Assembly: GCF_000737315.1 (NCBI RefSeq)
Contig: NZ_JMCB01000005.1
Location: 372,001-436,000 of the forward strand
Length of the DNA: 64,000 nucleotides
Direction of reading: 5' to 3'
DNA from: Hyalangium minutum
GTDB taxonomy: Bacteria > Myxococcota > Myxococcia > Myxococcales > Myxococcaceae
In this document: positions 1 through 64,000 of the stretch, in pieces
Layout: every line of letters begins with the position of its first letter
How positions within the stretch are numbered: position 1 is the stretch's first letter
Position numbers and translations under genes: made by a program
Notes under the pieces: generated by a model
The model's database searches: none
What the model saw: the letters and a program-made list of their open reading frames with translations, nothing else
What the model was told of the DNA's origin: nothing

Positions 1-2
1 TC

Positions 3-3000
3 GGCTTCCTGGAGCTGACCGTCGACGCCGACCTGGTGGCGCGGAAGATCGGGGAGCTGGCCGGGCGGCTCGCGGGCATCGAGGACCTGAAGCTCCACTT
101 CCGCCCCGGCTACGTGGAGGGCCAGGCCCGGTTGCAGGGCCCGGAGCGTACCCCCATCACCTTCAAGGTGGCCTTCGATGGGGATGGCGAGAAGCTCGCC
201 CTCTACATCTATGACGTGCGGCTGTATGGGTTCTCGCCCACGGCCTCGGTGCAGGTGCCCGGCATCATTGCCTCGGCCGTCTCGGCGCTGGGGCTGCTGC
301 CGGAGATGGAGGTGCAGGGCGCCACGGGCTTCACCACCCGCGTGCTGCCCGAGCTGTGCCGCCTGGCGTCGGTGACGCGCGGCTTCAAGATGCCCGAGCT
401 GGACAACGCGCGCCTGTCCGCCGCGGAGGTGTCCAGCAAGGGCCTGCGCCTGCGCTTTGCCTCCGGGGGGCTGCCGCCTCCCTCGGCCCCAGATGATGAG
501 CTGCTGATGACGCTGGAAGGCGCTCGGGCCTTCGCCGAGCCCGAGGCGCTCATTGCCCAGGGCCGGCTTGCCGATGCTCGCGAGGCCTATCTTCAGAGCG
601 GAGATGCGCAGGATGCGCACCCGTTCGCCGCCGAGCGGCTGCTGTCGCTGCTCGTCGCGGATCCTCAGGCGCACGATCTCGCGCTCGATGTGGCGGCTTC
701 CCTGCTGCGCCGCCGGGACAAGAGCCCTGCCGCCCTCTGGGGTGAGGCCGTGGTGCGTGAGCGCCGGGGCGAGGGAGCCCGTGCCGCCGAGCGCTATCTG
801 GCTCTGAGCGCCCTCTCGCGCCGCACCTCCGAGGAGGCTGCGGCCTTCTTCGCCGCCGAGGCCGCTGCCCGCTGCTCGCGCGACACCGCGCCCGCCGTGG
901 CGGTGAAGGCGCTCCATGAGCTGCTGGGCCTCCGGCCCGACCACCTGCCTTCGCTCAAAGCCCTGGCTCGCGCCTCGGACCAGGCGAAGGACCGGGCCGG
1001 CGCCGTGCGCGCTTATCGCCGCCTCGCCGCGCTGACGCGAGACCCGGCTGAGGCCGCGGATGCCCACGTCCACCTGGCCCAGCTGTGCGCCCAGACCGAG
1101 GACGATATCGCTGGTGCCCGGCTGCATTGCGAGGCCGCGCTGCGGCTCGCTCCGGACCAGCCGGATGCGCTGCTGTTGCTCGGCGAGCTGTGCCACCGCG
1201 ACGGCGAGCACCTGCGCGCCCTCAAGGCGCTGGACCGGCTGCGCGAGGTGGCCCTGGCCCGCCATGAGCTCGACCGCGTGGGGCAGGCCAACCTGCTCGC
1301 GGGCCGGGTGTGGGAAGAGGGCCTCAAGCAGCTCGACAACGCGCTGCTGCGCTACCGCGAGGCCGTCACGCTGATGCCCGGCTCTCCCGAGCCGCTCTTC
1401 GCCGCCGGCCGTGTGGCCGAGGGCCTGGGCAAGGTGCAGGAAGCGCTCGCGGATTATCAGCAGGCCCTGGAGCTGGCGGGCCCCGCGCCGCGCTCGGAGT
1501 CCGTGCGCAAGGCCGCGCATTCCAGCCACCACGCCATGGCGCGGCTGGCTCGCACGAAGCTGGGAGACCCGGCGCGCGCCCGCGACCACCTGGAGGCCGC
1601 ACTCGCTCTCGAGCCGCGCGACTTGACCGCTCTCGAGGAGCTGATTCCGTACTTCCGTGCCACCGGCCGTGCGCTGGAGCTGGCGGAGGCACTGGAGAAG
1701 GCCGCCGCTGTCTACGAGGAGCCCGTCAAGCGCGCCAACCTGTGGGCCGAGGCCGGTGAGCTGTATCGCGGACGGCTCCAGCAGCCCGAAAAGGCCGAGC
1801 GCCTCCTTCTCTCCGCCATCGAGGCGGACCCTGACAACAAGCCCGCCCTGGAGGCCATGCTCGCCCTGGCCGAGGCCCGGCGTGATGGCGGCCTGCTCAC
1901 CCGCTGCCTCTCCGCGCTCGCGCGCCTGACGCCCGAGCCCAAGGAGCGCGCCCAGAAGTACCGCCGCCTCGCGGTGGCCGCGCGCGATCTCACCTTTGAT
2001 CTGGAGCTCGCCGTCCAGGCGCTGCAGGAGGTGCTCAAGGCCGAGCCGGGTGATCTGCCCTCGCTGGGTGAGCTGTGCACCCTCCAGCGCAAGCGCTCGG
2101 ACATGGCCGGGCTGGCCTTCGCGCTGGAAGAGCGCGCGCGCGTCGCCGAGGCCCAGGGTGACAAGCGGCTCGCGTCCTCGGCGCTCCGGGAGCTGGCGGG
2201 AGTGCTGGAGGCGCGGCTTGGCCGCATCGGTGAGGCGCTCGTGGCGATGGAGAAGGCCGCGCGCCTCGCGCCCGATCCCGCCGTGCTGCTGGACCTCGCG
2301 GACCTCTCGCTGCGCTGCGAGCGGCCGGAGCACGCTCGCGCCGCGCTGGAGACGCTGCTGGCCTCGCTGCCTCGCACCGCCGCTCCCGAGCGGCTCGCCG
2401 ACATCCGTGCCCGCTTGGGCCGTGCGTGCGAGCTGCTGGGAGACCGCGAGGGCGCCATCGCCGCGTACGCACAGGCTTTCCCGCTGCGCCGCCTGGACGA
2501 TGCGCTCGCCGCCCGGTTGGAGGCCCTCTATACGGAGGTCGGCGAGACCCGCGAGCTGGCAGAGCTGTGGGGCACCCGCGCCCAGGCGCTCGTCGCCGCG
2601 GAGCGCACCGTGGAGGCCGCGCCCCTCTTCCTCAAGAGCGCTCGTTTGCTGCTGGTGCGCGGCGAGAAGCCCGGCGCCCTGCTGCGCCTGTCCGCCGCGA
2701 TCGAGGCCGATCCTCAGGGCCCCATGGCGGGCGAGGTGCTGGACCTGCTGGCCGAGCTTGAACTGGAGCGCGGCGAGAAGCTGGAGGCCGCGAAGCTCTA
2801 TGCGCGCAAGGCCGCCCTGCTCGCCGACATCCGCGCGGGCGCCAAGTTGCTCTACCGCGCGTCGCTCCTGTCCGCGGGCACCACGCGCGAGGAGGCCTTC
2901 CTCGCCGAATCCCTCGAGAAGGACGCCACCTTCGCCCCCGCCCGCATGCGCCGGGGCGAGCTGCGCCTGCCCACGGATCCTCGCGGGGCCCTGGAGGACC

Positions 3001-6000
3001 TCGAGGCCGTCCTGTCCCTGCCTCCCACGGATCCGGACAGCCCTCGCGAGCAAGAGCTGCTCTCGCTGACCCGGAAGGCCGCGACTGCTGCGGTGCGCTC
3101 GGGTCGCACGGACTCCGCGCGCCGCCTGCTGGCGCAGTACTGCAGCCAGGCTCCGGCGGACCTCGATGCTCAGCTGGAGCTGGCGGTGCTGCACCGGAAG
3201 GTCGGCGCAAAAGAGGCACTGGCGGATCTGCTGACCACGCTGTGGCCCCGTCTCTCCGGAGAGGCCCAGCGCAATGCCCGCCGCGAGCTGGCGGAGCTGG
3301 CCCTGGCCCTGGGCCGTCCCAACGAGGCCATCTCCGCCCTGCGAGCACTGCTCGTCGAGGAGCCGAGAGACTTGTGGGCCGCGCAGTCCCTCCTGTCGCT
3401 GCTCCCGCCGCCGGGCGCGGGCACCGAGGAGCAGGAGGCCGAGCGGCTCACCCTGCTCAGCACCCAGATCTCCGCCGCCGAGGGCGAGGACCGCGCCGAG
3501 CTGCTGGCCCGCCGTGCCGCGCTCCACCGCTCCGCGGGCCGCGTCATCGCCGCACGGGATGACTACTCCGAGGCCGCCCGCCTCGCCCGTCGTCCCGCGC
3601 CGCTGCTGATCTCCCTGGCCGAGCTGGCCCGTGAGGCTGGCGACGAGTCCGCCGAGCTGGCCGCGTGGCGCAAGGCCGTGGCCTCCGAGTCGAGCCTGGG
3701 CGAGCGCGCGCGGGAGCGTCTGCTCGCGATCGCCGCCTCGCTCATGGAGAAGGATGCGCGCGCCGAGGCGCGGGAGGCGCTGCGGGCCGCCGTCGCGCTG
3801 GAGCTCCCTGCCACCGAGCGCTGTGAGGCCTTCTTCTCCCTGGCCCTGCTCGCCCGCCGGGATGGGCAACCGGACGCCGAGGCCGAGGCGCTCGCGGAGG
3901 CCGCGCGCCAGGGCCCTGTGTCTCGCCGCGTGGAGGCGCTGCTCGCCCGCGCTGCCCTGCTGGAGCAGCACCAGAAGCGCGCCGAGGCCGCGCAGAGCCT
4001 GCACGAGTCGCTCACCCTGGCACCCCGTCACCCGGGCGCCACCGCCGCGCTGCAGCGCGTGCTCCGCGAGCTGGAGGACTGGGCGGGCCTGGCCGCGCTC
4101 CTTGCCTCCGAGGCGCCTCATGCGCCCGCCGCGACCGCTGCCTCGCTGTACTCCGAGCTCGCGGGGCTGTACCTCGATCGGCTGAACCAGCCCGGCCCCG
4201 CCGAGGCCTCGCTGCGTGAGGCCCTGCGCCTTGCTCCGGATGACGCGAAGGTGCGCCGCCGGCTCGTCTCGCTCATCGTCGAGAACGGCGAGCTGCTGGA
4301 GGCCGCCTCGCTGCTGGAGGCCGCCGCCGAGAACGCCGAGCCCGAGGAGGCCGCTGCCTTTCTGCGCGAGGGTGCTGCCCATGCCCGCGCCGCCTCCGAG
4401 CCCGAGCGCGCCTTGCGGATGGTCCGCCGTGCCCACACGCTTCTGTCTGCGGACGGCGCGGATCTGGAGGTGCTCACCGAGCTCCTCTTCCTGCACGGTG
4501 ATGTGAAGGAGGCCCTGCCGCTCCAGGAACGGCTCGCGTCCTCCGTGGACTTCGCGAAGGCTCCGGAGCAGGCGGAGGCCGCGTTCCGCCGTCTGGGTGA
4601 GCTGGCCGAGCGCGCGGGAGACACGAAGCGCGCGGTGAGGGCATGGCGCCGGCTGACCGAGCAGAGCCCTCGGGACGAGCTGGCCGTCCAGCGGCTCGCC
4701 GCGCTCCTCGAGAAGCAGGATCCCCGGAGCGCGTTCGAGGTGCTCGTTACCCACGCGCGGTCGCTGCCTCCCTCGCAGGATGCGGTGGAGCGGCTCGTGG
4801 CGCTGTCGGAGCGGGCCCGCGCCTCGCTGGCGGATGTGGACGTGGCCGCCTCGCTGCTGGCCCGTGCGGCGGAGATCTCCGCCCAGCCGCTGCCGCTGCG
4901 CCAGAAGCTCGCCGCGCTTTACCGGGAGCAGGGCCGCACCCAGGAGCTGCTCGCGGAGCTGCGCCGGATCGCCGCGCTCAGTGTTCAGCTTGAGGAGCTG
5001 GACGCGGCCGTCACGGCCTACAGTGAGGAGGCCCGGCTCGCCGAGGACGTGGGCCGGATCGATGAGGCCCTCGAGGCGCTTAGCGAGCTGAGGGACTTGC
5101 TGGAGTCCCAGGAGAAGCCCGCCGCTGCTGCCGCGCACGAGCGCCGCCGCGCCGAGCTGCTGCGGGATGTGAAGCTGGACCTCCCTGCGGCTGAGGAGTC
5201 CCTGGAGCGCTCGTTCCGGCTCAACGCGGACCTCGAGACGACGCAGATGGGCGAGTCGCTCGCGGCCCGCCGCGAGGATGCGGCCACGCAGGCGCGCTGG
5301 CTGGAGCGCATGCTGCCGCTGCAGGCCGGAGCGCACGAGCAGGGTGGGGTGCTCCTGCGGCTGGCGCGGCTCTACCTGGGCGTCCTGGCGGACTCGGCCA
5401 AGGCGGAGGACTTCCTCCGGGACGCGCTGCGCCGCGACCGCTCCCTGGCCGAGGCCCAGAAGCGCCTGGAGGAGCTGCTGGAGCACGACGGGCGCATGGC
5501 CGAACTGGCCGCCTGGTACGAGGACTCCGCCGCGCAGGAGTCGGACACGGGACGCCGTGCGCTGCTGCTGCGCCGCGCCGCCACGCTCTACCGGGATCGC
5601 GCGGGCCGTCCCGAGGCCGCTGCCGCCGCGCTGCTCGCCGCGCGTGCCGCTGAGCCGGATGATCTGGAGCTCACCGCTCAGGCCTCCGACCTGCTCCACG
5701 AGGTGGGCCGCAGCGAGGACGCGGCGGAGTTCGACGCGCTCCTGCTGGAAGCCGATCCGTTCCGCGAGCCTGTCTTCACCCGCCACCGGGACTTCCTGGT
5801 CGAGACGGCGGACCCCCAGTCGCTCGCGGCGCTGATGCTGCGCCGGGCAGAGCGTCAGCAGCCCGCGGAGGCTGCCGAGAGCTACCTCATTGCCGCCCAG
5901 GCGTTCCGCGACGCGGGCGCCCGGGAGCGCGCGCTCCTGTGCGAGGACCGGGCCTTCGAGCTGGCTCCCTCCAACACCCAGGCCTTCGAGCTGCTGCGTG

Positions 6001-9000
6001 AGCGGATGTCCGGAGACGTGCGCCGCTTGGCGGAGCTGCTGGCCCAGCGCGCTGCCGCCGTGTCTTCCGAGCAGGCGCTGCCGCTGCTGCGCGAGCGTGC
6101 CAACCGCCTGCTGCAGGCCGGTGAGTCGCTCCTGGCCGCCGAGGCCTTCGATGCGTACCTGGCCCAGGCCGGTGAGGACGTGGAGGCTCTGTCCGCGCGC
6201 GCCGAGCTGGCGGCTCAGGGCGGTGGTCCGATCGCGGCCCAGCCTTACGATCGGCGGTTGCTGGCCGTAGAGGCCTCGCTGCCCGTGCCCCTGCGCGCGC
6301 AGACCTGGCTTCGGCTGGGGCATGCCTCGCTCGCCTCGGGCGCGTACCGGGACGCGGCGGATGCCTACGAGGCCGTGGTCTCGCTGGACCCCGAGGGCGA
6401 GCGCGGCAGGGAGGCGCTGTCGCTGCTGACGGAGGCGTACTCGCGCACGGGCGACACCGAGGGCCTCTATCGCACGTCGCTCCTGCTCGCGCGCAAGGCC
6501 GAGGGGCCGACGGCCGAGGTCCTCTACCGCCGTGCCGCGGACCTCTTCGATGATCCGAAGGCGGCCATCGACGCGCTGCTGCCGCTGACGCGCATTCGCC
6601 CGGCGGACTCCACCCTCATCGATCGCGCGGTGGAAGGCCTGCGTGCCCTGGGCCGTCACTCGGAGCTGCTCGACGTCTACGAGGCCGGTGCCACGGCGGC
6701 GGGAGGCTCTCGCGCCGCGGAGCTGCTGCTGGCCGCCGCGAACGTGGCCGACACCGAGCTGTCCGAGCCCGAGCGCGCCTGGACGCTGCTGCTGCGGGCC
6801 GCGGAGGCAGACCCCTCGAACGAGGCGGCGCTGCGCAAGCTCGTGGAGGGCCTGCGCCAGCGCGGTGACAACGCGCGCCTGCTGGAGGCCCTGCAGCGGC
6901 TGGTCGAGAAGACGAAGGACTCGGACGAGGCCTCGCTGATGAGGCTGGAGATCGCCTCGCTTGCTCGCGCTGCCGGTCAGGACGAGCTCGCCCGCGACAT
7001 GCTGGAGGCGGTGGTGGAGCGGGGCGCCTCGGGCTCTGGCTATGGCGACGCGCTCGAGGGGCTGGAGCCGCTGCTGGAGGACATGCCCTCCCGCCGCGCA
7101 GAGGTCCGTGCGGCCCGGGCCGAGCTCGCCGAGGGCGCGGCTCAGGCGGAGCTGCTCGTCCTGGCGGCGACGGACTTCGAGACCGCGGGCCGGATTCCTG
7201 ATGCGGTGAAGGCGGCGAAGGCTGCCGCGGCCCTCGCGCCCGAGGTGCCCACCCTGCGGTTGCTGGCGCAGCTGTACCGCACCTCGGGAGAGACTCCGCG
7301 CGCGGCCAAGGCCCTGCTGCTGGCGGTTCGTGCCGCCACGGCCGAGGAGAAGCCCCAGTTGCTGCTGGAGGCCGCCGAGCTCTGGGAGCAGGCCGGAGAG
7401 AAGGCCGAGGCCCTGGAGGTCACCGAGCGCATTGCCTCCGAGACACCGGGGGCGCAGACGCCCGCCGAGCTGGCCGAGCGCTTCCTGCGGCTCGGGGCTC
7501 CGGCCCGGGCGGTCGCCGTGGGCTTCGGGCCCGCGATGAAGGCGGGAGAGTCCGCGCAAGCTCTGGCCCTGGCGGACAAGGCAGGGGACTCGGCGCGCGT
7601 GCGCGAGGCGCTCTGGGCGCTCGTGGCGGCGCCAGAGGTGGCTGCCTCGCACGTGGACAGACTCGTGGAGGCGTTGCGCGCCGAGGACGAGCGCGAAGGG
7701 CTGCTGCGGCTGGCGGACCTCCGCGCCGAGCGCGACGACGAGCTCGCGGTCACGCTGCGAGGAGAGGTGCTCGATGCGGAGCAGGCACCTGTGGAACTGC
7801 GCCTGAGCGCTTTCGACGCGCTGGCCTCGGGCCCGGACTTCGACACCCGGCTCACGAGTCTGCTGCCAGGAATCGGCAAGCTGCCGGAGAAGCTCTCCGA
7901 GGCGGTGCTCGTCCGAGTCCGGGTGCTGCCCACCGAGGAGAAGCTCGAGGCGCTGGGCGCCGTGGCGGAGGGCTGGCCGGAGCGCCGTGCGGCCTTCCTG
8001 CGCGAGCGCCTCCAGTTGGAGCGTGTCGAAAACCGCAACGAGGATGCCGAGCACACCCTGTCCCAGCTTGTCGAGGGCGAGACGGACACTTCGGCGCGCG
8101 TGGCCCTGCGGCTGGAGCTGGGCGAACTGCTGCTGACGAACGCCCGGAAGGCGCGGGCGCGGGACATCTTCGAGCGCACCCTGGCGGAGGACGCCACGTG
8201 CCTGCCGGCGGTGAAGCACCTGCTGGCGCTCTACAACGAGAAGGATGACGCCGAGGCCTTCGTTCAGCTGGCCGGGCGCCTGGAGTCCCTGGCGGGCGCC
8301 GAGGCGGTGGAGCCCTACCGCGAGCGCATGGCAGATGCCTACGAGGCACTCCAGCGGCCGGGAGACGCGGCGGCCCAGCTCGTGCTGTTGCCCGAGACGC
8401 CCGAGCGGCTCCAGCGGCGCGTGCGGCTGGCGGTGGATCGCGGCCTCACGGGCGAGGCGCTGCAGCTGCGCGAGCGGCTGACGGAAGAGCCCTCGGTGCT
8501 GGAGTCCATCCTCCGGGGTTACCTGGACGCGCAGCTCATCCCGTTCGCGGTGAAGCTGGCCGAGCGGCTCCTGTCGCGGGAGGCCCTCTCGCTCGAGGCC
8601 ACGCGCCTGGTGGCCGAGCGGCTCGCTCCCTCGCACGAGGGCGCCAGTCTGGCCGTGCGCCTGTGGCCGGGGCTGCTGAAGGAAAAGACCATCGATATCG
8701 ATGGGTGGACGCTGTACGCGGAGGCCCTGCGTCAGCTTGGCCGGAACGAGGCCGCCGAGCGCGTGGATGGCATCGCCGCGGCGCTGTCCGCCAGCGAGTC
8801 GCCTGCTCCCTCGGCGCACGTCATGCCGTTGCCCCCGCCGGGTACCTTCCGCCACCCCACGCCCTCGGGCGCGGTGCCTGTGACGGAGGAGACGCTGCCC
8901 CGGCTGTACGCAGCGCTCCGGCCCACGCTGAAGAAGCTGGGCGCGGGCAACCCGCAGCTGCTGCTGGATCCTTCGGGAGGGGTGGAGGCGTACCTCGCCA

Positions 9001-9317
9001 GCCCGGACGAGCTGGTGCTGGGAGCAGGGGCTCTGGGGTGCTTCGGCCCGGTGGAGCTGAGCTACCTTTGCGCGCTGGCGCTGAGCTTCGGCGAGAAGGG
9101 CATTGCGCTCGTGAAGCCGGGCTCGGCCGAGGGTCTGGAGCAGGCGGCGGTGGAGGCCTTCCGCGCGGTGCCAGCCTCGCTGGCCGCGGGGCGGGTGCTG
9201 GCGCGGCTGGACCCGGACATGCGCGGCGGAGACCCGAGCGACGTGGACGAGGGGGCGGTGCTGTCCGCCAACCCGGCCTTCCGCGCGGTGGCCCTCACGG
9301 TGCTCGAGCTCGTGTAG
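3..9317 (+). CDS. Giant TPR/alpha-solenoid protein (>3100 aa), 5'-truncated by the window edge
   Basis: The frame is open from position 3 (GFLELTVDADLVARK...) to TAG at 9317. It contains many TPR-like helical hairpins (e.g. A..YQQALEL.., A..AYAQAFPL.., ..HLEAALALEPRD). There is a beta-rich N-terminal region and a degenerate M48-peptidase-like C-terminal region. Confidence 0.85.
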   Translation, partial: GFLELTVDADLVARKIGELAGRLAGIEDLKLHFRPGYVEGQARLQGPERTPITFKVAFDGDGEKLALYIYDVRLYGFSPTASVQVPGIIASAVSALGLLPEMEVQGATGFTTRVLPELCRLASVTRGFKMPELDNARLSAAEVSSKGLRLRFASGGLPPPSAPDDELLMTLEGARAFAEPEALIAQGRLADAREAYLQSGDAQDAHPFAAERLLSLLVADPQAHDLALDVAASLLRRRDKSPAALWGEAVVRERRGEGARAAERYLALSALSRRTSEEAAAFFAAEAAARCSRDTAPAVAVKALHELLGLRPDHLPSLKALARASDQAKDRAGAVRAYRRLAALTRDPAEAADAHVHLAQLCAQTEDDIAGARLHCEAALRLAPDQPDALLLLGELCHRDGEHLRALKALDRLREVALARHELDRVGQANLLAGRVWEEGLKQLDNALLRYREAVTLMPGSPEPLFAAGRVAEGLGKVQEALADYQQALELAGPAPRSESVRKAAHSSHHAMARLARTKLGDPARARDHLEAALALEPRDLTALEELIPYFRATGRALELAEALEKAAAVYEEPVKRANLWAEAGELYRGRLQQPEKAERLLLSAIEADPDNKPALEAMLALAEARRDGGLLTRCLSALARLTPEPKERAQKYRRLAVAARDLTFDLELAVQALQEVLKAEPGDLPSLGELCTLQRKRSDMAGLAFALEERARVAEAQGDKRLASSALRELAGVLEARLGRIGEALVAMEKAARLAPDPAVLLDLADLSLRCERPEHARAALETLLASLPRTAAPERLADIRARLGRACELLGDREGAIAAYAQAFPLRRLDDALAARLEALYTEVGETRELAELWGTRAQALVAAERTVEAAPLFLKSARLLLVRGEKPGALLRLSAAIEADPQGPMAGEVLDLLAELELERGEKLEAAKLYARKAALLADIRAGAKLLYRASLLSAGTTREEAFLAESLEKDATFAPARMRRGELRLPTDPRGALEDLEAVLSLPPTDPDSPREQELLSLTRKAATAAVRSGRTDSARRLLAQYCSQAPADLDAQLELAVLHRKVGAKEALADLLTTLWPRLSGEAQRNARRELAELALALGRPNEAISALRALLVEEPRDLWAAQSLLSLLPPPGAGTEEQEAERLTLLSTQISAAEGEDRAELLARRAALHRSAGRVIAARDDYSEAARLARRPAPLLISLAELAREAGDESAELAAWRKAVASESSLGERARERLLAIAASLMEKDARAEAREALRAAVALELPATERCEAFFSLALLARRDGQPDAEAEALAEAARQGPVSRRVEALLARAALLEQHQKRAEAAQSLHESLTLAPRHPGATAALQRVLRELEDWAGLAALLASEAPHAPAATAASLYSELAGLYLDRLNQPGPAEASLREALRLAPDDAKVRRRLVSLIVENGELLEAASLLEAAAENAEPEEAAAFLREGAAHARAASEPERALRMVRRAHTLLSADGADLEVLTELLFLHGDVKEALPLQERLASSVDFAKAPEQAEAAFRRLGELAERAGDTKRAVRAWRRLTEQSPRDELAVQRLAALLEKQDPRSAFEVLVTHARSLPPSQDAVERLVALSERARASLADVDVAASLLARAAEISAQPLPLRQKLAALYREQGRTQELLAELRRIAALSVQLEELDAAVTAYSEEARLAEDVGRIDEALEALSELRDLLESQEKPAAAAAHERRRAELLRDVKLDLPAAEESLERSFRLNADLETTQMGESLAARREDAATQARWLERMLPLQAGAHEQGGVLLRLARLYLGVLADSAKAEDFLRDALRRDRSLAEAQKRLEELLEHDGRMAELAAWYEDSAAQESDTGRRALLLRRAATLYRDRAGRPEAAAAALLAARAAEPDDLELTAQASDLLHEVGRSEDAAEFDALLLEADPFREPVFTRHRDFLVETADPQSLAALMLRRAERQQPAEAAESYLIAAQAFRDAGARERALLCEDRAFELAPSNTQAFELLRERMSGDVRRLAELLAQRAAAVSSEQALPLLRERANRLLQAGESLLAAEAFDAYLAQAGEDVEALSARAELAAQGGGPIAAQPYDRRLLAVEASLPVPLRAQTWLRLGHASLASGAYRDAADAYEAVVSLDPEGERGREALSLLTEAYSRTGDTEGLYRTSLLLARKAEGPTAEVLYRRAADLFDDPKAAIDALLPLTRIRPADSTLIDRAVEGLRALGRHSELLDVYEAGATAAGGSRAAELLLAAANVADTELSEPERAWTLLLRAAEADPSNEAALRKLVEGLRQRGDNARLLEALQRLVEKTKDSDEASLMRLEIASLARAAGQDELARDMLEAVVERGASGSGYGDALEGLEPLLEDMPSRRAEVRAARAELAEGAAQAELLVLAATDFETAGRIPDAVKAAKAAAALAPEVPTLRLLAQLYRTSGETPRAAKALLLAVRAATAEEKPQLLLEAAELWEQAGEKAEALEVTERIASETPGAQTPAELAERFLRLGAPARAVAVGFGPAMKAGESAQALALADKAGDSARVREALWALVAAPEVAASHVDRLVEALRAEDEREGLLRLADLRAERDDELAVTLRGEVLDAEQAPVELRLSAFDALASGPDFDTRLTSLLPGIGKLPEKLSEAVLVRVRVLPTEEKLEALGAVAEGWPERRAAFLRERLQLERVENRNEDAEHTLSQLVEGETDTSARVALRLELGELLLTNARKARARDIFERTLAEDATCLPAVKHLLALYNEKDDAEAFVQLAGRLESLAGAEAVEPYRERMADAYEALQRPGDAAAQLVLLPETPERLQRRVRLAVDRGLTGEALQLRERLTEEPSVLESILRGYLDAQLIPFAVKLAERLLSREALSLEATRLVAERLAPSHEGASLAVRLWPGLLKEKTIDIDGWTLYAEALRQLGRNEAAERVDGIAAALSASESPAPSAHVMPLPPPGTFRHPTPSGAVPVTEETLPRLYAALRPTLKKLGAGNPQLLLDPSGGVEAYLASPDELVLGAGALGCFGPVELSYLCALALSFGEKGIALVKPGSAEGLEQAAVEAFRAVPASLAAGRVLARLDPDMRGGDPSDVDEGAVLSANPAFRAVALTVLELV

Positions 9318-9330
9318 GCTGCGCGCTCGC

Positions 9331-9945
9331 ATGCACCTCCGACGACTTGTCCTCGCATCCTCCCCGGTCCTGGCGCTGGTGGCCGTGGCCTGCTTCTCCG
9401 ACCCGGTGTACCCCGGCGATCAAGTGCTGGGGACGTTCCGGTTCGATGCCACGATTGACCGCAATCGCACCACGTGCACGGGGCAGCCGGGCGAGCCCGT
9501 GAACCTCGGTGACGGAGGCTTCATTCGTTTCGAGGGCACGTACTCGCGCGAGCTGGACGGCGGCAAGGGCTTCTTCACGGTGCAGGGCTTCTCGCGCTCG
9601 GCGCAGTACGAGGGCCAGCGGGTGGTGTCCACGCACGAGGTGGCGGCGGCCTTCCAGAACTGCGGCTCGGGCTGCTCGGGCTCGAAGGTGGCGGAGACGC
9701 TGGACACGGTCCTCCTGAGCAACAGCCAGGACGAGCTGGTGGGCCGCAGGTGCTCGGGGCTGCAGGCGGACGGAGGCGTGCCAGAGGACGGAGGCGCTCA
9801 GCCGCCGGGCCCCACGCCCAACGGATATGACGCGCAGCGCGCGTGCGGGACCTTGACGGATGACTTCATCCCCGGCACGAGCAACTGCACGTGCACCAAG
9901 CCCTGCAAGGCTGTGTACACGGTGGAAGGCATCAAGGTGAACTGA
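9331..9945 (+). CDS. Cys-rich hypothetical lipoprotein
   Basis: Signal peptide with lipobox AVAC. It has many Cys, consistent with disulfides. The stop overlaps the queC start (TGATG). Confidence 0.75.
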
Positions 9946-10637
9946 TGAAGAAGGCTGTGGTGTTGTTGTCGGGAGGGTTGGACTCCACCACCTGTCTGGC
10001 GATGGCGAAGGCGGCGGGCTTCGAGCCGGTCTGCCTCGGCATTGCGTACGGACAGCGCCACGCGGTGGAGCTGGAGCGGGCGCGCAAGGTGGTCGCCAGC
10101 ATGGGCGTGAGGGACTTCCGCGTGGTGAACATCGACCTGCGCAGCGTGGGCGGCTCGGCACTGACGGCGGACATCCCGGTGCCCAAGGACCGGCCCGAGA
10201 AGGAGATGTCGCACGGCATCCCGGTGACGTACGTGCCGGCGCGCAACACGCTCTTCCTCTCGCTGGCGCTGGGGCTCGCGGAGGTGGTGGGGGCGCAGGA
10301 TCTCTACATTGGCGTGAATGCGGTGGACTACAGCGGTTACCCGGACTGCCGGCCGGAGTTCATCCGGGCCTTCGAGACGCTGGCGAACCTGGCGACGAAG
10401 GCGGGCGTGGAGGGTGCGCGCTTCCACATCCACGCGCCGCTGTCGGGGATGACGAAGGCGGAGATCATCCACGAGGGCGTTCGGCTGGGCGTAGACTACG
10501 GGATGACACACTCGTGCTACGACCCGGACACCCAGGGCCGCGCTTGTGGGCGCTGCGACAGCTGCCTGCTGCGCAAGAAGGGCTTCGAGGACGCGGGAGT
10601 CCCGGATCCAACTGCGTACACGACGGAGGGGAAGTGA
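9945..10637 (+). CDS. queC: 7-cyano-7-deazaguanine synthase QueC
   Basis: Motifs [25 protein letters not shown] and the C-terminal Zn site CY...CGRCDSC..R. ATG at 9945. Confidence 0.95.
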
Positions 10638-10638
10638 C

Positions 10639-11238
10639 ATGCTGCCTGCGGCGAAGCTGGTGGTGACGCTGTGGCTGTCCGCGGGCGAGCCGGCGGTGGT
10701 GGACGCCACGGAGGTGATTCCGGATCTCGTGGTGGACCTGCGCTACGCCACGGAGGACAACTTCCTGAAGCGGGCTGTGTACCCGGCGGACGCGCGCTGC
10801 ATGCTGCTGAAGGACACGGTGCAGCGGCTGAAGAAGGCGGCGGACACGCTGCGGCCCCAGGGCTACCGGCTGAAGGTCTACGACTGCTACCGTCCGCGCG
10901 CCGTGCAGTACGAGATGTGGAAGATCATGCCCCAGCCCGGCTACGTGGCGAATCCGAAGTTCGGCTCGAACCACAACCGGGGTGCGGCGGTGGACCTGAC
11001 GATGGTCACCACCGAGGGCGGCGACGTAGAGATGCCCACGAAGTTCGACGACTTCACCCCCGCGGCGCACCACGGCTACAAGGGCGGCACGGAGGCCTCG
11101 CGCAAGCACCGGGAGATTCTCCGCGAGGCCATGGAGGGCGTCGGCTTCAAGCGCAACCAGATGGAGTGGTGGCACTACGACTTGCCGAACGCCAAGAAGC
11201 TGCCCGTGCTGGACGTGCCCTTCACCAAGCCCCAGTGA
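10639..11238 (+). CDS. ddpX: D-Ala-D-Ala dipeptidase (M15D, VanX/DdpX family)
   Basis: DLRYAT.DNF, VYDCYRP, SNHNRGAAVD (SxHxxGxAxD) and EWWHY motifs. ATG lies 1 nt after the queC stop. Confidence 0.85.
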   Translation: MLPAAKLVVTLWLSAGEPAVVDATEVIPDLVVDLRYATEDNFLKRAVYPADARCMLLKDTVQRLKKAADTLRPQGYRLKVYDCYRPRAVQYEMWKIMPQPGYVANPKFGSNHNRGAAVDLTMVTTEGGDVEMPTKFDDFTPAAHHGYKGGTEASRKHREILREAMEGVGFKRNQMEWWHYDLPNAKKLPVLDVPFTKPQ

Positions 11239-11263
11239 GGAGCGCCCCTCACTCCGAATAGCA

Positions 11264-11297
11264 AAAGGCCCCAGGCTCGCGAGAACCCGGGGCCTTT
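11264..11297. terminator. Bidirectional intrinsic terminator between convergent ddpX and the S8 protease gene
   Basis: Stem AAAGGCCCC / GGGGCCTTT with an A-run on the left and a T-rich tail on the right. Confidence 0.8.
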
Positions 11298-11325
11298 CTC
11301 TTTCACAGCAACGGCTGGGGCGCGC

Positions 11326-12615
11326 TTACTGCGCGGAGGACGGGGTGGACGCCGGCGTGCCGCCGCCGATGAAGCCCATGTAGCCCAGCTTGTTCGGCGA
11401 GCACTTGCCCGGCGAGCCCACCTTGTTGGGCGTCGAGTTGTCCAGCAGCGCCTTGGCCACGTCGTTCGGCGAGGCGTTCGGGTGGGCGCCCAGGTAGAGC
11501 GCCGCCATGCCCGCCACGTGCGGAGTGGCCATGGACGTGCCGCTGATCGTCTTGTTGTCCGCGTCGCCCGTGTTCCACGACGAGGTGATGTTGTGGCCCG
11601 GCGCGAAGATGTCCACGCAGCCGCCAAAGTTGGAGAAAGTGGCCCGCGTGTCGTCCTTCGTTGTCGCGCCCACGGTGATGGCCTCGGCCGTGCGCGACGG
11701 CGAGGTGTTGCACGCGTCCTTGTTGTCGTTGCCCGCCGCCAGCGCGTACACCACGCCTGCGGCCACGGACCGGCGAACCGCGTCATCCAGCGCCCGGTCC
11801 GCGCCGCCACCCAGGCTCATGTTGGCCACCGCGGGCAGCTGCCGGTTGCTCGTCACCCAGTCGATGCCCGCAACCACGCCGGCCGTCGAGCCCGAGCCCG
11901 AGCAGCTCAGCACGCGCACCGCGTGCAGCAGCACGTTCTTCGCCACGCCGAAGGTGCTGCCACCCACCGTGCCCGCCACGTGCGTGCCGTGGCCGTTGCA
12001 GTCGTTGCCCTTCTGCCCGTCGCCGATGGCGTCGTAGCCCACGTCCGCGCGCCCGCCGAACTCGCTGTGCGAGATGCGGATGCCCGTGTCGATGATGTAC
12101 GCGTGCACGCCCTTGCCCTGGGCCGCGGACGTGTACTTCGTGTCCAGCGGCAGGTCGCGCTGATCAATCCGGTCCAGGCCCCACGTGGCGTTCGACTGCG
12201 TGTCGAACACCGTCAGCACCTGGTTCTCCTGCACGTACGCCACCTCGCCGTCGGTGGACATGGCCTGGGCCTGGGCCTCGGTCATCTTGCTGGCGAAGCC
12301 ACGCAGCGCGTTCTCGTACGTGGCGAACGAAGTGCCGCCGTACTTGCCCGTGAGCTGCTGCGCCAGCGGCGCCACCGGCTTCGGCTGCACGCCCGGCGCC
12401 GGATCCTTCAGCACCACCACGTACTCGCCGGAGATGGGCTTGTCGACCTTGACGAACTTCTCCTGCGCGGCCTGCGCCGCCGTCAGCGTCACGCCACTGG
12501 GGCAGTCGCCCGGCGGTTTTCCGTCGTCTGGAGGCGTCGGCGACTTCGGGCATGCCGTCAGCAGGGATACGGCCATGCAGGACACAGCCAGCTTCGCTAC
12601 GGTGAAGACTCTCAT
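11326..12615 (-). CDS. S8 subtilisin-like serine protease (aqualysin/proteinase K-like) lipoprotein with I9 prodomain
   Basis: Lipobox LTAC. Catalytic triad motifs IIDTGI, NGHGTHVAG and SGTSMATPHVAG. Prodomain YVVVLK...GFASKM. Confidence 0.92.
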   Translation of the reverse strand: MRVFTVAKLAVSCMAVSLLTACPKSPTPPDDGKPPGDCPSGVTLTAAQAAQEKFVKVDKPISGEYVVVLKDPAPGVQPKPVAPLAQQLTGKYGGTSFATYENALRGFASKMTEAQAQAMSTDGEVAYVQENQVLTVFDTQSNATWGLDRIDQRDLPLDTKYTSAAQGKGVHAYIIDTGIRISHSEFGGRADVGYDAIGDGQKGNDCNGHGTHVAGTVGGSTFGVAKNVLLHAVRVLSCSGSGSTAGVVAGIDWVTSNRQLPAVANMSLGGGADRALDDAVRRSVAAGVVYALAAGNDNKDACNTSPSRTAEAITVGATTKDDTRATFSNFGGCVDIFAPGHNITSSWNTGDADNKTISGTSMATPHVAGMAALYLGAHPNASPNDVAKALLDNSTPNKVGSPGKCSPNKLGYMGFIGGGTPASTPSSAQ

Positions 12616-12794
12616 CAGTCACCTCGTTTCACTGCGAATTACAGGTTTTCCACTCTAAGAGATGTTGCTGACATCCTCGCTCTGACGGAGGACGCGTCAG
12701 AAGAACGGGGGTTCACCACTGAACGCAATCGGACAGTGGGAGGTGTGTGGAGGTGATCGTCGCTGCCCCCCGGCGATGGACTAAAGAGTTAGAC

Positions 12795-15308
12795 ATGGCT
12801 GCTGTCCCCGAGAGTTCCCTGCGCCGAGGCGCGGAGGTCCGTTGCCCGGCCTGTCTCCGTTTCAAGGCTCCGCACGGGATGTGTCCCACGTGCGGCTGTG
12901 GTGAGGTGCCCTTGGAGCGCCATGGCGCCGCGCGCACGTTGCTTCAGGCCGGTGTGGATCGCTTCGCCCTGGCGCAGCGGGTGGCCGCGCTGGAGCCTGG
13001 GCAAGCGGAGTGGATGGAGCAGCAGTACGCCGCGCAGTGGGAGAAGGCCTGGCCGCTGCTCGAGGACGTGCGCCGCTGCGAGGAGCACCTGCTCCAGAAG
13101 GGCTTCGTCGAGGACGCGGTGGAGCAGCTGGCTGCGCTCATACCCGGAGGGCTGAGGCTGGTGTCACCGGAGGGCGGCCCTCTCGAGCACCCCGAGACGC
13201 TGGAGGGCCTGTTCGCCAAGGGCGCCTCGTGGGAGGTGCGGCAGCTGGCCGGGCTCGCGCTGGTGCACCAGGGCAAGGTCTCCCAAGAACTCTCCTATCT
13301 GGTGCGCTCGTGCCTGAGCGACGACCGGGAACGGATCCGTGTGGAGACCGCGCTCGCCGTGTCCCGCTGGCGGGTGTTCGAGTGGATCCGGATTGGGGTG
13401 AAGGGCTGGGAGCAGGTGCGGGAGATCGCGCGCCGCGCCATGGCTCAGCCGGAGCTGACTGCCCGGGCCGCGGTGGCGTGGGCGCGGGCGTCTCGGGGGA
13501 AGGAACTCGAGGTGGATGTGCTCTTCGCTCTCCGGCAGGGGCTCGAGCATCCGGATCCCGACGTGCGCTTCGAGTGCGCGCTGTGCCTGGATAACGAGGC
13601 GGAGCTGCTGGCAGCGCTCGGATCGCAGGACACTCAGAAGGTCTCCCGGGCCCGCCGGGTTTTGACCACCTTGCGATCGGCGAGCCTCTTCGAGCAGCTG
13701 GTTCGCAGGGGAGACGCGGGCTTCGTGCGAGACGTGGTCGCGACGCTCCCGCAGGAGGTGCCGGACGAGGCGCTGGAGGCGCTGCTCTCCCGCTCGGAGC
13801 AGGGCCCCGGCCGTTTGACAGAGGCTCTGCTCCCATTGGTGGAGGGGCGTCCCTTCGCGGGGTGGTCCGAGGCCGCCCGGGATCGCTGGAGCTATTGGGC
13901 GCGGGTTGTGCTTCCCGGGGCGCCTCCCGAGGTGGCCCTGCGCCTCCTTCGATGGGTGGGTGAGCCACCGGTGGCAGCGGGCCCGGCGCGGGTCTTCGTG
14001 GAGGCCACGGCCGAGACCCTCGCGCGAGCGCCCGCGGACGTACGGGCGCGCAGCCTGGAGGACATCGGCTTCTCGCGCTTCCTCGCGCTGGCAGGCCCCC
14101 AGGAGGAGCCGCTGCTGAACCAGTGGGCGCGCGAGGCGGAGAGCGGTGCTCCGCTGGCCCAGGCGCTCATGACGCTGACCTCGCGCCTCCAGGACTGGCA
14201 GGAGCCGCCGGAACAGGCCGCCCGCGTGCTGAACGCGGTATGGGAAGGCCCTGGACGGCAGGCGCTGCTGGAGCCGCTGAAGCAGGCGGTGCGTGACTGG
14301 AGCGGCATTGTCGGCCGGGTCGTGCTCATCGATGCCGTGTGGCAGCGCTTCCACGAGCACCCGGACGAGCGCGCGGATCTGCTCTTCGTCTTCGCCCCGT
14401 GGCGGCAGGAGCTGTGGGAGCGGCAGCTCGCGTCGCCAGAGGATGCCGTCACGCGCTTTCAGGCGTGGTGGCATGTGGATCCGGAGGGGTTTGCGCGTCA
14501 GGCGGATCTCCTGATGCAGGATGCTCCCGTGGATGAGCTGCCGAGGCGCGTGCAGTGCGTGCTCTCCGCGGCGGCAGACAGGGTGATGCTCCAGCCTCGC
14601 ACCACCTCCCTGGCCGTGTTCTACGCGGCGGCGGCGCTGGCCAATGCGTTCCGGGCAGGAGCGGACGAGCTCGCTCCGGAGGTCGAGCGCTTCCTGGAGT
14701 GGTTCCCCGGGTTCGAGCGGCGCGTGCAGACCACACCGCCCGAAACGACTGACCGGGCACCCCGGCGGGACTTCCTGGAGGAACTGCACACCGAGGTCCG
14801 GCTGATGCGCGAGCGCCTCGAAGCGCTGCGCGAGGAGGCGGACCGGCAGTGGCAGGAGGAGCTGCGGCGGAAGGTGGAGGAATCCCGGCGCCGCGACATG
14901 GAGCGCCAGGCCCGGGAGGCCGAGAAGGCTGCGGAGGAATCCCGGCGCAAGGCGGAGGAGGCGCGGCGCGTGCTGGAGGCCCAGCGTGCCGAGCAGGCGG
15001 CGCACCTCGCTGACACGCTCGAACAAACCTCGGAGCCAGAGGCGGCGACGCGAAAGCTGCGCCCGCGCATCGACAGCAAGTCCATCGACATGGAGATCAT
15101 CTTTCCGGGCAAGGCGCTCCCCACGCTGCTGGACTACGCGCGGCTGTTGAAGACCCTGGGCCTGGGGGATCCTTTGAAGGCCCTCTCATCGGCGGGACTC
15201 GATATGGCCGGTTGGGTCGCCGAGGCCACCGCCTGGGGGCAGGCGCTGACAGGGCGCCTGGAGCTGGGCCTGCGCTTCGGTGAGCTGATGACCGCTCCCT
15301 GGGAGTGA
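12795..15308 (+). CDS. Hypothetical protein: N-terminal Zn ribbon, HEAT/alpha-solenoid body, charged coiled coil, small C-terminal domain
   Basis: CPAC-x9-CPTC, a HEAT-like LEHPDPDVRFECAL segment and an E/R-rich coiled coil near the C-terminus. ATG at 12795 chosen as the start. Confidence 0.7.
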   Translation: MAAVPESSLRRGAEVRCPACLRFKAPHGMCPTCGCGEVPLERHGAARTLLQAGVDRFALAQRVAALEPGQAEWMEQQYAAQWEKAWPLLEDVRRCEEHLLQKGFVEDAVEQLAALIPGGLRLVSPEGGPLEHPETLEGLFAKGASWEVRQLAGLALVHQGKVSQELSYLVRSCLSDDRERIRVETALAVSRWRVFEWIRIGVKGWEQVREIARRAMAQPELTARAAVAWARASRGKELEVDVLFALRQGLEHPDPDVRFECALCLDNEAELLAALGSQDTQKVSRARRVLTTLRSASLFEQLVRRGDAGFVRDVVATLPQEVPDEALEALLSRSEQGPGRLTEALLPLVEGRPFAGWSEAARDRWSYWARVVLPGAPPEVALRLLRWVGEPPVAAGPARVFVEATAETLARAPADVRARSLEDIGFSRFLALAGPQEEPLLNQWAREAESGAPLAQALMTLTSRLQDWQEPPEQAARVLNAVWEGPGRQALLEPLKQAVRDWSGIVGRVVLIDAVWQRFHEHPDERADLLFVFAPWRQELWERQLASPEDAVTRFQAWWHVDPEGFARQADLLMQDAPVDELPRRVQCVLSAAADRVMLQPRTTSLAVFYAAAALANAFRAGADELAPEVERFLEWFPGFERRVQTTPPETTDRAPRRDFLEELHTEVRLMRERLEALREEADRQWQEELRRKVEESRRRDMERQAREAEKAAEESRRKAEEARRVLEAQRAEQAAHLADTLEQTSEPEAATRKLRPRIDSKSIDMEIIFPGKALPTLLDYARLLKTLGLGDPLKALSSAGLDMAGWVAEATAWGQALTGRLELGLRFGELMTAPWE

Positions 15309-15320
15309 GCGGCTCCATCC

Positions 15321-17234
15321 TCACGGCGTGGGGACGATGATGTCTCCCACGTCGTTGTCCTGATCCGGCAGGACCTTCACAGGATGGGTCGTGGAGGGAG
15401 CTCCACGGAGAATTCCCTGCTGGGTTCCTCGCGTGACTTTGAGAAGGAATTCTCCGGGTTGGACGCCAGCGAAGCTGAAGCGGCCATCCTTCCCCGTGCC
15501 GCCCCTCCCCATGGTGTTGCGCATGTAAATCAGCGGGTGGTGCACCCAGCCATTCTCCAGCGGTTGCCGCGAGGCCTCATCGATGAGCCGTCCCTTCATG
15601 GTGACTCCGGGCGTGACGGTGACCTCCAGCTCCTTCAGCTCTCCTGGCTGCAGCTCGACGGCGACCGTGGCCGCCATATCCTCCGCCTTCACCGCGAAGT
15701 GCTTGAGCCCTGGGGCAAGCCCTCGCAGATCGAACCGGTCACCGGTGAAATCGGAATAGTAATTCCAGCCCTCCTTTCGGTCCCCGGAAGGGATGATGAC
15801 CTCAATGCGTCCCACGGGAATCCCCAACGGGTGGAGGACCCGGCCTCGAATGGCCGCCAGCGCAGGCTGCGCGGAACCCTCCGTGGCCTCTGGGACCTGG
15901 CATGTCACGTCATCGCGAGGCTCGCAGGTCCACACCACGGAGGCATGCTCGCCCGCGGCCAAGGTGACGGGTGGGGGCCTGTACCGGCCTCTTTGCGGGA
16001 GGGCGACTCCCGGGACATGGGTTCCCGGCGCCAGTGGACCGAGGGTGAACGCGCCGTGCTCATCCGTCACCGCGAGCGCACGGCTCCGGTGAGCCAGGCC
16101 CGACGATCCTGCCATGCGGCGCCAGGTCTCCACCTTCGCGCCGATCACCGGCGAGCCATCCTTTCGAAGCATCGTCCCCGAGAGCCGCGCACCCGCGCCG
16201 AGCGTGACACGCAGCCCACGCACGCGATCCCCCTCGTCCACCGCCACCGCGTCCAGCACTCCGGTCTCCTCGCCCTGTCGCGAGGACACGGTATAGGTCC
16301 CCGGAGGCACATCGATGGCGAAGTGTCCCTCGCCGTCCGTGAGGACTGTCGCGTCATATTGGGAACTGGTGGTGGAGACCTCCGCTCCCGGGGCGGGTGC
16401 CCCATCCGCATGCACCACCGTTCCTTCGAGCTGCCCGGACCGAGACAGCTCCAGCGTGAGGCGGCTCTGCGGAATCCCGAAGACTGGGATCTCCACCCGG
16501 GCGTAGCCCGAGGCCTGTGCCTCGACGCGATAGGTGCCTGGGGCCAGGCCCGAGAGCATGAACTCGCCAGCCTCGTTGCTCGTGGCCAGGAGGCCCTCGT
16601 CCTCGGGGGAGTCGGGCCGTGCCTGCGGTGCGGACATGACGCCTGGAGGCGTCACGAGGATCTCCGCGTTCTCGATGGGCTTGCCCGTCTCCTTCTCCAG
16701 GATGAGGCCGGACAGCTCAGCCGCTCGCTCCAGGTTCAGCCGCACGCGGGTCCTCGCAGGCCCCGGGGGCTGCACCACCGTCACATAGCCTGGAGCGAGC
16801 CCCTCCGCGTGGACCGTCACGTAATAGCTCCCGGGCGCCACGGGCGGAGTCCACCGTCCATCAGCTCCCGTCACCCCGCTGTCCACACCGATCCACTGCG
16901 CCGGGAAGGAGAGGAGCTCCGCAGGCTGCCGTGCGTAGAGCTGCACGGATGCGCCGGGCAGCGGCGCGTCCTTGGAGAGGACCTCCACCACCAGGGCCCC
17001 TGCGTGGGACGGCGCTCCCATGGAGCGGGGCGAGTCGTCGAGGGCTCGCTCACCGGACACGGGCTGCGGACGGGCCCGGGACGACGTCTTCGGGCCGCGA
17101 GGACCTGGGCGCGTCCGCGAGGCGGGTACCTCGTCTTCTGCGCTCCTCCAGAGACCGAGCCCCAGCAGCAGCAGCAAGGCCATGAGGGCTCCACCCACAC
17201 CCACGGCCTTCCGGCTTACTCGACGCTCTCCCAT
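15321..17234 (-). CDS. Membrane-anchored protein with repeated carboxypeptidase-regulatory-like (CnaB/transthyretin-like) domains
   Basis: N-terminal hydrophobic anchor. Repeated G.V....G.P..GA.V and TD..G.F....L.PG.Y.V units. Confidence 0.75.
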   Translation of the reverse strand: MGERRVSRKAVGVGGALMALLLLLGLGLWRSAEDEVPASRTRPGPRGPKTSSRARPQPVSGERALDDSPRSMGAPSHAGALVVEVLSKDAPLPGASVQLYARQPAELLSFPAQWIGVDSGVTGADGRWTPPVAPGSYYVTVHAEGLAPGYVTVVQPPGPARTRVRLNLERAAELSGLILEKETGKPIENAEILVTPPGVMSAPQARPDSPEDEGLLATSNEAGEFMLSGLAPGTYRVEAQASGYARVEIPVFGIPQSRLTLELSRSGQLEGTVVHADGAPAPGAEVSTTSSQYDATVLTDGEGHFAIDVPPGTYTVSSRQGEETGVLDAVAVDEGDRVRGLRVTLGAGARLSGTMLRKDGSPVIGAKVETWRRMAGSSGLAHRSRALAVTDEHGAFTLGPLAPGTHVPGVALPQRGRYRPPPVTLAAGEHASVVWTCEPRDDVTCQVPEATEGSAQPALAAIRGRVLHPLGIPVGRIEVIIPSGDRKEGWNYYSDFTGDRFDLRGLAPGLKHFAVKAEDMAATVAVELQPGELKELEVTVTPGVTMKGRLIDEASRQPLENGWVHHPLIYMRNTMGRGGTGKDGRFSFAGVQPGEFLLKVTRGTQQGILRGAPSTTHPVKVLPDQDNDVGDIIVPTP

Positions 17235-17324
17235 GGAGACAAATGTACCGGGAGCCCCACGCCCCACTGAAGACGAGGCCCCCCTGATCCGCGCGCCGCT
17301 CAGGCGGTGTACGATGGGAGTGTC

Positions 17325-17906
17325 ATGTTGAAACTCCACGCGAAGAAACTCTGGGCCCTGTGCTGTCTCGGGTTTGCTCTCATGGTGCTGTTCCCCGGGG
17401 AGGCCTCGGCCCGGCGCCGGAGGGCCAGCTTCAACGACGAGGTGGATGATCCGATCTGCTACCGGAGCTCCTACGGCATTTGCCAGAAGTGGCGAGTGGA
17501 ACTGGTGGGCGGAGGTCTCCTCTCGACGAACGGCGCTGCGGCGGTGGCCGGGGCCAAGTTTGGCTACGCCTTGGTGTTGGGGCCGCGGCTGGAACTGGGT
17601 GGAAACCTGCTCTTCGTGAAGGACGTCCGCATCAACGAGGGCCCCTATTTCGGCACCGCCGAGGGCGTGCTCCGGGTCGCCACCATGGCTGGGCCCAACC
17701 ACCGGGCCTTCATCGAGTTTGGCGCGGGGGCCTCGCGGTACGAGAGCTCCGAGACCGCCTACTGGGCCTTCCCCTGTGCCAGCGGCGGCGTCTCCTTCGA
17801 GATCGCCGGACCGGGGCTCGGCCTCTTCGTCAACGCGGGTGTCTCCCTCATGTGGGCCGAGGGCATGGCCGCACTGCCACACGCCGGCGTCGGCTTGGTC
17901 TTCTAG
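17325..17906 (+). CDS. Putative outer-membrane beta-barrel protein
   Basis: GGAG precedes the ATG at 17325. Signal peptide (..GEASA), alternating amphipathic strands and a terminal Phe (VGLVF, Bam beta-signal-like). Confidence 0.6.
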   Translation: MLKLHAKKLWALCCLGFALMVLFPGEASARRRRASFNDEVDDPICYRSSYGICQKWRVELVGGGLLSTNGAAAVAGAKFGYALVLGPRLELGGNLLFVKDVRINEGPYFGTAEGVLRVATMAGPNHRAFIEFGAGASRYESSETAYWAFPCASGGVSFEIAGPGLGLFVNAGVSLMWAEGMAALPHAGVGLVF

Positions 17907-18039
17907 AGTCCCAGCAATTCCAGGAACTTACGGGGCCTCAAGCCCGGCTCGACGGCGATTCCAGTAACACTGAAGGTAAAAATGCCGAAACGTCGTCGAA
18001 TGGAGGCAACTGTAGGTCTTGGGCGCTGATAATAAAGGC

Positions 18040-19269
18040 ATGAATTCCGTCAGCCTCCAGCGCTCACTCTCCCAGCCCCGCCCCGTCGCTGCGCCGCTCG
18101 CCCGGGAGGCTCTGCGTTCCACTCCCGCCGCCGTCACGCCGCGCGCCTCGGAGCGCTCGTCGTTCACGTCGAGCCCGTCCCGCGCGGACTCGCTGACGAA
18201 GCTCGGCTCGCTCTTCGCGCCCACGGCGGCGAAGCCCGCGAGCGCCGCGGCGGAGACGGAGAAGACGGTCCGCGCCAGCGCCACGCCGAACCTGGCCATC
18301 CCGGACAACTCCAAGGTGGAGTCCACGCTTCGCTTCGATGACGCGCTGTCGCTCAAGAGCGGCAAGGTGTCCGTGGACATTCCGCACTCGTACCGGGGCG
18401 ATCTGGTGGTGACGCTGACGAGCCCCTCGGGCAAGAGCCAGACGCTGTCCAACAAGCAGGGCGGCTCGGAGGACAACCTCAAGGCCACGTTCGACCTGAG
18501 CGCCTTCGCGGGCGAGTCCACGAAGGGCGACTGGAAGCTTACCGTGGAGGACACGGCGAAGCAGGACGTGGGCACGCTGAAGGAGTGGAACCTCGAGCTG
18601 ACGGGCACGGCCAAGAGCGACGAGCCCCAGCAGCCTCCGACGGGGGAGGATCCGTTCCAGGGCCTGAGGGATCAGGCGCTGCTGAAGGCCATCCAGGGCG
18701 CGTCCTCGGGCAAGCACGTGGTGAGCTACAGCGAGGCCCGCAAGGAGATCTTCACCAACGTGGACGTGAACAACGGCAAGGTGCGCGACGTGTACACGCA
18801 CCGGGAGATCAACGGCGGCAAGATTCCGAACAGCTCGGACATGAACGTGGAGCACACGTGGCCGCAGTCGAAGGGGGCCACGGGCACGGCGAAGAGCGAC
18901 CTGCACCACCTGTTCCCCACGGACAGCAAGGCGAACAGCACGCGCAGCAGCTTCCCGTTCGGCAAGGTGGAGAAGGTGCAGTGGAGCAGCCCGAGCGGCG
19001 CGAAGTTCGGCACGGACGCGCAGGGCCGCAAGGTGTTCGAGCCGCCCGATGACCACAAGGGCAACGTGGCGCGCGCGATGTTCTACTTCTCCGCCGAGTA
19101 CAACAAGCGCATCCCTCCCGAGGAGGAGTCGGTGCTGCGCGAGTGGAACAAGTCGGACGCGGTGGACGCGGCCGAGATCGAGCGCAACCGCCGGGTGGCC
19201 GGGGTGCAGGGCAACAACAACCAGTTCGTGCTGCACTCGGAGCTGGCGGACCGCATCTCGGACTTCTGA
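18040..19269 (+). CDS. Endonuclease I-family nuclease with proprotein-convertase P-domain
   Basis: P-domain (VDIPHSYRGDLVVTLTSPSG...GDWKLTVED). Nuclease motifs NVEHTWPQS, DLHHLFPTD, KGNVARAMFYF and ERNRRV...QGNNN.F. Confidence 0.85.
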   Translation: MNSVSLQRSLSQPRPVAAPLAREALRSTPAAVTPRASERSSFTSSPSRADSLTKLGSLFAPTAAKPASAAAETEKTVRASATPNLAIPDNSKVESTLRFDDALSLKSGKVSVDIPHSYRGDLVVTLTSPSGKSQTLSNKQGGSEDNLKATFDLSAFAGESTKGDWKLTVEDTAKQDVGTLKEWNLELTGTAKSDEPQQPPTGEDPFQGLRDQALLKAIQGASSGKHVVSYSEARKEIFTNVDVNNGKVRDVYTHREINGGKIPNSSDMNVEHTWPQSKGATGTAKSDLHHLFPTDSKANSTRSSFPFGKVEKVQWSSPSGAKFGTDAQGRKVFEPPDDHKGNVARAMFYFSAEYNKRIPPEEESVLREWNKSDAVDAAEIERNRRVAGVQGNNNQFVLHSELADRISDF

Positions 19270-19316
19270 TGACAGGGCTCCGGTGGCGGCCGGGGGCGTG
19301 CTAGGCAGGCGGCTTC

Positions 19317-20240
19317 ATGACTCGTGAGGACCGCATGCGCGTGAAGATGTCCCCCGGAGGCCCCGAGGTGTCCCGGCTCGCTTACGGCGCGTGGCGCCTG
19401 CTGGATGACGGCCAGGGGGCCGACGTCCAGCGGGTGCTGACGTTGATCGAGACGTGCCTGGGATGTGGCATCACCACGTTCGATCACGCGGACATCTATG
19501 GAGGGTACCGCGTCGAGGAGGCGTTCGGCGCCGCGCTGAAGGCCCGCCCGGGGCTGCGGCAGCGGATGGAGCTGGTGACCAAGTGCGGCATCATGCTGGT
19601 CAACCCGGCCCGGCCGAAGACGTGGATCAAGCACTACGACTACTCGCGGCAGCACATCGTCGAGTCCGTGGAGCGCTCGCTGAGCAACCTGGGCACGGAC
19701 TACCTCGACGTGCTGCTGCTGCACCGGCCGAGCCCGCTGCTGGACCCGGATGAGGTGGCCGAGGCGGTGAACGCGCTGGTAACGCAGGGCAAGGTGCGCC
19801 ACGTGGGCGTGTCGAACTTCACGCCGGCGCAAGTGGACACGCTGGCCAGCCGCCTGAGCCGGCCGCTGGTGACGAACCAGGTGGAGCTGCACCCGCTGCG
19901 GCTGGAGCCGTTCCTGGACGGGACGCTGGACCAGTGCCTGCAGCGGCGGATGTCCCCCATGGCATGGTCGCCGCTGGCGGGCGGGCGCCTGCTGAAGGGC
20001 GAGGGACAGGCGGAGAGCCGGGTGCGCGCGGTGCTGTCTGCGCTGGCCCGGCAGTACGGCGCGGAGATGGATCAGGTCATCTACGCGTGGCTGCTGCGGC
20101 ACCCGGCGAACATCATTCCCGTGTTGGGCACTCAACGGCTGGAGCGCGTGACAGCCGCTGTGAGGGCGCTCGAGCTGAAGATGGACACGCAGGACTGGTT
20201 CGCGGTGTGGAGCGCCTCGTCGGGAGCCGCAGTGCCGTGA
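19317..20240 (+). CDS. Aldo/keto reductase (YdhF-like)
   Basis: FDHADIYG, LVTKCG, YLDVLLLHRP, GVSNF and AWSPLAGG motifs. Confidence 0.9.
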   Translation: MTREDRMRVKMSPGGPEVSRLAYGAWRLLDDGQGADVQRVLTLIETCLGCGITTFDHADIYGGYRVEEAFGAALKARPGLRQRMELVTKCGIMLVNPARPKTWIKHYDYSRQHIVESVERSLSNLGTDYLDVLLLHRPSPLLDPDEVAEAVNALVTQGKVRHVGVSNFTPAQVDTLASRLSRPLVTNQVELHPLRLEPFLDGTLDQCLQRRMSPMAWSPLAGGRLLKGEGQAESRVRAVLSALARQYGAEMDQVIYAWLLRHPANIIPVLGTQRLERVTAAVRALELKMDTQDWFAVWSASSGAAVP

Positions 20241-20308
20241 AGAGGCACACCTCTGCCTGCATTGTCCAGAGGGGTGGCCAATAGGTTCTGCTGTGCGGAA
20301 GACTGGGG

Positions 20309-21814
20309 ATGGAAGGGGACCACATGCACCGAACCTTGCGGACGTGGTTCCTGAAGCGCCTGGACTTGCTGCTCCATGAGGAGCAGCGCCGGTTTCCTCC
20401 GCATGAGCTTGGCCGGTTTCGGGTGCTGGTGGGCGCGGCGGCGCTCAACCTCGCGCTCGCCCTGCTGAACATGTTCGGCCCCGAGGCGCCCGCGCACGGC
20501 ACGCTCTTCCGAGCAGCGGGGATTCTCTTCTCGGCCGCTTACCTGAGCACCCTGATCCTGGTGCGCCGAGGCGCTCCGTTCCGCATCCCGGCCCTGCTCC
20601 TGTGCTCGGCGCTCAGCGTCGGCATTGTCTTCGCCATCCACCTGCTGGGAAATCCGCAGGCGCCTACCCATGCGGTGATCATGCTCGCCCCCGCCCTGGC
20701 TGTGTATCTGCTGGGCGCGCGCACGGGGCTCGTCTTCACCGGAGTGATGGCGCTCAACACGCTGTTCCTCTACCCCTGGGCCCAGGCAGGGTTCCGGTTC
20801 GACCGCCCGCTCTTCGAGAATGAGCAGTCGGAGATGATGTCCTTCTTCGCCGCGGTGACCCTGTTCAGCGGCTGGGGGCTGAGCTGGCTGCACAGCGCCT
20901 CGCGGGCGGAGGCGTTCGCGGCGCTCCGGGCGAGCGAGAGCCGGCTGGCCGAGATGCACCGGAGCCTGCTGGAGGTGTCGCGCCAGGCGGGCAAGGCGGA
21001 GATGGCCATCGGCGTCCTTCACAACATGGGCAATGTGCTCAACTCGATCACCGTGTCGATGGGGCTGGTGGCCGAGCGCTCACAGGCCCTGCGGCTCTCG
21101 GGGGTGGCCCGCGTCGCCGAGTTGCTGGACGCGCACGCGGGGGAGCTGGGCACTTTCCTCACCGAGGATCCTCGCGGTCAGCAGATTCCCACCTACCTCC
21201 GGCAGCTCTCCCGGGAGCTCGCTCAGGAGCAGGAGACCCTCGTGGCGGAGGTGCACACCCTGGGCCGGGGGATCGAGGACGTCCGGGCCATGGTGAGCGT
21301 GCAGCAGGAGCATGCGCGTCCCATCGGCCTCGTGGAGGAGGTGCTCGTGCCTCAGCTCATCGACGATGCGCTGCGCTTGATGAGCGCATCCTTCGAGCGC
21401 TCCGGCATCCACGTGCGGACGGAGTACAGCCAGGTGCCTGCGGTGGAAGTGGATCGGTACAAGCTGCTGCAGATCCTGACCAACCTCCTCACCAACGCGC
21501 AGCAGGCGCTGGAGGAGAGCGCTCGCCCGGACAAGGGGATCACCGTGCGGGTGGAGCACGCGCCCGAGGGCCGGCTGCATGTCGAGGTGGCCGACAACGG
21601 GGTGGGCATTGCTCCCGAGCACCTGCCCCGCGTCTTCACCCAGGGGTTCACCACCCGGCAGGCTGGGCACGGCTTCGGGTTGCACCTCAGCTCCCTGACG
21701 GCCCAGGAACTGGGCGGCTCTCTCACGTGCGAGAGTTCCGGGAAGGAGCAGGGCGCGACCTTCATCCTCGAGCTCCCGCTGGAGGCGCAGGGAGCGCGGG
21801 AGTCCCGGGCCTGA
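20309..21814 (+). CDS. Membrane sensor histidine kinase (orphan)
   Basis: About five TM segments, H-box VLHNMGNVLNSI, N-box QILTNLLTNA, and G-boxes DNGVGI and GHGFGL. Confidence 0.9.
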   Translation: MEGDHMHRTLRTWFLKRLDLLLHEEQRRFPPHELGRFRVLVGAAALNLALALLNMFGPEAPAHGTLFRAAGILFSAAYLSTLILVRRGAPFRIPALLLCSALSVGIVFAIHLLGNPQAPTHAVIMLAPALAVYLLGARTGLVFTGVMALNTLFLYPWAQAGFRFDRPLFENEQSEMMSFFAAVTLFSGWGLSWLHSASRAEAFAALRASESRLAEMHRSLLEVSRQAGKAEMAIGVLHNMGNVLNSITVSMGLVAERSQALRLSGVARVAELLDAHAGELGTFLTEDPRGQQIPTYLRQLSRELAQEQETLVAEVHTLGRGIEDVRAMVSVQQEHARPIGLVEEVLVPQLIDDALRLMSASFERSGIHVRTEYSQVPAVEVDRYKLLQILTNLLTNAQQALEESARPDKGITVRVEHAPEGRLHVEVADNGVGIAPEHLPRVFTQGFTTRQAGHGFGLHLSSLTAQELGGSLTCESSGKEQGATFILELPLEAQGARESRA

Positions 21815-21846
21815 AGCGGGGAGGGCGGATGCGTCCCTCCCCACTT
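21813..21846. terminator. Hairpin between the convergent kinase and M13 peptidase genes
   Basis: GGGGAGGG...CCCTCCCC stem, extended by GAAG/CTTC. Confidence 0.6.
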
Positions 21847-21862
21847 CAACCTGCGTGCGGCG

Positions 21863-23938
21863 CTACCAGATTTTCACGCGCTGCTCGGGCGGCAGCCACG
21901 CGCCGTCGCCCTCCTTCACGCCGAAGGCCTGGATGTACTCCGGCATGTTCCGCACCACGCCGTTGACGCGGATCGGTCCCGGCGAGTGCGGATCCGTCAC
22001 CAGCATCTGCCGCAGGTAGTCATCGCGGAAGAGCGAGCGCCACACCTGCCCCCAGCCGAAGAAGAAGCGCTGGTCGCCGGTGAAGCCCTGGATGACCGGG
22101 GCCTCCTGGCCCTTCAGCGACAGCTTGTAGGCGCGGTAGGAGACCGTCAGGCCGCTCAGGTCGCCGATGTTCTCGCCCAGCGTCAGCTTGCCGTTCACCG
22201 ACATCTGGTCGATGGGCTTGAAGCTGTTGTACTGCTCCACCAGCATGGAGGTGCGCTGCTCGAAGGCCTTCTTGTCCTCGGCCGTCCACCAGTCGCGCAG
22301 GTTGCCGTCGCCATCCGAGCGGCTGCCCTGGTCATCGAAGCCGTGGCTGATCTCGTGGCCAATCACGCCGCCGATGCCGCCGTAGTTCACCGCGTCATCC
22401 GCCTCGGGATCGAAGAACGGCGGCTGGAGAATGGCGGCCGGGAAGACGATCTCGTTCAGCGAGGGGTTGTAGTACGCGTTCACCGTCTGCGGCGTCATGC
22501 CCCACTCGGTGCGGTCGATGGGCTTGCCCAGCTTGTCCATGTTGCGCTGGATCTCGAACGCGGTGGCGCGCTTGTCATTGCCCACCAGGTCTCCTGAGGA
22601 GATCTCCAGCTTGGAGTAGTCGCGCCACTTGTCCGGGTAGCCGATCTTCACGTTGAACTTGGAGAGCTTGTCCTGAGCCTGCGCCTTGGTGGCCGGGCTC
22701 ATCCAGTCGAGCTGCTCGATGCCCTCCTTGAAGGCGGCGCGCAGGTTGCTCACCAGCTCCACCATGCGCTTCTTGGACTCGGGGCTGAAGTGGCGCTCCA
22801 CGTAGAGCTTGCCCACCACCTCGCCCAGCGAGAACTCCACCATCTCCACGCCGCGCTTCCAGCGGGGGCGGTTCTCCTCCTGGCCCTGCAGCGTCTTGCC
22901 GCGGAACTGGAAGTTCAGGTCCTCGAAGGACTTGTTCAGCAGCGGCGCGTACGCATCCAGCAGCTTGTAGGTGAGGTACTGCTTCATCACCGGCAGCGGC
23001 GTCTTCGTGAGCACCTCGGAGAGGGCCTGGAAGTAGTCCGGCTGGCGGACGATGACGCCCGGCGTGTTCTCCGCGCCCAGGGCCTTCAGGTAGCTCTTCC
23101 ACGCGAAGCCCGGGGTGAGCTTCTCCAGCTCGTCCACCGTCTTCAGGTTGTAGGTGGCCTCGCGGTCCCGGTTGCGCACCCGGTCCCAGCTCTTCTCGGC
23201 CAGCTTCGTCTCCAGATCCACGATGTTCTTGGCCGCGCTCGCCGCGTCCTTCTCACCGGCCAGCGCGAGCAGCTGCTCCACGTACTTCTGGTAGGCGGCA
23301 CGCACCTCGGCGAAGCGCGGCTCCTGCTTGAAGTAGTAGTCCCGGTCCGGCAGGCCCAGGCCCGCCTGGTTCGCGTAGAGGATGTAGCGCGTGGCCTGCT
23401 TGGCATCCTGGCCCACGAACGCCGCCAGCGGCGTCGGGACGCCCCAGCGGTAGAACTCGGCGAACAGCGCCGGGTACTCGTTGGGGCTCTTCAGCGCCGC
23501 CACCCGCTGCAGGTCCGCGCGGATGGGCTCCAGGCCCAGCTGCTCGATGCGCTGGGTGTCCATGAAGCTCGCGTACAGGTCGCGCACCTTCTGGGCGTCC
23601 GTGCCCTGCTGGAGATCCTTCTGCGCGGCGGTCTCCTCGATGATGGCCTTGAGCGCGTTCTCGCTCTTCTCCGCCAGCTCGATGAAGGTGCCATAGCGGG
23701 CGCGGTCCGCCGGCATCGTGGCGGTCTTCGCCCAGGTGCCGTTCACGTGCTTGTAGAAGTCATCCTGGGGGCGCACGGAGGGATCGAAGTTCTTCAACTC
23801 GATGCCGAGCTTGCCCGTGGCCTTCTGCGCCGCGGCATTGGCGTCGGGCGCCTGAGAGCTGGTGGCGCAGCTGGTGAGCAACAGGGCGCTGAGCGCGCCC
23901 GGGGCCCAGAAGAAGCGGGGAAAGAGCTTGAGGCTCAT
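21863..23938 (-). CDS. M13 metallopeptidase (neprilysin/PepO-like) lipoprotein
   Basis: Lipobox LTSC, VNAYY, GHEISHGFD (HExxH), GENIGD and HSP motifs. GGAG precedes the ATG at 23938. Confidence 0.93.
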   Translation of the reverse strand: MSLKLFPRFFWAPGALSALLLTSCATSSQAPDANAAAQKATGKLGIELKNFDPSVRPQDDFYKHVNGTWAKTATMPADRARYGTFIELAEKSENALKAIIEETAAQKDLQQGTDAQKVRDLYASFMDTQRIEQLGLEPIRADLQRVAALKSPNEYPALFAEFYRWGVPTPLAAFVGQDAKQATRYILYANQAGLGLPDRDYYFKQEPRFAEVRAAYQKYVEQLLALAGEKDAASAAKNIVDLETKLAEKSWDRVRNRDREATYNLKTVDELEKLTPGFAWKSYLKALGAENTPGVIVRQPDYFQALSEVLTKTPLPVMKQYLTYKLLDAYAPLLNKSFEDLNFQFRGKTLQGQEENRPRWKRGVEMVEFSLGEVVGKLYVERHFSPESKKRMVELVSNLRAAFKEGIEQLDWMSPATKAQAQDKLSKFNVKIGYPDKWRDYSKLEISSGDLVGNDKRATAFEIQRNMDKLGKPIDRTEWGMTPQTVNAYYNPSLNEIVFPAAILQPPFFDPEADDAVNYGGIGGVIGHEISHGFDDQGSRSDGDGNLRDWWTAEDKKAFEQRTSMLVEQYNSFKPIDQMSVNGKLTLGENIGDLSGLTVSYRAYKLSLKGQEAPVIQGFTGDQRFFFGWGQVWRSLFRDDYLRQMLVTDPHSPGPIRVNGVVRNMPEYIQAFGVKEGDGAWLPPEQRVKIW

Positions 23939-24040
23939 GGGTCTCCAGGGAAGAAGGGGGATGGGGGTGTTAGCCAACCCGGGGCACGGCGTCTACCCGG
24001 GCGGGCGGCCGAACATTGCATTCCCCCCCTTATTCCCGGC

Positions 24041-24934
24041 TCAGAGCCTGCGCAGCGAGGACCAGGGGAAGGGCTTCCAGAAGGGCGTGGCCACCTCATC
24101 CGCCTCCAGGGAGAACCACGGCCCGTCCTGGCCCGGAGACAGCACCTGGAAATCTTGCGCCGGAATGAAGCCCTGGCCCAGAAGGGCCACCCGCTCGCCT
24201 TGTGCGTTCACGGCCACGTCCAGGACGAGCACCGCGTGCCCCGGGCTGCCTCCGAGCACGAAGAAGTCTCCGGGCCGTGCGGTCTCGCGCGAGGGCCGCT
24301 GCTTCAGCTCCTGCAGCGACAGCGTCCCCGCGTAGGTGAAGACCAGGTCCAGGTAGGCGCGGAAGGACGTGCGCGAGCTGTCCGCCGAGGCGCTGCGCGT
24401 CCACTTCACCTTCGAGCCGGAGATCTTCGCCCGGTCTCCGGCGGCGTACTTGCTCCAGGTGGCCAGGTCCCCGCTGGTGAAGCGGTAGGCGATGCGGTCC
24501 TTCTGGTTCTGGACCCAGAGCCACTCGGCGTGGAGGCGGATGATGGAGTCCGCGCACTGCTGGAGGTTGGCCGAGCCGATGTCCAGCTCCGCCACCGCCG
24601 CCAGCCGGGAGTCATCCCCGGCCAGCACCTGTCCGCCACGGAAGTCGCGCGCGGGCGAGCCCGCGGGCCGCAGCGGCAAGCCTCGCAGCCATGCCCCGAA
24701 CGAGCCCGGCTCCACCGCCACCCGGGTGTAGCCGGAGGGAGGCGGGAAGGCGGCCTCCAGCGAGCGCACCCGAGCGTCCTTGGACAGCCACGGGTAGCGC
24801 GTCAGCTCCTCCTTCGTAGGTGGGCGAGGGGCGGGGCCCTCCGAGGAGGGCTGTGCCCCTGCGGTGGTGGACAGCAGGAGACCGCCGAGGAGGCAGCCCA
24901 GGAGTCGCGGCAAGAGCGAGTGGCGGATCATCAC
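24041..24934 (-). CDS. DUF4846-like exported protein (possible Cys-His papain-like hydrolase)
   Basis: Signal peptide; SFGAWLRGLPLRP, LQQCADSIIRLHAEWL and PGHAVLVLDVA motifs. The start overlaps the upstream stop. Family named from memory. Confidence 0.7.
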   Translation of the reverse strand: MMIRHSLLPRLLGCLLGGLLLSTTAGAQPSSEGPAPRPPTKEELTRYPWLSKDARVRSLEAAFPPPSGYTRVAVEPGSFGAWLRGLPLRPAGSPARDFRGGQVLAGDDSRLAAVAELDIGSANLQQCADSIIRLHAEWLWVQNQKDRIAYRFTSGDLATWSKYAAGDRAKISGSKVKWTRSASADSSRTSFRAYLDLVFTYAGTLSLQELKQRPSRETARPGDFFVLGGSPGHAVLVLDVAVNAQGERVALLGQGFIPAQDFQVLSPGQDGPWFSLEADEVATPFWKPFPWSSLRRL

Positions 24935-26184
24935 GGCGAGCTGAGCACGGCTTTGATGTCGGCTTCCATCTGCTTGCGGATGCCGTACAGGCCGCTGTTG
25001 GGGAAGGGCACGCCGTTGCGCGTCAAGGTGCCGAGCACGGGATAGAAGGGATCGGCGCGGAGCTTCGGCATGTCATAGGCGTCGAGCACGGCGGGGAGCA
25101 GGTACCGGGGCACGCGGCTGGCCTCGGGGGCATCCTCGCTCATGAGGATCCACTCGTAGGTGCCCGGCTGGCTCATGTAGTCGGCGAACGCGAGCGCCGC
25201 CTTCTCGCAGTCGCCCGTGCAGTTGACGCCCAGGAGGTAGGAGTCGGTGAACAGGATGGGCGTGTTGCCACTGCCCAGCGGCGCCGAGGAGATCTTGATG
25301 GCGGAGGCGCTGGAGCCCGCGGGCAGGCTCTTGATGATGGTGTGCAGGCGCTCCGAGTAGCCCAGCGTGGAGTCCACCTTCCCCTGCGCGAAGAGCTGCG
25401 CGGGCAGGTCGAAGTTCTCGGACAGGCCGTACGTTCCGTCGATGCAGGGGTTCGTGCCATCAGCGGAGGCGCAGGTGCGGACGAAGGCGTGCATGGAGTC
25501 GAGGACGCCCTGGTCGTAGCTCGACGTCGTCACCGCGGCCCGCAGCGACTCGCCCCCGTACTTGTCCGACCACCCATCCAGGTAGAGCGAGGGCAGGTTC
25601 CAGCTGCCGAGCATGTCCACGGCGGTGCCGGCCTCGGGGGTGCCCAGGCCCTCCAGCGCCTGGACGAGCTGCGTGGCCGTCTGGGCCTGACGCACGCTCT
25701 CGCTGCGCGACATGATGAAGTGGTTGCACAGCCAGTGGGGCACGCCATAGAGCGCCGCAGGCGAGGACGGCGTGGAGGCCTGAATCCCCGAGGGATGGTA
25801 TTGGACCCACTCCGCCGGCACGCGCGGCCAGGGGCGCAGCGCTCCCGTGGCCACCAGCTCGCCCAGGAGGGCGGTGTCCGTCTCGATGACGTCGTACGCG
25901 CAGGGGCTCTCGCCCTTCAGGGAGCGGGCGATGCCGTCCGGATCATAGAAGTCGATCTCCTGGTCGCAGGCCGGGTTGAGCACCAGATCGACATTCGGGT
26001 GGCTCGCCTCGAAGTCCTTCTTGATGCGGGCCGTCAACGCCTTGAATCCATCCCCGGCCGAGTCCGGGATGTACGGATACATGGGAACGCGGAGCGTCAC
26101 CTTTTGCGCGGGGGGCTCTTCCCCTCCGCAAGCCCACAGGAGCGCCGCGCCTACCAGCCCGAGCCACCGAAGATTGCTTCGCAT
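24931..26184 (-). CDS. Thiaminase I (thiamine pyridinylase)-like lipoprotein, periplasmic-binding-protein fold
   Basis: Lipobox [23 protein letters not shown] (nucleophile Cys) and GYSE (catalytic Glu) match recalled Paenibacillus thiaminase I motifs (VAIYPYVPD, YGLPQILC, GYSE). Confidence 0.8.
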
Positions 26185-26327
26185 TCATCCTCCTCATGAG
26201 GGGGGCCTCCCTCACGCGGGAGGCCGGATCCGCCGAACACCGAGTCCACGATATCCTTGCCGGAGCCGAAGTTCCCCTCGGGGTGGAGGGCGCGGCGATG
26301 GAGGCTCTGGCGTGGTACCCTGGGCGC

Positions 26328-26645
26328 ATGTCGCAGAGCCTGCTGATCGTCCACGTCTATGTTCACGTCAAACCGGAGCACGTCGACGCCTTCCGAGAAG
26401 CCTCGCTGGCCAATGCGCGCGAGAGCGTGAAGGAGCCGGGGATCGCCCGCTTCGATGTGGTGCAGGAGGCGGACGACAAGACGCGCTTCGTGCTGGTGGA
26501 GGTGTACCGCACGCCCGAGGCGCCGGCCGCGCACAAGGAGACGGCGCACTACCTCAAGTGGCGCGACACAGTGGCTCCGATGATGGCGGAGCCGCGCACG
26601 AGCCGGAAGTACATCAACTGCTTCCCGGGCAACGAGGGGTGGTGA
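26328..26645 (+). CDS. Antibiotic biosynthesis monooxygenase / LsrG-like protein
   Basis: [16 protein letters not shown] and [12 protein letters not shown] motifs in about 105 aa. Confidence 0.85.
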
Positions 26646-26646
26646 C

Positions 26647-27816
26647 ATGAGCGGCGGCCTGGCGTTCGAGTTCGCCACTGCGACGCGCGTCCTCTTCGGA
26701 GCGGGCCGGCTGGCCGAGGCGCCCGAGGTGGTGCGGGCCCTGGGAGGCCGTCGGGTGATGATCGTCACCGGGAGCACGCCGGTGCGCGCGGCGCCGCTGC
26801 GCGAGGGCCTGGATCGGCTGGGGCTGTCTACCGTCCTATTCCGGGTGGAGGGCGAGCCCACGCTGGAACTGGCCCGGGAGGGCACGGCGACGGCCATCGC
26901 GGCGGGCTGTGATGCGCTGGTGGCGCTGGGCGGAGGCAGTGTGTTGGACGCGGGCAAGGCCATCGCGGCGCTGGCGGCGAATGGCGGAGATCCGCTCGAC
27001 TACCTGGAGGTGATCGGGCGCGGGCGGCCTCTGACGCATCCCTCCGTGCCGATGGTCGCCATTCCGACGACGGCGGGGACAGGCTCGGAGGTGACACGCA
27101 ACGCGGTGCTGGGCTCGAAGGAAGAGAAGGTGAAGGCCAGCCTGCGCAGCCCGCTCATGTTGCCGCGCGTGGCGCTGGTGGATCCGGATCTATTGAAGGG
27201 GACGCCGGGGCCAGTGATTGCTTCGAGCGGCTTGGACGCGCTCTCTCAGCTCATCGAGCCGTTCATCTCGGCTCGGGCCAACCCACTCACGGACACGCTG
27301 GCGCGCGAGGGCATGCGGCGCTCGGCGCGCTCGCTGCGGCGGGCGGTGCTGGAGGACTTCGACGCGGCGGCGCGAGAGGACCTGGCGCTGGCGAGCCTCT
27401 TCGGAGGGCTGTGCCTGGCGAACTCGGGGCTCGGCGCGGTGCACGGCTTCGCGGCGCCCATGGGCGGCATGTTCCAGGCGCCGCACGGGGCGGTGTGCGC
27501 GGCGCTGCTGGCGGCGGCCCTGGAGGTGAACCTGCGGGCCATGCGGGCGCGTGCGGCCCAGCACCCAGCGCTTCCGCGCTTCCAGGAGGTAGCGGCGCTG
27601 CTCACCGGCCGGCCCGAGGCGAAGGCGGAGGACGCCATCACCTGGGTGAAGGAGCTGTGCCAGGCGCTGAGCGTGCCGGGACTGCGCCGCTACGGGTTGA
27701 CGGAGGCAGAGGTCCCCCGGCTGGTAGAGAAGGCCAAGGTGGCCAGCAGCATGAAGGCCAACCCGCTGGCTCTCACGGACGAGGAGCTCACGGAGATCGC
27801 TACCCGCTCCCTGTGA
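26647..27816 (+). CDS. Iron-containing alcohol dehydrogenase
   Basis: ALGGGSVLDAGKA, AIPTTAGTGSE, DALSQLIE and GAVHGFA..GG...HG motifs. Confidence 0.9.
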   Translation: MSGGLAFEFATATRVLFGAGRLAEAPEVVRALGGRRVMIVTGSTPVRAAPLREGLDRLGLSTVLFRVEGEPTLELAREGTATAIAAGCDALVALGGGSVLDAGKAIAALAANGGDPLDYLEVIGRGRPLTHPSVPMVAIPTTAGTGSEVTRNAVLGSKEEKVKASLRSPLMLPRVALVDPDLLKGTPGPVIASSGLDALSQLIEPFISARANPLTDTLAREGMRRSARSLRRAVLEDFDAAAREDLALASLFGGLCLANSGLGAVHGFAAPMGGMFQAPHGAVCAALLAAALEVNLRAMRARAAQHPALPRFQEVAALLTGRPEAKAEDAITWVKELCQALSVPGLRRYGLTEAEVPRLVEKAKVASSMKANPLALTDEELTEIATRSL

Positions 27817-27856
27817 GCTCAAAAGACGAAGCTGTCTTTCAGAACGGGGCTGCCCC

Positions 27857-28534
27857 TTAGCGCTGCACGATGCTCTGACCCGACTGGGCCAGCTTCTCCT
27901 GGTCGGCAGCGGACCCCAGCTTGAGCTCGTGAGGGATCTTTAGCCCCCGCTGCGCCGCGGGCCGCTGCTCGATGGCGGCCAGCCACCGCTGCAGCTGGGT
28001 CAGCCCCTCCACCGACACACCGGCCCAGTCGTAGGCGCGCACCCAGGCCCAGGTGGCGATGTCCGCGATGCTGTAGTCCCCCGCCAGGTACTCGCTCTCC
28101 TGGAGCCGGGTGTCGAGCACGGTGTAGAGCCGCCGAGTCTCATTCTGGTAGCGCTGGATGGCCGAGGGAATCTTCTCCGGGAAGTAGCGGAAGAAGACGT
28201 TGGCCTGCCCCTGCATGGGGCCTACCCCGCTCATCTGGAACATGAGCCACTGGATGACCCGCGAGCGCCCCTTGCGGTCCGTGGGCATCAGCTTCCCGGT
28301 CTTCTCCGCCAGGTAGATCATGATGGCCCCCGATTCGAACACCGCGAAGTTGTCCTCTTCGCGGTCCACGATGGCCGGGATGCGCCCATTCGGGTTGATC
28401 TTCAGGAACTCGGGCTTCTTCTGCTCACCCTTGCTGATGTCGATGGGGTGCACTGTGTAGGGCAGCCCCAGCTCCTCCAGGGTGGTAGAGATCTTCCAGC
28501 CGTTCGGCGTGGCCCACGTGTAGAAATCAATCAT
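27857..28534 (-). CDS. Glutathione S-transferase (YfcG/YghU-like)
   Basis: [28 protein letters not shown] and YSIADIA motifs. Confidence 0.92.
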
Positions 28535-28563
28535 GGCGCGGCTCCTCAGGGGACGACGGTGAG

Positions 28564-30078
28564 CTACTTCCGGCCGCGCTTTCCAGCGGCCCAATCCTCG
28601 TAGACGTTGAAGGACTTCATCTGCTGGAGGAGGTCGGTGGCGCGCGCCATCTCCTCCACTTGCGCGCGGGTTTGCCGGGGCAGCTTCGCGCCGTCCTGCT
28701 GCGCGAACCCGTAGGCCAGCGCGGCGATGATGGCCGTGTTGAGCCGCAGCTGGTGCAGGTCGCACTTGTCCATCTCATCCGAGCGCGCGTGGTAGTTGGG
28801 CCCATAGAGCGCGGGCTCCTGGCTCGCCACGAGGTTCGGCACGCCGTGCAGCATGAAGTCGAAGTTGTCCGTGCCGACGATGGGGTCATCCACCTGCGTG
28901 AAGGGCCCCAGCCCCTTCACTGGCTCGAGCGCCCGGTCCACCAGAGGGGGCAGCTCAGGGCGGCGTCCAGTGAAGAAGCCGTTGATGCGCCCACAGCCGA
29001 TGTCGAACGAGGACGCCATCACGTGCTGGTCCAGCTCCGCCTCGTGCGTCCGCGTGTAGCCCCACGAGCCGTACATGCCCTGCTCCTCGCCGTTCCACAG
29101 CGCGAAGCGGATCGTGCGAGCCGGCTGGAGGCCCAGCCGCTTCATCTGCCGCGCCACGTCGATGAGCGCCGCCACGTTGGCGCCATTGTCCAGCACGCCT
29201 GTGCCCAGGTCCCACGAGTCCAGGTGCGCACCCACGAGGACCACCTCCTCGGGGCGCGTGGAGCCGCGGATCTCACCGACGACGTTGTAGCTCGTGTAAG
29301 CGGGGCCAGTCTGGAGGTCCAGCTCGGCAGTGATGGTCAGCGCCTTGCCGCCGCGGATCAGCCGCAGTGCCCGCAGCGCTGCGTCCCGCTCCATCACGAA
29401 CATGGGCCGAGTGTTGCGCAGGCCCACGGCCACGTTGTGGCGGTAGAGCAGGTTGTTGGGCCGTGAGCCCATGTAGATGACTCCCGCCACGCCCGCGGCG
29501 AAGGCGCGCTCTTCAATGGCCGCGCTCTCGGCGTACTCGCGGAACAAGCCGTCGACGTCCTTGAGCTCCTCCGTCTCGATGAGCAGGAACGCCCCGCGGA
29601 CCTTGGCCCCGAGCGCCTGGAAGTCCTTCTCGGAGCCCTTGCGCCCATCGATCAACGGCGCCGTGAGCCCACCCTTGGGCGTGCTGGTGGAGAAGGGCAT
29701 GGCCGCCACGCGAGGCGTGTAACTGAGGTTCTCCCCGCGCACCGTGGCACGCGCCGCGCGCTCCAGCCACAGCGAGGGCATCTGGAAGGGCTCCTTGCGC
29801 GCCTCCACTCCCGCCTCATGGAAGCGCGCCAGCGCCCACTCCACCGAGCGCAGGTTGGCCGGCGAGCCCGTGGCCCTGCCACCGATCTCATCGCTGAGCG
29901 ACTGGAGATCGCTCACCAGAGGGGTGTCCCCCAGGATGCTGGCGAGCAGCCGGGACACGTCAGCGCGGGAAGGGTCCTCCTTGGCGGGAGGCGCCGCGAG
30001 GACCGGCGACGACAGGAACGAGAGGCAGAGCAGGGCGGACAGCTGGAACAGAGGCGCTGGGCGCAAGGCAGTCTCCAA
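28564..30078 (-). CDS. M28 family peptidase with PA domain (carboxypeptidase Q-like), exported
   Basis: Signal peptide; [34 protein letters not shown] and YHARSD motifs. Confidence 0.85.
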
Positions 30079-30102
30079 GGTGGCGCGGCAGCCTATACCG
30101 AG

Positions 30103-30450
30103 CTACCTCGGGCCGTAGCGGCGCTTCAGCTCCTCCAAGGAGGCCCCGCTCCACTCGGCCAGAAGCTGCATCGCATCGCGGGCGTGGATGAAGTGGAGCG
30201 TGTCCCCAGCGAACACCGACAGGAACACGCCGCCGCAGCCCGGCAGCTTCGCGCCCACCGACTCCAGGTAGTCCACGAGCTTTGGCAGCGCGCGCTCCAG
30301 CAGGAAGGCGCGGACGTCTCCCCCCGGCAGCACGAGCTCATAGCTCCTCGAGTCCTCCTGCTCCTCGCGGGTGCGCGAGATGGCGGCGTTGGCCTCGGAG
30401 GCCGGGGCCTGCGCGAAGGCGAGGCGGAGGAACGTCTCTGCGTCGGTCAT
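30103..30450 (-). CDS. Small conserved myxobacterial hypothetical protein (resembles the STAUR_1299 family as recalled)
   Basis: 115-aa ORF with strong GC3 bias. The family name is from memory and unverified. Confidence 0.65.
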   Translation of the reverse strand: MTDAETFLRLAFAQAPASEANAAISRTREEQEDSRSYELVLPGGDVRAFLLERALPKLVDYLESVGAKLPGCGGVFLSVFAGDTLHFIHARDAMQLLAEWSGASLEELKRRYGPR

Positions 30451-30482
30451 GGCGGAGTCCTCGCCGGTTTCCCTGACATGGG

Positions 30483-31136
30483 TTACGGACTGGGGGAGAG
30501 CCCGGGGCCGCTGCTCTCCTGGCGGGCCAGCTCTCCCGCGGCCTGGAACGCCTTCCACAGCGTCCAGATGACCCAGACGCGGACGATGATGCCGGCACCC
30601 GGCGAGCGGCCTCCGGCCTCCACGGAGGCGACGAAGGTATAGAGGGTGTCGGCCACGTACAGGACGATGGCCAGCATCGGTGCTACGCGCGAGTGCCGGG
30701 AGGTGAAGAAGCCCAGCGTCGCGACGATGGCTCCGAAGATGATGGAGCCAAGGCCCATGCCGAGCCGGTCGAGGACCTCGTTGTCGATGAGCATGGCGAC
30801 GACGCCCAGCAGGGTGTTGAGGCCCGCGAAGAAGTAGAGCAGGTACGCGGCGGACTGCACCCGCTGCGCCGGGTCCGACGCGGAGCCCGGCAGCGCGGCT
30901 CCGTTGCGCGTCACCTGCAGCTCCACGTTCAGCGCTCCCGAGACGAGCTGGACTCGCAAGTCACTGCCGTCCGGCAGGCGGAACTCCACGCCCTTCTTGA
31001 GCTCCTTCTGGCCGCCTTCCACCGTGCCCACCTGCTTCCCATCGAGGGTGACGGTGAAGTTCTTCCAGAACATCCCCCAGCTCACTTCCAATCGCTTCGG
31101 CCCCCCCGGCTCCAGGGCAAACGTCTTCTTCGCCAT
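30483..31136 (-). CDS. Hypothetical membrane protein
   Basis: Soluble beta-rich N-terminal half followed by about four TM segments. Confidence 0.7.
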   Translation of the reverse strand: MAKKTFALEPGGPKRLEVSWGMFWKNFTVTLDGKQVGTVEGGQKELKKGVEFRLPDGSDLRVQLVSGALNVELQVTRNGAALPGSASDPAQRVQSAAYLLYFFAGLNTLLGVVAMLIDNEVLDRLGMGLGSIIFGAIVATLGFFTSRHSRVAPMLAIVLYVADTLYTFVASVEAGGRSPGAGIIVRVWVIWTLWKAFQAAGELARQESSGPGLSPSP

Positions 31137-31185
31137 GCTCAGTGCACTCTCTCTCTTGTGAGGGCGAGCCCGCCCAGGCCGGGGT

Positions 31186-31566
31186 TCAGCTCCGTACCAC
31201 CAGCCCGATCGCGATCACGACGAGCATCGCCAGGTGGAAGTATCCCACGTTGCGAGCGAGCCTCGCTATCCCCTCCCCGGAGCCGGGGGCTTCGCCCCGG
31301 TGAATGGCGGCGAGCTCCTGGTGGCCGAGGAAGATGGCCACCAGCCCGGGGACGAACCCGCAGAAGCCCGCCGTGGCGAAGATGAGCGCCACCGTGGCCC
31401 GGCGCGAGGGCTTCTCGCCCAGCGCCACTTGATGGCAGCGCAGGCAGAGCATTCTCCCCACCTGCCACCGGCGGCAGCGCTCGCAGATGAAGAGGCCGCA
31501 CCGGCTGCAGGTGCCATCAGCAGGGGACTCGGGGTGGGTGGCGCAGAGCGCGGCGCTCGCTTCCAT
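31186..31566 (-). CDS. B-box-like Zn finger plus DUF4190-like two-TM protein
   Basis: C..HP......C.RCG..IC..C......C..C followed by two TM helices with GLVAI.LGH. Confidence 0.7.
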   Translation of the reverse strand: MEASAALCATHPESPADGTCSRCGLFICERCRRWQVGRMLCLRCHQVALGEKPSRRATVALIFATAGFCGFVPGLVAIFLGHQELAAIHRGEAPGSGEGIARLARNVGYFHLAMLVVIAIGLVVRS

Positions 31567-31628
31567 GCGCCCGCCGTTCTATCGCTTCCCGAGGCGGCTC
31601 TGCCACTCGCCGCCCCGCGTGCTGGAGG

Positions 31629-33263
31629 CTAGTGCGCGGCCAACCGCGCGGCGGCGGGCCGTCCGGCGTACGTCCCAGGCAGAGGCGCCCCCTGGAAGGC
31701 GTTGTGCAGCTCGTTCAGCTCGGCCCACAGCAGCCACTCGTCCGGGAACGCGTTGGCGGCCTTCATGAGCGTCTCCAGGCGGTCCAGCCGGCGCTCTCCG
31801 GACTCACGCAGCGCGCGCACGTCCCGGTAGAGCGTCGCAAGCGCGGGAGGCAGCGCCTCGGCCTTGCGAGCCCGGGCCTGAGCCTCGCCGTCGCCCTCGG
31901 TGAAGGCGCTGAGCTCGCCGAACCAGTGATCCCACGCCTCCGGATCCGCGGGGCCACCGGCCACGGACGGCAGACCCTCGCTGAGGAAGAGCCGCGCCAC
32001 GGAGGGCAGGCTCTCCAGCGTCCGCTCGCCCAGCTTCACCTTCAGGCGCAGCACCTCGCCACCTCCCACGGCGAAGCCCTCCAGCCGCAGGCCGCTGGCC
32101 AGCTCGAGCTGGAACTCTCCGCGCTCCGGCAGGGTGCCAGCGCCAAAGGCGACCAGCGTGGGGCTCTGCCACGGCTTGCCCTGCGCCTTGGCGTCGCGGG
32201 ACAGCATCACCGGCCCGGAGAGCCGGACCAGGGCGGTGGTGAGGCCCTCCTTCACGGGGCGCACGCCCTCGAACAACTCCACCACGCGGCCCGTCACCTC
32301 ACGCCTGTCCGCGAGCACCAGGTGGTTCACCGAGCGCGCCCGGTGCGCCTCACGCAGGCCGTGGTCTCCGCCGCGCTTCCAGGACAGCGAGGCCTCGAAC
32401 TGCTCCACCACCTCGAAGAGGTGCTCGAAGTCCCTCGCCACGAAGAGCTGCGGCTGCATCCGGGTGATGTCGTACTCGGTCTCCGCGCACACCAGGCTCA
32501 GCGGCACCTTCTTCACCGCGGAGGTGAGGCAGTGCTCGGCCTCGCCGATGCTCGACAGCAGGCCGGCGCCGAACAGGCGCGGGCGCTCCAGACTGCCGAT
32601 GAGGCCGTACTCGGCCGTCCACCAATAGAGTCGCGCGGCCTTGGTGCTCTCGCTGACGTAGCGGCGGCAGCGCGTGGCGGCATCCAGGCGCGCCTGCGCG
32701 TGCTCCACCTGCTCGGGCGTGGAAGTGGGGTCCTCCTTCACCACGCTCAGGTTGCGGATGGCCTCGAAGATGGCCTGGTCCTCGACGGAGGCAATGGCCT
32801 TGAAGCCCACCATGCCGCAGCGCTTGAGGTACTCCGCATAGCGGGTGTTGGCGATGATGGGCGCGTGGCCCGCGCTCTCGTGGACGATGTCCGGCGCGGG
32901 CGTGTACTGAATGTGCTCGTGCGTGCGGATGTCCGCGGCGATGGCCAGCACGCCCAGGGACTGCAGCTCGGTGAATACCTCGGGCGGGATGAAGCCGCGC
33001 ACGCCCACCGCCGCCCAGCCGAGCTGGGCCAGCCTCTCGTTCATCTCATCCAAGCTGGGGATGCGCTCCACGCCGATGCCCGTGGCCTCGAGCCCCTCGA
33101 GGTAGACCGGGTGCGCCTTGTCGGACAGGTGGCTGCGGAGCCGGCCGAGGATGTGACGCCACACGGCCTGGTCCCGAGGCGTATAGGACGCGTAGTCCTG
33201 TCCCACCACATAGCGGCGCAGGTGGGCAGGCAGCCGGGCCAGCGTCTTCTCCGTCGGGGTCAT
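31629..33263 (-). CDS. phhA: Phenylalanine 4-hydroxylase (long form of aromatic amino acid hydroxylase)
   Basis: YTPAPDIVHESAGHAP (Fe ligands H-x4-H), LYWWTAEYGL (Glu ligand), GAGLLSSIGE and YDITRMQPQLFV. It carries a long C-terminal extension. Confidence 0.88.
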   Translation of the reverse strand: MTPTEKTLARLPAHLRRYVVGQDYASYTPRDQAVWRHILGRLRSHLSDKAHPVYLEGLEATGIGVERIPSLDEMNERLAQLGWAAVGVRGFIPPEVFTELQSLGVLAIAADIRTHEHIQYTPAPDIVHESAGHAPIIANTRYAEYLKRCGMVGFKAIASVEDQAIFEAIRNLSVVKEDPTSTPEQVEHAQARLDAATRCRRYVSESTKAARLYWWTAEYGLIGSLERPRLFGAGLLSSIGEAEHCLTSAVKKVPLSLVCAETEYDITRMQPQLFVARDFEHLFEVVEQFEASLSWKRGGDHGLREAHRARSVNHLVLADRREVTGRVVELFEGVRPVKEGLTTALVRLSGPVMLSRDAKAQGKPWQSPTLVAFGAGTLPERGEFQLELASGLRLEGFAVGGGEVLRLKVKLGERTLESLPSVARLFLSEGLPSVAGGPADPEAWDHWFGELSAFTEGDGEAQARARKAEALPPALATLYRDVRALRESGERRLDRLETLMKAANAFPDEWLLWAELNELHNAFQGAPLPGTYAGRPAAARLAAH

Positions 33264-33313
33264 ACGCGCTCCCTCCATCAGCTATCCACTAAGGTAGAGA
33301 TGGGGAGGCCGGA

Positions 33314-33353
33314 CGGAAATCCGTAAAATTCCGAAGTTCTATTCGGATTTCCG
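33314..33353. promoter_or_regulatory. Putative operator: perfect 10-bp inverted repeat with a nested 6-bp inverted repeat, upstream of phhA
   Basis: CGGAAATCCG (33314-33323) / CGGATTTCCG (33344-33353); inner TCCGAA (33330-33335) / TTCGGA (33342-33347). AT-rich context. Confidence 0.55.
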
Positions 33354-34271
33354 ACGTTTCTGGAGGCGACGCCGTAACCCCTGGAGAACGAGCTTGGCCT
33401 CCGTGCTCTGCATGTTCTCGGGCCAGAGGGCGACCACCTCGATGGTCTGGGGCTGCTCCTCCTGGAAGGGCCAGACGTGGAGATCCGGGGGGAAAGGGCG
33501 CAGGGAGCGCAGGTCCGGGACAATGGCGCACGCCTGGTCGAAGGCGCGCAGCACGTCGAAGAGGTGGAGGAAGCTCTCCACGCGGGCGACCTCGCGCACG
33601 GTGACGCTGTGCGTCGTGAAGCGGGCGCTGTTGGCGCCGCCATAGGGGTCGTCCTTGAGCCAGTCGACGAAGGCCTGGCCCTCGAGGTCCTTTACATGGA
33701 GGGACGTGCGGGAGCTGTAGCGCTCGGCCAGGGGCGTGCGGGGCCCAGCGAGCACCACGAAGGGCAGGGTGGTGAGGGACTCGGCCTCCACGCCCTTGTG
33801 CGGGGGCAGCGGGGTGAAGTTGATGACGAGATCCCGCTGGCCGGTCTGCACCTCACGCACCAGCTCGAAGGGGTCTCCGAAGCCGAGCTCGAGCTTGATG
33901 TTGGCGCGAGCCGCGTCGGTGGCGAGCTCGCCCAGCAGCAGGATGGAGAGCGTGTGGTTGAGGCCCAGGCGCAGGCTGGGCTCGGTGCTGGACAAGTCTC
34001 TGAGGCGCTTGAGGTCCAGCTGGTGCAGCGGCGTCTGCGTGCCGGCATAGAGCCGCTGGCCGCGCCGGGTGAGGTGGAGTCGGCGGCCGGGGCCTCGCTC
34101 CAGCAAGGGTTCCCCCTCGCCGAGGGCCAGCTCCAGCGAGCGGATGTGCTCGCTCACCACGGAGCGGGCCACGCCCAGGTGCTCGGCGGCGCCTTCGAGG
34201 CTGCCCGCTTCGACGGCGGCTGCGAAGGCTTCGAGCCAGTTGAGGTGTCGTGTGAGCTTGCGAGGGGGCAT
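33339..34271 (-). CDS. LysR family transcriptional regulator
   Basis: N-terminal HTH (LEAFAAAVEAGSL..AAEHL...S.VSEHIRSLE..LG..LLER) and a C-terminal substrate-binding domain. Confidence 0.9.
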   Translation of the reverse strand: MPPRKLTRHLNWLEAFAAAVEAGSLEGAAEHLGVARSVVSEHIRSLELALGEGEPLLERGPGRRLHLTRRGQRLYAGTQTPLHQLDLKRLRDLSSTEPSLRLGLNHTLSILLLGELATDAARANIKLELGFGDPFELVREVQTGQRDLVINFTPLPPHKGVEAESLTTLPFVVLAGPRTPLAERYSSRTSLHVKDLEGQAFVDWLKDDPYGGANSARFTTHSVTVREVARVESFLHLFDVLRAFDQACAIVPDLRSLRPFPPDLHVWPFQEEQPQTIEVVALWPENMQSTEAKLVLQGLRRRLQKRRKSE

Positions 34272-34280
34272 GGTCCGCCG

Positions 34281-34931
34281 TTACTCCTTCTGCTGCCCGT
34301 AGGTCTTGAACTTCTCCAGCACGACAGCCATCTCGGCGTCGTCGAGCAACACGGGCTCACCTGCCTGAAGCGCCCGCAGGTACATGCTCGCGAGTGTCTC
34401 AACTTCGACGGCGACTTTGAAGGCGCTCGGCAAGTCTGGGCCCAGGGTGATGAGGCCGTGGTTGGCCAGTAAGCACGCCTTGCGGCCTTCGAGCGCGGCG
34501 ACTGCGTGGCGGGACAGCTCCTCGGTGCCAAAGGTGGCGTAGGGAGCGCAGCGGATATCGGATCCACCCGCCACCGACACCATATAGTGGAAGGCAGGGA
34601 TGGAGCGGCGCAGGCACGCGACGGCGGTGCTGTTCGGCGAGTGCGTGTGCAGCACCGCATTCACCTCGGGCCGCGAGGCGAGGATGTCTCGATGGAAGCG
34701 CCACTCGGAGGAGGGCCGCCGCGGGCCCTCATGGCTCCCATCGAAGCGCATGAGGACGATGTCCTCTGGGCGCAGCGCGTCGTATTCCATGCCGGTGGGG
34801 GTGACGAGGAAGCCGTCGGCCACACGGTGGCTGAGGTTGCCGGACGTGCCCTGATTGAGCCCTGAGGGGTTCAACCGCCGGGCGGTGGAGAGAATGGCTT
34901 CGCGCTGCCTGAAGTGAGGCAGCGGGCTCAC
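34281..34931 (-). CDS. Class II aldolase (FucA/Ald2-like; probable methylthio-/5-deoxy-ribulose-1-P aldolase)
   Basis: [22 protein letters not shown] and LLANHG (Zn ligands). The GTG start overlaps the mtnA stop (GTGA). Confidence 0.88.
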
Positions 34932-36037
34932 GTCCCGGTTCCCCGCATCCGCTCGGGGAAGAGCGAGCGCAGCCCCTCGGGAGAGGCGGCGCACACCCCG
35001 CGCTCGGTGACGAGCGCCGTCACCAGCCGGGCCGGAGTGACATCGAAGCCGTAGTTGGCCGCGGGGCTGCCGGGAGGCGTGATGCGCACGGTGACGACGT
35101 CACCCGAGGGCAGCCGGCCGCTGATGTCGGTCAGCTCGGCGCCGTCGCGCTGCTCGATGGGAATGCCTCGCACGCCATCCTCGAGCGTCCAGTCGATGGT
35201 GGGAGACGGCAGCGCCACATAGAAGGGCACGCCGTTGTCCTTGGCCGCGAGCGCCTTCAGGTAGGTGCCAATCTTGTTGGCCACATCGCCTCGGGCAGTG
35301 GTGCGGTCCGTGCCGACGATGCACAAGTCCACGTGGCCGTGCTGCATGAGGTGGCCGCCCACGTTGTCGGCGATGACGGTGTGAGGGACGCCGTGCTGGC
35401 CCAACTCCCACGCGGTGAGGCTGGCGCCCTGGTTGCGAGGACGGGTCTCGTCCACCCAGACATGCACGGGGATGCCCGCGTCGTGCGCCAGATAGATGGG
35501 CGCGAGTGCGGTGCCCCAGTCCACGGTGGCCAGCCAGCCTGCGTTGCAGTGGGTGAGGATGTTGAGGCGGCCTTTCTGGCCCTTGCGCTCCCAGGCCTCG
35601 CGCAGGAGCGGCAGGCCCTGGGTGCCGATGCCGTGGTTGATGGCGACGTCCTCGTCGCACAGGGCGGCGGCACGGCGATACGCGGCGGAGGGGCGTTCGG
35701 AAGGAGCGCGCGGCTGCAGCGCGCGGCGCATCTCCTCCAGTGCCCAGCGCAGGTTGATGGCGGTGGGCCGAGTGGCGGCCAGCGTCGCGCAGGCCTTCTC
35801 CAGGTTTTCATCCGACGGGTTCACGCGGAGGGCGAGGCAGACGCCATATGCAGCGGCGGCACCAATGAGCGGAGCGCCTCGGAGCTGCATGGAGGTGATG
35901 GCATGAGCCACCGCCTCCATCGTGGTGAGCTGGGCCGTCACGAAGGCGTGCGGCAGGCGCGTCTGGTCGATGATGCCCACGGACCAGCCATCGGGCTCGA
36001 CCCAGATGGTCCGCATCGGCTGGCCATGGACCTTCAT
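34928..36037 (-). CDS. mtnA: S-methyl-5-thioribose-1-phosphate isomerase
   Basis: [42 protein letters not shown] and NKIGTY motifs. Confidence 0.95.
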
Positions 36038-36085
36038 TGCATCCTCCAGGCAGCCATCATGCCTCAGCGGGACAGAGCCAGCCGC

Positions 36086-36703
36086 TCAAGTTCCACCATC
36101 CCGAGAGTCTCCTGCCAGCCCGCCGTCCGGCGGTACGGGCACCCCTCCGTCTGCGGGCGACTCTCCTGGAAATGGAATGCCTGCATCCCGATAGTAGGCG
36201 CGGATCTCCTCGAAGGGGGCGCCCACCAGGTGATTCGGAACGGGGATGCTCGGCCTTGGCGGCTCCTCGCGGGGAAACCCATCGGGCTCAATGCCGACGA
36301 GCCGCCGCAGAATCCGGCCATCGGTGCTGATGGCGTAGCGGGCTCCGTCATCCAGTGCCCAGATGGTGGGTCGGCAAAATGAAAAATTGAAAGAGACACT
36401 TACGAAGATGATGTCTCCCTGGCGAATCACTTGATAAAGCTGTGCCTCCTGTCGATCTTGACAGCCATATTCTTGCCTGCCCGGAGGGATATAGTCATTC
36501 GCGGCAATCATGACGGCCCGAAGCGTGACGCCATCCAAATCATAGGGGGCGTTTGTCTCCCCGACGATGATGGGCCTCTGATTACCGAAATCAGGGAACC
36601 TGATGGACGTGTCGTTCCCGACCGGTATGGGCGAGGAATGTGGGGAGCGCCAACAAGCTGAGAAAGACACCAACGCCAGGAACCATCTGCCAAGACGGTG
36701 CAC
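36086..36703 (-). CDS. Hypothetical lipoprotein (low-GC pair, gene 2)
   Basis: GTG start 4 nt after the upstream stop; lipobox FSAC; atypical AT-richer codons. Confidence 0.7.
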   Translation of the reverse strand: MHRLGRWFLALVSFSACWRSPHSSPIPVGNDTSIRFPDFGNQRPIIVGETNAPYDLDGVTLRAVMIAANDYIPPGRQEYGCQDRQEAQLYQVIRQGDIIFVSVSFNFSFCRPTIWALDDGARYAISTDGRILRRLVGIEPDGFPREEPPRPSIPVPNHLVGAPFEEIRAYYRDAGIPFPGESPADGGVPVPPDGGLAGDSRDGGT

Positions 36704-36707
36704 GAAG

Positions 36708-37424
36708 CTAGTTTTTCTCAAGGATATACCTTCCGTTGGCGAGCCTTTTGACAAGGCCCACATGCTCCATACGCCAGTCATCTTGTGAATGGTGCCATTT
36801 TACCATCTCGGTCGTCGCTGGGATGTACTCAAAGAACCCATCGCAAGTGGGGGACTCGAAATCATTCGAAGTAGAAAAGAACGCGATGACGGCGAGACGT
36901 ACGTTGCCATCTCTCGTATTGATTTCAAATCCATGGGTCAATCCCATGTCTGTGATGTATCCAATATCCTTATTGGAGAGGATGTCTTCGAAAGGATGGT
37001 TGTGGAGCGCAAAGATGTACTTGAGGCTGGTGGGCGGGTAGCGCGGATCATTCACAAAGGGAGGGAGGTCACAGGTCTTCCTATCCTCGAGGTTCGGCTT
37101 GGATTGATCCGTCAGCAGGGTCATTTCGTACTTGTGGTCCGGCGTGTAATACAGCCAGGCGCAGTACTCGCTGGAGACCCGCCAGCGTATCTGGAAGTTC
37201 TGGCTCCCCACGCGGCCAGCCGTGGCGTTCGGCTTGGAGAGAATCAGCGGACAGGCCGCCATCAACGCCTGTGTATAGGACTCAAAAGGGCCGAAGCCGG
37301 GCATGGGGCCTGGCAGGCTCTGCAGGAACGGTTCCCCGGGCCCGGGGCGCACCACCCCGGGAATGGGCGTGGAGGGTGTACACCCCACGCCCCACAGCAG
37401 CAGGAATACCCAGAATTGGCGCAA
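36708..37424 (-). CDS. Hypothetical lipoprotein with JAB/MPN+-like metal motif (low-GC pair, gene 1)
   Basis: GGGGAGG precedes the TTG start; lipobox GVGC; SEYCAWLY and HNHPFEDILSNKD motifs. Confidence 0.7.
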   Translation of the reverse strand: MRQFWVFLLLWGVGCTPSTPIPGVVRPGPGEPFLQSLPGPMPGFGPFESYTQALMAACPLILSKPNATAGRVGSQNFQIRWRVSSEYCAWLYYTPDHKYEMTLLTDQSKPNLEDRKTCDLPPFVNDPRYPPTSLKYIFALHNHPFEDILSNKDIGYITDMGLTHGFEINTRDGNVRLAVIAFFSTSNDFESPTCDGFFEYIPATTEMVKWHHSQDDWRMEHVGLVKRLANGRYILEKN

Positions 37425-37446
37425 GCAGGCCTCCCCTGAAGGGGGA

Positions 37447-38520
37447 CTACTCGCGCATCAGCGCCGCGCCCCAGTGGAACCCGGCGCCCAGGCCCACGAA
37501 GCACACCAGGTCTCCCTCCTTCACCTTGCCGTTGCGGCGGCACTCGTCATAGGCGATGGGAATCGTCGCCGCTGTGGTGTTCCCGTAGCGCTGGATGTTG
37601 TTGTACACACGCTCGTCCGGCAGCTTCAGCGCCTTCTGCACCGCCTCGTTGATGCGCAGGTTGGCCTGGTGGGCGATCAGCATGTGGATGTCGTCCACCG
37701 TGACGCCCACCTTCTGGCAGACCTCGTGCACGGCCTCGGGCATCTTCGACACGGCCATCTTGAACACCGTGCGGCCGTCCATCGACGGCACGTAGCGCGC
37801 CTCCTTGATGTGCGTGTCGCCGCCCACGTACGGACGGTAGGCGAAGCCCGCCGAGGCCACGTACAGGCTCTCCGCCTTGCTGCCATCCGAGTGCAGCACG
37901 AAGCCCAGCAGGCCGCGCTCCGGGTTGTCCGTGGGGCCCAGCACCATGGCGCCCGCCGCGTCCCCGAACAGCGAGGTGCGGTCGCGGAACTTCGTGTTGA
38001 AGTCGTGCTCGTCCTTGGGCAGCTCGCCCTGGGCCTTGTCGGTGATCAGGTCAAACGCCTGCTTCGACCAGGGCATGAAGCCGGTGTGGACCTCGGCGCC
38101 CACGAACAGCAGCCGCTTGGCCGCGCCCGAACGGATCAGCGCGTCACACACCTGCAGGCCATAGATGAAGCCGCTGCACTGCTGGCGGATGTCCAGCGCC
38201 GGCACGTTGGCCAGCCCGAGCTTCGTTTGCAGCAGGCCGCCGCACCCCGGGAAGTAGTAGTCCGGGGTCATCGTGGCGAAGACGATGTAGTCGATCTCCT
38301 CGGGGGACACCTTCGCGTCCTCGAGCGCCTTGCGCGCGGCGCGCACGCCCAGGTCGCTCGTGGTGGTTCCCTCCTCGACGAAGTAGCGCTGCTCGATACC
38401 GGTGCGCTCGCGAATCCACTCATCCGAGGTGTCGCAGATCTTCGACAGGGCCTCGTTTTTGACGCAGTGCTCCCCAGTAACGAAGCCGCTTCCAAGAACT
38501 CGAGTAAAGGCAGTGGGCAT
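37447..38520 (-). CDS. fabH: 3-oxoacyl-ACP synthase III (FabH family)
   Basis: TSDEWIRERTGI, catalytic Cys (QQCSGF), AHQANLRI and YGNT motifs. Confidence 0.88.
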   Translation of the reverse strand: MPTAFTRVLGSGFVTGEHCVKNEALSKICDTSDEWIRERTGIEQRYFVEEGTTTSDLGVRAARKALEDAKVSPEEIDYIVFATMTPDYYFPGCGGLLQTKLGLANVPALDIRQQCSGFIYGLQVCDALIRSGAAKRLLFVGAEVHTGFMPWSKQAFDLITDKAQGELPKDEHDFNTKFRDRTSLFGDAAGAMVLGPTDNPERGLLGFVLHSDGSKAESLYVASAGFAYRPYVGGDTHIKEARYVPSMDGRTVFKMAVSKMPEAVHEVCQKVGVTVDDIHMLIAHQANLRINEAVQKALKLPDERVYNNIQRYGNTTAATIPIAYDECRRNGKVKEGDLVCFVGLGAGFHWGAALMRE

Positions 38521-38583
38521 GGGTCTCCTTGGCGGCCCGCTGCTTTATGCGGCCAGCACGGCGGGAGCAAGTACCCGTCACGT

Positions 38584-39468
38584 TCAGCGCCGCAGGACCC
38601 TCCCAGCCACGGCATCCAAGCGCTGCATCACGGCGGGGTCCCTTGCTTCGGGCGCGGTCATGATGGCGGTATCCAGGCAGGTCTGGCAGCCGTGCTTGCA
38701 AGGGCCCTGATGCCCGCCCAGCAAGGGGACGACCTTCTTGACGAGGGCGCGCGCCTTGCCCGCATTGGCCAGGAGCACGGAGACGACCTGGTCCACGGTG
38801 ACGGCGTCATGGCCCGGGTGCCAGCAGTCGAAGTCCGTGACCATGGCCACCGTCGCGTAACAAATCTCCGCCTCCCGGGCGAGCTTGGCCTCGGGCATGT
38901 TCGTCATGCCGATGACGTCGCACTTCCAGTGCCGGTACAGCTCACTCTCGGCGAGCGAGGAGAACTGGGGCCCCTCCATGACGAGGTACGTGCCGCCGCG
39001 CTTCACGGTGATGTCCACGCCTTGGCTGGCGGCCATCACCGCGTCGCCGACGCGCGTGCACACGGGGTGGGCCATGGAGACGTGGGCCACGCAACCGGTG
39101 CCGAAGAAGCTCTTCTGCCGGGCGAAGGTCCGGTCGATGAACTGATCCACCACGACGAAGGTGCCGGGGGGCAGGTCCTCGCGCAGGCTGCCTACGGCCG
39201 AGAGCGAGAGGATGGTGGTGACACCGCTGCGCTTGAGCGCATCGATGTTGGCGCGGGAGTTCAGCTCGGAGGGCGGGATGCGGTGGCCTCGGCCGTGCCG
39301 GGGGAGGAACACCACGGGCTGGCCCTCGAGCGTGCCGAAGCACAGCTCATCCGAGGGCTCGCCAAAAGGCGATGACACCTTGCGCCAGGAGACATCCGTC
39401 AGGCCGTCGATCTGGTAGAGGCCGCTGCCGCCGATGACGCCAATGACAGGTTTGGAGGAGGTGGACAT
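38584..39468 (-). CDS. mtnP: S-methyl-5'-thioadenosine phosphorylase
   Basis: IGVIGGSG, FLPRHGRGH, MEGPQFS..AES, VIGMTN.PEAKLAREAEICY and VTDFDCWH motifs. Confidence 0.95.
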   Translation of the reverse strand: MSTSSKPVIGVIGGSGLYQIDGLTDVSWRKVSSPFGEPSDELCFGTLEGQPVVFLPRHGRGHRIPPSELNSRANIDALKRSGVTTILSLSAVGSLREDLPPGTFVVVDQFIDRTFARQKSFFGTGCVAHVSMAHPVCTRVGDAVMAASQGVDITVKRGGTYLVMEGPQFSSLAESELYRHWKCDVIGMTNMPEAKLAREAEICYATVAMVTDFDCWHPGHDAVTVDQVVSVLLANAGKARALVKKVVPLLGGHQGPCKHGCQTCLDTAIMTAPEARDPAVMQRLDAVAGRVLRR

Positions 39469-39632
39469 GGCGGCAGTCTTCTCCCCCAGGCCTCGGTGAG
39501 GCAACACCGAAGACGGCGGGCCGGGCCGGGCTGAGTGTTGATCCTGCGCCCCCGGTGCACGACCCCGGATCCATCGAGAGGCGAGAGGCGCGTCCTTACG
39601 TTGGATTCCCAATGGAGACCCAGGGGGAGCGG

Positions 39633-41324
39633 ATGCACCACGGAACTGGAGGCCTCTGGCTGCTGGTCGCGCACTTGCGCTGGCTGAGCTTGCTGCTGGT
39701 CGCGGTCGTGGGCCTCGGAGAGGCCAGGGCCCAACAGGCGATGAGTGGAAGCGGGCGGCCAGCCAGCTCCCGCCTGGTGGACACGCCCTTCAAGAAGGCA
39801 CCGCGGCCGATCATCGGAGCGATGCGTGTCCCGCGGGAGAGCTTGCCGCAGATCGAGAACTTCCAGCTCATGGGCTACAGCCCCTTGCCCAACCCCGGCG
39901 GCACCATCGCGCGAGGACTGAACGGTCCGATCGGCATCTCGGGGAATTGTCTGTACGTGGGCAGTCGCGTCGGCCGGAGGCCTGGGACGGGACCCGCGTT
40001 TGGCACGCCCGCCTTGCCGCCGGACGTGCTGATCGTGGACATCTCCAACCCGCGCAAGCCCACGGTGGTGGGCTCGTTCCCGACCCTCCTCAACGCCACC
40101 TCCCGCGAGCTGCGCACCATCCCGGATGCGAACACCCTCATCATCATGAACTTCCGGGAGACGGGGCTCGACCCCGGCGAGGGGAACAACTACCAGATCT
40201 ATGACATCACCGACTGCCGCCGCCCCGTGCTCAAGCAGACGATCTCCCTGGGACAGGATCGGCCTCACGAGTTCTTCCTCTGGAGAGATCCCAAGGAGCG
40301 CACGCGCTTCCTGATCTACTCCTCCATCCATCTGGGGGAGGTGCATGAGCCCTCGGTGCGCGTCTTCGAGCTCCTCTCCCCGCCTTCAGGGCCGGTGAGC
40401 AGCACGCCGGTGGCCACCTTCACGCTCGCGCCAGCGGTCCCGCACCAGGAGCCCGTGGCTCCTTCCGAGTACCGCGATGACCACTTCATCTTCGATCCGG
40501 GAGGCAAGCCGTCCGTCCAGCGCAACAACGTCCACTCCATGTCCGTCTCTCCCGACGGCTCGCGGGTGTACGTGGCCAACATTCATGCGGGCTACTACAT
40601 CCTGGACAGCACGCGGCTGGCTCAGAAGCTGCCGTGCAAGCGTGACACGGTCACCGAGGACGAGCGGAGCAACACCGATCCCAACCTCTGCCTGCGCAAG
40701 CTCAACCCCGATCCGAAAGCACGGATCGACATGACACCGCCCTACGGGTGGACGGAACACTCGGCCTATGCCGTGCCGGGCAGGCCGTACCTGCTGGTGT
40801 CGGGCGAGCGCAATGGCACCGACACCTGCCCCTGGAGCGTGGGCACCATCCTGGACATCTCCAACGAGAAGGCTCCTCAGTTCGTCTCGCGCTACCTGGT
40901 GCCCGAGAACCTGGAGGCGAACTGCTTCGTGGGCGGCCCTGGAGACCCGGCGCTGAGGCGGGAGTTCTCTCCGCACCAGCAGCTGGTCTTTTCCAACCTC
41001 TTCTTCATCTCCTGGTACTCGGCGGGGCTGCGCGCTTGGGACATCGCCAACCCCGTTCTCCCGATGGAGGTGGGCGTCTTCGTGCCTCGGCCCGCGGAGC
41101 AGATAGTGGAGCGCTTCCGAGACAGCCCCGACGTGTGGATGTGGTCTCACCCGTTGCTCTACAACGGCTACATCTACGTCGCGGACGTCAACAACGGCCT
41201 GTACGTGCTGCGCTACAAAGGGCCTCGCTGCGATGAGGTGCCGAAACTGGGCCTCTTCATGAGCAACACGAACTTCCAGCTTCCGCCCGCGCAGCCTCCT
41301 GGCGCCGGCCATGCCTGTCCCTGA
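39633..41324 (+). CDS. LVIVD-repeat (beta-propeller) exported protein
   Basis: Signal-like N-terminus. Repeats VLIVDISNPRKP, ILDISNEKAP, AWDIANPVLP and YIYVADVNNGLYVL. Confidence 0.7.
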   Translation: MHHGTGGLWLLVAHLRWLSLLLVAVVGLGEARAQQAMSGSGRPASSRLVDTPFKKAPRPIIGAMRVPRESLPQIENFQLMGYSPLPNPGGTIARGLNGPIGISGNCLYVGSRVGRRPGTGPAFGTPALPPDVLIVDISNPRKPTVVGSFPTLLNATSRELRTIPDANTLIIMNFRETGLDPGEGNNYQIYDITDCRRPVLKQTISLGQDRPHEFFLWRDPKERTRFLIYSSIHLGEVHEPSVRVFELLSPPSGPVSSTPVATFTLAPAVPHQEPVAPSEYRDDHFIFDPGGKPSVQRNNVHSMSVSPDGSRVYVANIHAGYYILDSTRLAQKLPCKRDTVTEDERSNTDPNLCLRKLNPDPKARIDMTPPYGWTEHSAYAVPGRPYLLVSGERNGTDTCPWSVGTILDISNEKAPQFVSRYLVPENLEANCFVGGPGDPALRREFSPHQQLVFSNLFFISWYSAGLRAWDIANPVLPMEVGVFVPRPAEQIVERFRDSPDVWMWSHPLLYNGYIYVADVNNGLYVLRYKGPRCDEVPKLGLFMSNTNFQLPPAQPPGAGHACP

Positions 41325-41352
41325 GTGAGCGCGCAGTCGTCTCTCGGCGCGC

Positions 41353-42735
41353 TCAGCCCGCGCTCTTCTTGGCCGCCGCAGCCAGTTCCGCTGCGGCCTC
41401 GGGGGCCTGCGTGGGGTAGGTGAGCTCTTCCGTGGCGGCCTCGGGCTGTGGCGTGAACCCCGCCTCGTTGGGGATCACCAGCAGCACGACCAGGGCGGGG
41501 ACCATGGCGATCGTGGTGAAGATGAAGAAGGAGGGCCAGCTCACGGACTCGGCCAGGAAGCCCGAGAAGGCGCCCAGCAACTGCATGGGCACCGCACCCA
41601 GGCTGGACAGCAGCGCGTATTGGGTGGCGGAGAACTTCTTGTTGCACAGCGCCGTCATGAAGACGGTGATGGCGGCGCCGCCCATGCCCCCCGTGAAGTT
41701 GTCTGCTCCCACGGTGAGCGCGAGGAAGTAGGGGTCGGCTCCCCGGGCTTGGAGCGCGATGTAGAGCAGGTTGGTGAGCGCCTGGGCGGCACCAAAGAGG
41801 AACAGGCCCCGCCGCAGGCCGATCTTGATCAGCAGCATGCCGCCGATCAGCGCGCCGCTGATAGCGCCAGCCATGCCCACGCCCTTCTGGATGGCACCCA
41901 GTTGCGTGTTGGTGAAGCCCAGCTTCAGGATGAACGAGGTCGTCATCCGGAATGCGATGGCATCACCCACGCGGAACAGGATGAGGAAGGCCAGGAGGGT
42001 GATCGGCACCCAGTAGCGCTTGATGACGTTGCCGAGAGACCGACGGTTTTCGTGCGTGGTCAGCGCGCGCGCGTAGCGCCCGAAGAAGTCCAGGAACGGG
42101 TGCACCACCGCCGTGACGAGTGTTGGCGGGGACTGAGTCTTCGTGGGCTCGGGAGCGAGCAGGGTGGCGATGATGCCCACGGACATGAGCGCGCCCATGG
42201 CGGCATAGCTGTACTTCCAGCCGATGATGTCCGAGAGGGTGAGCGCGCCCGCCATCGCGAAGAGCATTCCGATGCGGTAGCCGAGGGTGAAGGTGGGCAC
42301 GCCCAGCGCGCGCTCCTCCACGCTGAGCAGGTCGGTCCGGTAGGCATCCGCGACGATGTCCTGGCTGGCGGAGAAGAAGGCCACCAGGGCGGCCAGGGCG
42401 GCCATGGTCCAAGCGTCCTCGCGCGGGTTCACCTGGCCCATGGCGAAGAGGGCGGCGGCGAGCAGCACCTGTGTCACCAGCATCCAGCCGCGCCGCCGGC
42501 CCAGGAAGGGCGGGTAGTAGCGGTCCATCAGCGGGGACCAGAGGAACTTGAACGTGTAGGAGGTGCCCACCAGCGAGAAGATGCCGATGGTCTTCAGGGA
42601 CACGCCCTCGTTGGTCATCCACGCCGCCAGCGTGCTGCTGGTCAGGTAGAGCGGCAGGCCGGACGAGAAGCCCATGGCCAGCATCAGCCACACGCGGGGG
42701 CTCTTCAGGACGGTCAGGAGGGAAGGTGAGGACAT
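41353..42735 (-). CDS. ampG: AmpG family muropeptide MFS permease
   Basis: GFSSGLP, KFLWSPLMD, GRRRGWML.TQ, SASQDIVADAY and SATQYALLSSL motifs. Confidence 0.88.
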   Translation of the reverse strand: MSSPSLLTVLKSPRVWLMLAMGFSSGLPLYLTSSTLAAWMTNEGVSLKTIGIFSLVGTSYTFKFLWSPLMDRYYPPFLGRRRGWMLVTQVLLAAALFAMGQVNPREDAWTMAALAALVAFFSASQDIVADAYRTDLLSVEERALGVPTFTLGYRIGMLFAMAGALTLSDIIGWKYSYAAMGALMSVGIIATLLAPEPTKTQSPPTLVTAVVHPFLDFFGRYARALTTHENRRSLGNVIKRYWVPITLLAFLILFRVGDAIAFRMTTSFILKLGFTNTQLGAIQKGVGMAGAISGALIGGMLLIKIGLRRGLFLFGAAQALTNLLYIALQARGADPYFLALTVGADNFTGGMGGAAITVFMTALCNKKFSATQYALLSSLGAVPMQLLGAFSGFLAESVSWPSFFIFTTIAMVPALVVLLVIPNEAGFTPQPEAATEELTYPTQAPEAAAELAAAAKKSAG

Positions 42736-42979
42736 AGGTAGGCCGGGGGACGCACTCTACGCCTTCCGCTTCACTTCGCACGATTGAGGGCTCGGAAGGA
42801 GTGCCCGCTCGGCTGCCCTGAGGCGGCGCGGCCGTCCGGTAGCGGATAGAGGGAGAGGGGGCGGGCTCAAAAGAAGTCCCATCCCCGGACGTCCTGCGGA
42901 TTGTGACGTGAAACTGGCTCCCGCCCATGGCTCCCCCTAGATTCGCCGCCCGCGACGCGGGGCACTCGAGGGGAGCTCG

Positions 42980-44081
42980 TTGAAGCAAGGCATCGAACTC
43001 GACAACGTGGGGCGGACGGTCGGCGGGGAGATGTACCTCGCGGACATCCACCTGAAGCTCGAACCGGGCTCGTTCAACATCCTGCTGGGGCGCACCCGGG
43101 CGGGGAAGACGTCCCTGCTTCGGCTGATGGCCGGGCTGGACCGGCCCACCTCGGGCTCCATCCGCTTCGATGGAGTGGATGTGACGCGCTGGGACGTGCG
43201 CCGCCGCAACGTGGCCATGGTGTACCAGCAGTTCGTCAACTACCCCTCGCTCACCGTCTACGAGAACATCGCCTCTCCGCTCCGGCTGGCCGGCAAGCTG
43301 AGCAAGCAGGAGATCGACAAGCGCGTGCGCGACACCGCTGCGGTGCTCCGGCTGGAGCCCTTCCTGGACCGGCTCCCAGCCGAGCTGAGCGGCGGACAGC
43401 AGCAGCGCACGGCCATGGCGCGCGCGCTGGTGAAGGACGCCTCGCTGCTGCTGCTGGACGAGCCGCTGGCGAACCTGGACTACAAGCTGCGCGAGGAGCT
43501 GCGCACGGAGATGCGGCACATCTTCCGGGATCGGCCCGCGGTCATCGTCTATGCGACCACGGAGCCCACGGAGGCACTGTTGCTCGGTGGCCGCACGGCG
43601 GTGCTGCACGAGGGGCGGCTGCTGCAGGTGGGCCCCACGCTGGAGGTCTACCAGTCGCCCGCCACGGAGCGCGTGGGCCAGGTCTTCAGCGATCCGCAGA
43701 TGAACCTGTGGGAGGTGGAGGTGTCCGGCACGGAGGCTCGGCTGTCACCCGACGTGACGCTGCCGTTGAGCGGGCACCTTCGTTCGCTGGCGCCCGGGAA
43801 GTACCGGCTGGGCTTGCGCGCCCACCATCTGAGGCTCGCGCCCGAGTCGGCCTCGGACGTGCGTCTGACCGCGCGGGTGGAGGTGGAGGAGGTGAGCGGC
43901 TCGGAGACGCTGGTCCACGCGACGCACGAGCGGCTCACCGTCACCGCGCAGGTGGAGGGCATCCATCGGCACCCGTTCGGCACGCAACTGGATCTCTTCC
44001 TCGCGCCGTCGAGGGTGTTCGCGTTCAGTCCGGAAGGGCGCCTGATGGCTGCTCCTCCCGCGTCCCGCCAGGAGGCCACAC

Positions 44082-44095
<14 letters not shown>
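42980..44095 (+). CDS. glpS: ABC ATP-binding subunit of a glycerol-type transporter (GlpS-like)
   Basis: Walker A GRTRAGKT, LSGGQQQR, LLLDEP and LDYKLREELR. Gene order matches rhizobial glpSTPQUV. Confidence 0.85.
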
Positions 44096-45170
<1,075 letters not shown>

Positions 45171-45188
45171 GCGCAGGGAGGAGAGGAC

Positions 45189-46855
<1,667 letters not shown>

Positions 46856-46861
46856 GCCGCC

Positions 46862-47130
46862 ATGGATCTCCAGTGGATGGCGTGGACGTTCGAGACGGCG
46901 GTGTTCTTCGCCGTCATCGCGGCGCTCATCGCCGCCTATACCGTGTGGGGCGTGGTGTCGCCGTCGGTGCCCCGGCGCGGATTTCTGCCCATGCCCACCA
47001 CCCGAGGGGACCGGCTGTTCCTCGGGCTGATGGGCAGCGCGTGGATCAACCTCGCGTGGCTGGGCCTGACGGAAGCTTCGCAGTGGGTTGCTGTCATGCT
47101 GTCTGTGCTGTTCATGCTCGTCATCGGAAG

Positions 47131-47140
<10 letters not shown>
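46862..47140 (+). CDS. DUF2160 small membrane protein (GlpU-like)
   Basis: WMAWT..TA.FF and RRGFL...TTRGDRLF.GL motifs; position between permease and binding protein. Confidence 0.8.
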
Positions 47141-48930
<1,790 letters not shown>

Positions 48931-48946
48931 CGCCTGAGGCCTGAGG

Positions 48947-48971
48947 GGCGGCGGGCTTCATGCTCGCCGCC
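48947..48971. terminator. Hairpin after the glycerol-type ABC operon
   Basis: GGCGGCGGGC / GCTCGCCGCC stem with one G:U pair, between convergent genes. Confidence 0.65.
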
Positions 48972-49010
48972 TTCTGCTGCCACCTTGTAGCCGCGGCTGT
49001 ATCGGGCCAG

Positions 49011-49664
49011 CTACATCCCGGGGGGGGCGTTCTTGGCGAAGGGTGCCATCTGGGCCGCCAGCGCCTTCTGGAAGGCGGGCCGCGCCTCGCAGCGCTGATG
49101 GTAGGCCGCGAGCACCGGGTACTTCGCGAGCAGCTCCGTGTGGCGCATGATGCGCAGCACCGAGGACATCATCAGGTCGCCCGCGGTGAAGCGCTCCTCC
49201 AGGTACTCCCGGCCTTCCATCCAGCGGGCCAGGTCCTGGAGCCGGCCCTGCAGCGTCTCGAGCGCCGAGGGCCGCCGCTGCTTCGCCCACTCCTCCTTGG
49301 CGAAGAACAGGTCGAGCGACGTGTAGTTCTGCACGTGCTGCTCCAGCGAGTTCAGCGCCGCGAAGATCCACGTCTTCGTGCGCGCCCGGGCGTTCGGCTC
49401 GGACGGCATCAGCGCCTCGGACTTCTCGGCGATGTGCAGGACGATGGCGCCGGACTCGAAGAGCACCAGCCCGTCCTCCTCATAGACGGGGACCTGCCCG
49501 AAGGGCTGCATGCGGCGATAGCTCTCCGTCTTCTGATCCTCGAATCCGATCAGCCGCTCCTCATACGGAAGTCCCGCCTCGTCCAGCGCCCAGCGCACGC
49601 GAAGATCTCGCACCAGTCCCTGGGCAAAGGGCGGTACCCAACGGAATGCAGTGACCCGGATCAC
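49011..49664 (-). CDS. Glutathione S-transferase family protein
   Basis: RVRWALDEAGLPY, QPFGQVP, LFESGAI and FTAGDL motifs. Confidence 0.9.
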   Translation of the reverse strand: MIRVTAFRWVPPFAQGLVRDLRVRWALDEAGLPYEERLIGFEDQKTESYRRMQPFGQVPVYEEDGLVLFESGAIVLHIAEKSEALMPSEPNARARTKTWIFAALNSLEQHVQNYTSLDLFFAKEEWAKQRRPSALETLQGRLQDLARWMEGREYLEERFTAGDLMMSSVLRIMRHTELLAKYPVLAAYHQRCEARPAFQKALAAQMAPFAKNAPPGM

Positions 49665-49849
49665 GCTCGTCTCGCTTTTTGTCTCTACGGTGTGGGGCGC
49701 GCAGCATGCCCCACGGGCCTCTGCCTGTCGTGGCGAAGGGGAGACAGCGCGGATTGGGGGACCGCTAGGGATGAGGGAAAATCACGATTGACGCTGTGAG
49801 AGCCCAACCGCTAAGCCGCTTGCCACATCTTCATCGAAGGAGCGGTCCA

Positions 49850-51295
49850 TTGGCGTCGCTTGACCTGAAGGCGTGGTTGCCCGGTGTGTGTCTCCTCGTG
49901 CTGGTGGCCTGCGGTGAGGAGCGCCCGTCCCCGCTGCCCGCGCAGCTGCCCGAGGAAGCCGCAGAGGGCTTGCCCCGGGCGGCGCCCCCCCGTGTCTTCC
50001 AGCTGGAGCGCGCGAATCAGGGGCCGTACCTGGAGCGCACCGTGGAGCGCTTCCGTGCCGTCTCCTCGTCCACGGAGGTGAAGTCCGTGCTCTGGAGCGC
50101 CAGCGGAGGCAAGCTGGAGACTCAGGGCCTTCAGGCCACGTGGACCTTGCCCCGGGCGGGAGACGCCTCGCTCACCCTCACCGCCGAGACGCAGGACGGC
50201 GCCCAGCTCACGGAGACCTACCAGTTCCGCGTGTCCGCGGAGGTCTCCAGCCTGCCCGAGGGCGCCTCGTCCAATGTCCCGCTCGCGCCGGTGGCCGTGG
50301 ACACCTCGAGCGATACGACGGGTTCGATGTGTGACCTGGCGTTCGACCCGGCCGGCAACGGCCACCTCATCTATGACCGCTATCCTCACAACTCCATCTG
50401 GTACGGCTTCTGGAATGGAACCACCTGGAACACTCAGCAGGTGGACGGCCTGGGCTTCAACACCGGGGGCTCCTTCCAGGGGCCCATGGCCCTCGCGGTG
50501 GATCCCACGGGCAAGCCCCACATCGTCTACGTGATGGCGGGCAGGGGCGTGTGGTACGCCACGCTCTCGGGAACGACCTGGATTCGCGAGCGGATCGATC
50601 CTGTGGCCTTGCCGCCCATGAACGTTCCGAGCGTCGGAATCGCCCTGGATCCCTCTCAGGGCAACCGCCCCACCATTGCGTATGGCTACTACGGTCCGAT
50701 TCCCAGCGGGGGCAACGGCTACCGGACCGTTGTGGCTTACCGTACCGGAACAGCCGCGTGGACCACCTCCCTGCTCACGTTCCCCACGGCCTCGGTCTCC
50801 ACGGACCAGGAATTCCATGGCGAGCTGCTTTTTGACCCCACGGGGACGCTCTATATGACTGTGGGTGACTTCTCTCTCGGGACGTGGAAGGCGCCCTCGA
50901 CCGTGGCCGTCGTGGAGTTCTCCAACAACGCCATCTACGCCTCCGAACATATCTCCCTGGCGAGGACGACCGCCGGACACGTGCTGATGCGCTGGGATGG
51001 GTATCTCCTGGATGTGACGATTGCTTCTCCGCTGTCCGCATCCACGGGCCGGCTGTCTCTCATCGAGCCCGCTGCGAGCTACGTGGGCGATCTCATCTTT
51101 GCCTCGGGCAAGCCGCAGGAGGTTCACCTCCACGGTAGCCGCCTGGAGTTCGTCGCCCCCGGCGCGGACAACTACTGGACCTATACGGATCTGGGGACTG
51201 CGGCCTCCAGCGCGCGGATCGCCCTCGCGCAGCGCCCGACGACGGGCGTGGTTCACTTCTGCTACCAGTCCGGCTCGAAGGTGACGTTCCAGTAG
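49850..51295 (+). CDS. Hypothetical surface lipoprotein with a Trp/Gly-rich beta-propeller-like C-terminal domain
   Basis: AAGGAG precedes the TTG at 49850; lipobox LVAC. The C-terminal domain is shared with the next gene. Confidence 0.7.
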   Translation: MASLDLKAWLPGVCLLVLVACGEERPSPLPAQLPEEAAEGLPRAAPPRVFQLERANQGPYLERTVERFRAVSSSTEVKSVLWSASGGKLETQGLQATWTLPRAGDASLTLTAETQDGAQLTETYQFRVSAEVSSLPEGASSNVPLAPVAVDTSSDTTGSMCDLAFDPAGNGHLIYDRYPHNSIWYGFWNGTTWNTQQVDGLGFNTGGSFQGPMALAVDPTGKPHIVYVMAGRGVWYATLSGTTWIRERIDPVALPPMNVPSVGIALDPSQGNRPTIAYGYYGPIPSGGNGYRTVVAYRTGTAAWTTSLLTFPTASVSTDQEFHGELLFDPTGTLYMTVGDFSLGTWKAPSTVAVVEFSNNAIYASEHISLARTTAGHVLMRWDGYLLDVTIASPLSASTGRLSLIEPAASYVGDLIFASGKPQEVHLHGSRLEFVAPGADNYWTYTDLGTAASSARIALAQRPTTGVVHFCYQSGSKVTFQ

Positions 51296-51305
51296 GGACT
51301 ACCTT

Positions 51306-54080
51306 ATGTCCTCACGCTTCGTCTGGGTGTTCGTGCTCGTGGCGTTGGCGGGCTGCAAGGGGGATCCGTCGGAGCCGCCGGAGCCTCCTGTGCAGGAGAA
51401 TGCGGTGCCCGCCGCCAGCATCCTCTCGCCCGAGGAGGGGGCCACGCTGCGGGGCGCGGGCCCGCATGAGCTGGTGGGCTCGGGCAGTGATGCCGAGGAT
51501 GGCAGCCTGAGCGGCGCGGCCCTGCGCTGGTCCTCCAATGTCGACGGCGAGCTGGGCACGGGCAGCCTCGTGCGCGCCAGGCTCTCCGCGGGCGAGCACC
51601 GGCTCAGCCTGGACGTCACCGACTCCGGGGGGAAGCAGGCCCGTGCGCAGATCTCCGTCACCGTCGTCATCGAGGATCAGCCTCCGGTGGTGGCGATCGA
51701 GTCTCCCACCGCGGGTGCTTCCCTGGTGGAGGGGACTCCCATCCCGCTGCGCGGGACGGCCATGGATCCCGAGACAGGGCCACTGTCCGGGGCGGCGCTC
51801 ACCTGGATCTCGGACCGGTCCGGTGCCATTGGCACGGGGACGCAGCTCTCCTGGACGGGCGCGGCCCGGGGGACCCACCGCTTGCTGCTGACGGCCGTGG
51901 ATCCCGCGGGCAAGGCAGGCTACGCGAGCGTCACGGTGAACGTCGTCCCTCCGGGGACGAATCAGCAGCCCGTGGTGACCCTCTCGCAGCCCTCCGATGG
52001 CGCGCAGCTGCTCACGACCCAGACTGTCACGTTGCAGGGCAGCGCGACGGATGCGGAGGACGGCGTGCTGGGGGACAGCGCGCTCGCATGGAGCTCCAGC
52101 CGGGACGGGAGCCTGGGAGCGGGCCGCCAGCGGAGTGTGACGCTCTCGGCCGGCACGCACACGTTGACGCTCACCGCCACGGACTCGCTGGGCGCGGCGG
52201 CGAGCGCCTCGGTGCTGGTGACCGTCACTGCCCCGGGGCAGACGGCGCCCACCGTCACCATCACCCGGCCCACCAATGGCTTCACGCTCTTCGAGGGCAC
52301 GCCCCTCACCCTCGAGGGCACGGCCACGGATGCGGAGGACGGCCCCTTGACGGGCGCGGCTCTGCGCTGGTCCTCCAGCATCGCCGGAGCTCTGGGGACC
52401 GGCAGCCCGCTCACGGTGCCGGGGCTGGCAGCGGGCTCGCACGAGCTGCTCCTCACCGCCCGGGACAGCTCGGGTGCCGAGAGCGCCGCGCGCATCCGCG
52501 TCGAGGTGCTCCCCAGCAACAGCGCGCCCACCGTGCAGATCACCTCGCCCGCCACGGGCTCCCACTTCACCGTGGGGAGCACGGTGGCTTTGCGCGGGGC
52601 GGCGCAGGATCCCGAGGATGGGGTGCTCACGGGCAACCGCCTGACCTGGCAGTCCAACCTGGGGGGCACGCTGGGGCAGGGCACCTCGCTCGATGTGGCC
52701 TCGCTGGTCGAGGGCACGCACCAGATCTCCCTGACGGCCCTGGACTCCGGTGGCCGGGCGGCCAGCGCCACCCTCCAGATCATCATGGACCCAGCGCCCG
52801 TGAGGCTGCCGCCCGTGGCCCGGCTCACGGGACCTGCTCAGGCCGAGGCGCTTCGCCCGGTCACCTTCGACGGCGCTACCTCCAGCGATCCGGATGGCAC
52901 CATCACGAGCTACCGCTTCGACTTCGGGGACGCGACTGCGCCCGTGAGCGGCACGGCCGCGCAGGCCTCGCACACCTACCTCACCCCGGGCACGTACACC
53001 GTGACGCTGGGGGTGACGGACAATGATGGGCTGCAGTCCACGGCGACACGCACCGTCACCGTGACGCCCTACGTCCGAGTCCCAGAGGTGGTGGCCGAGG
53101 GCGTCGAGTCCTTCGGTTCCGCGTGCCAACTGGAGATGCGCGGCGCGGTGGCGCATCTGGCCTTCCGCGGAGGGATACACCCCTCGCTGTGGTACGGCAC
53201 GCTCACGGGCACCACGTGGGCCATGGTGCAGGTGGATGGCATGGGGTTCAACACGGGCGGCCTGGTCGAGTCGTCCCTGGCGATGGCCGTCGCGGCGGAT
53301 GGGACGCCGCACCTGGCGTACTCCCTCGCGGGCCGAGGGGTCTGGTACGCCACCCGCTCCAACTCCAGTGGTGTGTGGATCCGCGAGCGCGTGGACTCCG
53401 CCACGGTGCCGTCTCAGCCGGGCGCGCAGCTCTCCATTTCCCTGGATCCTTCGAGTGGCCAGCGGCCCACCATCGTCTATGGCTGGTACGGCAGCGTGCC
53501 GTCGGTGGGGACGGTGTGGCGCACGGCGGTGGCCTTCCGGACGGGCACGGCGGCGTGGACGGGGGAGGTGGTGTCCTTCCCGCTCGGGACCAACGCGGGC
53601 CAGCCGCCTCTGGGCGAGGCCACGTTCAGCCCCACGGGGACGCTCTTCATCCCTTATGGCGCCAACCTGTTGGGAGCCTGGAAGAGCGGGAGCGCGGCGC
53701 AGGCGCTGGCGCTGCCGGCGAACCTGACCGGCACGAGGATCTCCACGACCTGGGCACCCGCGGGGCCGCTGGTCCTGAGCGCAAATGGGCTGCACCGGGT
53801 GGTGCTCGCCAATCCCGTGAGCGCCAGCACGGTGACCCTGTCTGCGGTGGAGGGCTTCTCGCTGTCGCAGTTCTCCGTTGCCGTGGACTCGGGGGGCGCT
53901 CCCCGGCTGGCCTTCACCCACGGCGGCGAGCTGGAGGTGGCTCGGCCAGGCACGGACAACTATTGGTCTCGCACGGAGAACCTGGGGGCGGTGGACAGTG
54001 GGGAGATTGATGCCGCAGTGGACGGGGCAGGCGAGACGCGGGCGTGCTTCTTCCGAGCAGGCAAGGTGCTCTTGTACTGA
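51306..54080 (+). CDS. Surface lipoprotein: five Ig-like repeats, a PKD domain and a beta-propeller-like domain
   Basis: Lipobox LAGC; five repeats of about 90 aa; PKD motif FDG..SSDPDG.I.SY.FDFGD...HTY..PG.YTV.L.VTD. Confidence 0.8.
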   Translation: MSSRFVWVFVLVALAGCKGDPSEPPEPPVQENAVPAASILSPEEGATLRGAGPHELVGSGSDAEDGSLSGAALRWSSNVDGELGTGSLVRARLSAGEHRLSLDVTDSGGKQARAQISVTVVIEDQPPVVAIESPTAGASLVEGTPIPLRGTAMDPETGPLSGAALTWISDRSGAIGTGTQLSWTGAARGTHRLLLTAVDPAGKAGYASVTVNVVPPGTNQQPVVTLSQPSDGAQLLTTQTVTLQGSATDAEDGVLGDSALAWSSSRDGSLGAGRQRSVTLSAGTHTLTLTATDSLGAAASASVLVTVTAPGQTAPTVTITRPTNGFTLFEGTPLTLEGTATDAEDGPLTGAALRWSSSIAGALGTGSPLTVPGLAAGSHELLLTARDSSGAESAARIRVEVLPSNSAPTVQITSPATGSHFTVGSTVALRGAAQDPEDGVLTGNRLTWQSNLGGTLGQGTSLDVASLVEGTHQISLTALDSGGRAASATLQIIMDPAPVRLPPVARLTGPAQAEALRPVTFDGATSSDPDGTITSYRFDFGDATAPVSGTAAQASHTYLTPGTYTVTLGVTDNDGLQSTATRTVTVTPYVRVPEVVAEGVESFGSACQLEMRGAVAHLAFRGGIHPSLWYGTLTGTTWAMVQVDGMGFNTGGLVESSLAMAVAADGTPHLAYSLAGRGVWYATRSNSSGVWIRERVDSATVPSQPGAQLSISLDPSSGQRPTIVYGWYGSVPSVGTVWRTAVAFRTGTAAWTGEVVSFPLGTNAGQPPLGEATFSPTGTLFIPYGANLLGAWKSGSAAQALALPANLTGTRISTTWAPAGPLVLSANGLHRVVLANPVSASTVTLSAVEGFSLSQFSVAVDSGGAPRLAFTHGGELEVARPGTDNYWSRTENLGAVDSGEIDAAVDGAGETRACFFRAGKVLLY
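51399..52790 (+). repeat. Five tandem intragenic Ig-like domain repeats
   Basis: Consensus P.V.I..P..G......L.G.A.D.EDG.L.G..L.W.S...G.LG.G......L..G.H.L.L...DS.G occurs five times. The repeats are diverged at DNA level. Confidence 0.8.
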
Positions 54081-54109
54081 GCTGAGAGGTGGGGTGATTC
54101 ACGCGGGGA

Positions 54110-54712
54110 ATGGGTGGCTGCTACACTGGGAGAATGCTTCCCCGCGCTCTCGTCCCCACCGTGCTCTTCGCTGCGGTCCTCTGGCCGCTGCGGGCGCTCG
54201 CGTGCATCAACTCGATGGACGCCAGCTCCATCTTCACCGCCCACACCGTCTGGACTGACTTGATCGTCTGGACCGTGGGGGCGGTGTTCTTGAATCAAGT
54301 CGTCATCGCGAATGTGAGAGCCCCCGCCGTCGAGGGACAGCCTGCGCCCTCTCGGTTCCGCAAGGCCTTCTTCCTTCTCGTGGGCGCTTGCCTCGTCCTG
54401 GTGATGGGTGTGGTGTCGGCCGGTGGGCCGCTCCTCAACTTCGGCGAGATCAAAATGTCCACGTGCCTGTTCGACCGCAGATTCCTGCTGCTGATGATGG
54501 GCAGTCCCGCCGTGGTCTTCGTTCTGCACTCCGTGCTCTTCCAGCGGCTGAGCCGGTGGTTGTTTAGCGGAGACAGGCTTGTCACCCTCGTAACCCTGGT
54601 GGTCTCCTCGGTCTTGCTGGCGGTAGGGGTGGACATGGTGCGTGAGTCGATCCTCCTCCCCAAGCTCTGCGGAGCCACGTCGTACCTCCTCTTCGGGCAC
54701 AGCCAGTACTGA
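54110..54712 (+). CDS. Hypothetical multi-pass membrane protein
   Basis: Signal-like N-terminus and four or five hydrophobic segments. Confidence 0.6.
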   Translation: MGGCYTGRMLPRALVPTVLFAAVLWPLRALACINSMDASSIFTAHTVWTDLIVWTVGAVFLNQVVIANVRAPAVEGQPAPSRFRKAFFLLVGACLVLVMGVVSAGGPLLNFGEIKMSTCLFDRRFLLLMMGSPAVVFVLHSVLFQRLSRWLFSGDRLVTLVTLVVSSVLLAVGVDMVRESILLPKLCGATSYLLFGHSQY

Positions 54713-54733
54713 GTCGCTGCCTGGAGCCCCGCC

Positions 54734-55984
54734 GTGGCCTCGCGCACCCTCTCGCTTGCCTACGTGGTTGGCACCGCGTTCCTGCTGGGGACAGTGGGGA
54801 GCGGCTATGTCGTGGCCCGTGACGCTGATGTGCTGGCCCTGCGCCTGCCCACGCGAGTCCTGGCTCCCACGAAGCACACGATCGAGACGCCTCGGGACGC
54901 CGTGGAGCACTTCCAGTGCAACCGGTGCCACGCGGTGCCCGGCCTCGAGCCCGTGTCGGCGCCCTTGGCTGAGAACTGTGTGACGTGTCACCAGGCCATT
55001 ACCGCCGGGCGGCTCGACCTCTGGTATCAGGAGGCGCACGTCGAGAAGTGGAAGCAGCACCTCACGCACCTGGTGAGGACCCCGGATCTTGGCTCGCTCG
55101 GCCAGCGGGTCAAGCGCAGTTGGCTCATTGGCTGGCTTCAGGCGCCGCACGCGGTGAGGCCCCTGTACGGGGCCACGATGCCCAAGCTGAAGATGAGTCC
55201 ACGGGAGGCCGAACTCATCGCCGACTTCCTCGCGGTGACCGAGGAGGAGTCAGGGGAGCCTCCGCGAGGGAATGCGGCGGCCGGGCGAGCGCTCTACGAG
55301 AAGAGCCAGTGCGCCACCTGTCACTACCGCGGGGACTCTCCGCTTGCGTCCCTGCGCTATGGCTCGCCGGAGTTCCTGAGTCCTTCGGCTCGGAGGCGCG
55401 CTCCGGACCTGAAGTATGTGCGCAGCCGCATGTCGCTCTCGCAGCTGCGGAGCTGGCTGGTGGAGCCTCAGCGGATCCTCCCCGATACCGAGATGCCTTC
55501 CTTTTCGTTCACGCCTCAGCAGGTCGAAGATCTGGTGACCTTCCTGAGCGAGCCGCTGCCCGAGACGGGGGCCGTGCCGCGTCCCGCGTACAAGCCCCGC
55601 CTGCTCGGGCGCGAGGTGCACTACCCCGAGGTCGCGGAGAAGCTCTCGCGCCACCTGTGCTTTCACTGTCACTCCGACAGGAACCGGCCGGGTGACCAAG
55701 GGCCAGGCAACACCGGTGGGTTTGGCTACAGCGGCGTCTCGCTCGATCTCGCCACGCGGGAGGGCATCCTCCGGGGCGTCAAGCGCGATGGCCAGTTCCG
55801 AGGGTTCCCGGATCGGCTGGAGGATGGGACGCCTCGGCTGATTGCCAGCCTCCTGGCCCGCCACGTTGAGCTGGACGGGCACTACGGCTCGGCGGTGATG
55901 GGCATGCCCCTGGGCTTCCCTCCCATTCCCGATGAGGAGATCGATCTCATCTCCACGTGGATCGAGCAAGGCGCGCCCGAATAG
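54734..55984 (+). CDS. Multiheme c-type cytochrome (four CxxCH), membrane-anchored
   Basis: CNRCH, CVTCH, CATCH and CFHCH; Met-Pro ligand segments (TMP, EMP, GMP); N-terminal TM helix. Confidence 0.85.
   Translation: MASRTLSLAYVVGTAFLLGTVGSGYVVARDADVLALRLPTRVLAPTKHTIETPRDAVEHFQCNRCHAVPGLEPVSAPLAENCVTCHQAITAGRLDLWYQEAHVEKWKQHLTHLVRTPDLGSLGQRVKRSWLIGWLQAPHAVRPLYGATMPKLKMSPREAELIADFLAVTEEESGEPPRGNAAAGRALYEKSQCATCHYRGDSPLASLRYGSPEFLSPSARRRAPDLKYVRSRMSLSQLRSWLVEPQRILPDTEMPSFSFTPQQVEDLVTFLSEPLPETGAVPRPAYKPRLLGREVHYPEVAEKLSRHLCFHCHSDRNRPGDQGPGNTGGFGYSGVSLDLATREGILRGVKRDGQFRGFPDRLEDGTPRLIASLLARHVELDGHYGSAVMGMPLGFPPIPDEEIDLISTWIEQGAPE
55954..55980 (+). repeat. Left 27-bp direct repeat (3' end of the cytochrome gene)
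   Basis: CACGTGGATCGAGCAAGGCGCGCCCGA followed by ATAG; identical to 58800-58826. Confidence 0.95.
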
Positions 55985-56074
55985 GCGGAGCCTCGGGTCC
56001 CCGGAACCCAGCGAGATGAGGCTGGTGGGAACGCCCCACCAAGTTGGAACGCGTCTCACCGAGTCGGGCGCTGT

Positions 56075-57841
56075 TCAGGGCCAGTAATCCACAGGCCTGC
56101 CGGCGGTGCTGTTGCCTGTTCTCGCGGCACCGTCCTTCAGTTCCTCGGAGCTCATCTCGACGATGAAACAGGCGGGAAGCTCTTCCTGTTGCGGCAACTT
56201 CACTCGGTCATATTTCACGATGATGGAGCCCGGCTTGCCGGTGAGGGTCTTCTCGGGCACGACGTAGACCTTCCCGCCGAAAAACCGCGTCCCTGGGGGC
56301 GCGACCTCGCGCTGCCTGCCGGTCACCCCTTTCGGAACAACGCCGACCACCGTGTCGCCCACGCGATGCCAAACGTCATCGTCCTCACCGTATCGGTCAT
56401 CCATCATCAGGAAAAACTGCTCTGACTCTCGCCAACCCAGCTGCTTTCGCGTTGCGACCGCGCCCTCTGGGCAGGTGAACGGATCAGGCCGGACCTGGGC
56501 TCCGGTGCATCCGGCCGCGATGGCACATCCGACCGTTAGGGCTTTGCGCAGGTCCGAGCCGGGGGAGGTCTTCTGGCGGCGTGCTTGCTTCGGATCTTCG
56601 GGGGGCTGGGTCTTCACGGGTGAACCTTCCTCCTCTTGGGGGACGTATGCCGTCTCTCTCCCGGGCATGGGCTCGGGGGCAGGTGACATATCAGGGGCAG
56701 CCGTCTGGGGCGGCGCGGGCGGGGCGGCACTTGAGAGCGTCGGCACACCGGAACGCATCCAGAGCGTGACGAGAGCGCCGAGCATGACGGCAGTGACCGT
56801 GCCGGCCGCGAGCACCTTCCCCGAGCGGCGAGCGCCGGCAACCGCCCTTTGGCGGAACGCACGCAGACGGCCCCAGCGGCCCGGGTTCCGCTCGACCGGC
56901 TCGCCGACCGGCTCGGGTCTGCGCTGCTCCGAGGGGGGATGTGCGGGCACCCGGTACTCCGCTCCCGGGTGTGCCGCGAGCTCCACCAGCTCGCGGTGAA
57001 GGGCATCGGTATCCACCGGGCGCTTGGCGGGATCGCGTGACAGCAGGTCGTCCACGAGGTCGCCGAGCGCTTCGGGAACGCGAGCGTTCAGACCTCGCGC
57101 GGGTGAAGGCGGGCCGAAGGGGCTGTTCAGCGTCTCCCGCGGGCGTGCCTCTGTCGGCCGCGGATCCGTCAGCAGCTCGTAGAGCATCGCGCCAACGGCG
57201 AAGAGCTCGTCGGCCACCTGGAAGGCGTACCGCGCCCGGTGCTCGTCTCTGTGCTCGCGCAGGAACTTGAACTGCTCGGGCGCGCGGAACCGATCCGTTC
57301 CAGGGGGCAGGCCGCTCTCGGTCAAGTCCGCCGCTTGCGTGTGGGTCGCGCAGCTGAAGTCGATGATGACCGGCTCGCCGTCGCTCTTTCGGATCAGCAC
57401 GTTGGACAGCTTCAGGTCCCGGTGAAGGATGCCCTTGCTGTGCATGTACTTCAGGGCGGAGGCAAGCTTCGCGAAGACGCGCAGGATCTCCTGCAGCGTG
57501 GGGTGCTTCTTTTCCTGCCACTCGCCCAGCGTCCAGCCATCGACGTACTCCAGCGCAATATACATATTGCCCGCTTCGGCGTAGCCATACCCGAGCGGCT
57601 GGATGATGTTTGGGTGGCCCTGTTCCATCAACAGCAGCAGGACCGTCAATTCACGCATCGCCCTCACATGCGTCTGCATGGCGTCGCCGCTGGCATCGCG
57701 GTGCCGTGCCACCTTGAGCGCTCGGAGCTGCTCATCCTTCTGCACCAGGTAGACGACCGCGGAGCCACCGTCGCCGAGTTCCCTCAAGACGTGCCAACCG
57801 TCAATCATGGCGCCAGAAGGCAGCCGGAGAAGGGTGGTCAT
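56075..57841 (-). CDS. Membrane Ser/Thr protein kinase with Pro-rich linker and VirB10-like C-terminal domain
   Basis: GDGGSAVVY, RALK, HRDLKLSN, DFS (in place of DFG) and FRAPE motifs; TM segment at about 56756-56815. The start overlaps the DUF2381 stop. Confidence 0.9.
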   Translation of the reverse strand: MTTLLRLPSGAMIDGWHVLRELGDGGSAVVYLVQKDEQLRALKVARHRDASGDAMQTHVRAMRELTVLLLLMEQGHPNIIQPLGYGYAEAGNMYIALEYVDGWTLGEWQEKKHPTLQEILRVFAKLASALKYMHSKGILHRDLKLSNVLIRKSDGEPVIIDFSCATHTQAADLTESGLPPGTDRFRAPEQFKFLREHRDEHRARYAFQVADELFAVGAMLYELLTDPRPTEARPRETLNSPFGPPSPARGLNARVPEALGDLVDDLLSRDPAKRPVDTDALHRELVELAAHPGAEYRVPAHPPSEQRRPEPVGEPVERNPGRWGRLRAFRQRAVAGARRSGKVLAAGTVTAVMLGALVTLWMRSGVPTLSSAAPPAPPQTAAPDMSPAPEPMPGRETAYVPQEEEGSPVKTQPPEDPKQARRQKTSPGSDLRKALTVGCAIAAGCTGAQVRPDPFTCPEGAVATRKQLGWRESEQFFLMMDDRYGEDDDVWHRVGDTVVGVVPKGVTGRQREVAPPGTRFFGGKVYVVPEKTLTGKPGSIIVKYDRVKLPQQEELPACFIVEMSSEELKDGAARTGNSTAGRPVDYWP

Positions 57842-58704
57842 CGCTTGCCCTCCGCTACGGCGGCCGGGAGTGTCACACTCGGAATCACAAGGCTCCGGCC
57901 GGTGTCGCCGAGTACTTCCAGGGCGAAGACCACGCCGGCACTCGCGGGCGGCTCGTCTGCCACCACAAGCACACCAACGGATTCCCCGGGTGCGATCGTG
58001 TCCCTTGCAGCCGTCACGCGAAGCACACGCAGCGCGACTCCCCCCTTGCCTGTCAACGTCGCACTGCGCGGCGAGAAGGGCGGGAGCCCGGCCCCGTTGC
58101 GTATACCGATGTTAAAGAGCACCCAACCGTTACCGCGATACGACACGCCCGGATACGCGGAGAGTCCGTGCCCATTGTCCGCCACGCGGTCGATGCCCCG
58201 GGTCTGCACACCGCGCGCATCCACGTAACCCATCCGCACGAAGTCTTCGGGCAGGGGGGCTGCGCGCTGCTCTTCGACCGGACAGACTGCCTTCGGCAAC
58301 TCGGGCCGCTTCACGTCGATCCGCGTGTCCACTTCGGCCGCGTCCATGACGAGCACGAACGCGGCCCGAGCGGGCGCCTTCCCATCCGCGAAGAACACCT
58401 CGAGCTCCTGGCGCTCGTCGGCCCGGTAATCGTCCACGGCTTGGACGATGATCGAGCTTTCACCGGCATCCCGAATCCGAATCCGCGACGGATCGACCGT
58501 GATCGTCTTCTTGAGGATCTGCGCGGGGAACCACAGCAGCGTCAGCGTGTCGGGCGAGACGCGGATCTCGGGCAGGGGCCCGGCAGGAGTGCCGGTGACC
58601 GTGACCGTCCGTTCTCGCTTCGCCCGACGCAAGTCCGCCTCGCCTCGCGCGGCGGTGCCCCAGAGGACCAGGAGCGCAAGGGCCAATCTACCAGGTTGTG
58701 GCAA
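57838..58704 (-). CDS. DUF2381-like (myxobacterial paralogous family) exported protein, VirB9/TraN-like
   Basis: AGGAGG precedes the TTG; signal peptide; EIRVSPDTLTLLWFP, EVFFADG..PARAAF.LV and IAPGES..V.V motifs. Family named from memory. Confidence 0.8.
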   Translation of the reverse strand: MPQPGRLALALLVLWGTAARGEADLRRAKRERTVTVTGTPAGPLPEIRVSPDTLTLLWFPAQILKKTITVDPSRIRIRDAGESSIIVQAVDDYRADERQELEVFFADGKAPARAAFVLVMDAAEVDTRIDVKRPELPKAVCPVEEQRAAPLPEDFVRMGYVDARGVQTRGIDRVADNGHGLSAYPGVSYRGNGWVLFNIGIRNGAGLPPFSPRSATLTGKGGVALRVLRVTAARDTIAPGESVGVLVVADEPPASAGVVFALEVLGDTGRSLVIPSVTLPAAVAEGKR

Positions 58705-58799
58705 GGGTGCGTGACCTCCTGGATGGGTACGCTACCATCGCCTACGCCTGTACAGTGCGCCTCAAGTGGAGGGGTCAAGGCGCCGTGCGCCCACCGACA

Positions 58800-58826
58800 C
58801 ACGTGGATCGAGCAAGGCGCGCCCGA
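58800..58826 (+). repeat. Right 27-bp direct repeat (displaced copy of the cytochrome 3' end)
   Basis: Identical to 55954-55980 and followed by GTAG; still reads TWIEQGAPE*. Confidence 0.95.
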
Positions 58827-58828
58827 GT

Positions 58829-58845
58829 AGCCCCGTGACGGGGCT
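58829..58845. terminator. Hairpin directly after the right repeat, before the convergent nucleotidyltransferase stop
   Basis: AGCCCCG-TGA-CGGGGCT, a perfect 7-bp stem with only a 3-nt loop. Confidence 0.55.
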
Positions 58846-59663
58846 CACGCGAGGAGGGCGCGCAGGCTTCCGGACAGGCCGCGCAGGCGGCGCAGCGCGC
58901 CCTCGTGGTCCCCGTCACCGATGTCCTTCCACAGTCCGAGCTGCGCCTCGGCCAGGCCCGCGATGGTGATGGGGTAGGTTGCGGCCTCGGTGACAGCGCC
59001 CTTCTCGTTGATCAAGTAGCGGCCGTTCAATGCAAACAGCACCTGGGCCAGGCAGCTCAGCGCCCGGTAGGCGCACCCCGCGATGTGCGTGCGCTCGCCG
59101 CGCCGGGCCGCGAGCTCGGCATTGCTGATGGCGAAGTCCACCTCCCAGCCGAAGCGGAAGATGAGCTCCTTCTTCAGCGCCTCTGGATAGGGCCACGTCT
59201 GGCCCTTCAGCTCGGCGATGCGGCCGAGCGGATCGAAGAGCGGCTGGCACGTGGCGACCTCTCCCATCCAGATGGCCGAGCAGAAGCCGTGGGGGTGTCC
59301 CGTCTGGTAGTTCATCGAGAAGCGGCCCTGCCGTGCCTCGGCGATGACGTCGCGCACACGGCCCAAGTCCCGGTAGATCAGATCCACCTTGGTGCCGCCA
59401 ATGTGGAGCCAGCCGCCACCGTTGATCCAGGGCCCCCACTCTCCAAACTGCGTCACCGTCTCGGAGGGATCATCGACCACCGGGACGATGGCCGAGCGCA
59501 GTGCCTCGACGTCGAAGGGCGCGTCCGGCTCGTAGTAGATTCCGACGTCGTAGTCGGACAGGGGGCCCGCGGTTCCTCGCGCTCGCGAGCCTCCGAGCAC
59601 GAGTGCGGACACGCCTGGAAGGGGTTGGAGGGCTTCGACTACACGGCTCAGGATGGGGTCCAA
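58845..59663 (-). CDS. Minimal nucleotidyltransferase-domain protein with helical C-terminal domain
   Basis: LGGSRARG....SDYDVGIYY (GS, DxD) and KVDLIYRD (third Asp). Confidence 0.85.
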   Translation of the reverse strand: MDPILSRVVEALQPLPGVSALVLGGSRARGTAGPLSDYDVGIYYEPDAPFDVEALRSAIVPVVDDPSETVTQFGEWGPWINGGGWLHIGGTKVDLIYRDLGRVRDVIAEARQGRFSMNYQTGHPHGFCSAIWMGEVATCQPLFDPLGRIAELKGQTWPYPEALKKELIFRFGWEVDFAISNAELAARRGERTHIAGCAYRALSCLAQVLFALNGRYLINEKGAVTEAATYPITIAGLAEAQLGLWKDIGDGDHEGALRRLRGLSGSLRALLA

Positions 59664-59675
59664 GGGGCTCTCCGA

Positions 59676-60644
59676 TCAGCCGCGCAGGCTCGACAGGTCC
59701 TCGCGCTTGGGCAGGGCAGCATAGGAGCCCGGCCGGGTCACCGTGAAGGCGCCACAGCGCGTGGCGAACTCCAGCGCCTCGCGCAGACGCCCCTCTTCCT
59801 GGGCCCAGGAGGCGAGGGTGCCACGCGACACTTTCGCGTCCACCAGGGCGGAGATGAGACCGCCGATGAAGGCATCTCCCGCCGCCGTGGTGTCGACGAC
59901 CTGGACCGAGGGGGGCTTCACCCGCAGGCGTGTGCGCGCCGTCACCGCCGTCACTGGCTCACCGCCATCGGTGATGACCACCAAGACGGCCCCGGCCGCC
60001 AGCCGCGCCTGGAGGTAGCGCTCCTCTGACTCCGCTCCGCGCAGCAGCTCCAGCTCTTCGCGCGACAACTTGATGAGCTGTGCGCGGTCGAGCAGGGAGT
60101 TGACTCGGACCCGGTCCACGAGATGGTCCGGCCACAGGTTGGCGCGCAGGTTGGCATCCACGCTGACGAGTGCGCCCGCGGCCGCCGCCTTGTCGGCCAC
60201 CGTGATGGTCGTAGCGGTGATGGCCTCCTCCGTCAGCGTGTTCGAGCACAGGTGGAGGATGGAGCTGCCGTCGAACAGTCCCTCGGGCAGGTGCTCGGGA
60301 CGGTAGAGCAGGTCCGCGGAGGGGGGCCGGTAGAAGTCGAAGCGGCGCTCACCCGAGGCATCCCGGGACACGAAGGCCAGGGCCGTCTTCGCTTCCAGGG
60401 TGCGCGCCACGTGGCGCACGTCCACGCCGTGCGAGGCCAGCTCCTCGAGGATGAAGTCCCCGAAGCGGTCGCGCCCCAGCATGCCGATGAACTGGCTCGG
60501 CACGCCCAGGCGTGCGCAGGCCACGGCCACGTTGGCCGGAGCCCCTCCCGCGTAGGGGGTGAAGGTCTCCTGCGCGGTGGAAGAGCCCAGGCGGCTGGAC
60601 AGCATGTCGACCAGGGCTTCTCCGAAGGCGATGAGGCGTGTCAT
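59676..60644 (-). CDS. PfkB family carbohydrate kinase (fructokinase-like)
   Basis: GEALVD, GGAPANVA, DANLR..LW and DTTAAGDAF.GG motifs. Confidence 0.92.
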   Translation of the reverse strand: MTRLIAFGEALVDMLSSRLGSSTAQETFTPYAGGAPANVAVACARLGVPSQFIGMLGRDRFGDFILEELASHGVDVRHVARTLEAKTALAFVSRDASGERRFDFYRPPSADLLYRPEHLPEGLFDGSSILHLCSNTLTEEAITATTITVADKAAAAGALVSVDANLRANLWPDHLVDRVRVNSLLDRAQLIKLSREELELLRGAESEERYLQARLAAGAVLVVITDGGEPVTAVTARTRLRVKPPSVQVVDTTAAGDAFIGGLISALVDAKVSRGTLASWAQEEGRLREALEFATRCGAFTVTRPGSYAALPKREDLSSLRG

Positions 60645-60659
60645 GGGCGTGCCGTCTCC

Positions 60660-62159
60660 TCAGGCCTGGGCTATGGGCGGGGACTCGCGTGCCGGATCGA
60701 GCGACTGGAGCGTGGCCACCACGCCTTGCTCGTCCAGCTGCTTGCGCAGCTTCAGGTACAGCTCCACGAAACCCGGGTGCGCCGGAAGCTTCGAGCCAAC
60801 CACTTCCTTGAGCGACAGGAGCGTCATGGGCGAGGTGCTCTTCATCACCGGCTCGAGCTGGGTGCGCGCGTTGGGCTCGTGGATGGGGTACGCCTCGCCT
60901 TTCTCGTCCTTGCCCTGGAGGTAGCGGTCATAGGCGGCGAGGAGGAACGCGACGCGGTGGTAGGGGCGGCCGCCGTCGAGAATGGCGTGCACGGTGGGCA
61001 GCAGGAAGCCAGGGATCTTCGAGCCTCCGTCGCTGCACAGGCGCGCGAGCTGATCGCTCACGGCGCGGTTGCCAAAGCGCTCGAGCAGCTTGTCCTTATA
61101 TGCGGGGATCTCCAGGCCGGGCAGGGACTTGAGCCACACGCCCGCGTCATGGTCCAGGAAGCCGCGCAGGTAGCTGAAGAAGAGCTTGTCGTGCAGCGCG
61201 TCGTCCACCCTGCGCAGCCCCGAGAGGAACGCGGGGTAGGAGAGCATGGTGTGCGTCGCGTTGAGCAGGCGGATCTTCGCCTCCTCGTAGGGCGACACGT
61301 CCTGCGTGAACATGACGCCCACGGCGTCCCACGCGGGGCGGCCGTTCGGGAAGTGGTCCTCGAGCACCCACTGGATGAAGTCCTCGCAGATGACCGGGGC
61401 GCTGTCGTCCACCTGGGTCAGCTCGCGCAGCTTCTTCCGGGCGGCGTCGTCCGTGGCGGGAGTGATGCGGTCCACCATGCCGTTGGGGAAGGCCACCTCG
61501 CGCTCGATCCACGCGGCGAGCTCGGGGTCACGCGCCTTGGCGAACGACACCAGCGCGCGCCGGGCCTGGTCGCCGTTGTGGCGCAGGTTGTCGCAGGACA
61601 GCACCGTGAAGGGCTTGATGCCCGCCTTGCGGCGCCGGGCCAGCGCCTCCACGAGGTAGCCGAACGCGCCCTGGGGCGAGCTGGGATGCTGAAGGTCGTG
61701 CGCGACGGTGGGGTGCTTCAGGTTGAAGGCGCCGTGCTCATCGAGCAGGTAGCCGCCCTCGGTGATGGTCAGCGACACGATGCGGATGTCCGGGTGGCTG
61801 AGCTTGTCGAGCACCGCTGCCGGGTTCTCCGGCGCGTAGAGGTACTCCACCATGCACTCGACGACGCGCGACACGTGCGAGCCGTCCGGCGCCATCTCGC
61901 TCACGGTGTACAGGCCGTTCTGCTTCTTCATGGCCGCGGCCATGGCGGCGTCCTGGGGCAGCAGGTTGATGCCGCAGATGCCCCAACCCTCCTGGCCGGG
62001 CCGCGCGAGGGCGCGGTCGGTGTAGATGGCCTCGTGCGCACGATGGAAGCCTCCCACGCCGATGTGGGCGATGCCGGCGCGCACCTTGCTCCGGTCATAG
62101 CCGGAGCGGATGACGGTGGAGGGCAGGCTCGAGAGGTGCGCCTGATCAAGGGTGTGCAT
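60660..62159 (-). CDS. Mannitol 2-dehydrogenase (long-chain)
   Basis: HIGVGGFHRAHEA, SLTITEGGY, LSCDNL, FPNGMVDRITP and KIRLLNATH motifs. Confidence 0.92.
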   Translation of the reverse strand: MHTLDQAHLSSLPSTVIRSGYDRSKVRAGIAHIGVGGFHRAHEAIYTDRALARPGQEGWGICGINLLPQDAAMAAAMKKQNGLYTVSEMAPDGSHVSRVVECMVEYLYAPENPAAVLDKLSHPDIRIVSLTITEGGYLLDEHGAFNLKHPTVAHDLQHPSSPQGAFGYLVEALARRRKAGIKPFTVLSCDNLRHNGDQARRALVSFAKARDPELAAWIEREVAFPNGMVDRITPATDDAARKKLRELTQVDDSAPVICEDFIQWVLEDHFPNGRPAWDAVGVMFTQDVSPYEEAKIRLLNATHTMLSYPAFLSGLRRVDDALHDKLFFSYLRGFLDHDAGVWLKSLPGLEIPAYKDKLLERFGNRAVSDQLARLCSDGGSKIPGFLLPTVHAILDGGRPYHRVAFLLAAYDRYLQGKDEKGEAYPIHEPNARTQLEPVMKSTSPMTLLSLKEVVGSKLPAHPGFVELYLKLRKQLDEQGVVATLQSLDPARESPPIAQA

Positions 62160-62174
62160 GGAGCAGCGGAGTCC

Positions 62175-63257
<1,083 letters not shown>

Positions 63258-63269
63258 GGACGTGTTCCG

Positions 63270-63998
<729 letters not shown>

Positions 63999-64000
63999 GA

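Follow-up and report, generated by a model that had tools for sequence, protein, structure and literature searches.

A cytochrome gene end duplicated across a truncated DUF2381-kinase cassette in Hyalangium minutum, a probable scar of illegitimate recombination

The window analyzed here, a 64-kb stretch of contig JMCB01000005.1 from Hyalangium minutum, contains a c-type cytochrome gene whose 3' end is found on both sides of a 2.8-kb insert carrying an intact DUF2381 gene and an intact transmembrane Ser/Thr kinase gene (Table 1). The sequence CACGTGGATCGAGCAAGGCGCGCCCGA is present exactly twice in the window, at 55954-55980 and 58800-58826, both times on the forward strand. The copies match at all 27 positions, or at 30 of 31 when the stop codon is included. 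Since the sole difference is GAATAG on the left versus GAGTAG on the right, both encode TWIEQGAPE*. Exact and mismatch searches confirm the repeat as an earlier note on this DNA had described it. It is the longest exact direct repeat of the 64 kb (the runner-up has 19 nt). No further match with up to three mismatches was found on either strand of the window, no third copy with up to eight mismatches in the window plus 5.7 kb of the same contig past its right end, and no match in 100 dinucleotide-preserving shuffles. The duplication of the cytochrome gene end across the insert is genuine.

Table 1. Features at the cytochrome-nucleotidyltransferase interval (window coordinates).
Feature	Coordinates	Strand	Size	Description and evidence
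Multi-pass membrane protein gene	54110..54712	+	192 aa	Annotated start 54134; ORF with several hydrophobic segments
c-type cytochrome gene	54734..55984	+	416 aa	Intact, ends TWIEQGAPE*; Pfam Cytochrom_C 5.9e-13
Left repeat copy	55954..55984	+	31 nt	Functional end of the cytochrome gene (GAA TAG)
GCGGAGCCTCGGGTCCCCGGA	55985..56005	.	21 nt	Immediately past the left-copy stop; origin uncertain
Kinase-gene 3' spacer	56006..56074	-		Homologous to the cassette family (alignments)
Ser/Thr protein kinase	56075..57841	-	588 aa	Pfam Pkinase 4.2e-34
DUF2381 / TIGR02268 protein	57838..58704	-	288 aa	Pfam DUF2381 1.7e-48; TIGR02268 1.1e-56
DUF2381 upstream (leader/promoter) region	58705..58797	-		Kept across the cassette family
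CA dinucleotide	58798..58799	.	2 nt	Separates the stub from the last cassette-homologous base (alignment)
Right repeat copy	58800..58830	+	31 nt	Orphan stub of the cytochrome 3' end (GAG TAG), non-coding in context
Hairpin	58829..58845	.		AGCCCCG-TGA-CGGGGCT, between the stub TAG and the nucleotidyltransferase stop
Nucleotidyltransferase-domain protein	58845..59663	-	272 aa	Convergent with the stub; Pfam NTP_transf_2 2.2e-08

The membrane protein gene, whose product has no match in Pfam or NCBIfam, accompanies the cytochrome gene as a conserved partner; together they form a 1.9-kb module that has been kept in relatives L001-L012 and L022. The cytochrome is 74-89% identical in amino acids to those of 12 myxobacterial genome loci, 61% identical to that of a 13th (a Myxococcales MAG) and 81% identical to that of one metagenome locus, and the C-terminal T-W-[IL]-E-Q-G-[AS]-P-E-stop is common to all 14. 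No second gene-end copy was found downstream of the cytochrome in any of these (L001-L013, with 0.5-10 kb of flank; L022, with 2.9 kb), which speaks against recurrent use of the site. The genes adjoining the module differ in every relative, and the region is a patchwork irrespective of the insert. The 21 nt past the left copy are similar to what follows the stop codon in L001 (Archangium lansingense) in a stop-anchored alignment scored against random 21-mers (p=0.0016, that is, about 0.002 uncorrected and about 0.01 after six comparisons, for a short alignment). Against the conserved spacer that separates kinase from kinase2 in the cassette family, they show no significant similarity (p=0.16-0.74), and they are most likely native cytochrome 3' flank.

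The two genes of the insert overlap by 4 nt, the start of the kinase gene lying within the end of the DUF2381 gene. The kinase has its catalytic domain at residues 16-284 and one transmembrane segment at 342-362 (hydropathy), and its C-terminal domain of about 225 aa is presumed to be located outside the cytoplasm. The DUF2381 protein has a signal-peptide-like N-terminus followed by two beta-sandwich domains; the top Foldseek matches of its AlphaFold model (pLDDT 84.8) are VirB9-family proteins. The cassette probably encodes a periplasm-facing signalling pair, made up of a secreted DUF2381 protein and a membrane kinase.

Elsewhere, the family locus reads DUF2381-kinase-kinase2, and the window insert carries two of the three genes. 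The gene for kinase2 (about 380 aa) lies directly after the kinase gene in L018, L019, L021, L024, L025 and L026 and is absent from the window, where homology in the spacer ends at the point at which kinase2 and its leader would start. At the other end, cassette homology stops 2 nt short of the right repeat (blastn to L019, L020 and L021 reaches 58797), the intervening CA being either filler or diverged sequence. The window is 85% identical in nucleotides to L018 over 56029-58742 and 77% identical to L019/L021 over 56056/56075-58797, and the homology between L019 and L021 continues past both window breakpoints. These alignments show the insert to be a truncated piece of a larger conserved locus, its cut points lying arbitrarily in intergenic sequence. 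The insert ends form no terminal inverted repeat (p=0.95), and no direct repeats of at least 18 nt bracket the cassette unit in L018, L019, L021 or L024, which include a same-genome paralogue. Of the six other copies of the cassette locus, none with a flanking gene-end repeat, two belong to the same genome as the window. The cassette finds its closest relative on a metagenome contig (85% nt, dS about 0.3), nearer than the same-genome paralogues with their identity of only 73-78%, pointing to a foreign or translocated origin. The kinase is 81% identical in amino acids to that of L018, with a dN/dS of 0.35. In L021, an 84-aa Phage_integrase fragment lies about 2 kb upstream of the cassette.

The stub on the right is identical at 31 of 31 positions to the cytochrome gene end of L022. 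Homology breakpoints lie on both of its sides: it begins just past the end of cassette homology, and at the first base past its TAG (58831) begins the homology to L027 (87% nt), the closest relative of the nucleotidyltransferase locus, which has a different convergent gene at that position. The right copy is followed, as first noted, by a hairpin and the convergent nucleotidyltransferase stop: the 7-bp stem pairs 58829-58835 with 58839-58845 around a TGA loop, and overlaps both the stub TAG and the TCA stop. The L027 counterpart, CCCCGTGACGATGC, also adjoins the nucleotidyltransferase gene, its TGA being the stop of the different convergent gene, and by this comparison the hairpin is part of the nucleotidyltransferase 3' flank. 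The reading of the right junction as undisturbed and ancestral is thus doubtful, given where L027 homology starts; moreover, it is the 21 nt after the left copy, not the right flank, that resemble a relative's post-stop flank. Orthologues of the nucleotidyltransferase are 73-86% identical, and in most of them the C-terminus extends about 7 aa further; the short form is common to the window and L027. In H. minutum, a 6.9-kb sugar operon without flanking repeats lies between TfuA and the nucleotidyltransferase; L027 lacks the operon.

Domain scans bore out the statement that the 2.8 kb hold no integrase. Across nearly all of the genes called in the window, Pfam scans (precomputed for 10 kb either side of the locus) found no recombinase, transposase or integrase domain, and the 64 kb hold no tRNA or Rfam RNA. 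In the relatives, 85 genes lying downstream of the cytochrome gene yielded no integrase among their recurrent families (the 25 commonest of 91), and neither the coding pattern nor the DUF2381 protein nor the cytochrome turned up on any viral contig. An empty site was not found in the collections searched, which hold no sufficiently close genome, and no clear microhomology was demonstrable at either junction, where the true donor sequence is lacking for comparison.

How did the gene end come to be duplicated? The right copy is probably (roughly 0.6) a dead 31-bp pseudo-3' end, the scar of one illegitimate, non-site-specific recombination event. This single event would have placed a truncated piece of a DUF2381/transmembrane-kinase/second-kinase locus between the cytochrome and nucleotidyltransferase genes. 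Three routes could have led there. The favoured one, although tentative, is 3'-end displacement through homology-facilitated illegitimate recombination: DNA arriving from a relative would have contained the cassette along with an intact cytochrome end and roughly 21 nt of the flank belonging to it; a homologous crossover would have occurred within the cytochrome module, and an illegitimate join 31 nt before the resident stop would thereby have displaced the former gene end downstream. The module shows no internal recombination switch-point, so direct support for this route is confined to the 21-nt flank. It is less likely that direct end joining captured a 2.8-kb fragment where a break had staggered ends, whose fill-in would have doubled the 31 bp, and quite improbable that a replication template-switch brought a 31-nt copy of neighbouring sequence to the junction. 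By any of these routes, selection to keep the cytochrome functional would account for a surviving product that regenerates TWIEQGAPE*. As the pre-insertion allele was not found, the order of events is inferred.

The closest known systems are the Rhs loci and the T6SS effector-immunity arrays of Vibrio cholerae, where 3' ends are displaced by homology-facilitated illegitimate recombination (PMC5361080; mechanism PMC3240628). There, too, a conserved gene serves as the homologous anchor, the incoming DNA supplies a fresh gene end, and the old end is moved downstream and survives as an orphan stub, with an arbitrary far junction and no dedicated recombinase. In those systems, however, the displaced pieces are long, include immunity genes and accumulate in arrays, whereas here a cytochrome gene is the anchor, the stub is one of 31 bp, and a single genome, with no parental alleles to compare, is the basis for inferring the event. 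The duplication of target sequence directly on both sides of an insert also recalls a transposon target-site duplication, but the insert has no terminal inverted repeats or transposase, and the 31 bp lie well outside the usual 2-14 bp.

Clean direct repeats and a restored reading frame are, on the other hand, an equally expected product of site-specific integration. The copies could be attL and attR of a minimal integrase-less element, like a cis-mobilizable or Xer-exploiting element, that entered the cytochrome 3' end by means of a recombinase from another genomic locus or from a visiting element, and that restored the ORF with a gene-end copy of its own. The 31-bp repeats lie exactly at the insert ends, and core sites of simple recombinases can be of this length; an earlier host could have supplied the left copy and its 21-nt flank as a gene end carried on the element, and the integrase fragment of L021 would fit as well. 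Still, this reading is unlikely. The called genes of the window, including 10 kb either side, lack a recombinase domain; cassette homology reaches so close to the right copy that arm sites have no room; and a truncated part of a larger locus has no ends of its own. Moreover, the arrangement recurs in none of the 14 cytochrome loci and none of the other cassette loci examined, the site and genes are on no phage or provirus contig, and the 31-mer has, by inspection only, no clear dyad-symmetric core. Of the repeat-flanked cassette in the earlier note, the DUF2381/kinase segment between gene-end copies and the preserved cytochrome ORF stand, while its attL/attR-like mobility finds no support, the insert ends being arbitrary within a conserved three-gene locus and free of terminal inverted repeats.

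Integration into a gene end is exemplified by e14 and phage 21, for which the E. coli icd gene reportedly provides the 3' end. The e14 element encodes both integrase and excisionase, its att sites and ends are defined, and the duplicated segment is said to be about 165 bp. The likeness lies in an element within a housekeeping-gene 3' end, where a substitute 3' end keeps the gene intact and the original end remains as a far-side pseudo-copy, giving direct repeats; the H. minutum locus, however, lacks integrase, excisionase, defined att sites or ends, and a long duplicated segment. CIMEs and att-flanked integrase-less islands similarly have cargo bracketed by direct repeats and no recombinase of their own. 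CIMEs are recognised through att sites common to a known ICE/IME family and mobilised by the family integrase (PMC5704250; ICEberg PMC6323972), whereas no such family, site recurrence or integrase could be linked to this locus.

An assembly artefact is highly improbable. The source is a draft contig, 31 bp is near common de Bruijn k-mer sizes, and the other resolution of a two-copy repeat is exactly an empty site plus a circle, so a false join at the repeat might conceal a genome with the cassette elsewhere or circular. However, even a mis-join requires two genuine 31-mers in separate contexts, and the duplication would thus be real; furthermore, one base distinguishes the copies, a repeat of 31 bp is normally bridged by sequencing reads, and the contig (504 kb) is otherwise coherent in gene content. 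Equally implausible is a right copy retained by selection, rather than identical through recency, as part of a terminator or regulatory element that would serve both of the convergent genes, nucleotidyltransferase and DUF2381: the stub TAG does lie in a hairpin stem between convergent genes, but L027 has the hairpin without the stub, folding energies do not stand apart from those of shuffles (z between -1.0 and -1.3), the stub has no promoter-like or terminator-like match, and no such sequence lies upstream in the other cassette loci examined.

Multi-copy STPK/DUF2381 clusters in Myxococcus xanthus, several diverged copies per genome, have been tied to phase variation and ascribed to duplication (PMC3986340; bioRxiv 10.64898/2026.08.28.747804). 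Both the gene family and its clustered layout are apparently those of the window, Ser/Thr kinase genes being grouped with one for a TIGR02268/DUF2381 protein, although the copy described here is without the third gene; the M. xanthus papers treat expression and phenotype, and the origin of the copies is outside their subject. The suggestion that gene-end insertion explains how kinase-DUF2381 paralogues multiply finds no support at the examinable homologous loci, the same-genome paralogue included: among the loci examined, the flanking gene-end repeat occurs only at the window copy.

The insert is bracketed by two copies of the 3' end of the cytochrome gene. The 27-mer CACGTGGATCGAGCAAGGCGCGCCCGA occurs exactly twice, and the match extends through the stop codon to 31 nt, 30 of them identical, the mismatch being that between GAATAG on the left and GAGTAG on the right. 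The window has no exact repeat longer than the 27-mer, and the second longest measures 19 nt. There are no further matches to the 27-mer at up to three mismatches, shuffled sequence gave a match in 0 of 100 trials, and neither the window nor the 5.7 kb of source contig past its right end has a third copy at up to eight mismatches. The cytochrome gene really ends at the left copy; the right copy is a stub, followed by a hairpin with a 7-bp stem that overlaps the TAG of the stub as well as the stop codon of the convergent gene, which encodes a nucleotidyltransferase. The earlier note had described this arrangement accurately, in its exact coordinates, its extension through the stop and its hairpin and convergent stop. 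Its interpretation holds in part: there are indeed repeats around a 2.8-kb insert, but the reading of these as att sites by which kinase paralogues multiply did not find support. The source assembly is GCA_000737315.1 (contig JMCB01000005.1), the only assembly returned by exact look-ups of the window proteins; the sources of other proteins from this assembly give the name Hyalangium minutum.

Features of the region and of the comparison loci (window positions unless a locus is named)
Feature	Position	Strand	Remarks
Large ORF	36-9317	+	single 3093-aa ORF; scattered TPR/ARM-type repeats, no other recognisable domain
Cytochrome module	54100-55990; ~9350-11264 in L001-L005
c-type cytochrome gene	54734-55984		416 aa
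Left repeat copy	55954-55980 (27-mer), 55954-55984 (31 nt)		true gene end
Flank past left TAG	55985-56005		21 nt
Cassette-family homology	~56006-58797
Ser/Thr kinase gene	56075-57841	-	588 aa, one transmembrane segment; intact, overlaps DUF2381 gene
DUF2381/TIGR02268 protein gene	57838-58704	-	intact; Pfam and NCBIfam matches above curated cut-offs
Right repeat copy (stub)	58800-58826 (27-mer), 58800-58830 (31 nt)
CCCGTGA(G) past stub	58831-58838
Nucleotidyltransferase gene	58845-59663	-	272 aa
6.9-kb sugar-alcohol operon	L016 3126-9995 (window ~59668-64000 and beyond); L027 counterpart 351-402		solute-binding protein, two permeases, ABC ATPase, mannitol dehydrogenase, PfkB kinase
Gene after H. 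versicolor cytochrome	L006 ~11277-12194	+	lower GC; GDSGGP motif
Split transmembrane kinase	L024 8831-10583		two ORFs, 375 + 122 aa
Tandem array	L024 12454-12609		period ~59 nt, three copies, two identical
Phage_integrase fragment	L021 7679-7933		84 aa

The order of the inserted genes, DUF2381 followed by a transmembrane kinase of ~590 aa, and their 4-nt overlap recur in L018, L019, L021, the H. minutum paralogue L025 and the H. versicolor locus L026. The closest relative is the metagenome contig L018 (85% nucleotide identity, dS ~0.3), and remoter ones are L019, L020 and L021 (77%), the H. minutum paralogues L024 and L025 (73-78%) and L026 (78%). The insert is thus DNA from another genome or locus, its nearest relative lying elsewhere (L018), and not a recent local duplicate. 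In all these relatives, a soluble kinase of ~380 aa (kinase2) directly follows the transmembrane kinase, except in L020, a contig too short to reach the third-gene position and left out of this count. Kinase2 is absent from the window, which thus lacks the third gene of the DUF2381/Ser-Thr kinase unit. Homology to the family stops on the left where the conserved kinase2 leader would begin, and on the right 2 nt short of the repeat. Since the mutual homology of L019 and L021 continues past both of these limits, the insert is only part of a larger conserved locus, severed at arbitrary points between genes and with no ends of its own. There is no inverted repeat between the two insert ends (best local match 6 nt, p=0.95). 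Both genes are under purifying selection, as across the family (dN/dS 0.2-0.5), and the cassette appears to belong with the multi-copy STPK/DUF2381 clusters of M. xanthus, described in connection with phase variation (PMC3986340; bioRxiv 10.64898/2026.08.28.747804). Low GC3 was rejected as a sign of foreign origin, since the family as a whole has values of 0.72-0.80. No orphan kinase2 of high identity that might mark a donor site turned up in H. minutum, where the kinase2 genes are parts of complete three-gene units.

Which of the two junctions is ancestral? The earlier note took the right one to be undisturbed, and this view is complicated from both sides. The closest available nucleotidyltransferase locus, on metagenome contig L027, is 87% identical to the window at the nucleotide level from 58831, the first base past the stub's TAG, through the whole nucleotidyltransferase gene. 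The stub is therefore bounded by homology breakpoints on both sides, at 58797/58800 and 58830/58831. In L027, the convergent neighbor is a different gene, whose stop codon is the TGA of the hairpin loop, so that the hairpin is part of the nucleotidyltransferase flank. At the left junction, the 21 nt past the TAG resemble native flank: they give a stop-anchored alignment to the post-stop flank of Archangium lansingense (L001) with p=0.0016, although the alignment is short (0.16% of random 21-mers do as well). The flank of the right copy matches none of the relatives' cytochrome flanks. The alternative that the 21 nt are a diverged cassette spacer is not supported (p=0.16-0.74 against a well-conserved family spacer). 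If they are native, the cassette was joined 21 nt past the stop, and the structure cannot then be read simply as an insert flanked by a duplicated target. At the right junction, 2 unassigned nt separate the cassette homology from the stub, and no microhomology was demonstrable there.

Several smaller observations concern the nucleotidyltransferase side. The C-terminus of the enzyme is ~7 residues shorter than in most orthologues (272 against 279-281 aa); the short end is found in L027 too, so the shortening is older than the cytochrome stub. Other orthologues offered no route to the ancestral junction, the context in H. rubrum being wholly different, and L027 alone was informative. The tail of the convergent gene in L027 has a likeness to the cytochrome tail (shared GATCGAGC) that is too short to build on. 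The same is true of CCCGTGA(G), found ~19-28 nt past the cytochrome stop in L001 and L003. It also lies directly past the stub's TAG, in sequence homologous there to the L027 nucleotidyltransferase flank; CCCCGTGA is expected ~6e-4 times per 30-nt flank. (The sugar-alcohol operon, between the TfuA and nucleotidyltransferase genes in H. minutum, is absent from L027, by insertion or deletion, and has no flanking repeats.)

Together with the gene of a small membrane protein, its partner, the cytochrome gene makes up a module of 1.9 kb, which a protein scan of genome and metagenome contigs located in 13 genomes of myxobacteria and on one metagenome contig. The cytochrome ends in T-W-[IL]-E-Q-G-[AS]-P-E-stop in all 14 loci, and in none does the gene end occur a second time downstream (0.5-10 kb of flank in L001-L013, 2.9 kb in the metagenome locus L022). 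The closest of these loci, at 80-89% protein identity, have unrelated flanks. Neither the nucleotidyltransferase nor the cassette lies beside the cytochrome gene in any of the 14, and with no nucleotidyltransferase near any related cytochrome gene, no empty site could be scored. Almost every genome has different genes beside the module, of an ordinary chromosomal kind; no integrase is found among the 25 commonest of 91 families in 85 downstream genes. On these grounds, the idea that integrative elements have a hot spot at the 3' end of the cytochrome gene was rejected. A DUF2381/kinase pair does occur just downstream of the cytochrome gene in H. versicolor (L006). This was treated as coincidence, since the pair is a distant paralogue (27% and 33% amino acid identity), a different gene intervenes and the genome is full of such pairs. 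The intervening gene looks like a trypsin-like serine protease (among the genes downstream in L006, the Pfam check covered the DUF2381 gene). Among five Archangiaceae genomes (L001-L005; Archangium, Vitiosangium and Cystobacter), the module is 94% identical in nucleotide sequence, while the 10 kb on each side are mutually unrelated, homology ending 2-13 nt past the cytochrome stop and ~50-85 nt before the start. For two chromosomal genes this is an unusual pattern, and it hints at frequent relocation of the module itself or of what surrounds it. The H. minutum cytochrome is closer to those of Archangium and Cystobacter (dN 0.06-0.07, 86-89% amino acid identity) than to that of H. versicolor (dN 0.12, 80%), uniformly along the gene, as might be expected either if Hyalangium is not a tight group or if the module was transferred.

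How did the insert arrive? The most economical account is a single illegitimate recombination event, for which three routes can be envisaged. In route (a), which is favored, the 3' end would have been displaced: donor DNA from a relative that already carried the cassette after its cytochrome gene would have recombined by a homologous crossover inside the module, and its illegitimate join would have fallen 31 nt short of the resident stop, so that the old gene end survived as a stub. This would account for a left flank that looks native, for the stub, for cassette ends that are arbitrary and for a closer relative of the cassette in another organism. A mosaic module was sought as direct evidence of the crossover; sliding-window identity has no switch-point, so that route (a) is one that we infer. 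In route (b), the cassette would have been captured by end joining at a staggered break, which fits the tidy junctions of 0-2 nt and leaves the 21 nt unexplained. A third possibility, route (c), is a template-switch rearrangement in which a short stretch would have been copied from a template. In all three, the restored reading frame would be due to selection for an intact cytochrome. A pure insertion would imply a relative with cytochrome-TAG-CCCCGTGACGGGGC-nucleotidyltransferase; route (a) further predicts a lineage with cytochrome-TAG-GCGGAGCC...-kinase and no stub.

Duplication of a gene end is known from e14 in icd, and in this the structure is alike; it also works like att-flanked islands that lack an integrase, and like the C-terminal displacement of Rhs and T6SS genes. 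For Rhs and T6SS effector loci, a 3'-end displacement pattern has been proposed (PMC5361080), and experiments have demonstrated homology-facilitated illegitimate recombination (PMC3240628). The structure is best filed as a further example of an already known sort of recombination scar, and the evidence points to an ordinary one-off event in a very plastic chromosome region. It nevertheless provides a clean, datable case of a paralogous DUF2381/kinase unit that moved to a new place with no dedicated mobile element at work, and exemplifies how the survival of junctions depends on selection acting on a neighboring gene.

At first sight, the repeats promised more: a mobile signaling cassette and a mechanism for the large expansions of kinase families in myxobacteria. 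Direct repeats aside (30/31 identical at the insert ends, as in a CIME-like, site-specific integrative element), the insert fails the testable criteria for both integrative elements and transposons. No integrase lies within the 2.8 kb, as the earlier note had stated and a Pfam scan of the insert genes confirmed; nor was an integrase, transposase or other recombinase domain found by Pfam among the genes called in the 64-kb window, nearly all of them scanned, or a recombinase or transposase domain in the 5.7 kb beyond its right end. There are no terminal inverted repeats, and no tRNA or Rfam RNA was found in the 64 kb. The ends of the insert are intergenic within the larger three-gene locus, and homologues run past both. 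Direct repeats of at least 18 nt do not bracket the unit in L018, L019, L021 or L024, so the gene-end repeats expected at other DUF2381/kinase loci are missing from these four, and the homologous loci examined offer no support for repeats as the means by which the paralogues multiplied. A phage-borne attP was rejected, as no phage or provirus contig among those searched carries the TWIEQGAPE* coding pattern or either protein. An att pair used in trans, CIME-like or Xer-like, would explain the repeats and is nonetheless unlikely: no recombinase was found in the window, space for arm sites is lacking, the ends are not element-specific and the arrangement does not recur at the other loci examined. 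If excision does occur, it should leave a single-copy junction ...ATCTC-CACGTGG...GA[AG]TAG-CCCCGTGACGGGG and a circle joining 58799 to 55985 via one copy; excision, or more copies of the core, would make a much more interesting case. Less probable still is that the last 31 bp of the cytochrome gene are a site for a recombinase encoded elsewhere, through which small DUF2381/kinase cassettes lacking an integrase are moved into and out of gene ends; this would provide a route for the expansion of the myxobacterial kinase repertoire. An assembly artefact deserves almost no credence, as two real copies would still be required, and a functional role for the stub is unsupported. The locus thus counsels caution, since not every gene-end duplication is an att site.

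The cassette family has some further features of its own. The transmembrane kinase of the H. minutum paralogue L024, called as two ORFs, is probably a frameshifted pseudogene, and a tandem array lies downstream. On metagenome contig L021, a Phage_integrase fragment lies ~2 kb upstream of the DUF2381/kinase unit, and the unit in L019, L020 and L021 borders directly on a conserved ORF remnant (...AYERFP[QE]IGG*). In the AlphaFold model of the window's DUF2381 protein (pLDDT 84.8), two beta-sandwich domains are seen, and the PDB structures that Foldseek ranks highest against it are VirB9-family subunits from the outer-membrane cores of type IV secretion systems: the Legionella Dot/Icm chain 7muc_AH, the Xanthomonas core chain 6gyb_B, TrwF/VirB9 and CagX, with E-values down to 3.5e-9 and per-domain TM-scores of 0.5-0.66.

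Follow-up and report, generated by a model that had tools for sequence, protein, structure and literature searches.

The DUF2381 gene and the Ser/Thr kinase gene that lie side by side in Hyalangium minutum form a two-gene module that is probably a distant homologue of, or descended from, the VirB9–VirB10 core pair of type IV secretion systems (T4SS), with no secretion function, a kinase on the VirB10-like protein, a suggested nested lipoprotein and a proposed role in signalling. A piece of secretion machinery thus appears to be reused for envelope signalling, since the VirB10-like protein bears a eukaryote-type kinase inside the cell. The analysis was carried out on a stretch of 64 kb (hereafter the window) and followed up a preliminary description made from the DNA letters, which had proposed a VirB9–VirB10 core converted into a ring-forming sensor that couples outer-envelope or cell-contact state to a Hanks kinase. 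The homology claimed there largely holds, and the interpretation as a whole is partly supported. Its refuting conditions on structural matches and on linkage were checked, and all turned out in its favour.

An ORF check of the window found both genes where the preliminary description had placed them, and the two genes, described there as translationally coupled, overlap, the start codon of the kinase gene and the TGA stop codon of the DUF2381 gene sharing the sequence ATGA at 57838–57841. The coordinates of both genes and of the features discussed below are collected in Table 1. The locus is flanked by unrelated metabolic genes. No further copies of the pair were found within the 64-kb window, and scanning the locus for promoters and terminators gave no signal beyond shuffled expectation.

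Table 1. Features of the DUF2381–kinase locus (positions refer to the window).
Feature	Position	Strand	Remarks
DUF2381/TIGR02268 gene	57838..58704	(-)	288 aa; TTG start, AGGAGG upstream
Signal peptide, Sec-type (predicted)	DUF2381 protein ~aa 1-21	(-)	N-terminus MPQPGRLALALLVLWGTAARG
DUF2381 N-terminal beta-sandwich	58309..58623	(-)	aa 28-132; AF2 secondary structure; resembles VirB9 N-terminal domain
DUF2381 C-terminal beta-sandwich	57871..58209	(-)	aa 166-278; AF2; resembles VirB9 C-terminal domain
Ser/Thr kinase gene	56075..57841	(-)	588 aa; ATG start
Hanks-type kinase domain	56990..57796	(-)	aa 16-284; Pkinase PF00069, E 4.2e-34
Transmembrane helix KVLAAGTVTAVMLGALVTLWM	56756..56818	(-)	aa 342-362; top hydropathy peak of the kinase protein
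Pro/Ala-rich periplasmic linker (predicted)	56543..56755	(-)	aa 363-433; analogous to VirB10 Pro-rich region
Purine-rich Shine-Dalgarno-like element AAGAGGAGGAAGG	56625..56637	(-)	inside the linker; rare codons
Candidate internal start GTG (Val409)	56615..56617	(-)	nested ORF 56075-56617, putative 180-aa lipoprotein precursor
Hydrophobic signal-peptide-like stretch with lipobox ALTVGCAIAAGC	56507..56542	(-)	Cys445 = candidate lipidated Cys
VirB10-like beta-barrel domain	56078..56479	(-)	aa 455-588, 134 aa; without antenna helices

Linkage of the homologues, a condition set by the earlier reading, proved to be general. The DUF2381 gene was followed directly by the kinase gene on the same strand in 47 of 53 related genome loci, and the reverse order was seen in 3; the remaining 3 loci are cut by contig edges, so that the pairing is not attributable to chance and linkage holds in 50/50 informative genome loci. 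The same was true of 8/8 loci from a divergent metagenome clade, which was searched for with a query alignment of 6 sequences. The two-gene module occurs in Myxococcaceae and Archangiaceae, with several paralogous copies per genome. Every genomic C-domain found lies within a kinase ORF; short database proteins considered as stand-alone barrel copies looked like fragments or like internal-start calls on contigs broken off.

The layout described earlier for the kinase protein, namely a cytoplasmic kinase, one transmembrane helix, a Pro/Ala-rich linker and a beta-rich C-terminal domain, was recovered with all its parts. The kinase domain scored 118.6 bits against a Pfam cut-off of 31.7 and its catalytic motifs are all intact (K43 in ALKVA, HRDLKLSN, DFS, and APE in RAPE); judging from these residues, the enzyme is apparently catalytically active. 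The transmembrane helix, previously given as about 56756–56815, was found to extend to 56818, and its strongly basic N-terminal flank predicts an orientation with the N-terminus inside. In combining a cytoplasmic Pkinase domain with intact motifs, one transmembrane helix and an extracytoplasmic C-domain, the protein resembles bacterial transmembrane Hanks-type receptor kinases such as PknB/Stk1 with their PASTA domains. Unlike in these, its extracytoplasmic domain matches neither PASTA nor any other Pfam sensor domain, it is accompanied by a periplasmic partner whose gene is obligately linked and translationally coupled, and it probably has a nested lipoprotein isoform.

The C-terminal domain was compared to VirB10 by structure and by sequence profiles. 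The AF2 model of a 159-aa query reached a pLDDT of 90.3, rising above 94 across the barrel domain, which has two conserved cysteines (C457 and C558). The five best Foldseek matches in the PDB, whose chain identities were confirmed, all belonged to the VirB10 family (Xanthomonas VirB10, TrwE twice and CagY twice; prob 0.96–1.0), the sixth-ranked match having a prob of only 0.08; the family matches are modest, with E 0.01–0.03 and TMq 0.31–0.36 over 91–110 aligned columns. No competing match was found among viral structures (BFVD, best E 0.11). In a broad hhalign comparison for which VirB10 had been specified beforehand, a 117-sequence C-domain profile aligned with the VirB10 C-terminal-domain alignment over 64 columns (Prob 79%, P 1.6e-5). 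The score was 36.9, against 12 for the reversed control and a maximum of 28.8 among block shuffles, of which 0/60 reached the real value. A narrow C-domain alignment against TrwE-like VirB10s gave a Prob of 1%, the comparison becoming informative after both profiles were broadened. The stretch recovered was the one that had been aligned with VirB10 by eye, the segment GDTVVGVVPKG...GSIIVKYDRVKLP, which lies at 56192–56359, exactly as reported. Sequence similarity to VirB10 stayed under every Pfam threshold: none of 25 members matched Pfam TrbI (PF03743) at E up to 10, and Pfam and NCBIfam searches of the kinase C-domain matched no family. A search of PDB sequences with the C-domain profile returned chance matches only, with no VirB10 chains among them. 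The antenna helices, which the preliminary description had considered absent, are indeed missing, since the model contains just two short helices (residues 30–39 and 79–84 of the query) and, in the global hhalign alignment, the barrel domain stops where the antenna region of VirB10 would start.

The partner was assigned to DUF2381 by Pfam (E 1.7e-48) and by TIGR02268 (E 1.1e-56). Its AF2 model (pLDDT 84.6) consists of two beta domains joined by a linker, and its best PDB matches by Foldseek were DotH, Xanthomonas VirB9, TrwF and CagX (E 2.9e-9 to 3.9e-4), VirB9-family chains occupying ranks 1–5, 8, 11 and 13; chain identities were confirmed for TrwF, Xanthomonas VirB9 and CagX. The TrwF N-terminal domain (7o3t_B) superposed on the DUF2381 N-domain with an rmsd of 2.8 over 111 columns (TMt 0.64), and 7muc_AH, 6gyb_B and 8rt6_B were full-length matches covering both domains, in agreement with the previously suggested kinship with VirB9 and CagX. 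At the sequence level, collinear sub-threshold matches to Pfam T4BSS_DotH_IcmK (PF12293) were obtained for 17 of 63 DUF2381 members (best E 6.1e-5), the four with listed scores reaching 14–18 bits where the cut-off is 25, and 5 of the 63 gave sub-threshold matches to TraK_C (PF23536). None matched CagX (PF03524), and among these members no VirB9-family Pfam threshold was reached. An hhalign comparison of DUF2381 with a thin TrwF/TraO alignment gave nothing beyond controls, and a DUF2381 profile search of PDB sequences gave chance matches only. VirB9-like beta-sandwiches are also known outside T4SS, in Tad secretins (PMC13170226). The models and the predicted signal peptide describe the DUF2381 protein as a secreted, two-domain, VirB9/DotH-like periplasmic protein.

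Arrangement and architecture further liken the pair to VirB9–VirB10 couples (TrwF–TrwE, TraO–TraF, CagX–CagY and DotH–DotG), in which a virB9-like gene precedes a virB10-like gene and the stop and start overlap; both order and overlap match those of trwF–trwE in R388 (NC_028464). As in VirB9, the DUF2381 partner bears a signal peptide and two beta-sandwich domains. As in VirB10, the kinase protein has a cytoplasmic N-terminus, one transmembrane helix, a Pro-rich region and a C-terminal barrel, the last three being laid out as in TrwE, and its C-domain aligns with the conserved VirB10 core stretch. Differences are also evident: a Hanks kinase of 340 aa takes the place of the roughly 45-aa cytoplasmic tail of VirB10, the barrel measures 134 aa versus about 200 aa and lacks the helix-loop-helix antenna that makes the outer-membrane pore, and a separate VirB7 gene is missing, the barrel itself having a lipobox. 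Phmmer searches with R388 VirB2–B11 and TrwB as queries found no T4SS ATPase, pilin, VirB6/B8 or other VirB homologue in the 64-kb window or the 53 related loci, as had been claimed for ATPase and pilin genes in the neighbourhood of the pair; the several paralogous copies per genome set the module apart from T4SS as well.

Within the linker of the kinase gene, a candidate internal start was found downstream of a Shine-Dalgarno-like element. In this element third codon positions are conserved, local GC dips to 0.53, the rare codons GAA, GGT, TCA, AAA and GGA are kept at synonymous sites, and the predicted duplex with the anti-Shine-Dalgarno sequence has an energy of −12.5 kcal/mol. The codon homologous to the candidate start is GTG, TTG or ATG in 45/45 loci and in 9/9 loci of the divergent clade, and is thus start-capable in 54/54 (GTG 38, TTG 13, ATG 3), counts that overstate independence given the phylogenetic relatedness of the loci. 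Where Leu is encoded here, the codon is TTG in all 13 cases; in the same ORFs TTG makes up 11.6% of Leu codons, and GTG 44% of Val codons. At one locus (L039) the codon is GTT and the next one is ATG, a compensating change. The stretch that follows fits a PROSITE-like lipobox pattern in 42/45 loci, and the predicted lipoprotein signal peptide is a canonical one of 24 aa in the divergent clade and a long one (median 39 aa) in the clade of the window. It counts as an N-terminal signal peptide only on condition that translation begins at the internal start, for which the support consists of sequence signatures. The residue at position +2 after the lipobox Cys is Pro or Thr, never Lys. Inner-membrane lipoproteins of M. 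xanthus favour Lys at +2 (PMC3222651), and by this rule the nested lipoprotein would leave the inner membrane. With a conserved Shine-Dalgarno-like element and start codon directly ahead of a lipoprotein signal peptide, the signature suggests that the barrel is probably also produced as a separate lipoprotein, free of the kinase, which would likely change the composition of the complex. Neither the signal peptide nor the internal start signature figured in the preliminary description.

Nested C-terminal isoforms from internal starts are known for T3SS YscQ/SpaO, CheA-S and ClpB-79. As in those cases, initiation at an internal ribosome-binding site and start codon in frame with the long ORF would give a short product with an identical C-terminus able to co-assemble with the long one; unlike them, the putative short product begins with a lipoprotein signal peptide and would go to another compartment or anchor, and we know of no described precedent for such an isoform. 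The signature could also be read in terms of a full-length kinase only, with the purine motif and the Val/Leu/Met codon explained at the peptide level (motif K-E-G-S-x-V-K) or by a feature of the RNA that has nothing to do with initiation, and with the lipobox-like stretch acting as a partner-binding segment, much as the N-terminal segment of VirB10 packs against VirB9 in the I-layer. The ORF is indeed continuous in nearly all loci, the long signal peptide predicted in the clade of the window would be unusual, and the preferred GAA pairs more weakly than GAG in the predicted Shine-Dalgarno duplex (−10.1 vs −14.2 kcal/mol). Against this, the codon has switched repeatedly between GTG, TTG and ATG yet is a non-start codon in 0/54 loci, Leu is encoded by TTG in every case despite its low background, rare codons are conserved at synonymous sites, the signal peptide of the divergent clade is canonical, and gene callers pick the internal start where contigs break off; a full-length product only is considered rather unlikely. 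Far less probable is that the hydrophobic stretch is a second transmembrane helix, which would leave the C-domain in the cytoplasm, never to meet the secreted DUF2381 protein. The stretch is conserved, preceded by basic residues, located between linker and domain and second only to the transmembrane helix in hydropathy, but it comprises just ~11–14 hydrophobic residues and terminates in a lipobox, the basic residues flanking it would be on the periplasmic side, contrary to the positive-inside rule, and the C-domain has two conserved cysteines, as is typical of extracytoplasmic proteins, resembles the periplasmic VirB10 barrel and is paired with a partner that has a Sec signal peptide.

Descent from the VirB9–VirB10 pair was weighed against a receptor kinase of the ordinary kind, equipped with a periplasmic sensor domain specific to the lineage and an accessory periplasmic protein, whose likeness to VirB9 and VirB10 would be convergent or due to a generic beta-fold. 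Such a reading would fit the missing TrbI and CagX matches, the low TM-scores of the C-domain, the many Ig-like matches that beta-sandwich models draw (from rank 6 onward in the DUF2381 Foldseek search) and the presence of VirB9-like domains in Tad secretins (PMC13170226). It is nevertheless unlikely: two adjacent genes independently have as top PDB matches two adjacent partners of one machine, these matches stem from four different T4SS lineages, the hhalign score of the C-domain exceeds all controls, the DotH and TraK matches are collinear with DUF2381, and gene order, overlap and the transmembrane/Pro-rich/barrel layout mirror trwF–trwE. Conversely, if the homology to a secretion-system core is taken at face value, the pair could be part of a cryptic transport or channel machine with components encoded elsewhere and the kinase as a mere regulator; the lipoprotein form could then, like VirB7, serve as its outer-membrane anchor, and conserved neighbours at some loci (a DUF6310 lipoprotein, additional kinases) could belong to it. 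This is very unlikely in view of the missing pore-forming antenna helices, the lack of phmmer matches to VirB2–B8, VirB11 and VirD4 in the window and the 53 loci, the paralogous copies, unlike a secretion apparatus, and the metabolic genes flanking the pair in the window.

For a T4SS-derived signalling module, we infer the binding, oligomeric state, direction and signal as follows. The periplasmic DUF2381 protein would bind the barrels as VirB9 binds VirB10, and this binding would build an oligomer from subunits tethered to the kinase and possibly also from lipid-anchored ones. The state of the oligomer would set the clustering and autophosphorylation of the kinase, and information on the envelope or on cell contact would in this way be passed to cytoplasmic phosphorylation, in the direction opposite to the known energy relay of VirB10. 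More specifically, three products of two genes (the VirB9-like periplasmic protein, the inner-membrane kinase with its VirB10-like barrel, and that barrel as an outer-membrane lipoprotein translated from the internal start) might form a T4SS-core-derived, periplasm-spanning oligomer through which the state of the outer membrane or of cell contact is mechanically coupled to signalling by the Hanks kinase, a proposal that we regard as tentative and that may well not hold in full; if true, it would define a previously undescribed class of envelope-spanning receptor with many paralogues in social myxobacteria. The hydrophobic lipobox segment, as a part of the full-length kinase, counts against this scheme.

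M. xanthus has roughly 100 kinases, and the module offers a concrete mechanical model of how a bacterial eukaryote-like kinase could read outer-envelope state. If true, this would be the first case, in the searchable literature, of T4SS core proteins taken over for signalling and not transport. DUF2381, which is listed as a family of unknown function and has many copies in each myxobacterial genome, would also gain a structural identity and a partner open to testing, and the nested lipoprotein start, if real, would be an unusual way of placing one domain in two compartments from one gene. In M. xanthus, duplicated clusters of Ser/Thr kinase and DUF2381 genes have been tied to yellow/tan phase variation (PMC3986340), and spores showed an enrichment of transposon insertions in MXAN_3182 and MXAN_4374 (bioRxiv 10.64898/2026.08.28.747804). 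These published hints of links to phase variation and sporulation fate make phenotypes available for tests. Neither paper contains a structural or evolutionary reading of the clusters or a connection to T4SS, and no published link of the DUF2381–kinase pair to T4SS was found, only the gene clusters having been noted, in M. xanthus. The preliminary description had not mentioned these earlier reports of the clusters.

The M. xanthus clusters (MXAN_1233/1234, 3182/3183, 4374 and others) comprise the same gene families as the pair studied here, whereas the locus in the window is without the downstream PKc-like kinase gene reported for those clusters. Extra conserved neighbours were observed at some of the related loci, namely a DUF6310 lipoprotein gene in 17 and additional kinase genes in others.

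The gene pair that the preliminary description had likened to a VirB9-VirB10 core is real: both open reading frames, their overlap and their domains were confirmed, and the positions reported there for the transmembrane (TM) helix and for the highlighted segment proved correct. The product of the first gene matches DUF2381 over its full length (Pfam E 1.7e-48; NCBIfam TIGR02268, E 1.1e-56), and its TGA stop shares bases with the kinase ATG in an ATGA overlap. The kinase has complete catalytic motifs (ALKVA, HRDLKLSN, DFS and RAPE), and its TM helix is followed by a Pro/Ala-rich linker and then by a beta-rich C-terminal domain (C-domain or barrel, aa 455-588), for which a Pfam search matched no family. 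No further copies of either gene family were found within the window, and the neighbouring genes are unrelated, encoding a nucleotidyltransferase, a PfkB kinase, a mannitol dehydrogenase, a cytochrome c and a PKD/Ig-repeat protein.

Features of the DUF2381-kinase gene pair in the window
Feature	Position	Strand	Description
DUF2381/TIGR02268 gene	57838-58704	-	288 aa, TTG start preceded by AGGAGG
Kinase gene	56075-57841	-	588 aa, ATG start
Pkinase domain	aa 16-284 of kinase	-	E 4.2e-34
TM helix	aa 342-362, 56756-56818	-	one strong helix, N-terminal flank very basic
Candidate nested ORF	56075-56617	-	putative 180-aa precursor, predicted Cys445 as mature N-terminus

An AlphaFold2 model of the DUF2381 protein, based on an alignment of 63 homologues (mean pLDDT 84.6), has a flexible linker between two beta-sandwich domains (aa 28-132 and 166-278). 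When it was compared with the PDB using Foldseek, VirB9-family chains ranked above generic Ig-like structures. The best matches were Legionella Dot/Icm chains 7muc_AH (E 2.9e-9) and 7muc_VH (E 6.1e-8), Xanthomonas VirB9 (6gyb_B, E 4.2e-8), the Dot/Icm periplasmic-ring chain 7mue_AH (E 9.6e-7) and R388 TrwF (8rt6_B, E 8.8e-6), with CagX (6x6j_AX, rmsd 2.3 across 156 columns) and the TrwF N-terminal domain (7o3t_B, rmsd 2.8, TMt 0.64) lower in the list. A search of the PDB with R388 TrwF identified the chains of 6gyb, 7o3j/8rt6 and 6x6j as VirB9, TrwF and CagX; the 'H' chains of 7muc and 7mue we take to be DotH. At the sequence level, the Pfam family T4BSS_DotH_IcmK gave collinear sub-threshold matches in 17 of the 63 DUF2381 proteins (best E 6.1e-5; 14-18 bits in the four matches with listed scores, the cut-off being 25) and TraK_C was matched by five, while hhalign of DUF2381 against a thin TrwF/TraO alignment found nothing. 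Since Tad secretins, too, begin with VirB9-like sandwiches (PMC13170226), the fold alone is no proof of descent from a type IV secretion system (T4SS). A single, nearly invariant cysteine, Cys141 (58282-58284, KAVCPVEE), lies in the inter-domain linker; being conserved and unpaired in a secreted protein, it suggests an intermolecular disulfide. The RefSeq translation of TrwF (R388 trwF region, L001:8115-8915, NC_028464) differs from the PDB sequence at about residues 71-88 (GIPKPMPLPGRAGIFLSSRT versus GDSEAYAFARKGRHIFIKPQ), which suggests a pair of local frameshifts in either record.

The C-domain was modelled from the last 159 aa of the kinase and 25 homologues (pLDDT 90.3), and only the first 16 residues of the model were disordered. 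Its five best matches in the PDB were all of the VirB10 family, namely Xanthomonas VirB10 (6gyb_C), TrwE (7o3j_A and 8rt6_A) and two CagY chains of 8cb2, with E 0.01-0.03, probability 0.96-1.0 and TMq 0.31-0.36 over 91-110 columns; the sixth match fell to E 0.4 and probability 0.08. Chain identities were verified with R388 TrwE. The relationship escapes sequence models (Pfam, and a C-domain profile against PDB sequences). Comparison of narrow profiles with VirB10 gave a probability of 1%, yet aligned exactly the stretch that had been matched by eye in the preliminary description. Profiles were then broadened on both sides, with 117 C-domains from a representative search and with the VirB10 C-terminal domains of TrwE, TraF, Xanthomonas, CagY and six others. 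In a single pre-specified hhalign comparison the two aligned across 64 columns with Prob 79% and P 1.6e-5, pairing C-domain residues 32-103 with residues 40-107 of the TrwE C-terminal domain; the real alignment scored 36.9, against 12 for the reversed VirB10 alignment and a maximum of 28.8 in 60 block shuffles.

The C-domain is shorter than that of VirB10 (134 versus about 200 aa) and its model contains no long helix pair; the pore-forming antenna, the VirB10 helix-loop-helix that makes the outer-membrane channel, is therefore absent, as had been noticed earlier. TrwE is laid out like the kinase, its TM helix standing between a short cytoplasmic tail and a Pro-rich region that leads to the barrel, and the genes trwF and trwE share a single base, in the same order as the DUF2381-kinase pair. 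The proposed homology is supported, strongly for DUF2381 with the VirB9 family and moderately for the barrel with VirB10, and the joint agreement of both partners and of their gene order makes this support much stronger. A search of viral structures (BFVD) with the barrel model gave no competing match; its top entry was the uncharacterised mimivirus protein L591 (Q5UP59; E 0.11, probability 0.94), whose TMq of 0.45 is above the values for the VirB10-family chains from the PDB.

Scanning the DUF2381 alignment against one genome per species retrieved 53 loci, several genomes contributing more than one, and 52 of these were labelled Myxococcaceae, Archangiaceae or unclassified deltaproteobacterial MAG. 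DUF2381 was directly followed by the kinase on the same strand in 47 loci, and each of these kinases that was complete on its contig had the C-domain; three loci, distant paralogues, had the reverse order and three were truncated. A metagenome scan from the other side, using a divergent C-domain clade as query, yielded 14 loci, and DUF2381 preceded a kinase with C-domain in 8/8 of those having enough upstream DNA. The exception in labelling, L023 (BNCN01000001.1, Comamonas sp. KCTC 72670), is a complete myxobacterial-type locus on a 1-Mb contig, 48% identical to the query and nearest to Corallococcus loci, probably because of a wrong label or of contamination in that assembly. In locus L048 (L048:7564-9389) kinase domain and C-domain lie in separate stop-to-stop ORFs, unlike the one continuous ORF of the near-identical L049 and L050, probably owing to an assembly error or a pseudogene.

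Two further genes accompany the module in some loci, neither of them in the window. On the same strand about 1.7 kb upstream of DUF2381, 17 of the 53 loci (for example L005:2226-3143) carry a DUF6310 gene (Pfam E 7e-59). Its product, with a separate lipoprotein signal peptide (MPRRTCSASLLLLLLSAC) and a hydrophobic helix in its interior, may be one more partner in the module. A second kinase-like gene lies 1-3 kb downstream in a few loci (L003:4628-5494, L019:13176-14306, L026:11483-12358 and L046:11484-12371), a position occupied in the window by the convergent cytochrome c gene. These kinase-like genes may correspond to the 'PKc-like' genes of M. xanthus, which are strongly down-regulated in the tan phase (PMC3986340).

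Just before the barrel, all family members have basic residues, 11-14 hydrophobic residues and a lipobox (e.g. LAAGC), followed by PGAQVRPEPxxCP. Upstream of the lipobox Cys by 24-40 codons, the otherwise variable linker has a conserved K/E-E-G-S-x-V-K motif, encoded by a purine-rich element, GAAGGAAGG (AAGAGGAGGAAGG at 56625-56637 in the window), that is made of the rare codons GAA, GGT and TCA. Codon third positions are conserved there, GC drops to 0.53 from about 0.72 nearby, and pairing with an assumed 16S tail sequence is predicted at -10 to -12.5 kcal/mol. The codon 7-8 nt past the element was GTG in 31, TTG in 13 and ATG in one of 45 loci, and never GTC, GTT, CTG or CTC, against a background in the same ORFs of 44% GTG among Val codons and 11.6% TTG among Leu codons. 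In locus L039 (L039:8774-10621) the Val codon at this position is GTT and is immediately followed by ATG, which looks like a compensating one-codon shift of the internal start. The divergent metagenome clade independently shows GAGAAAGGAAG, in which the codons AAA and GGA are rare ones, followed by GTG (7/9) or ATG (2/9), and the predicted product begins M/V-STLSNSRPVRAVAAWLCVTFSVGC, a textbook 24-aa lipoprotein signal peptide. A PROSITE-like lipobox rule was satisfied in 42 of 45 loci, and the residue at +2 after the Cys was Pro or Thr, never Lys, the mark of inner-membrane lipoproteins in M. xanthus (PMC3222651). Combined, the start-site signatures, which come from related loci, the lipobox and the non-Lys +2 residue make it likely that the kinase gene also yields a free, lipid-anchored barrel; the putative internal lipoprotein start is new, and every model of the system has to take it into account.

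A role of the pair as a secretion channel is unlikely because the antenna and the ATPases are absent: queries with R388 VirB2-B11 and TrwB matched nothing in the window or in the 53 related loci, in keeping with the earlier remark that no T4SS ATPase or pilin gene is nearby. A signalling role of the DUF2381-kinase module is plausible. From the folds, the order and coupling of the genes and the predicted topology we infer that DUF2381 would bind the barrel on the periplasmic side in the way that VirB9 binds VirB10. Subunits tethered to the kinase, perhaps together with lipoprotein subunits, would thereby be gathered into an oligomer whose assembly state would control kinase autophosphorylation. 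VirB10 is known from work on Agrobacterium to relay conformational change between membranes; in the present module the kinase would be either the end or the origin of such a relay.

The module combines two known kinds of system, a receptor kinase and a T4SS core. A preprint, the one full-text match for DUF2381, reports an excess among spores of insertions in MXAN_3182 and MXAN_4374, and credits Dziewanowska et al. 2014 with the idea that kinase and DUF2381 clusters regulate yellow/tan phase variation (bioRxiv 10.64898/2026.08.28.747804). No mention of TIGR02268 was found in the full-text literature, and no description of VirB9/VirB10 homology for the myxobacterial kinase module in the searchable literature; subscription journals lie outside it, which limits the claim of novelty accordingly.

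Two other ORFs of the window are of note. One at 36-9317 (+) encodes a giant repeat protein of 3093 aa with scattered TPR and ARM-like repeats, and lies where the GC content of the window is highest (0.73-0.75). The other, at 51306-54080 (+), encodes a 924-aa protein, probably a surface or matrix protein, with a lipoprotein-type signal at its start (MSSRFVWVFVLVALAGC), repeated Big_7 and PKD domains and a C-terminal half without family assignment.
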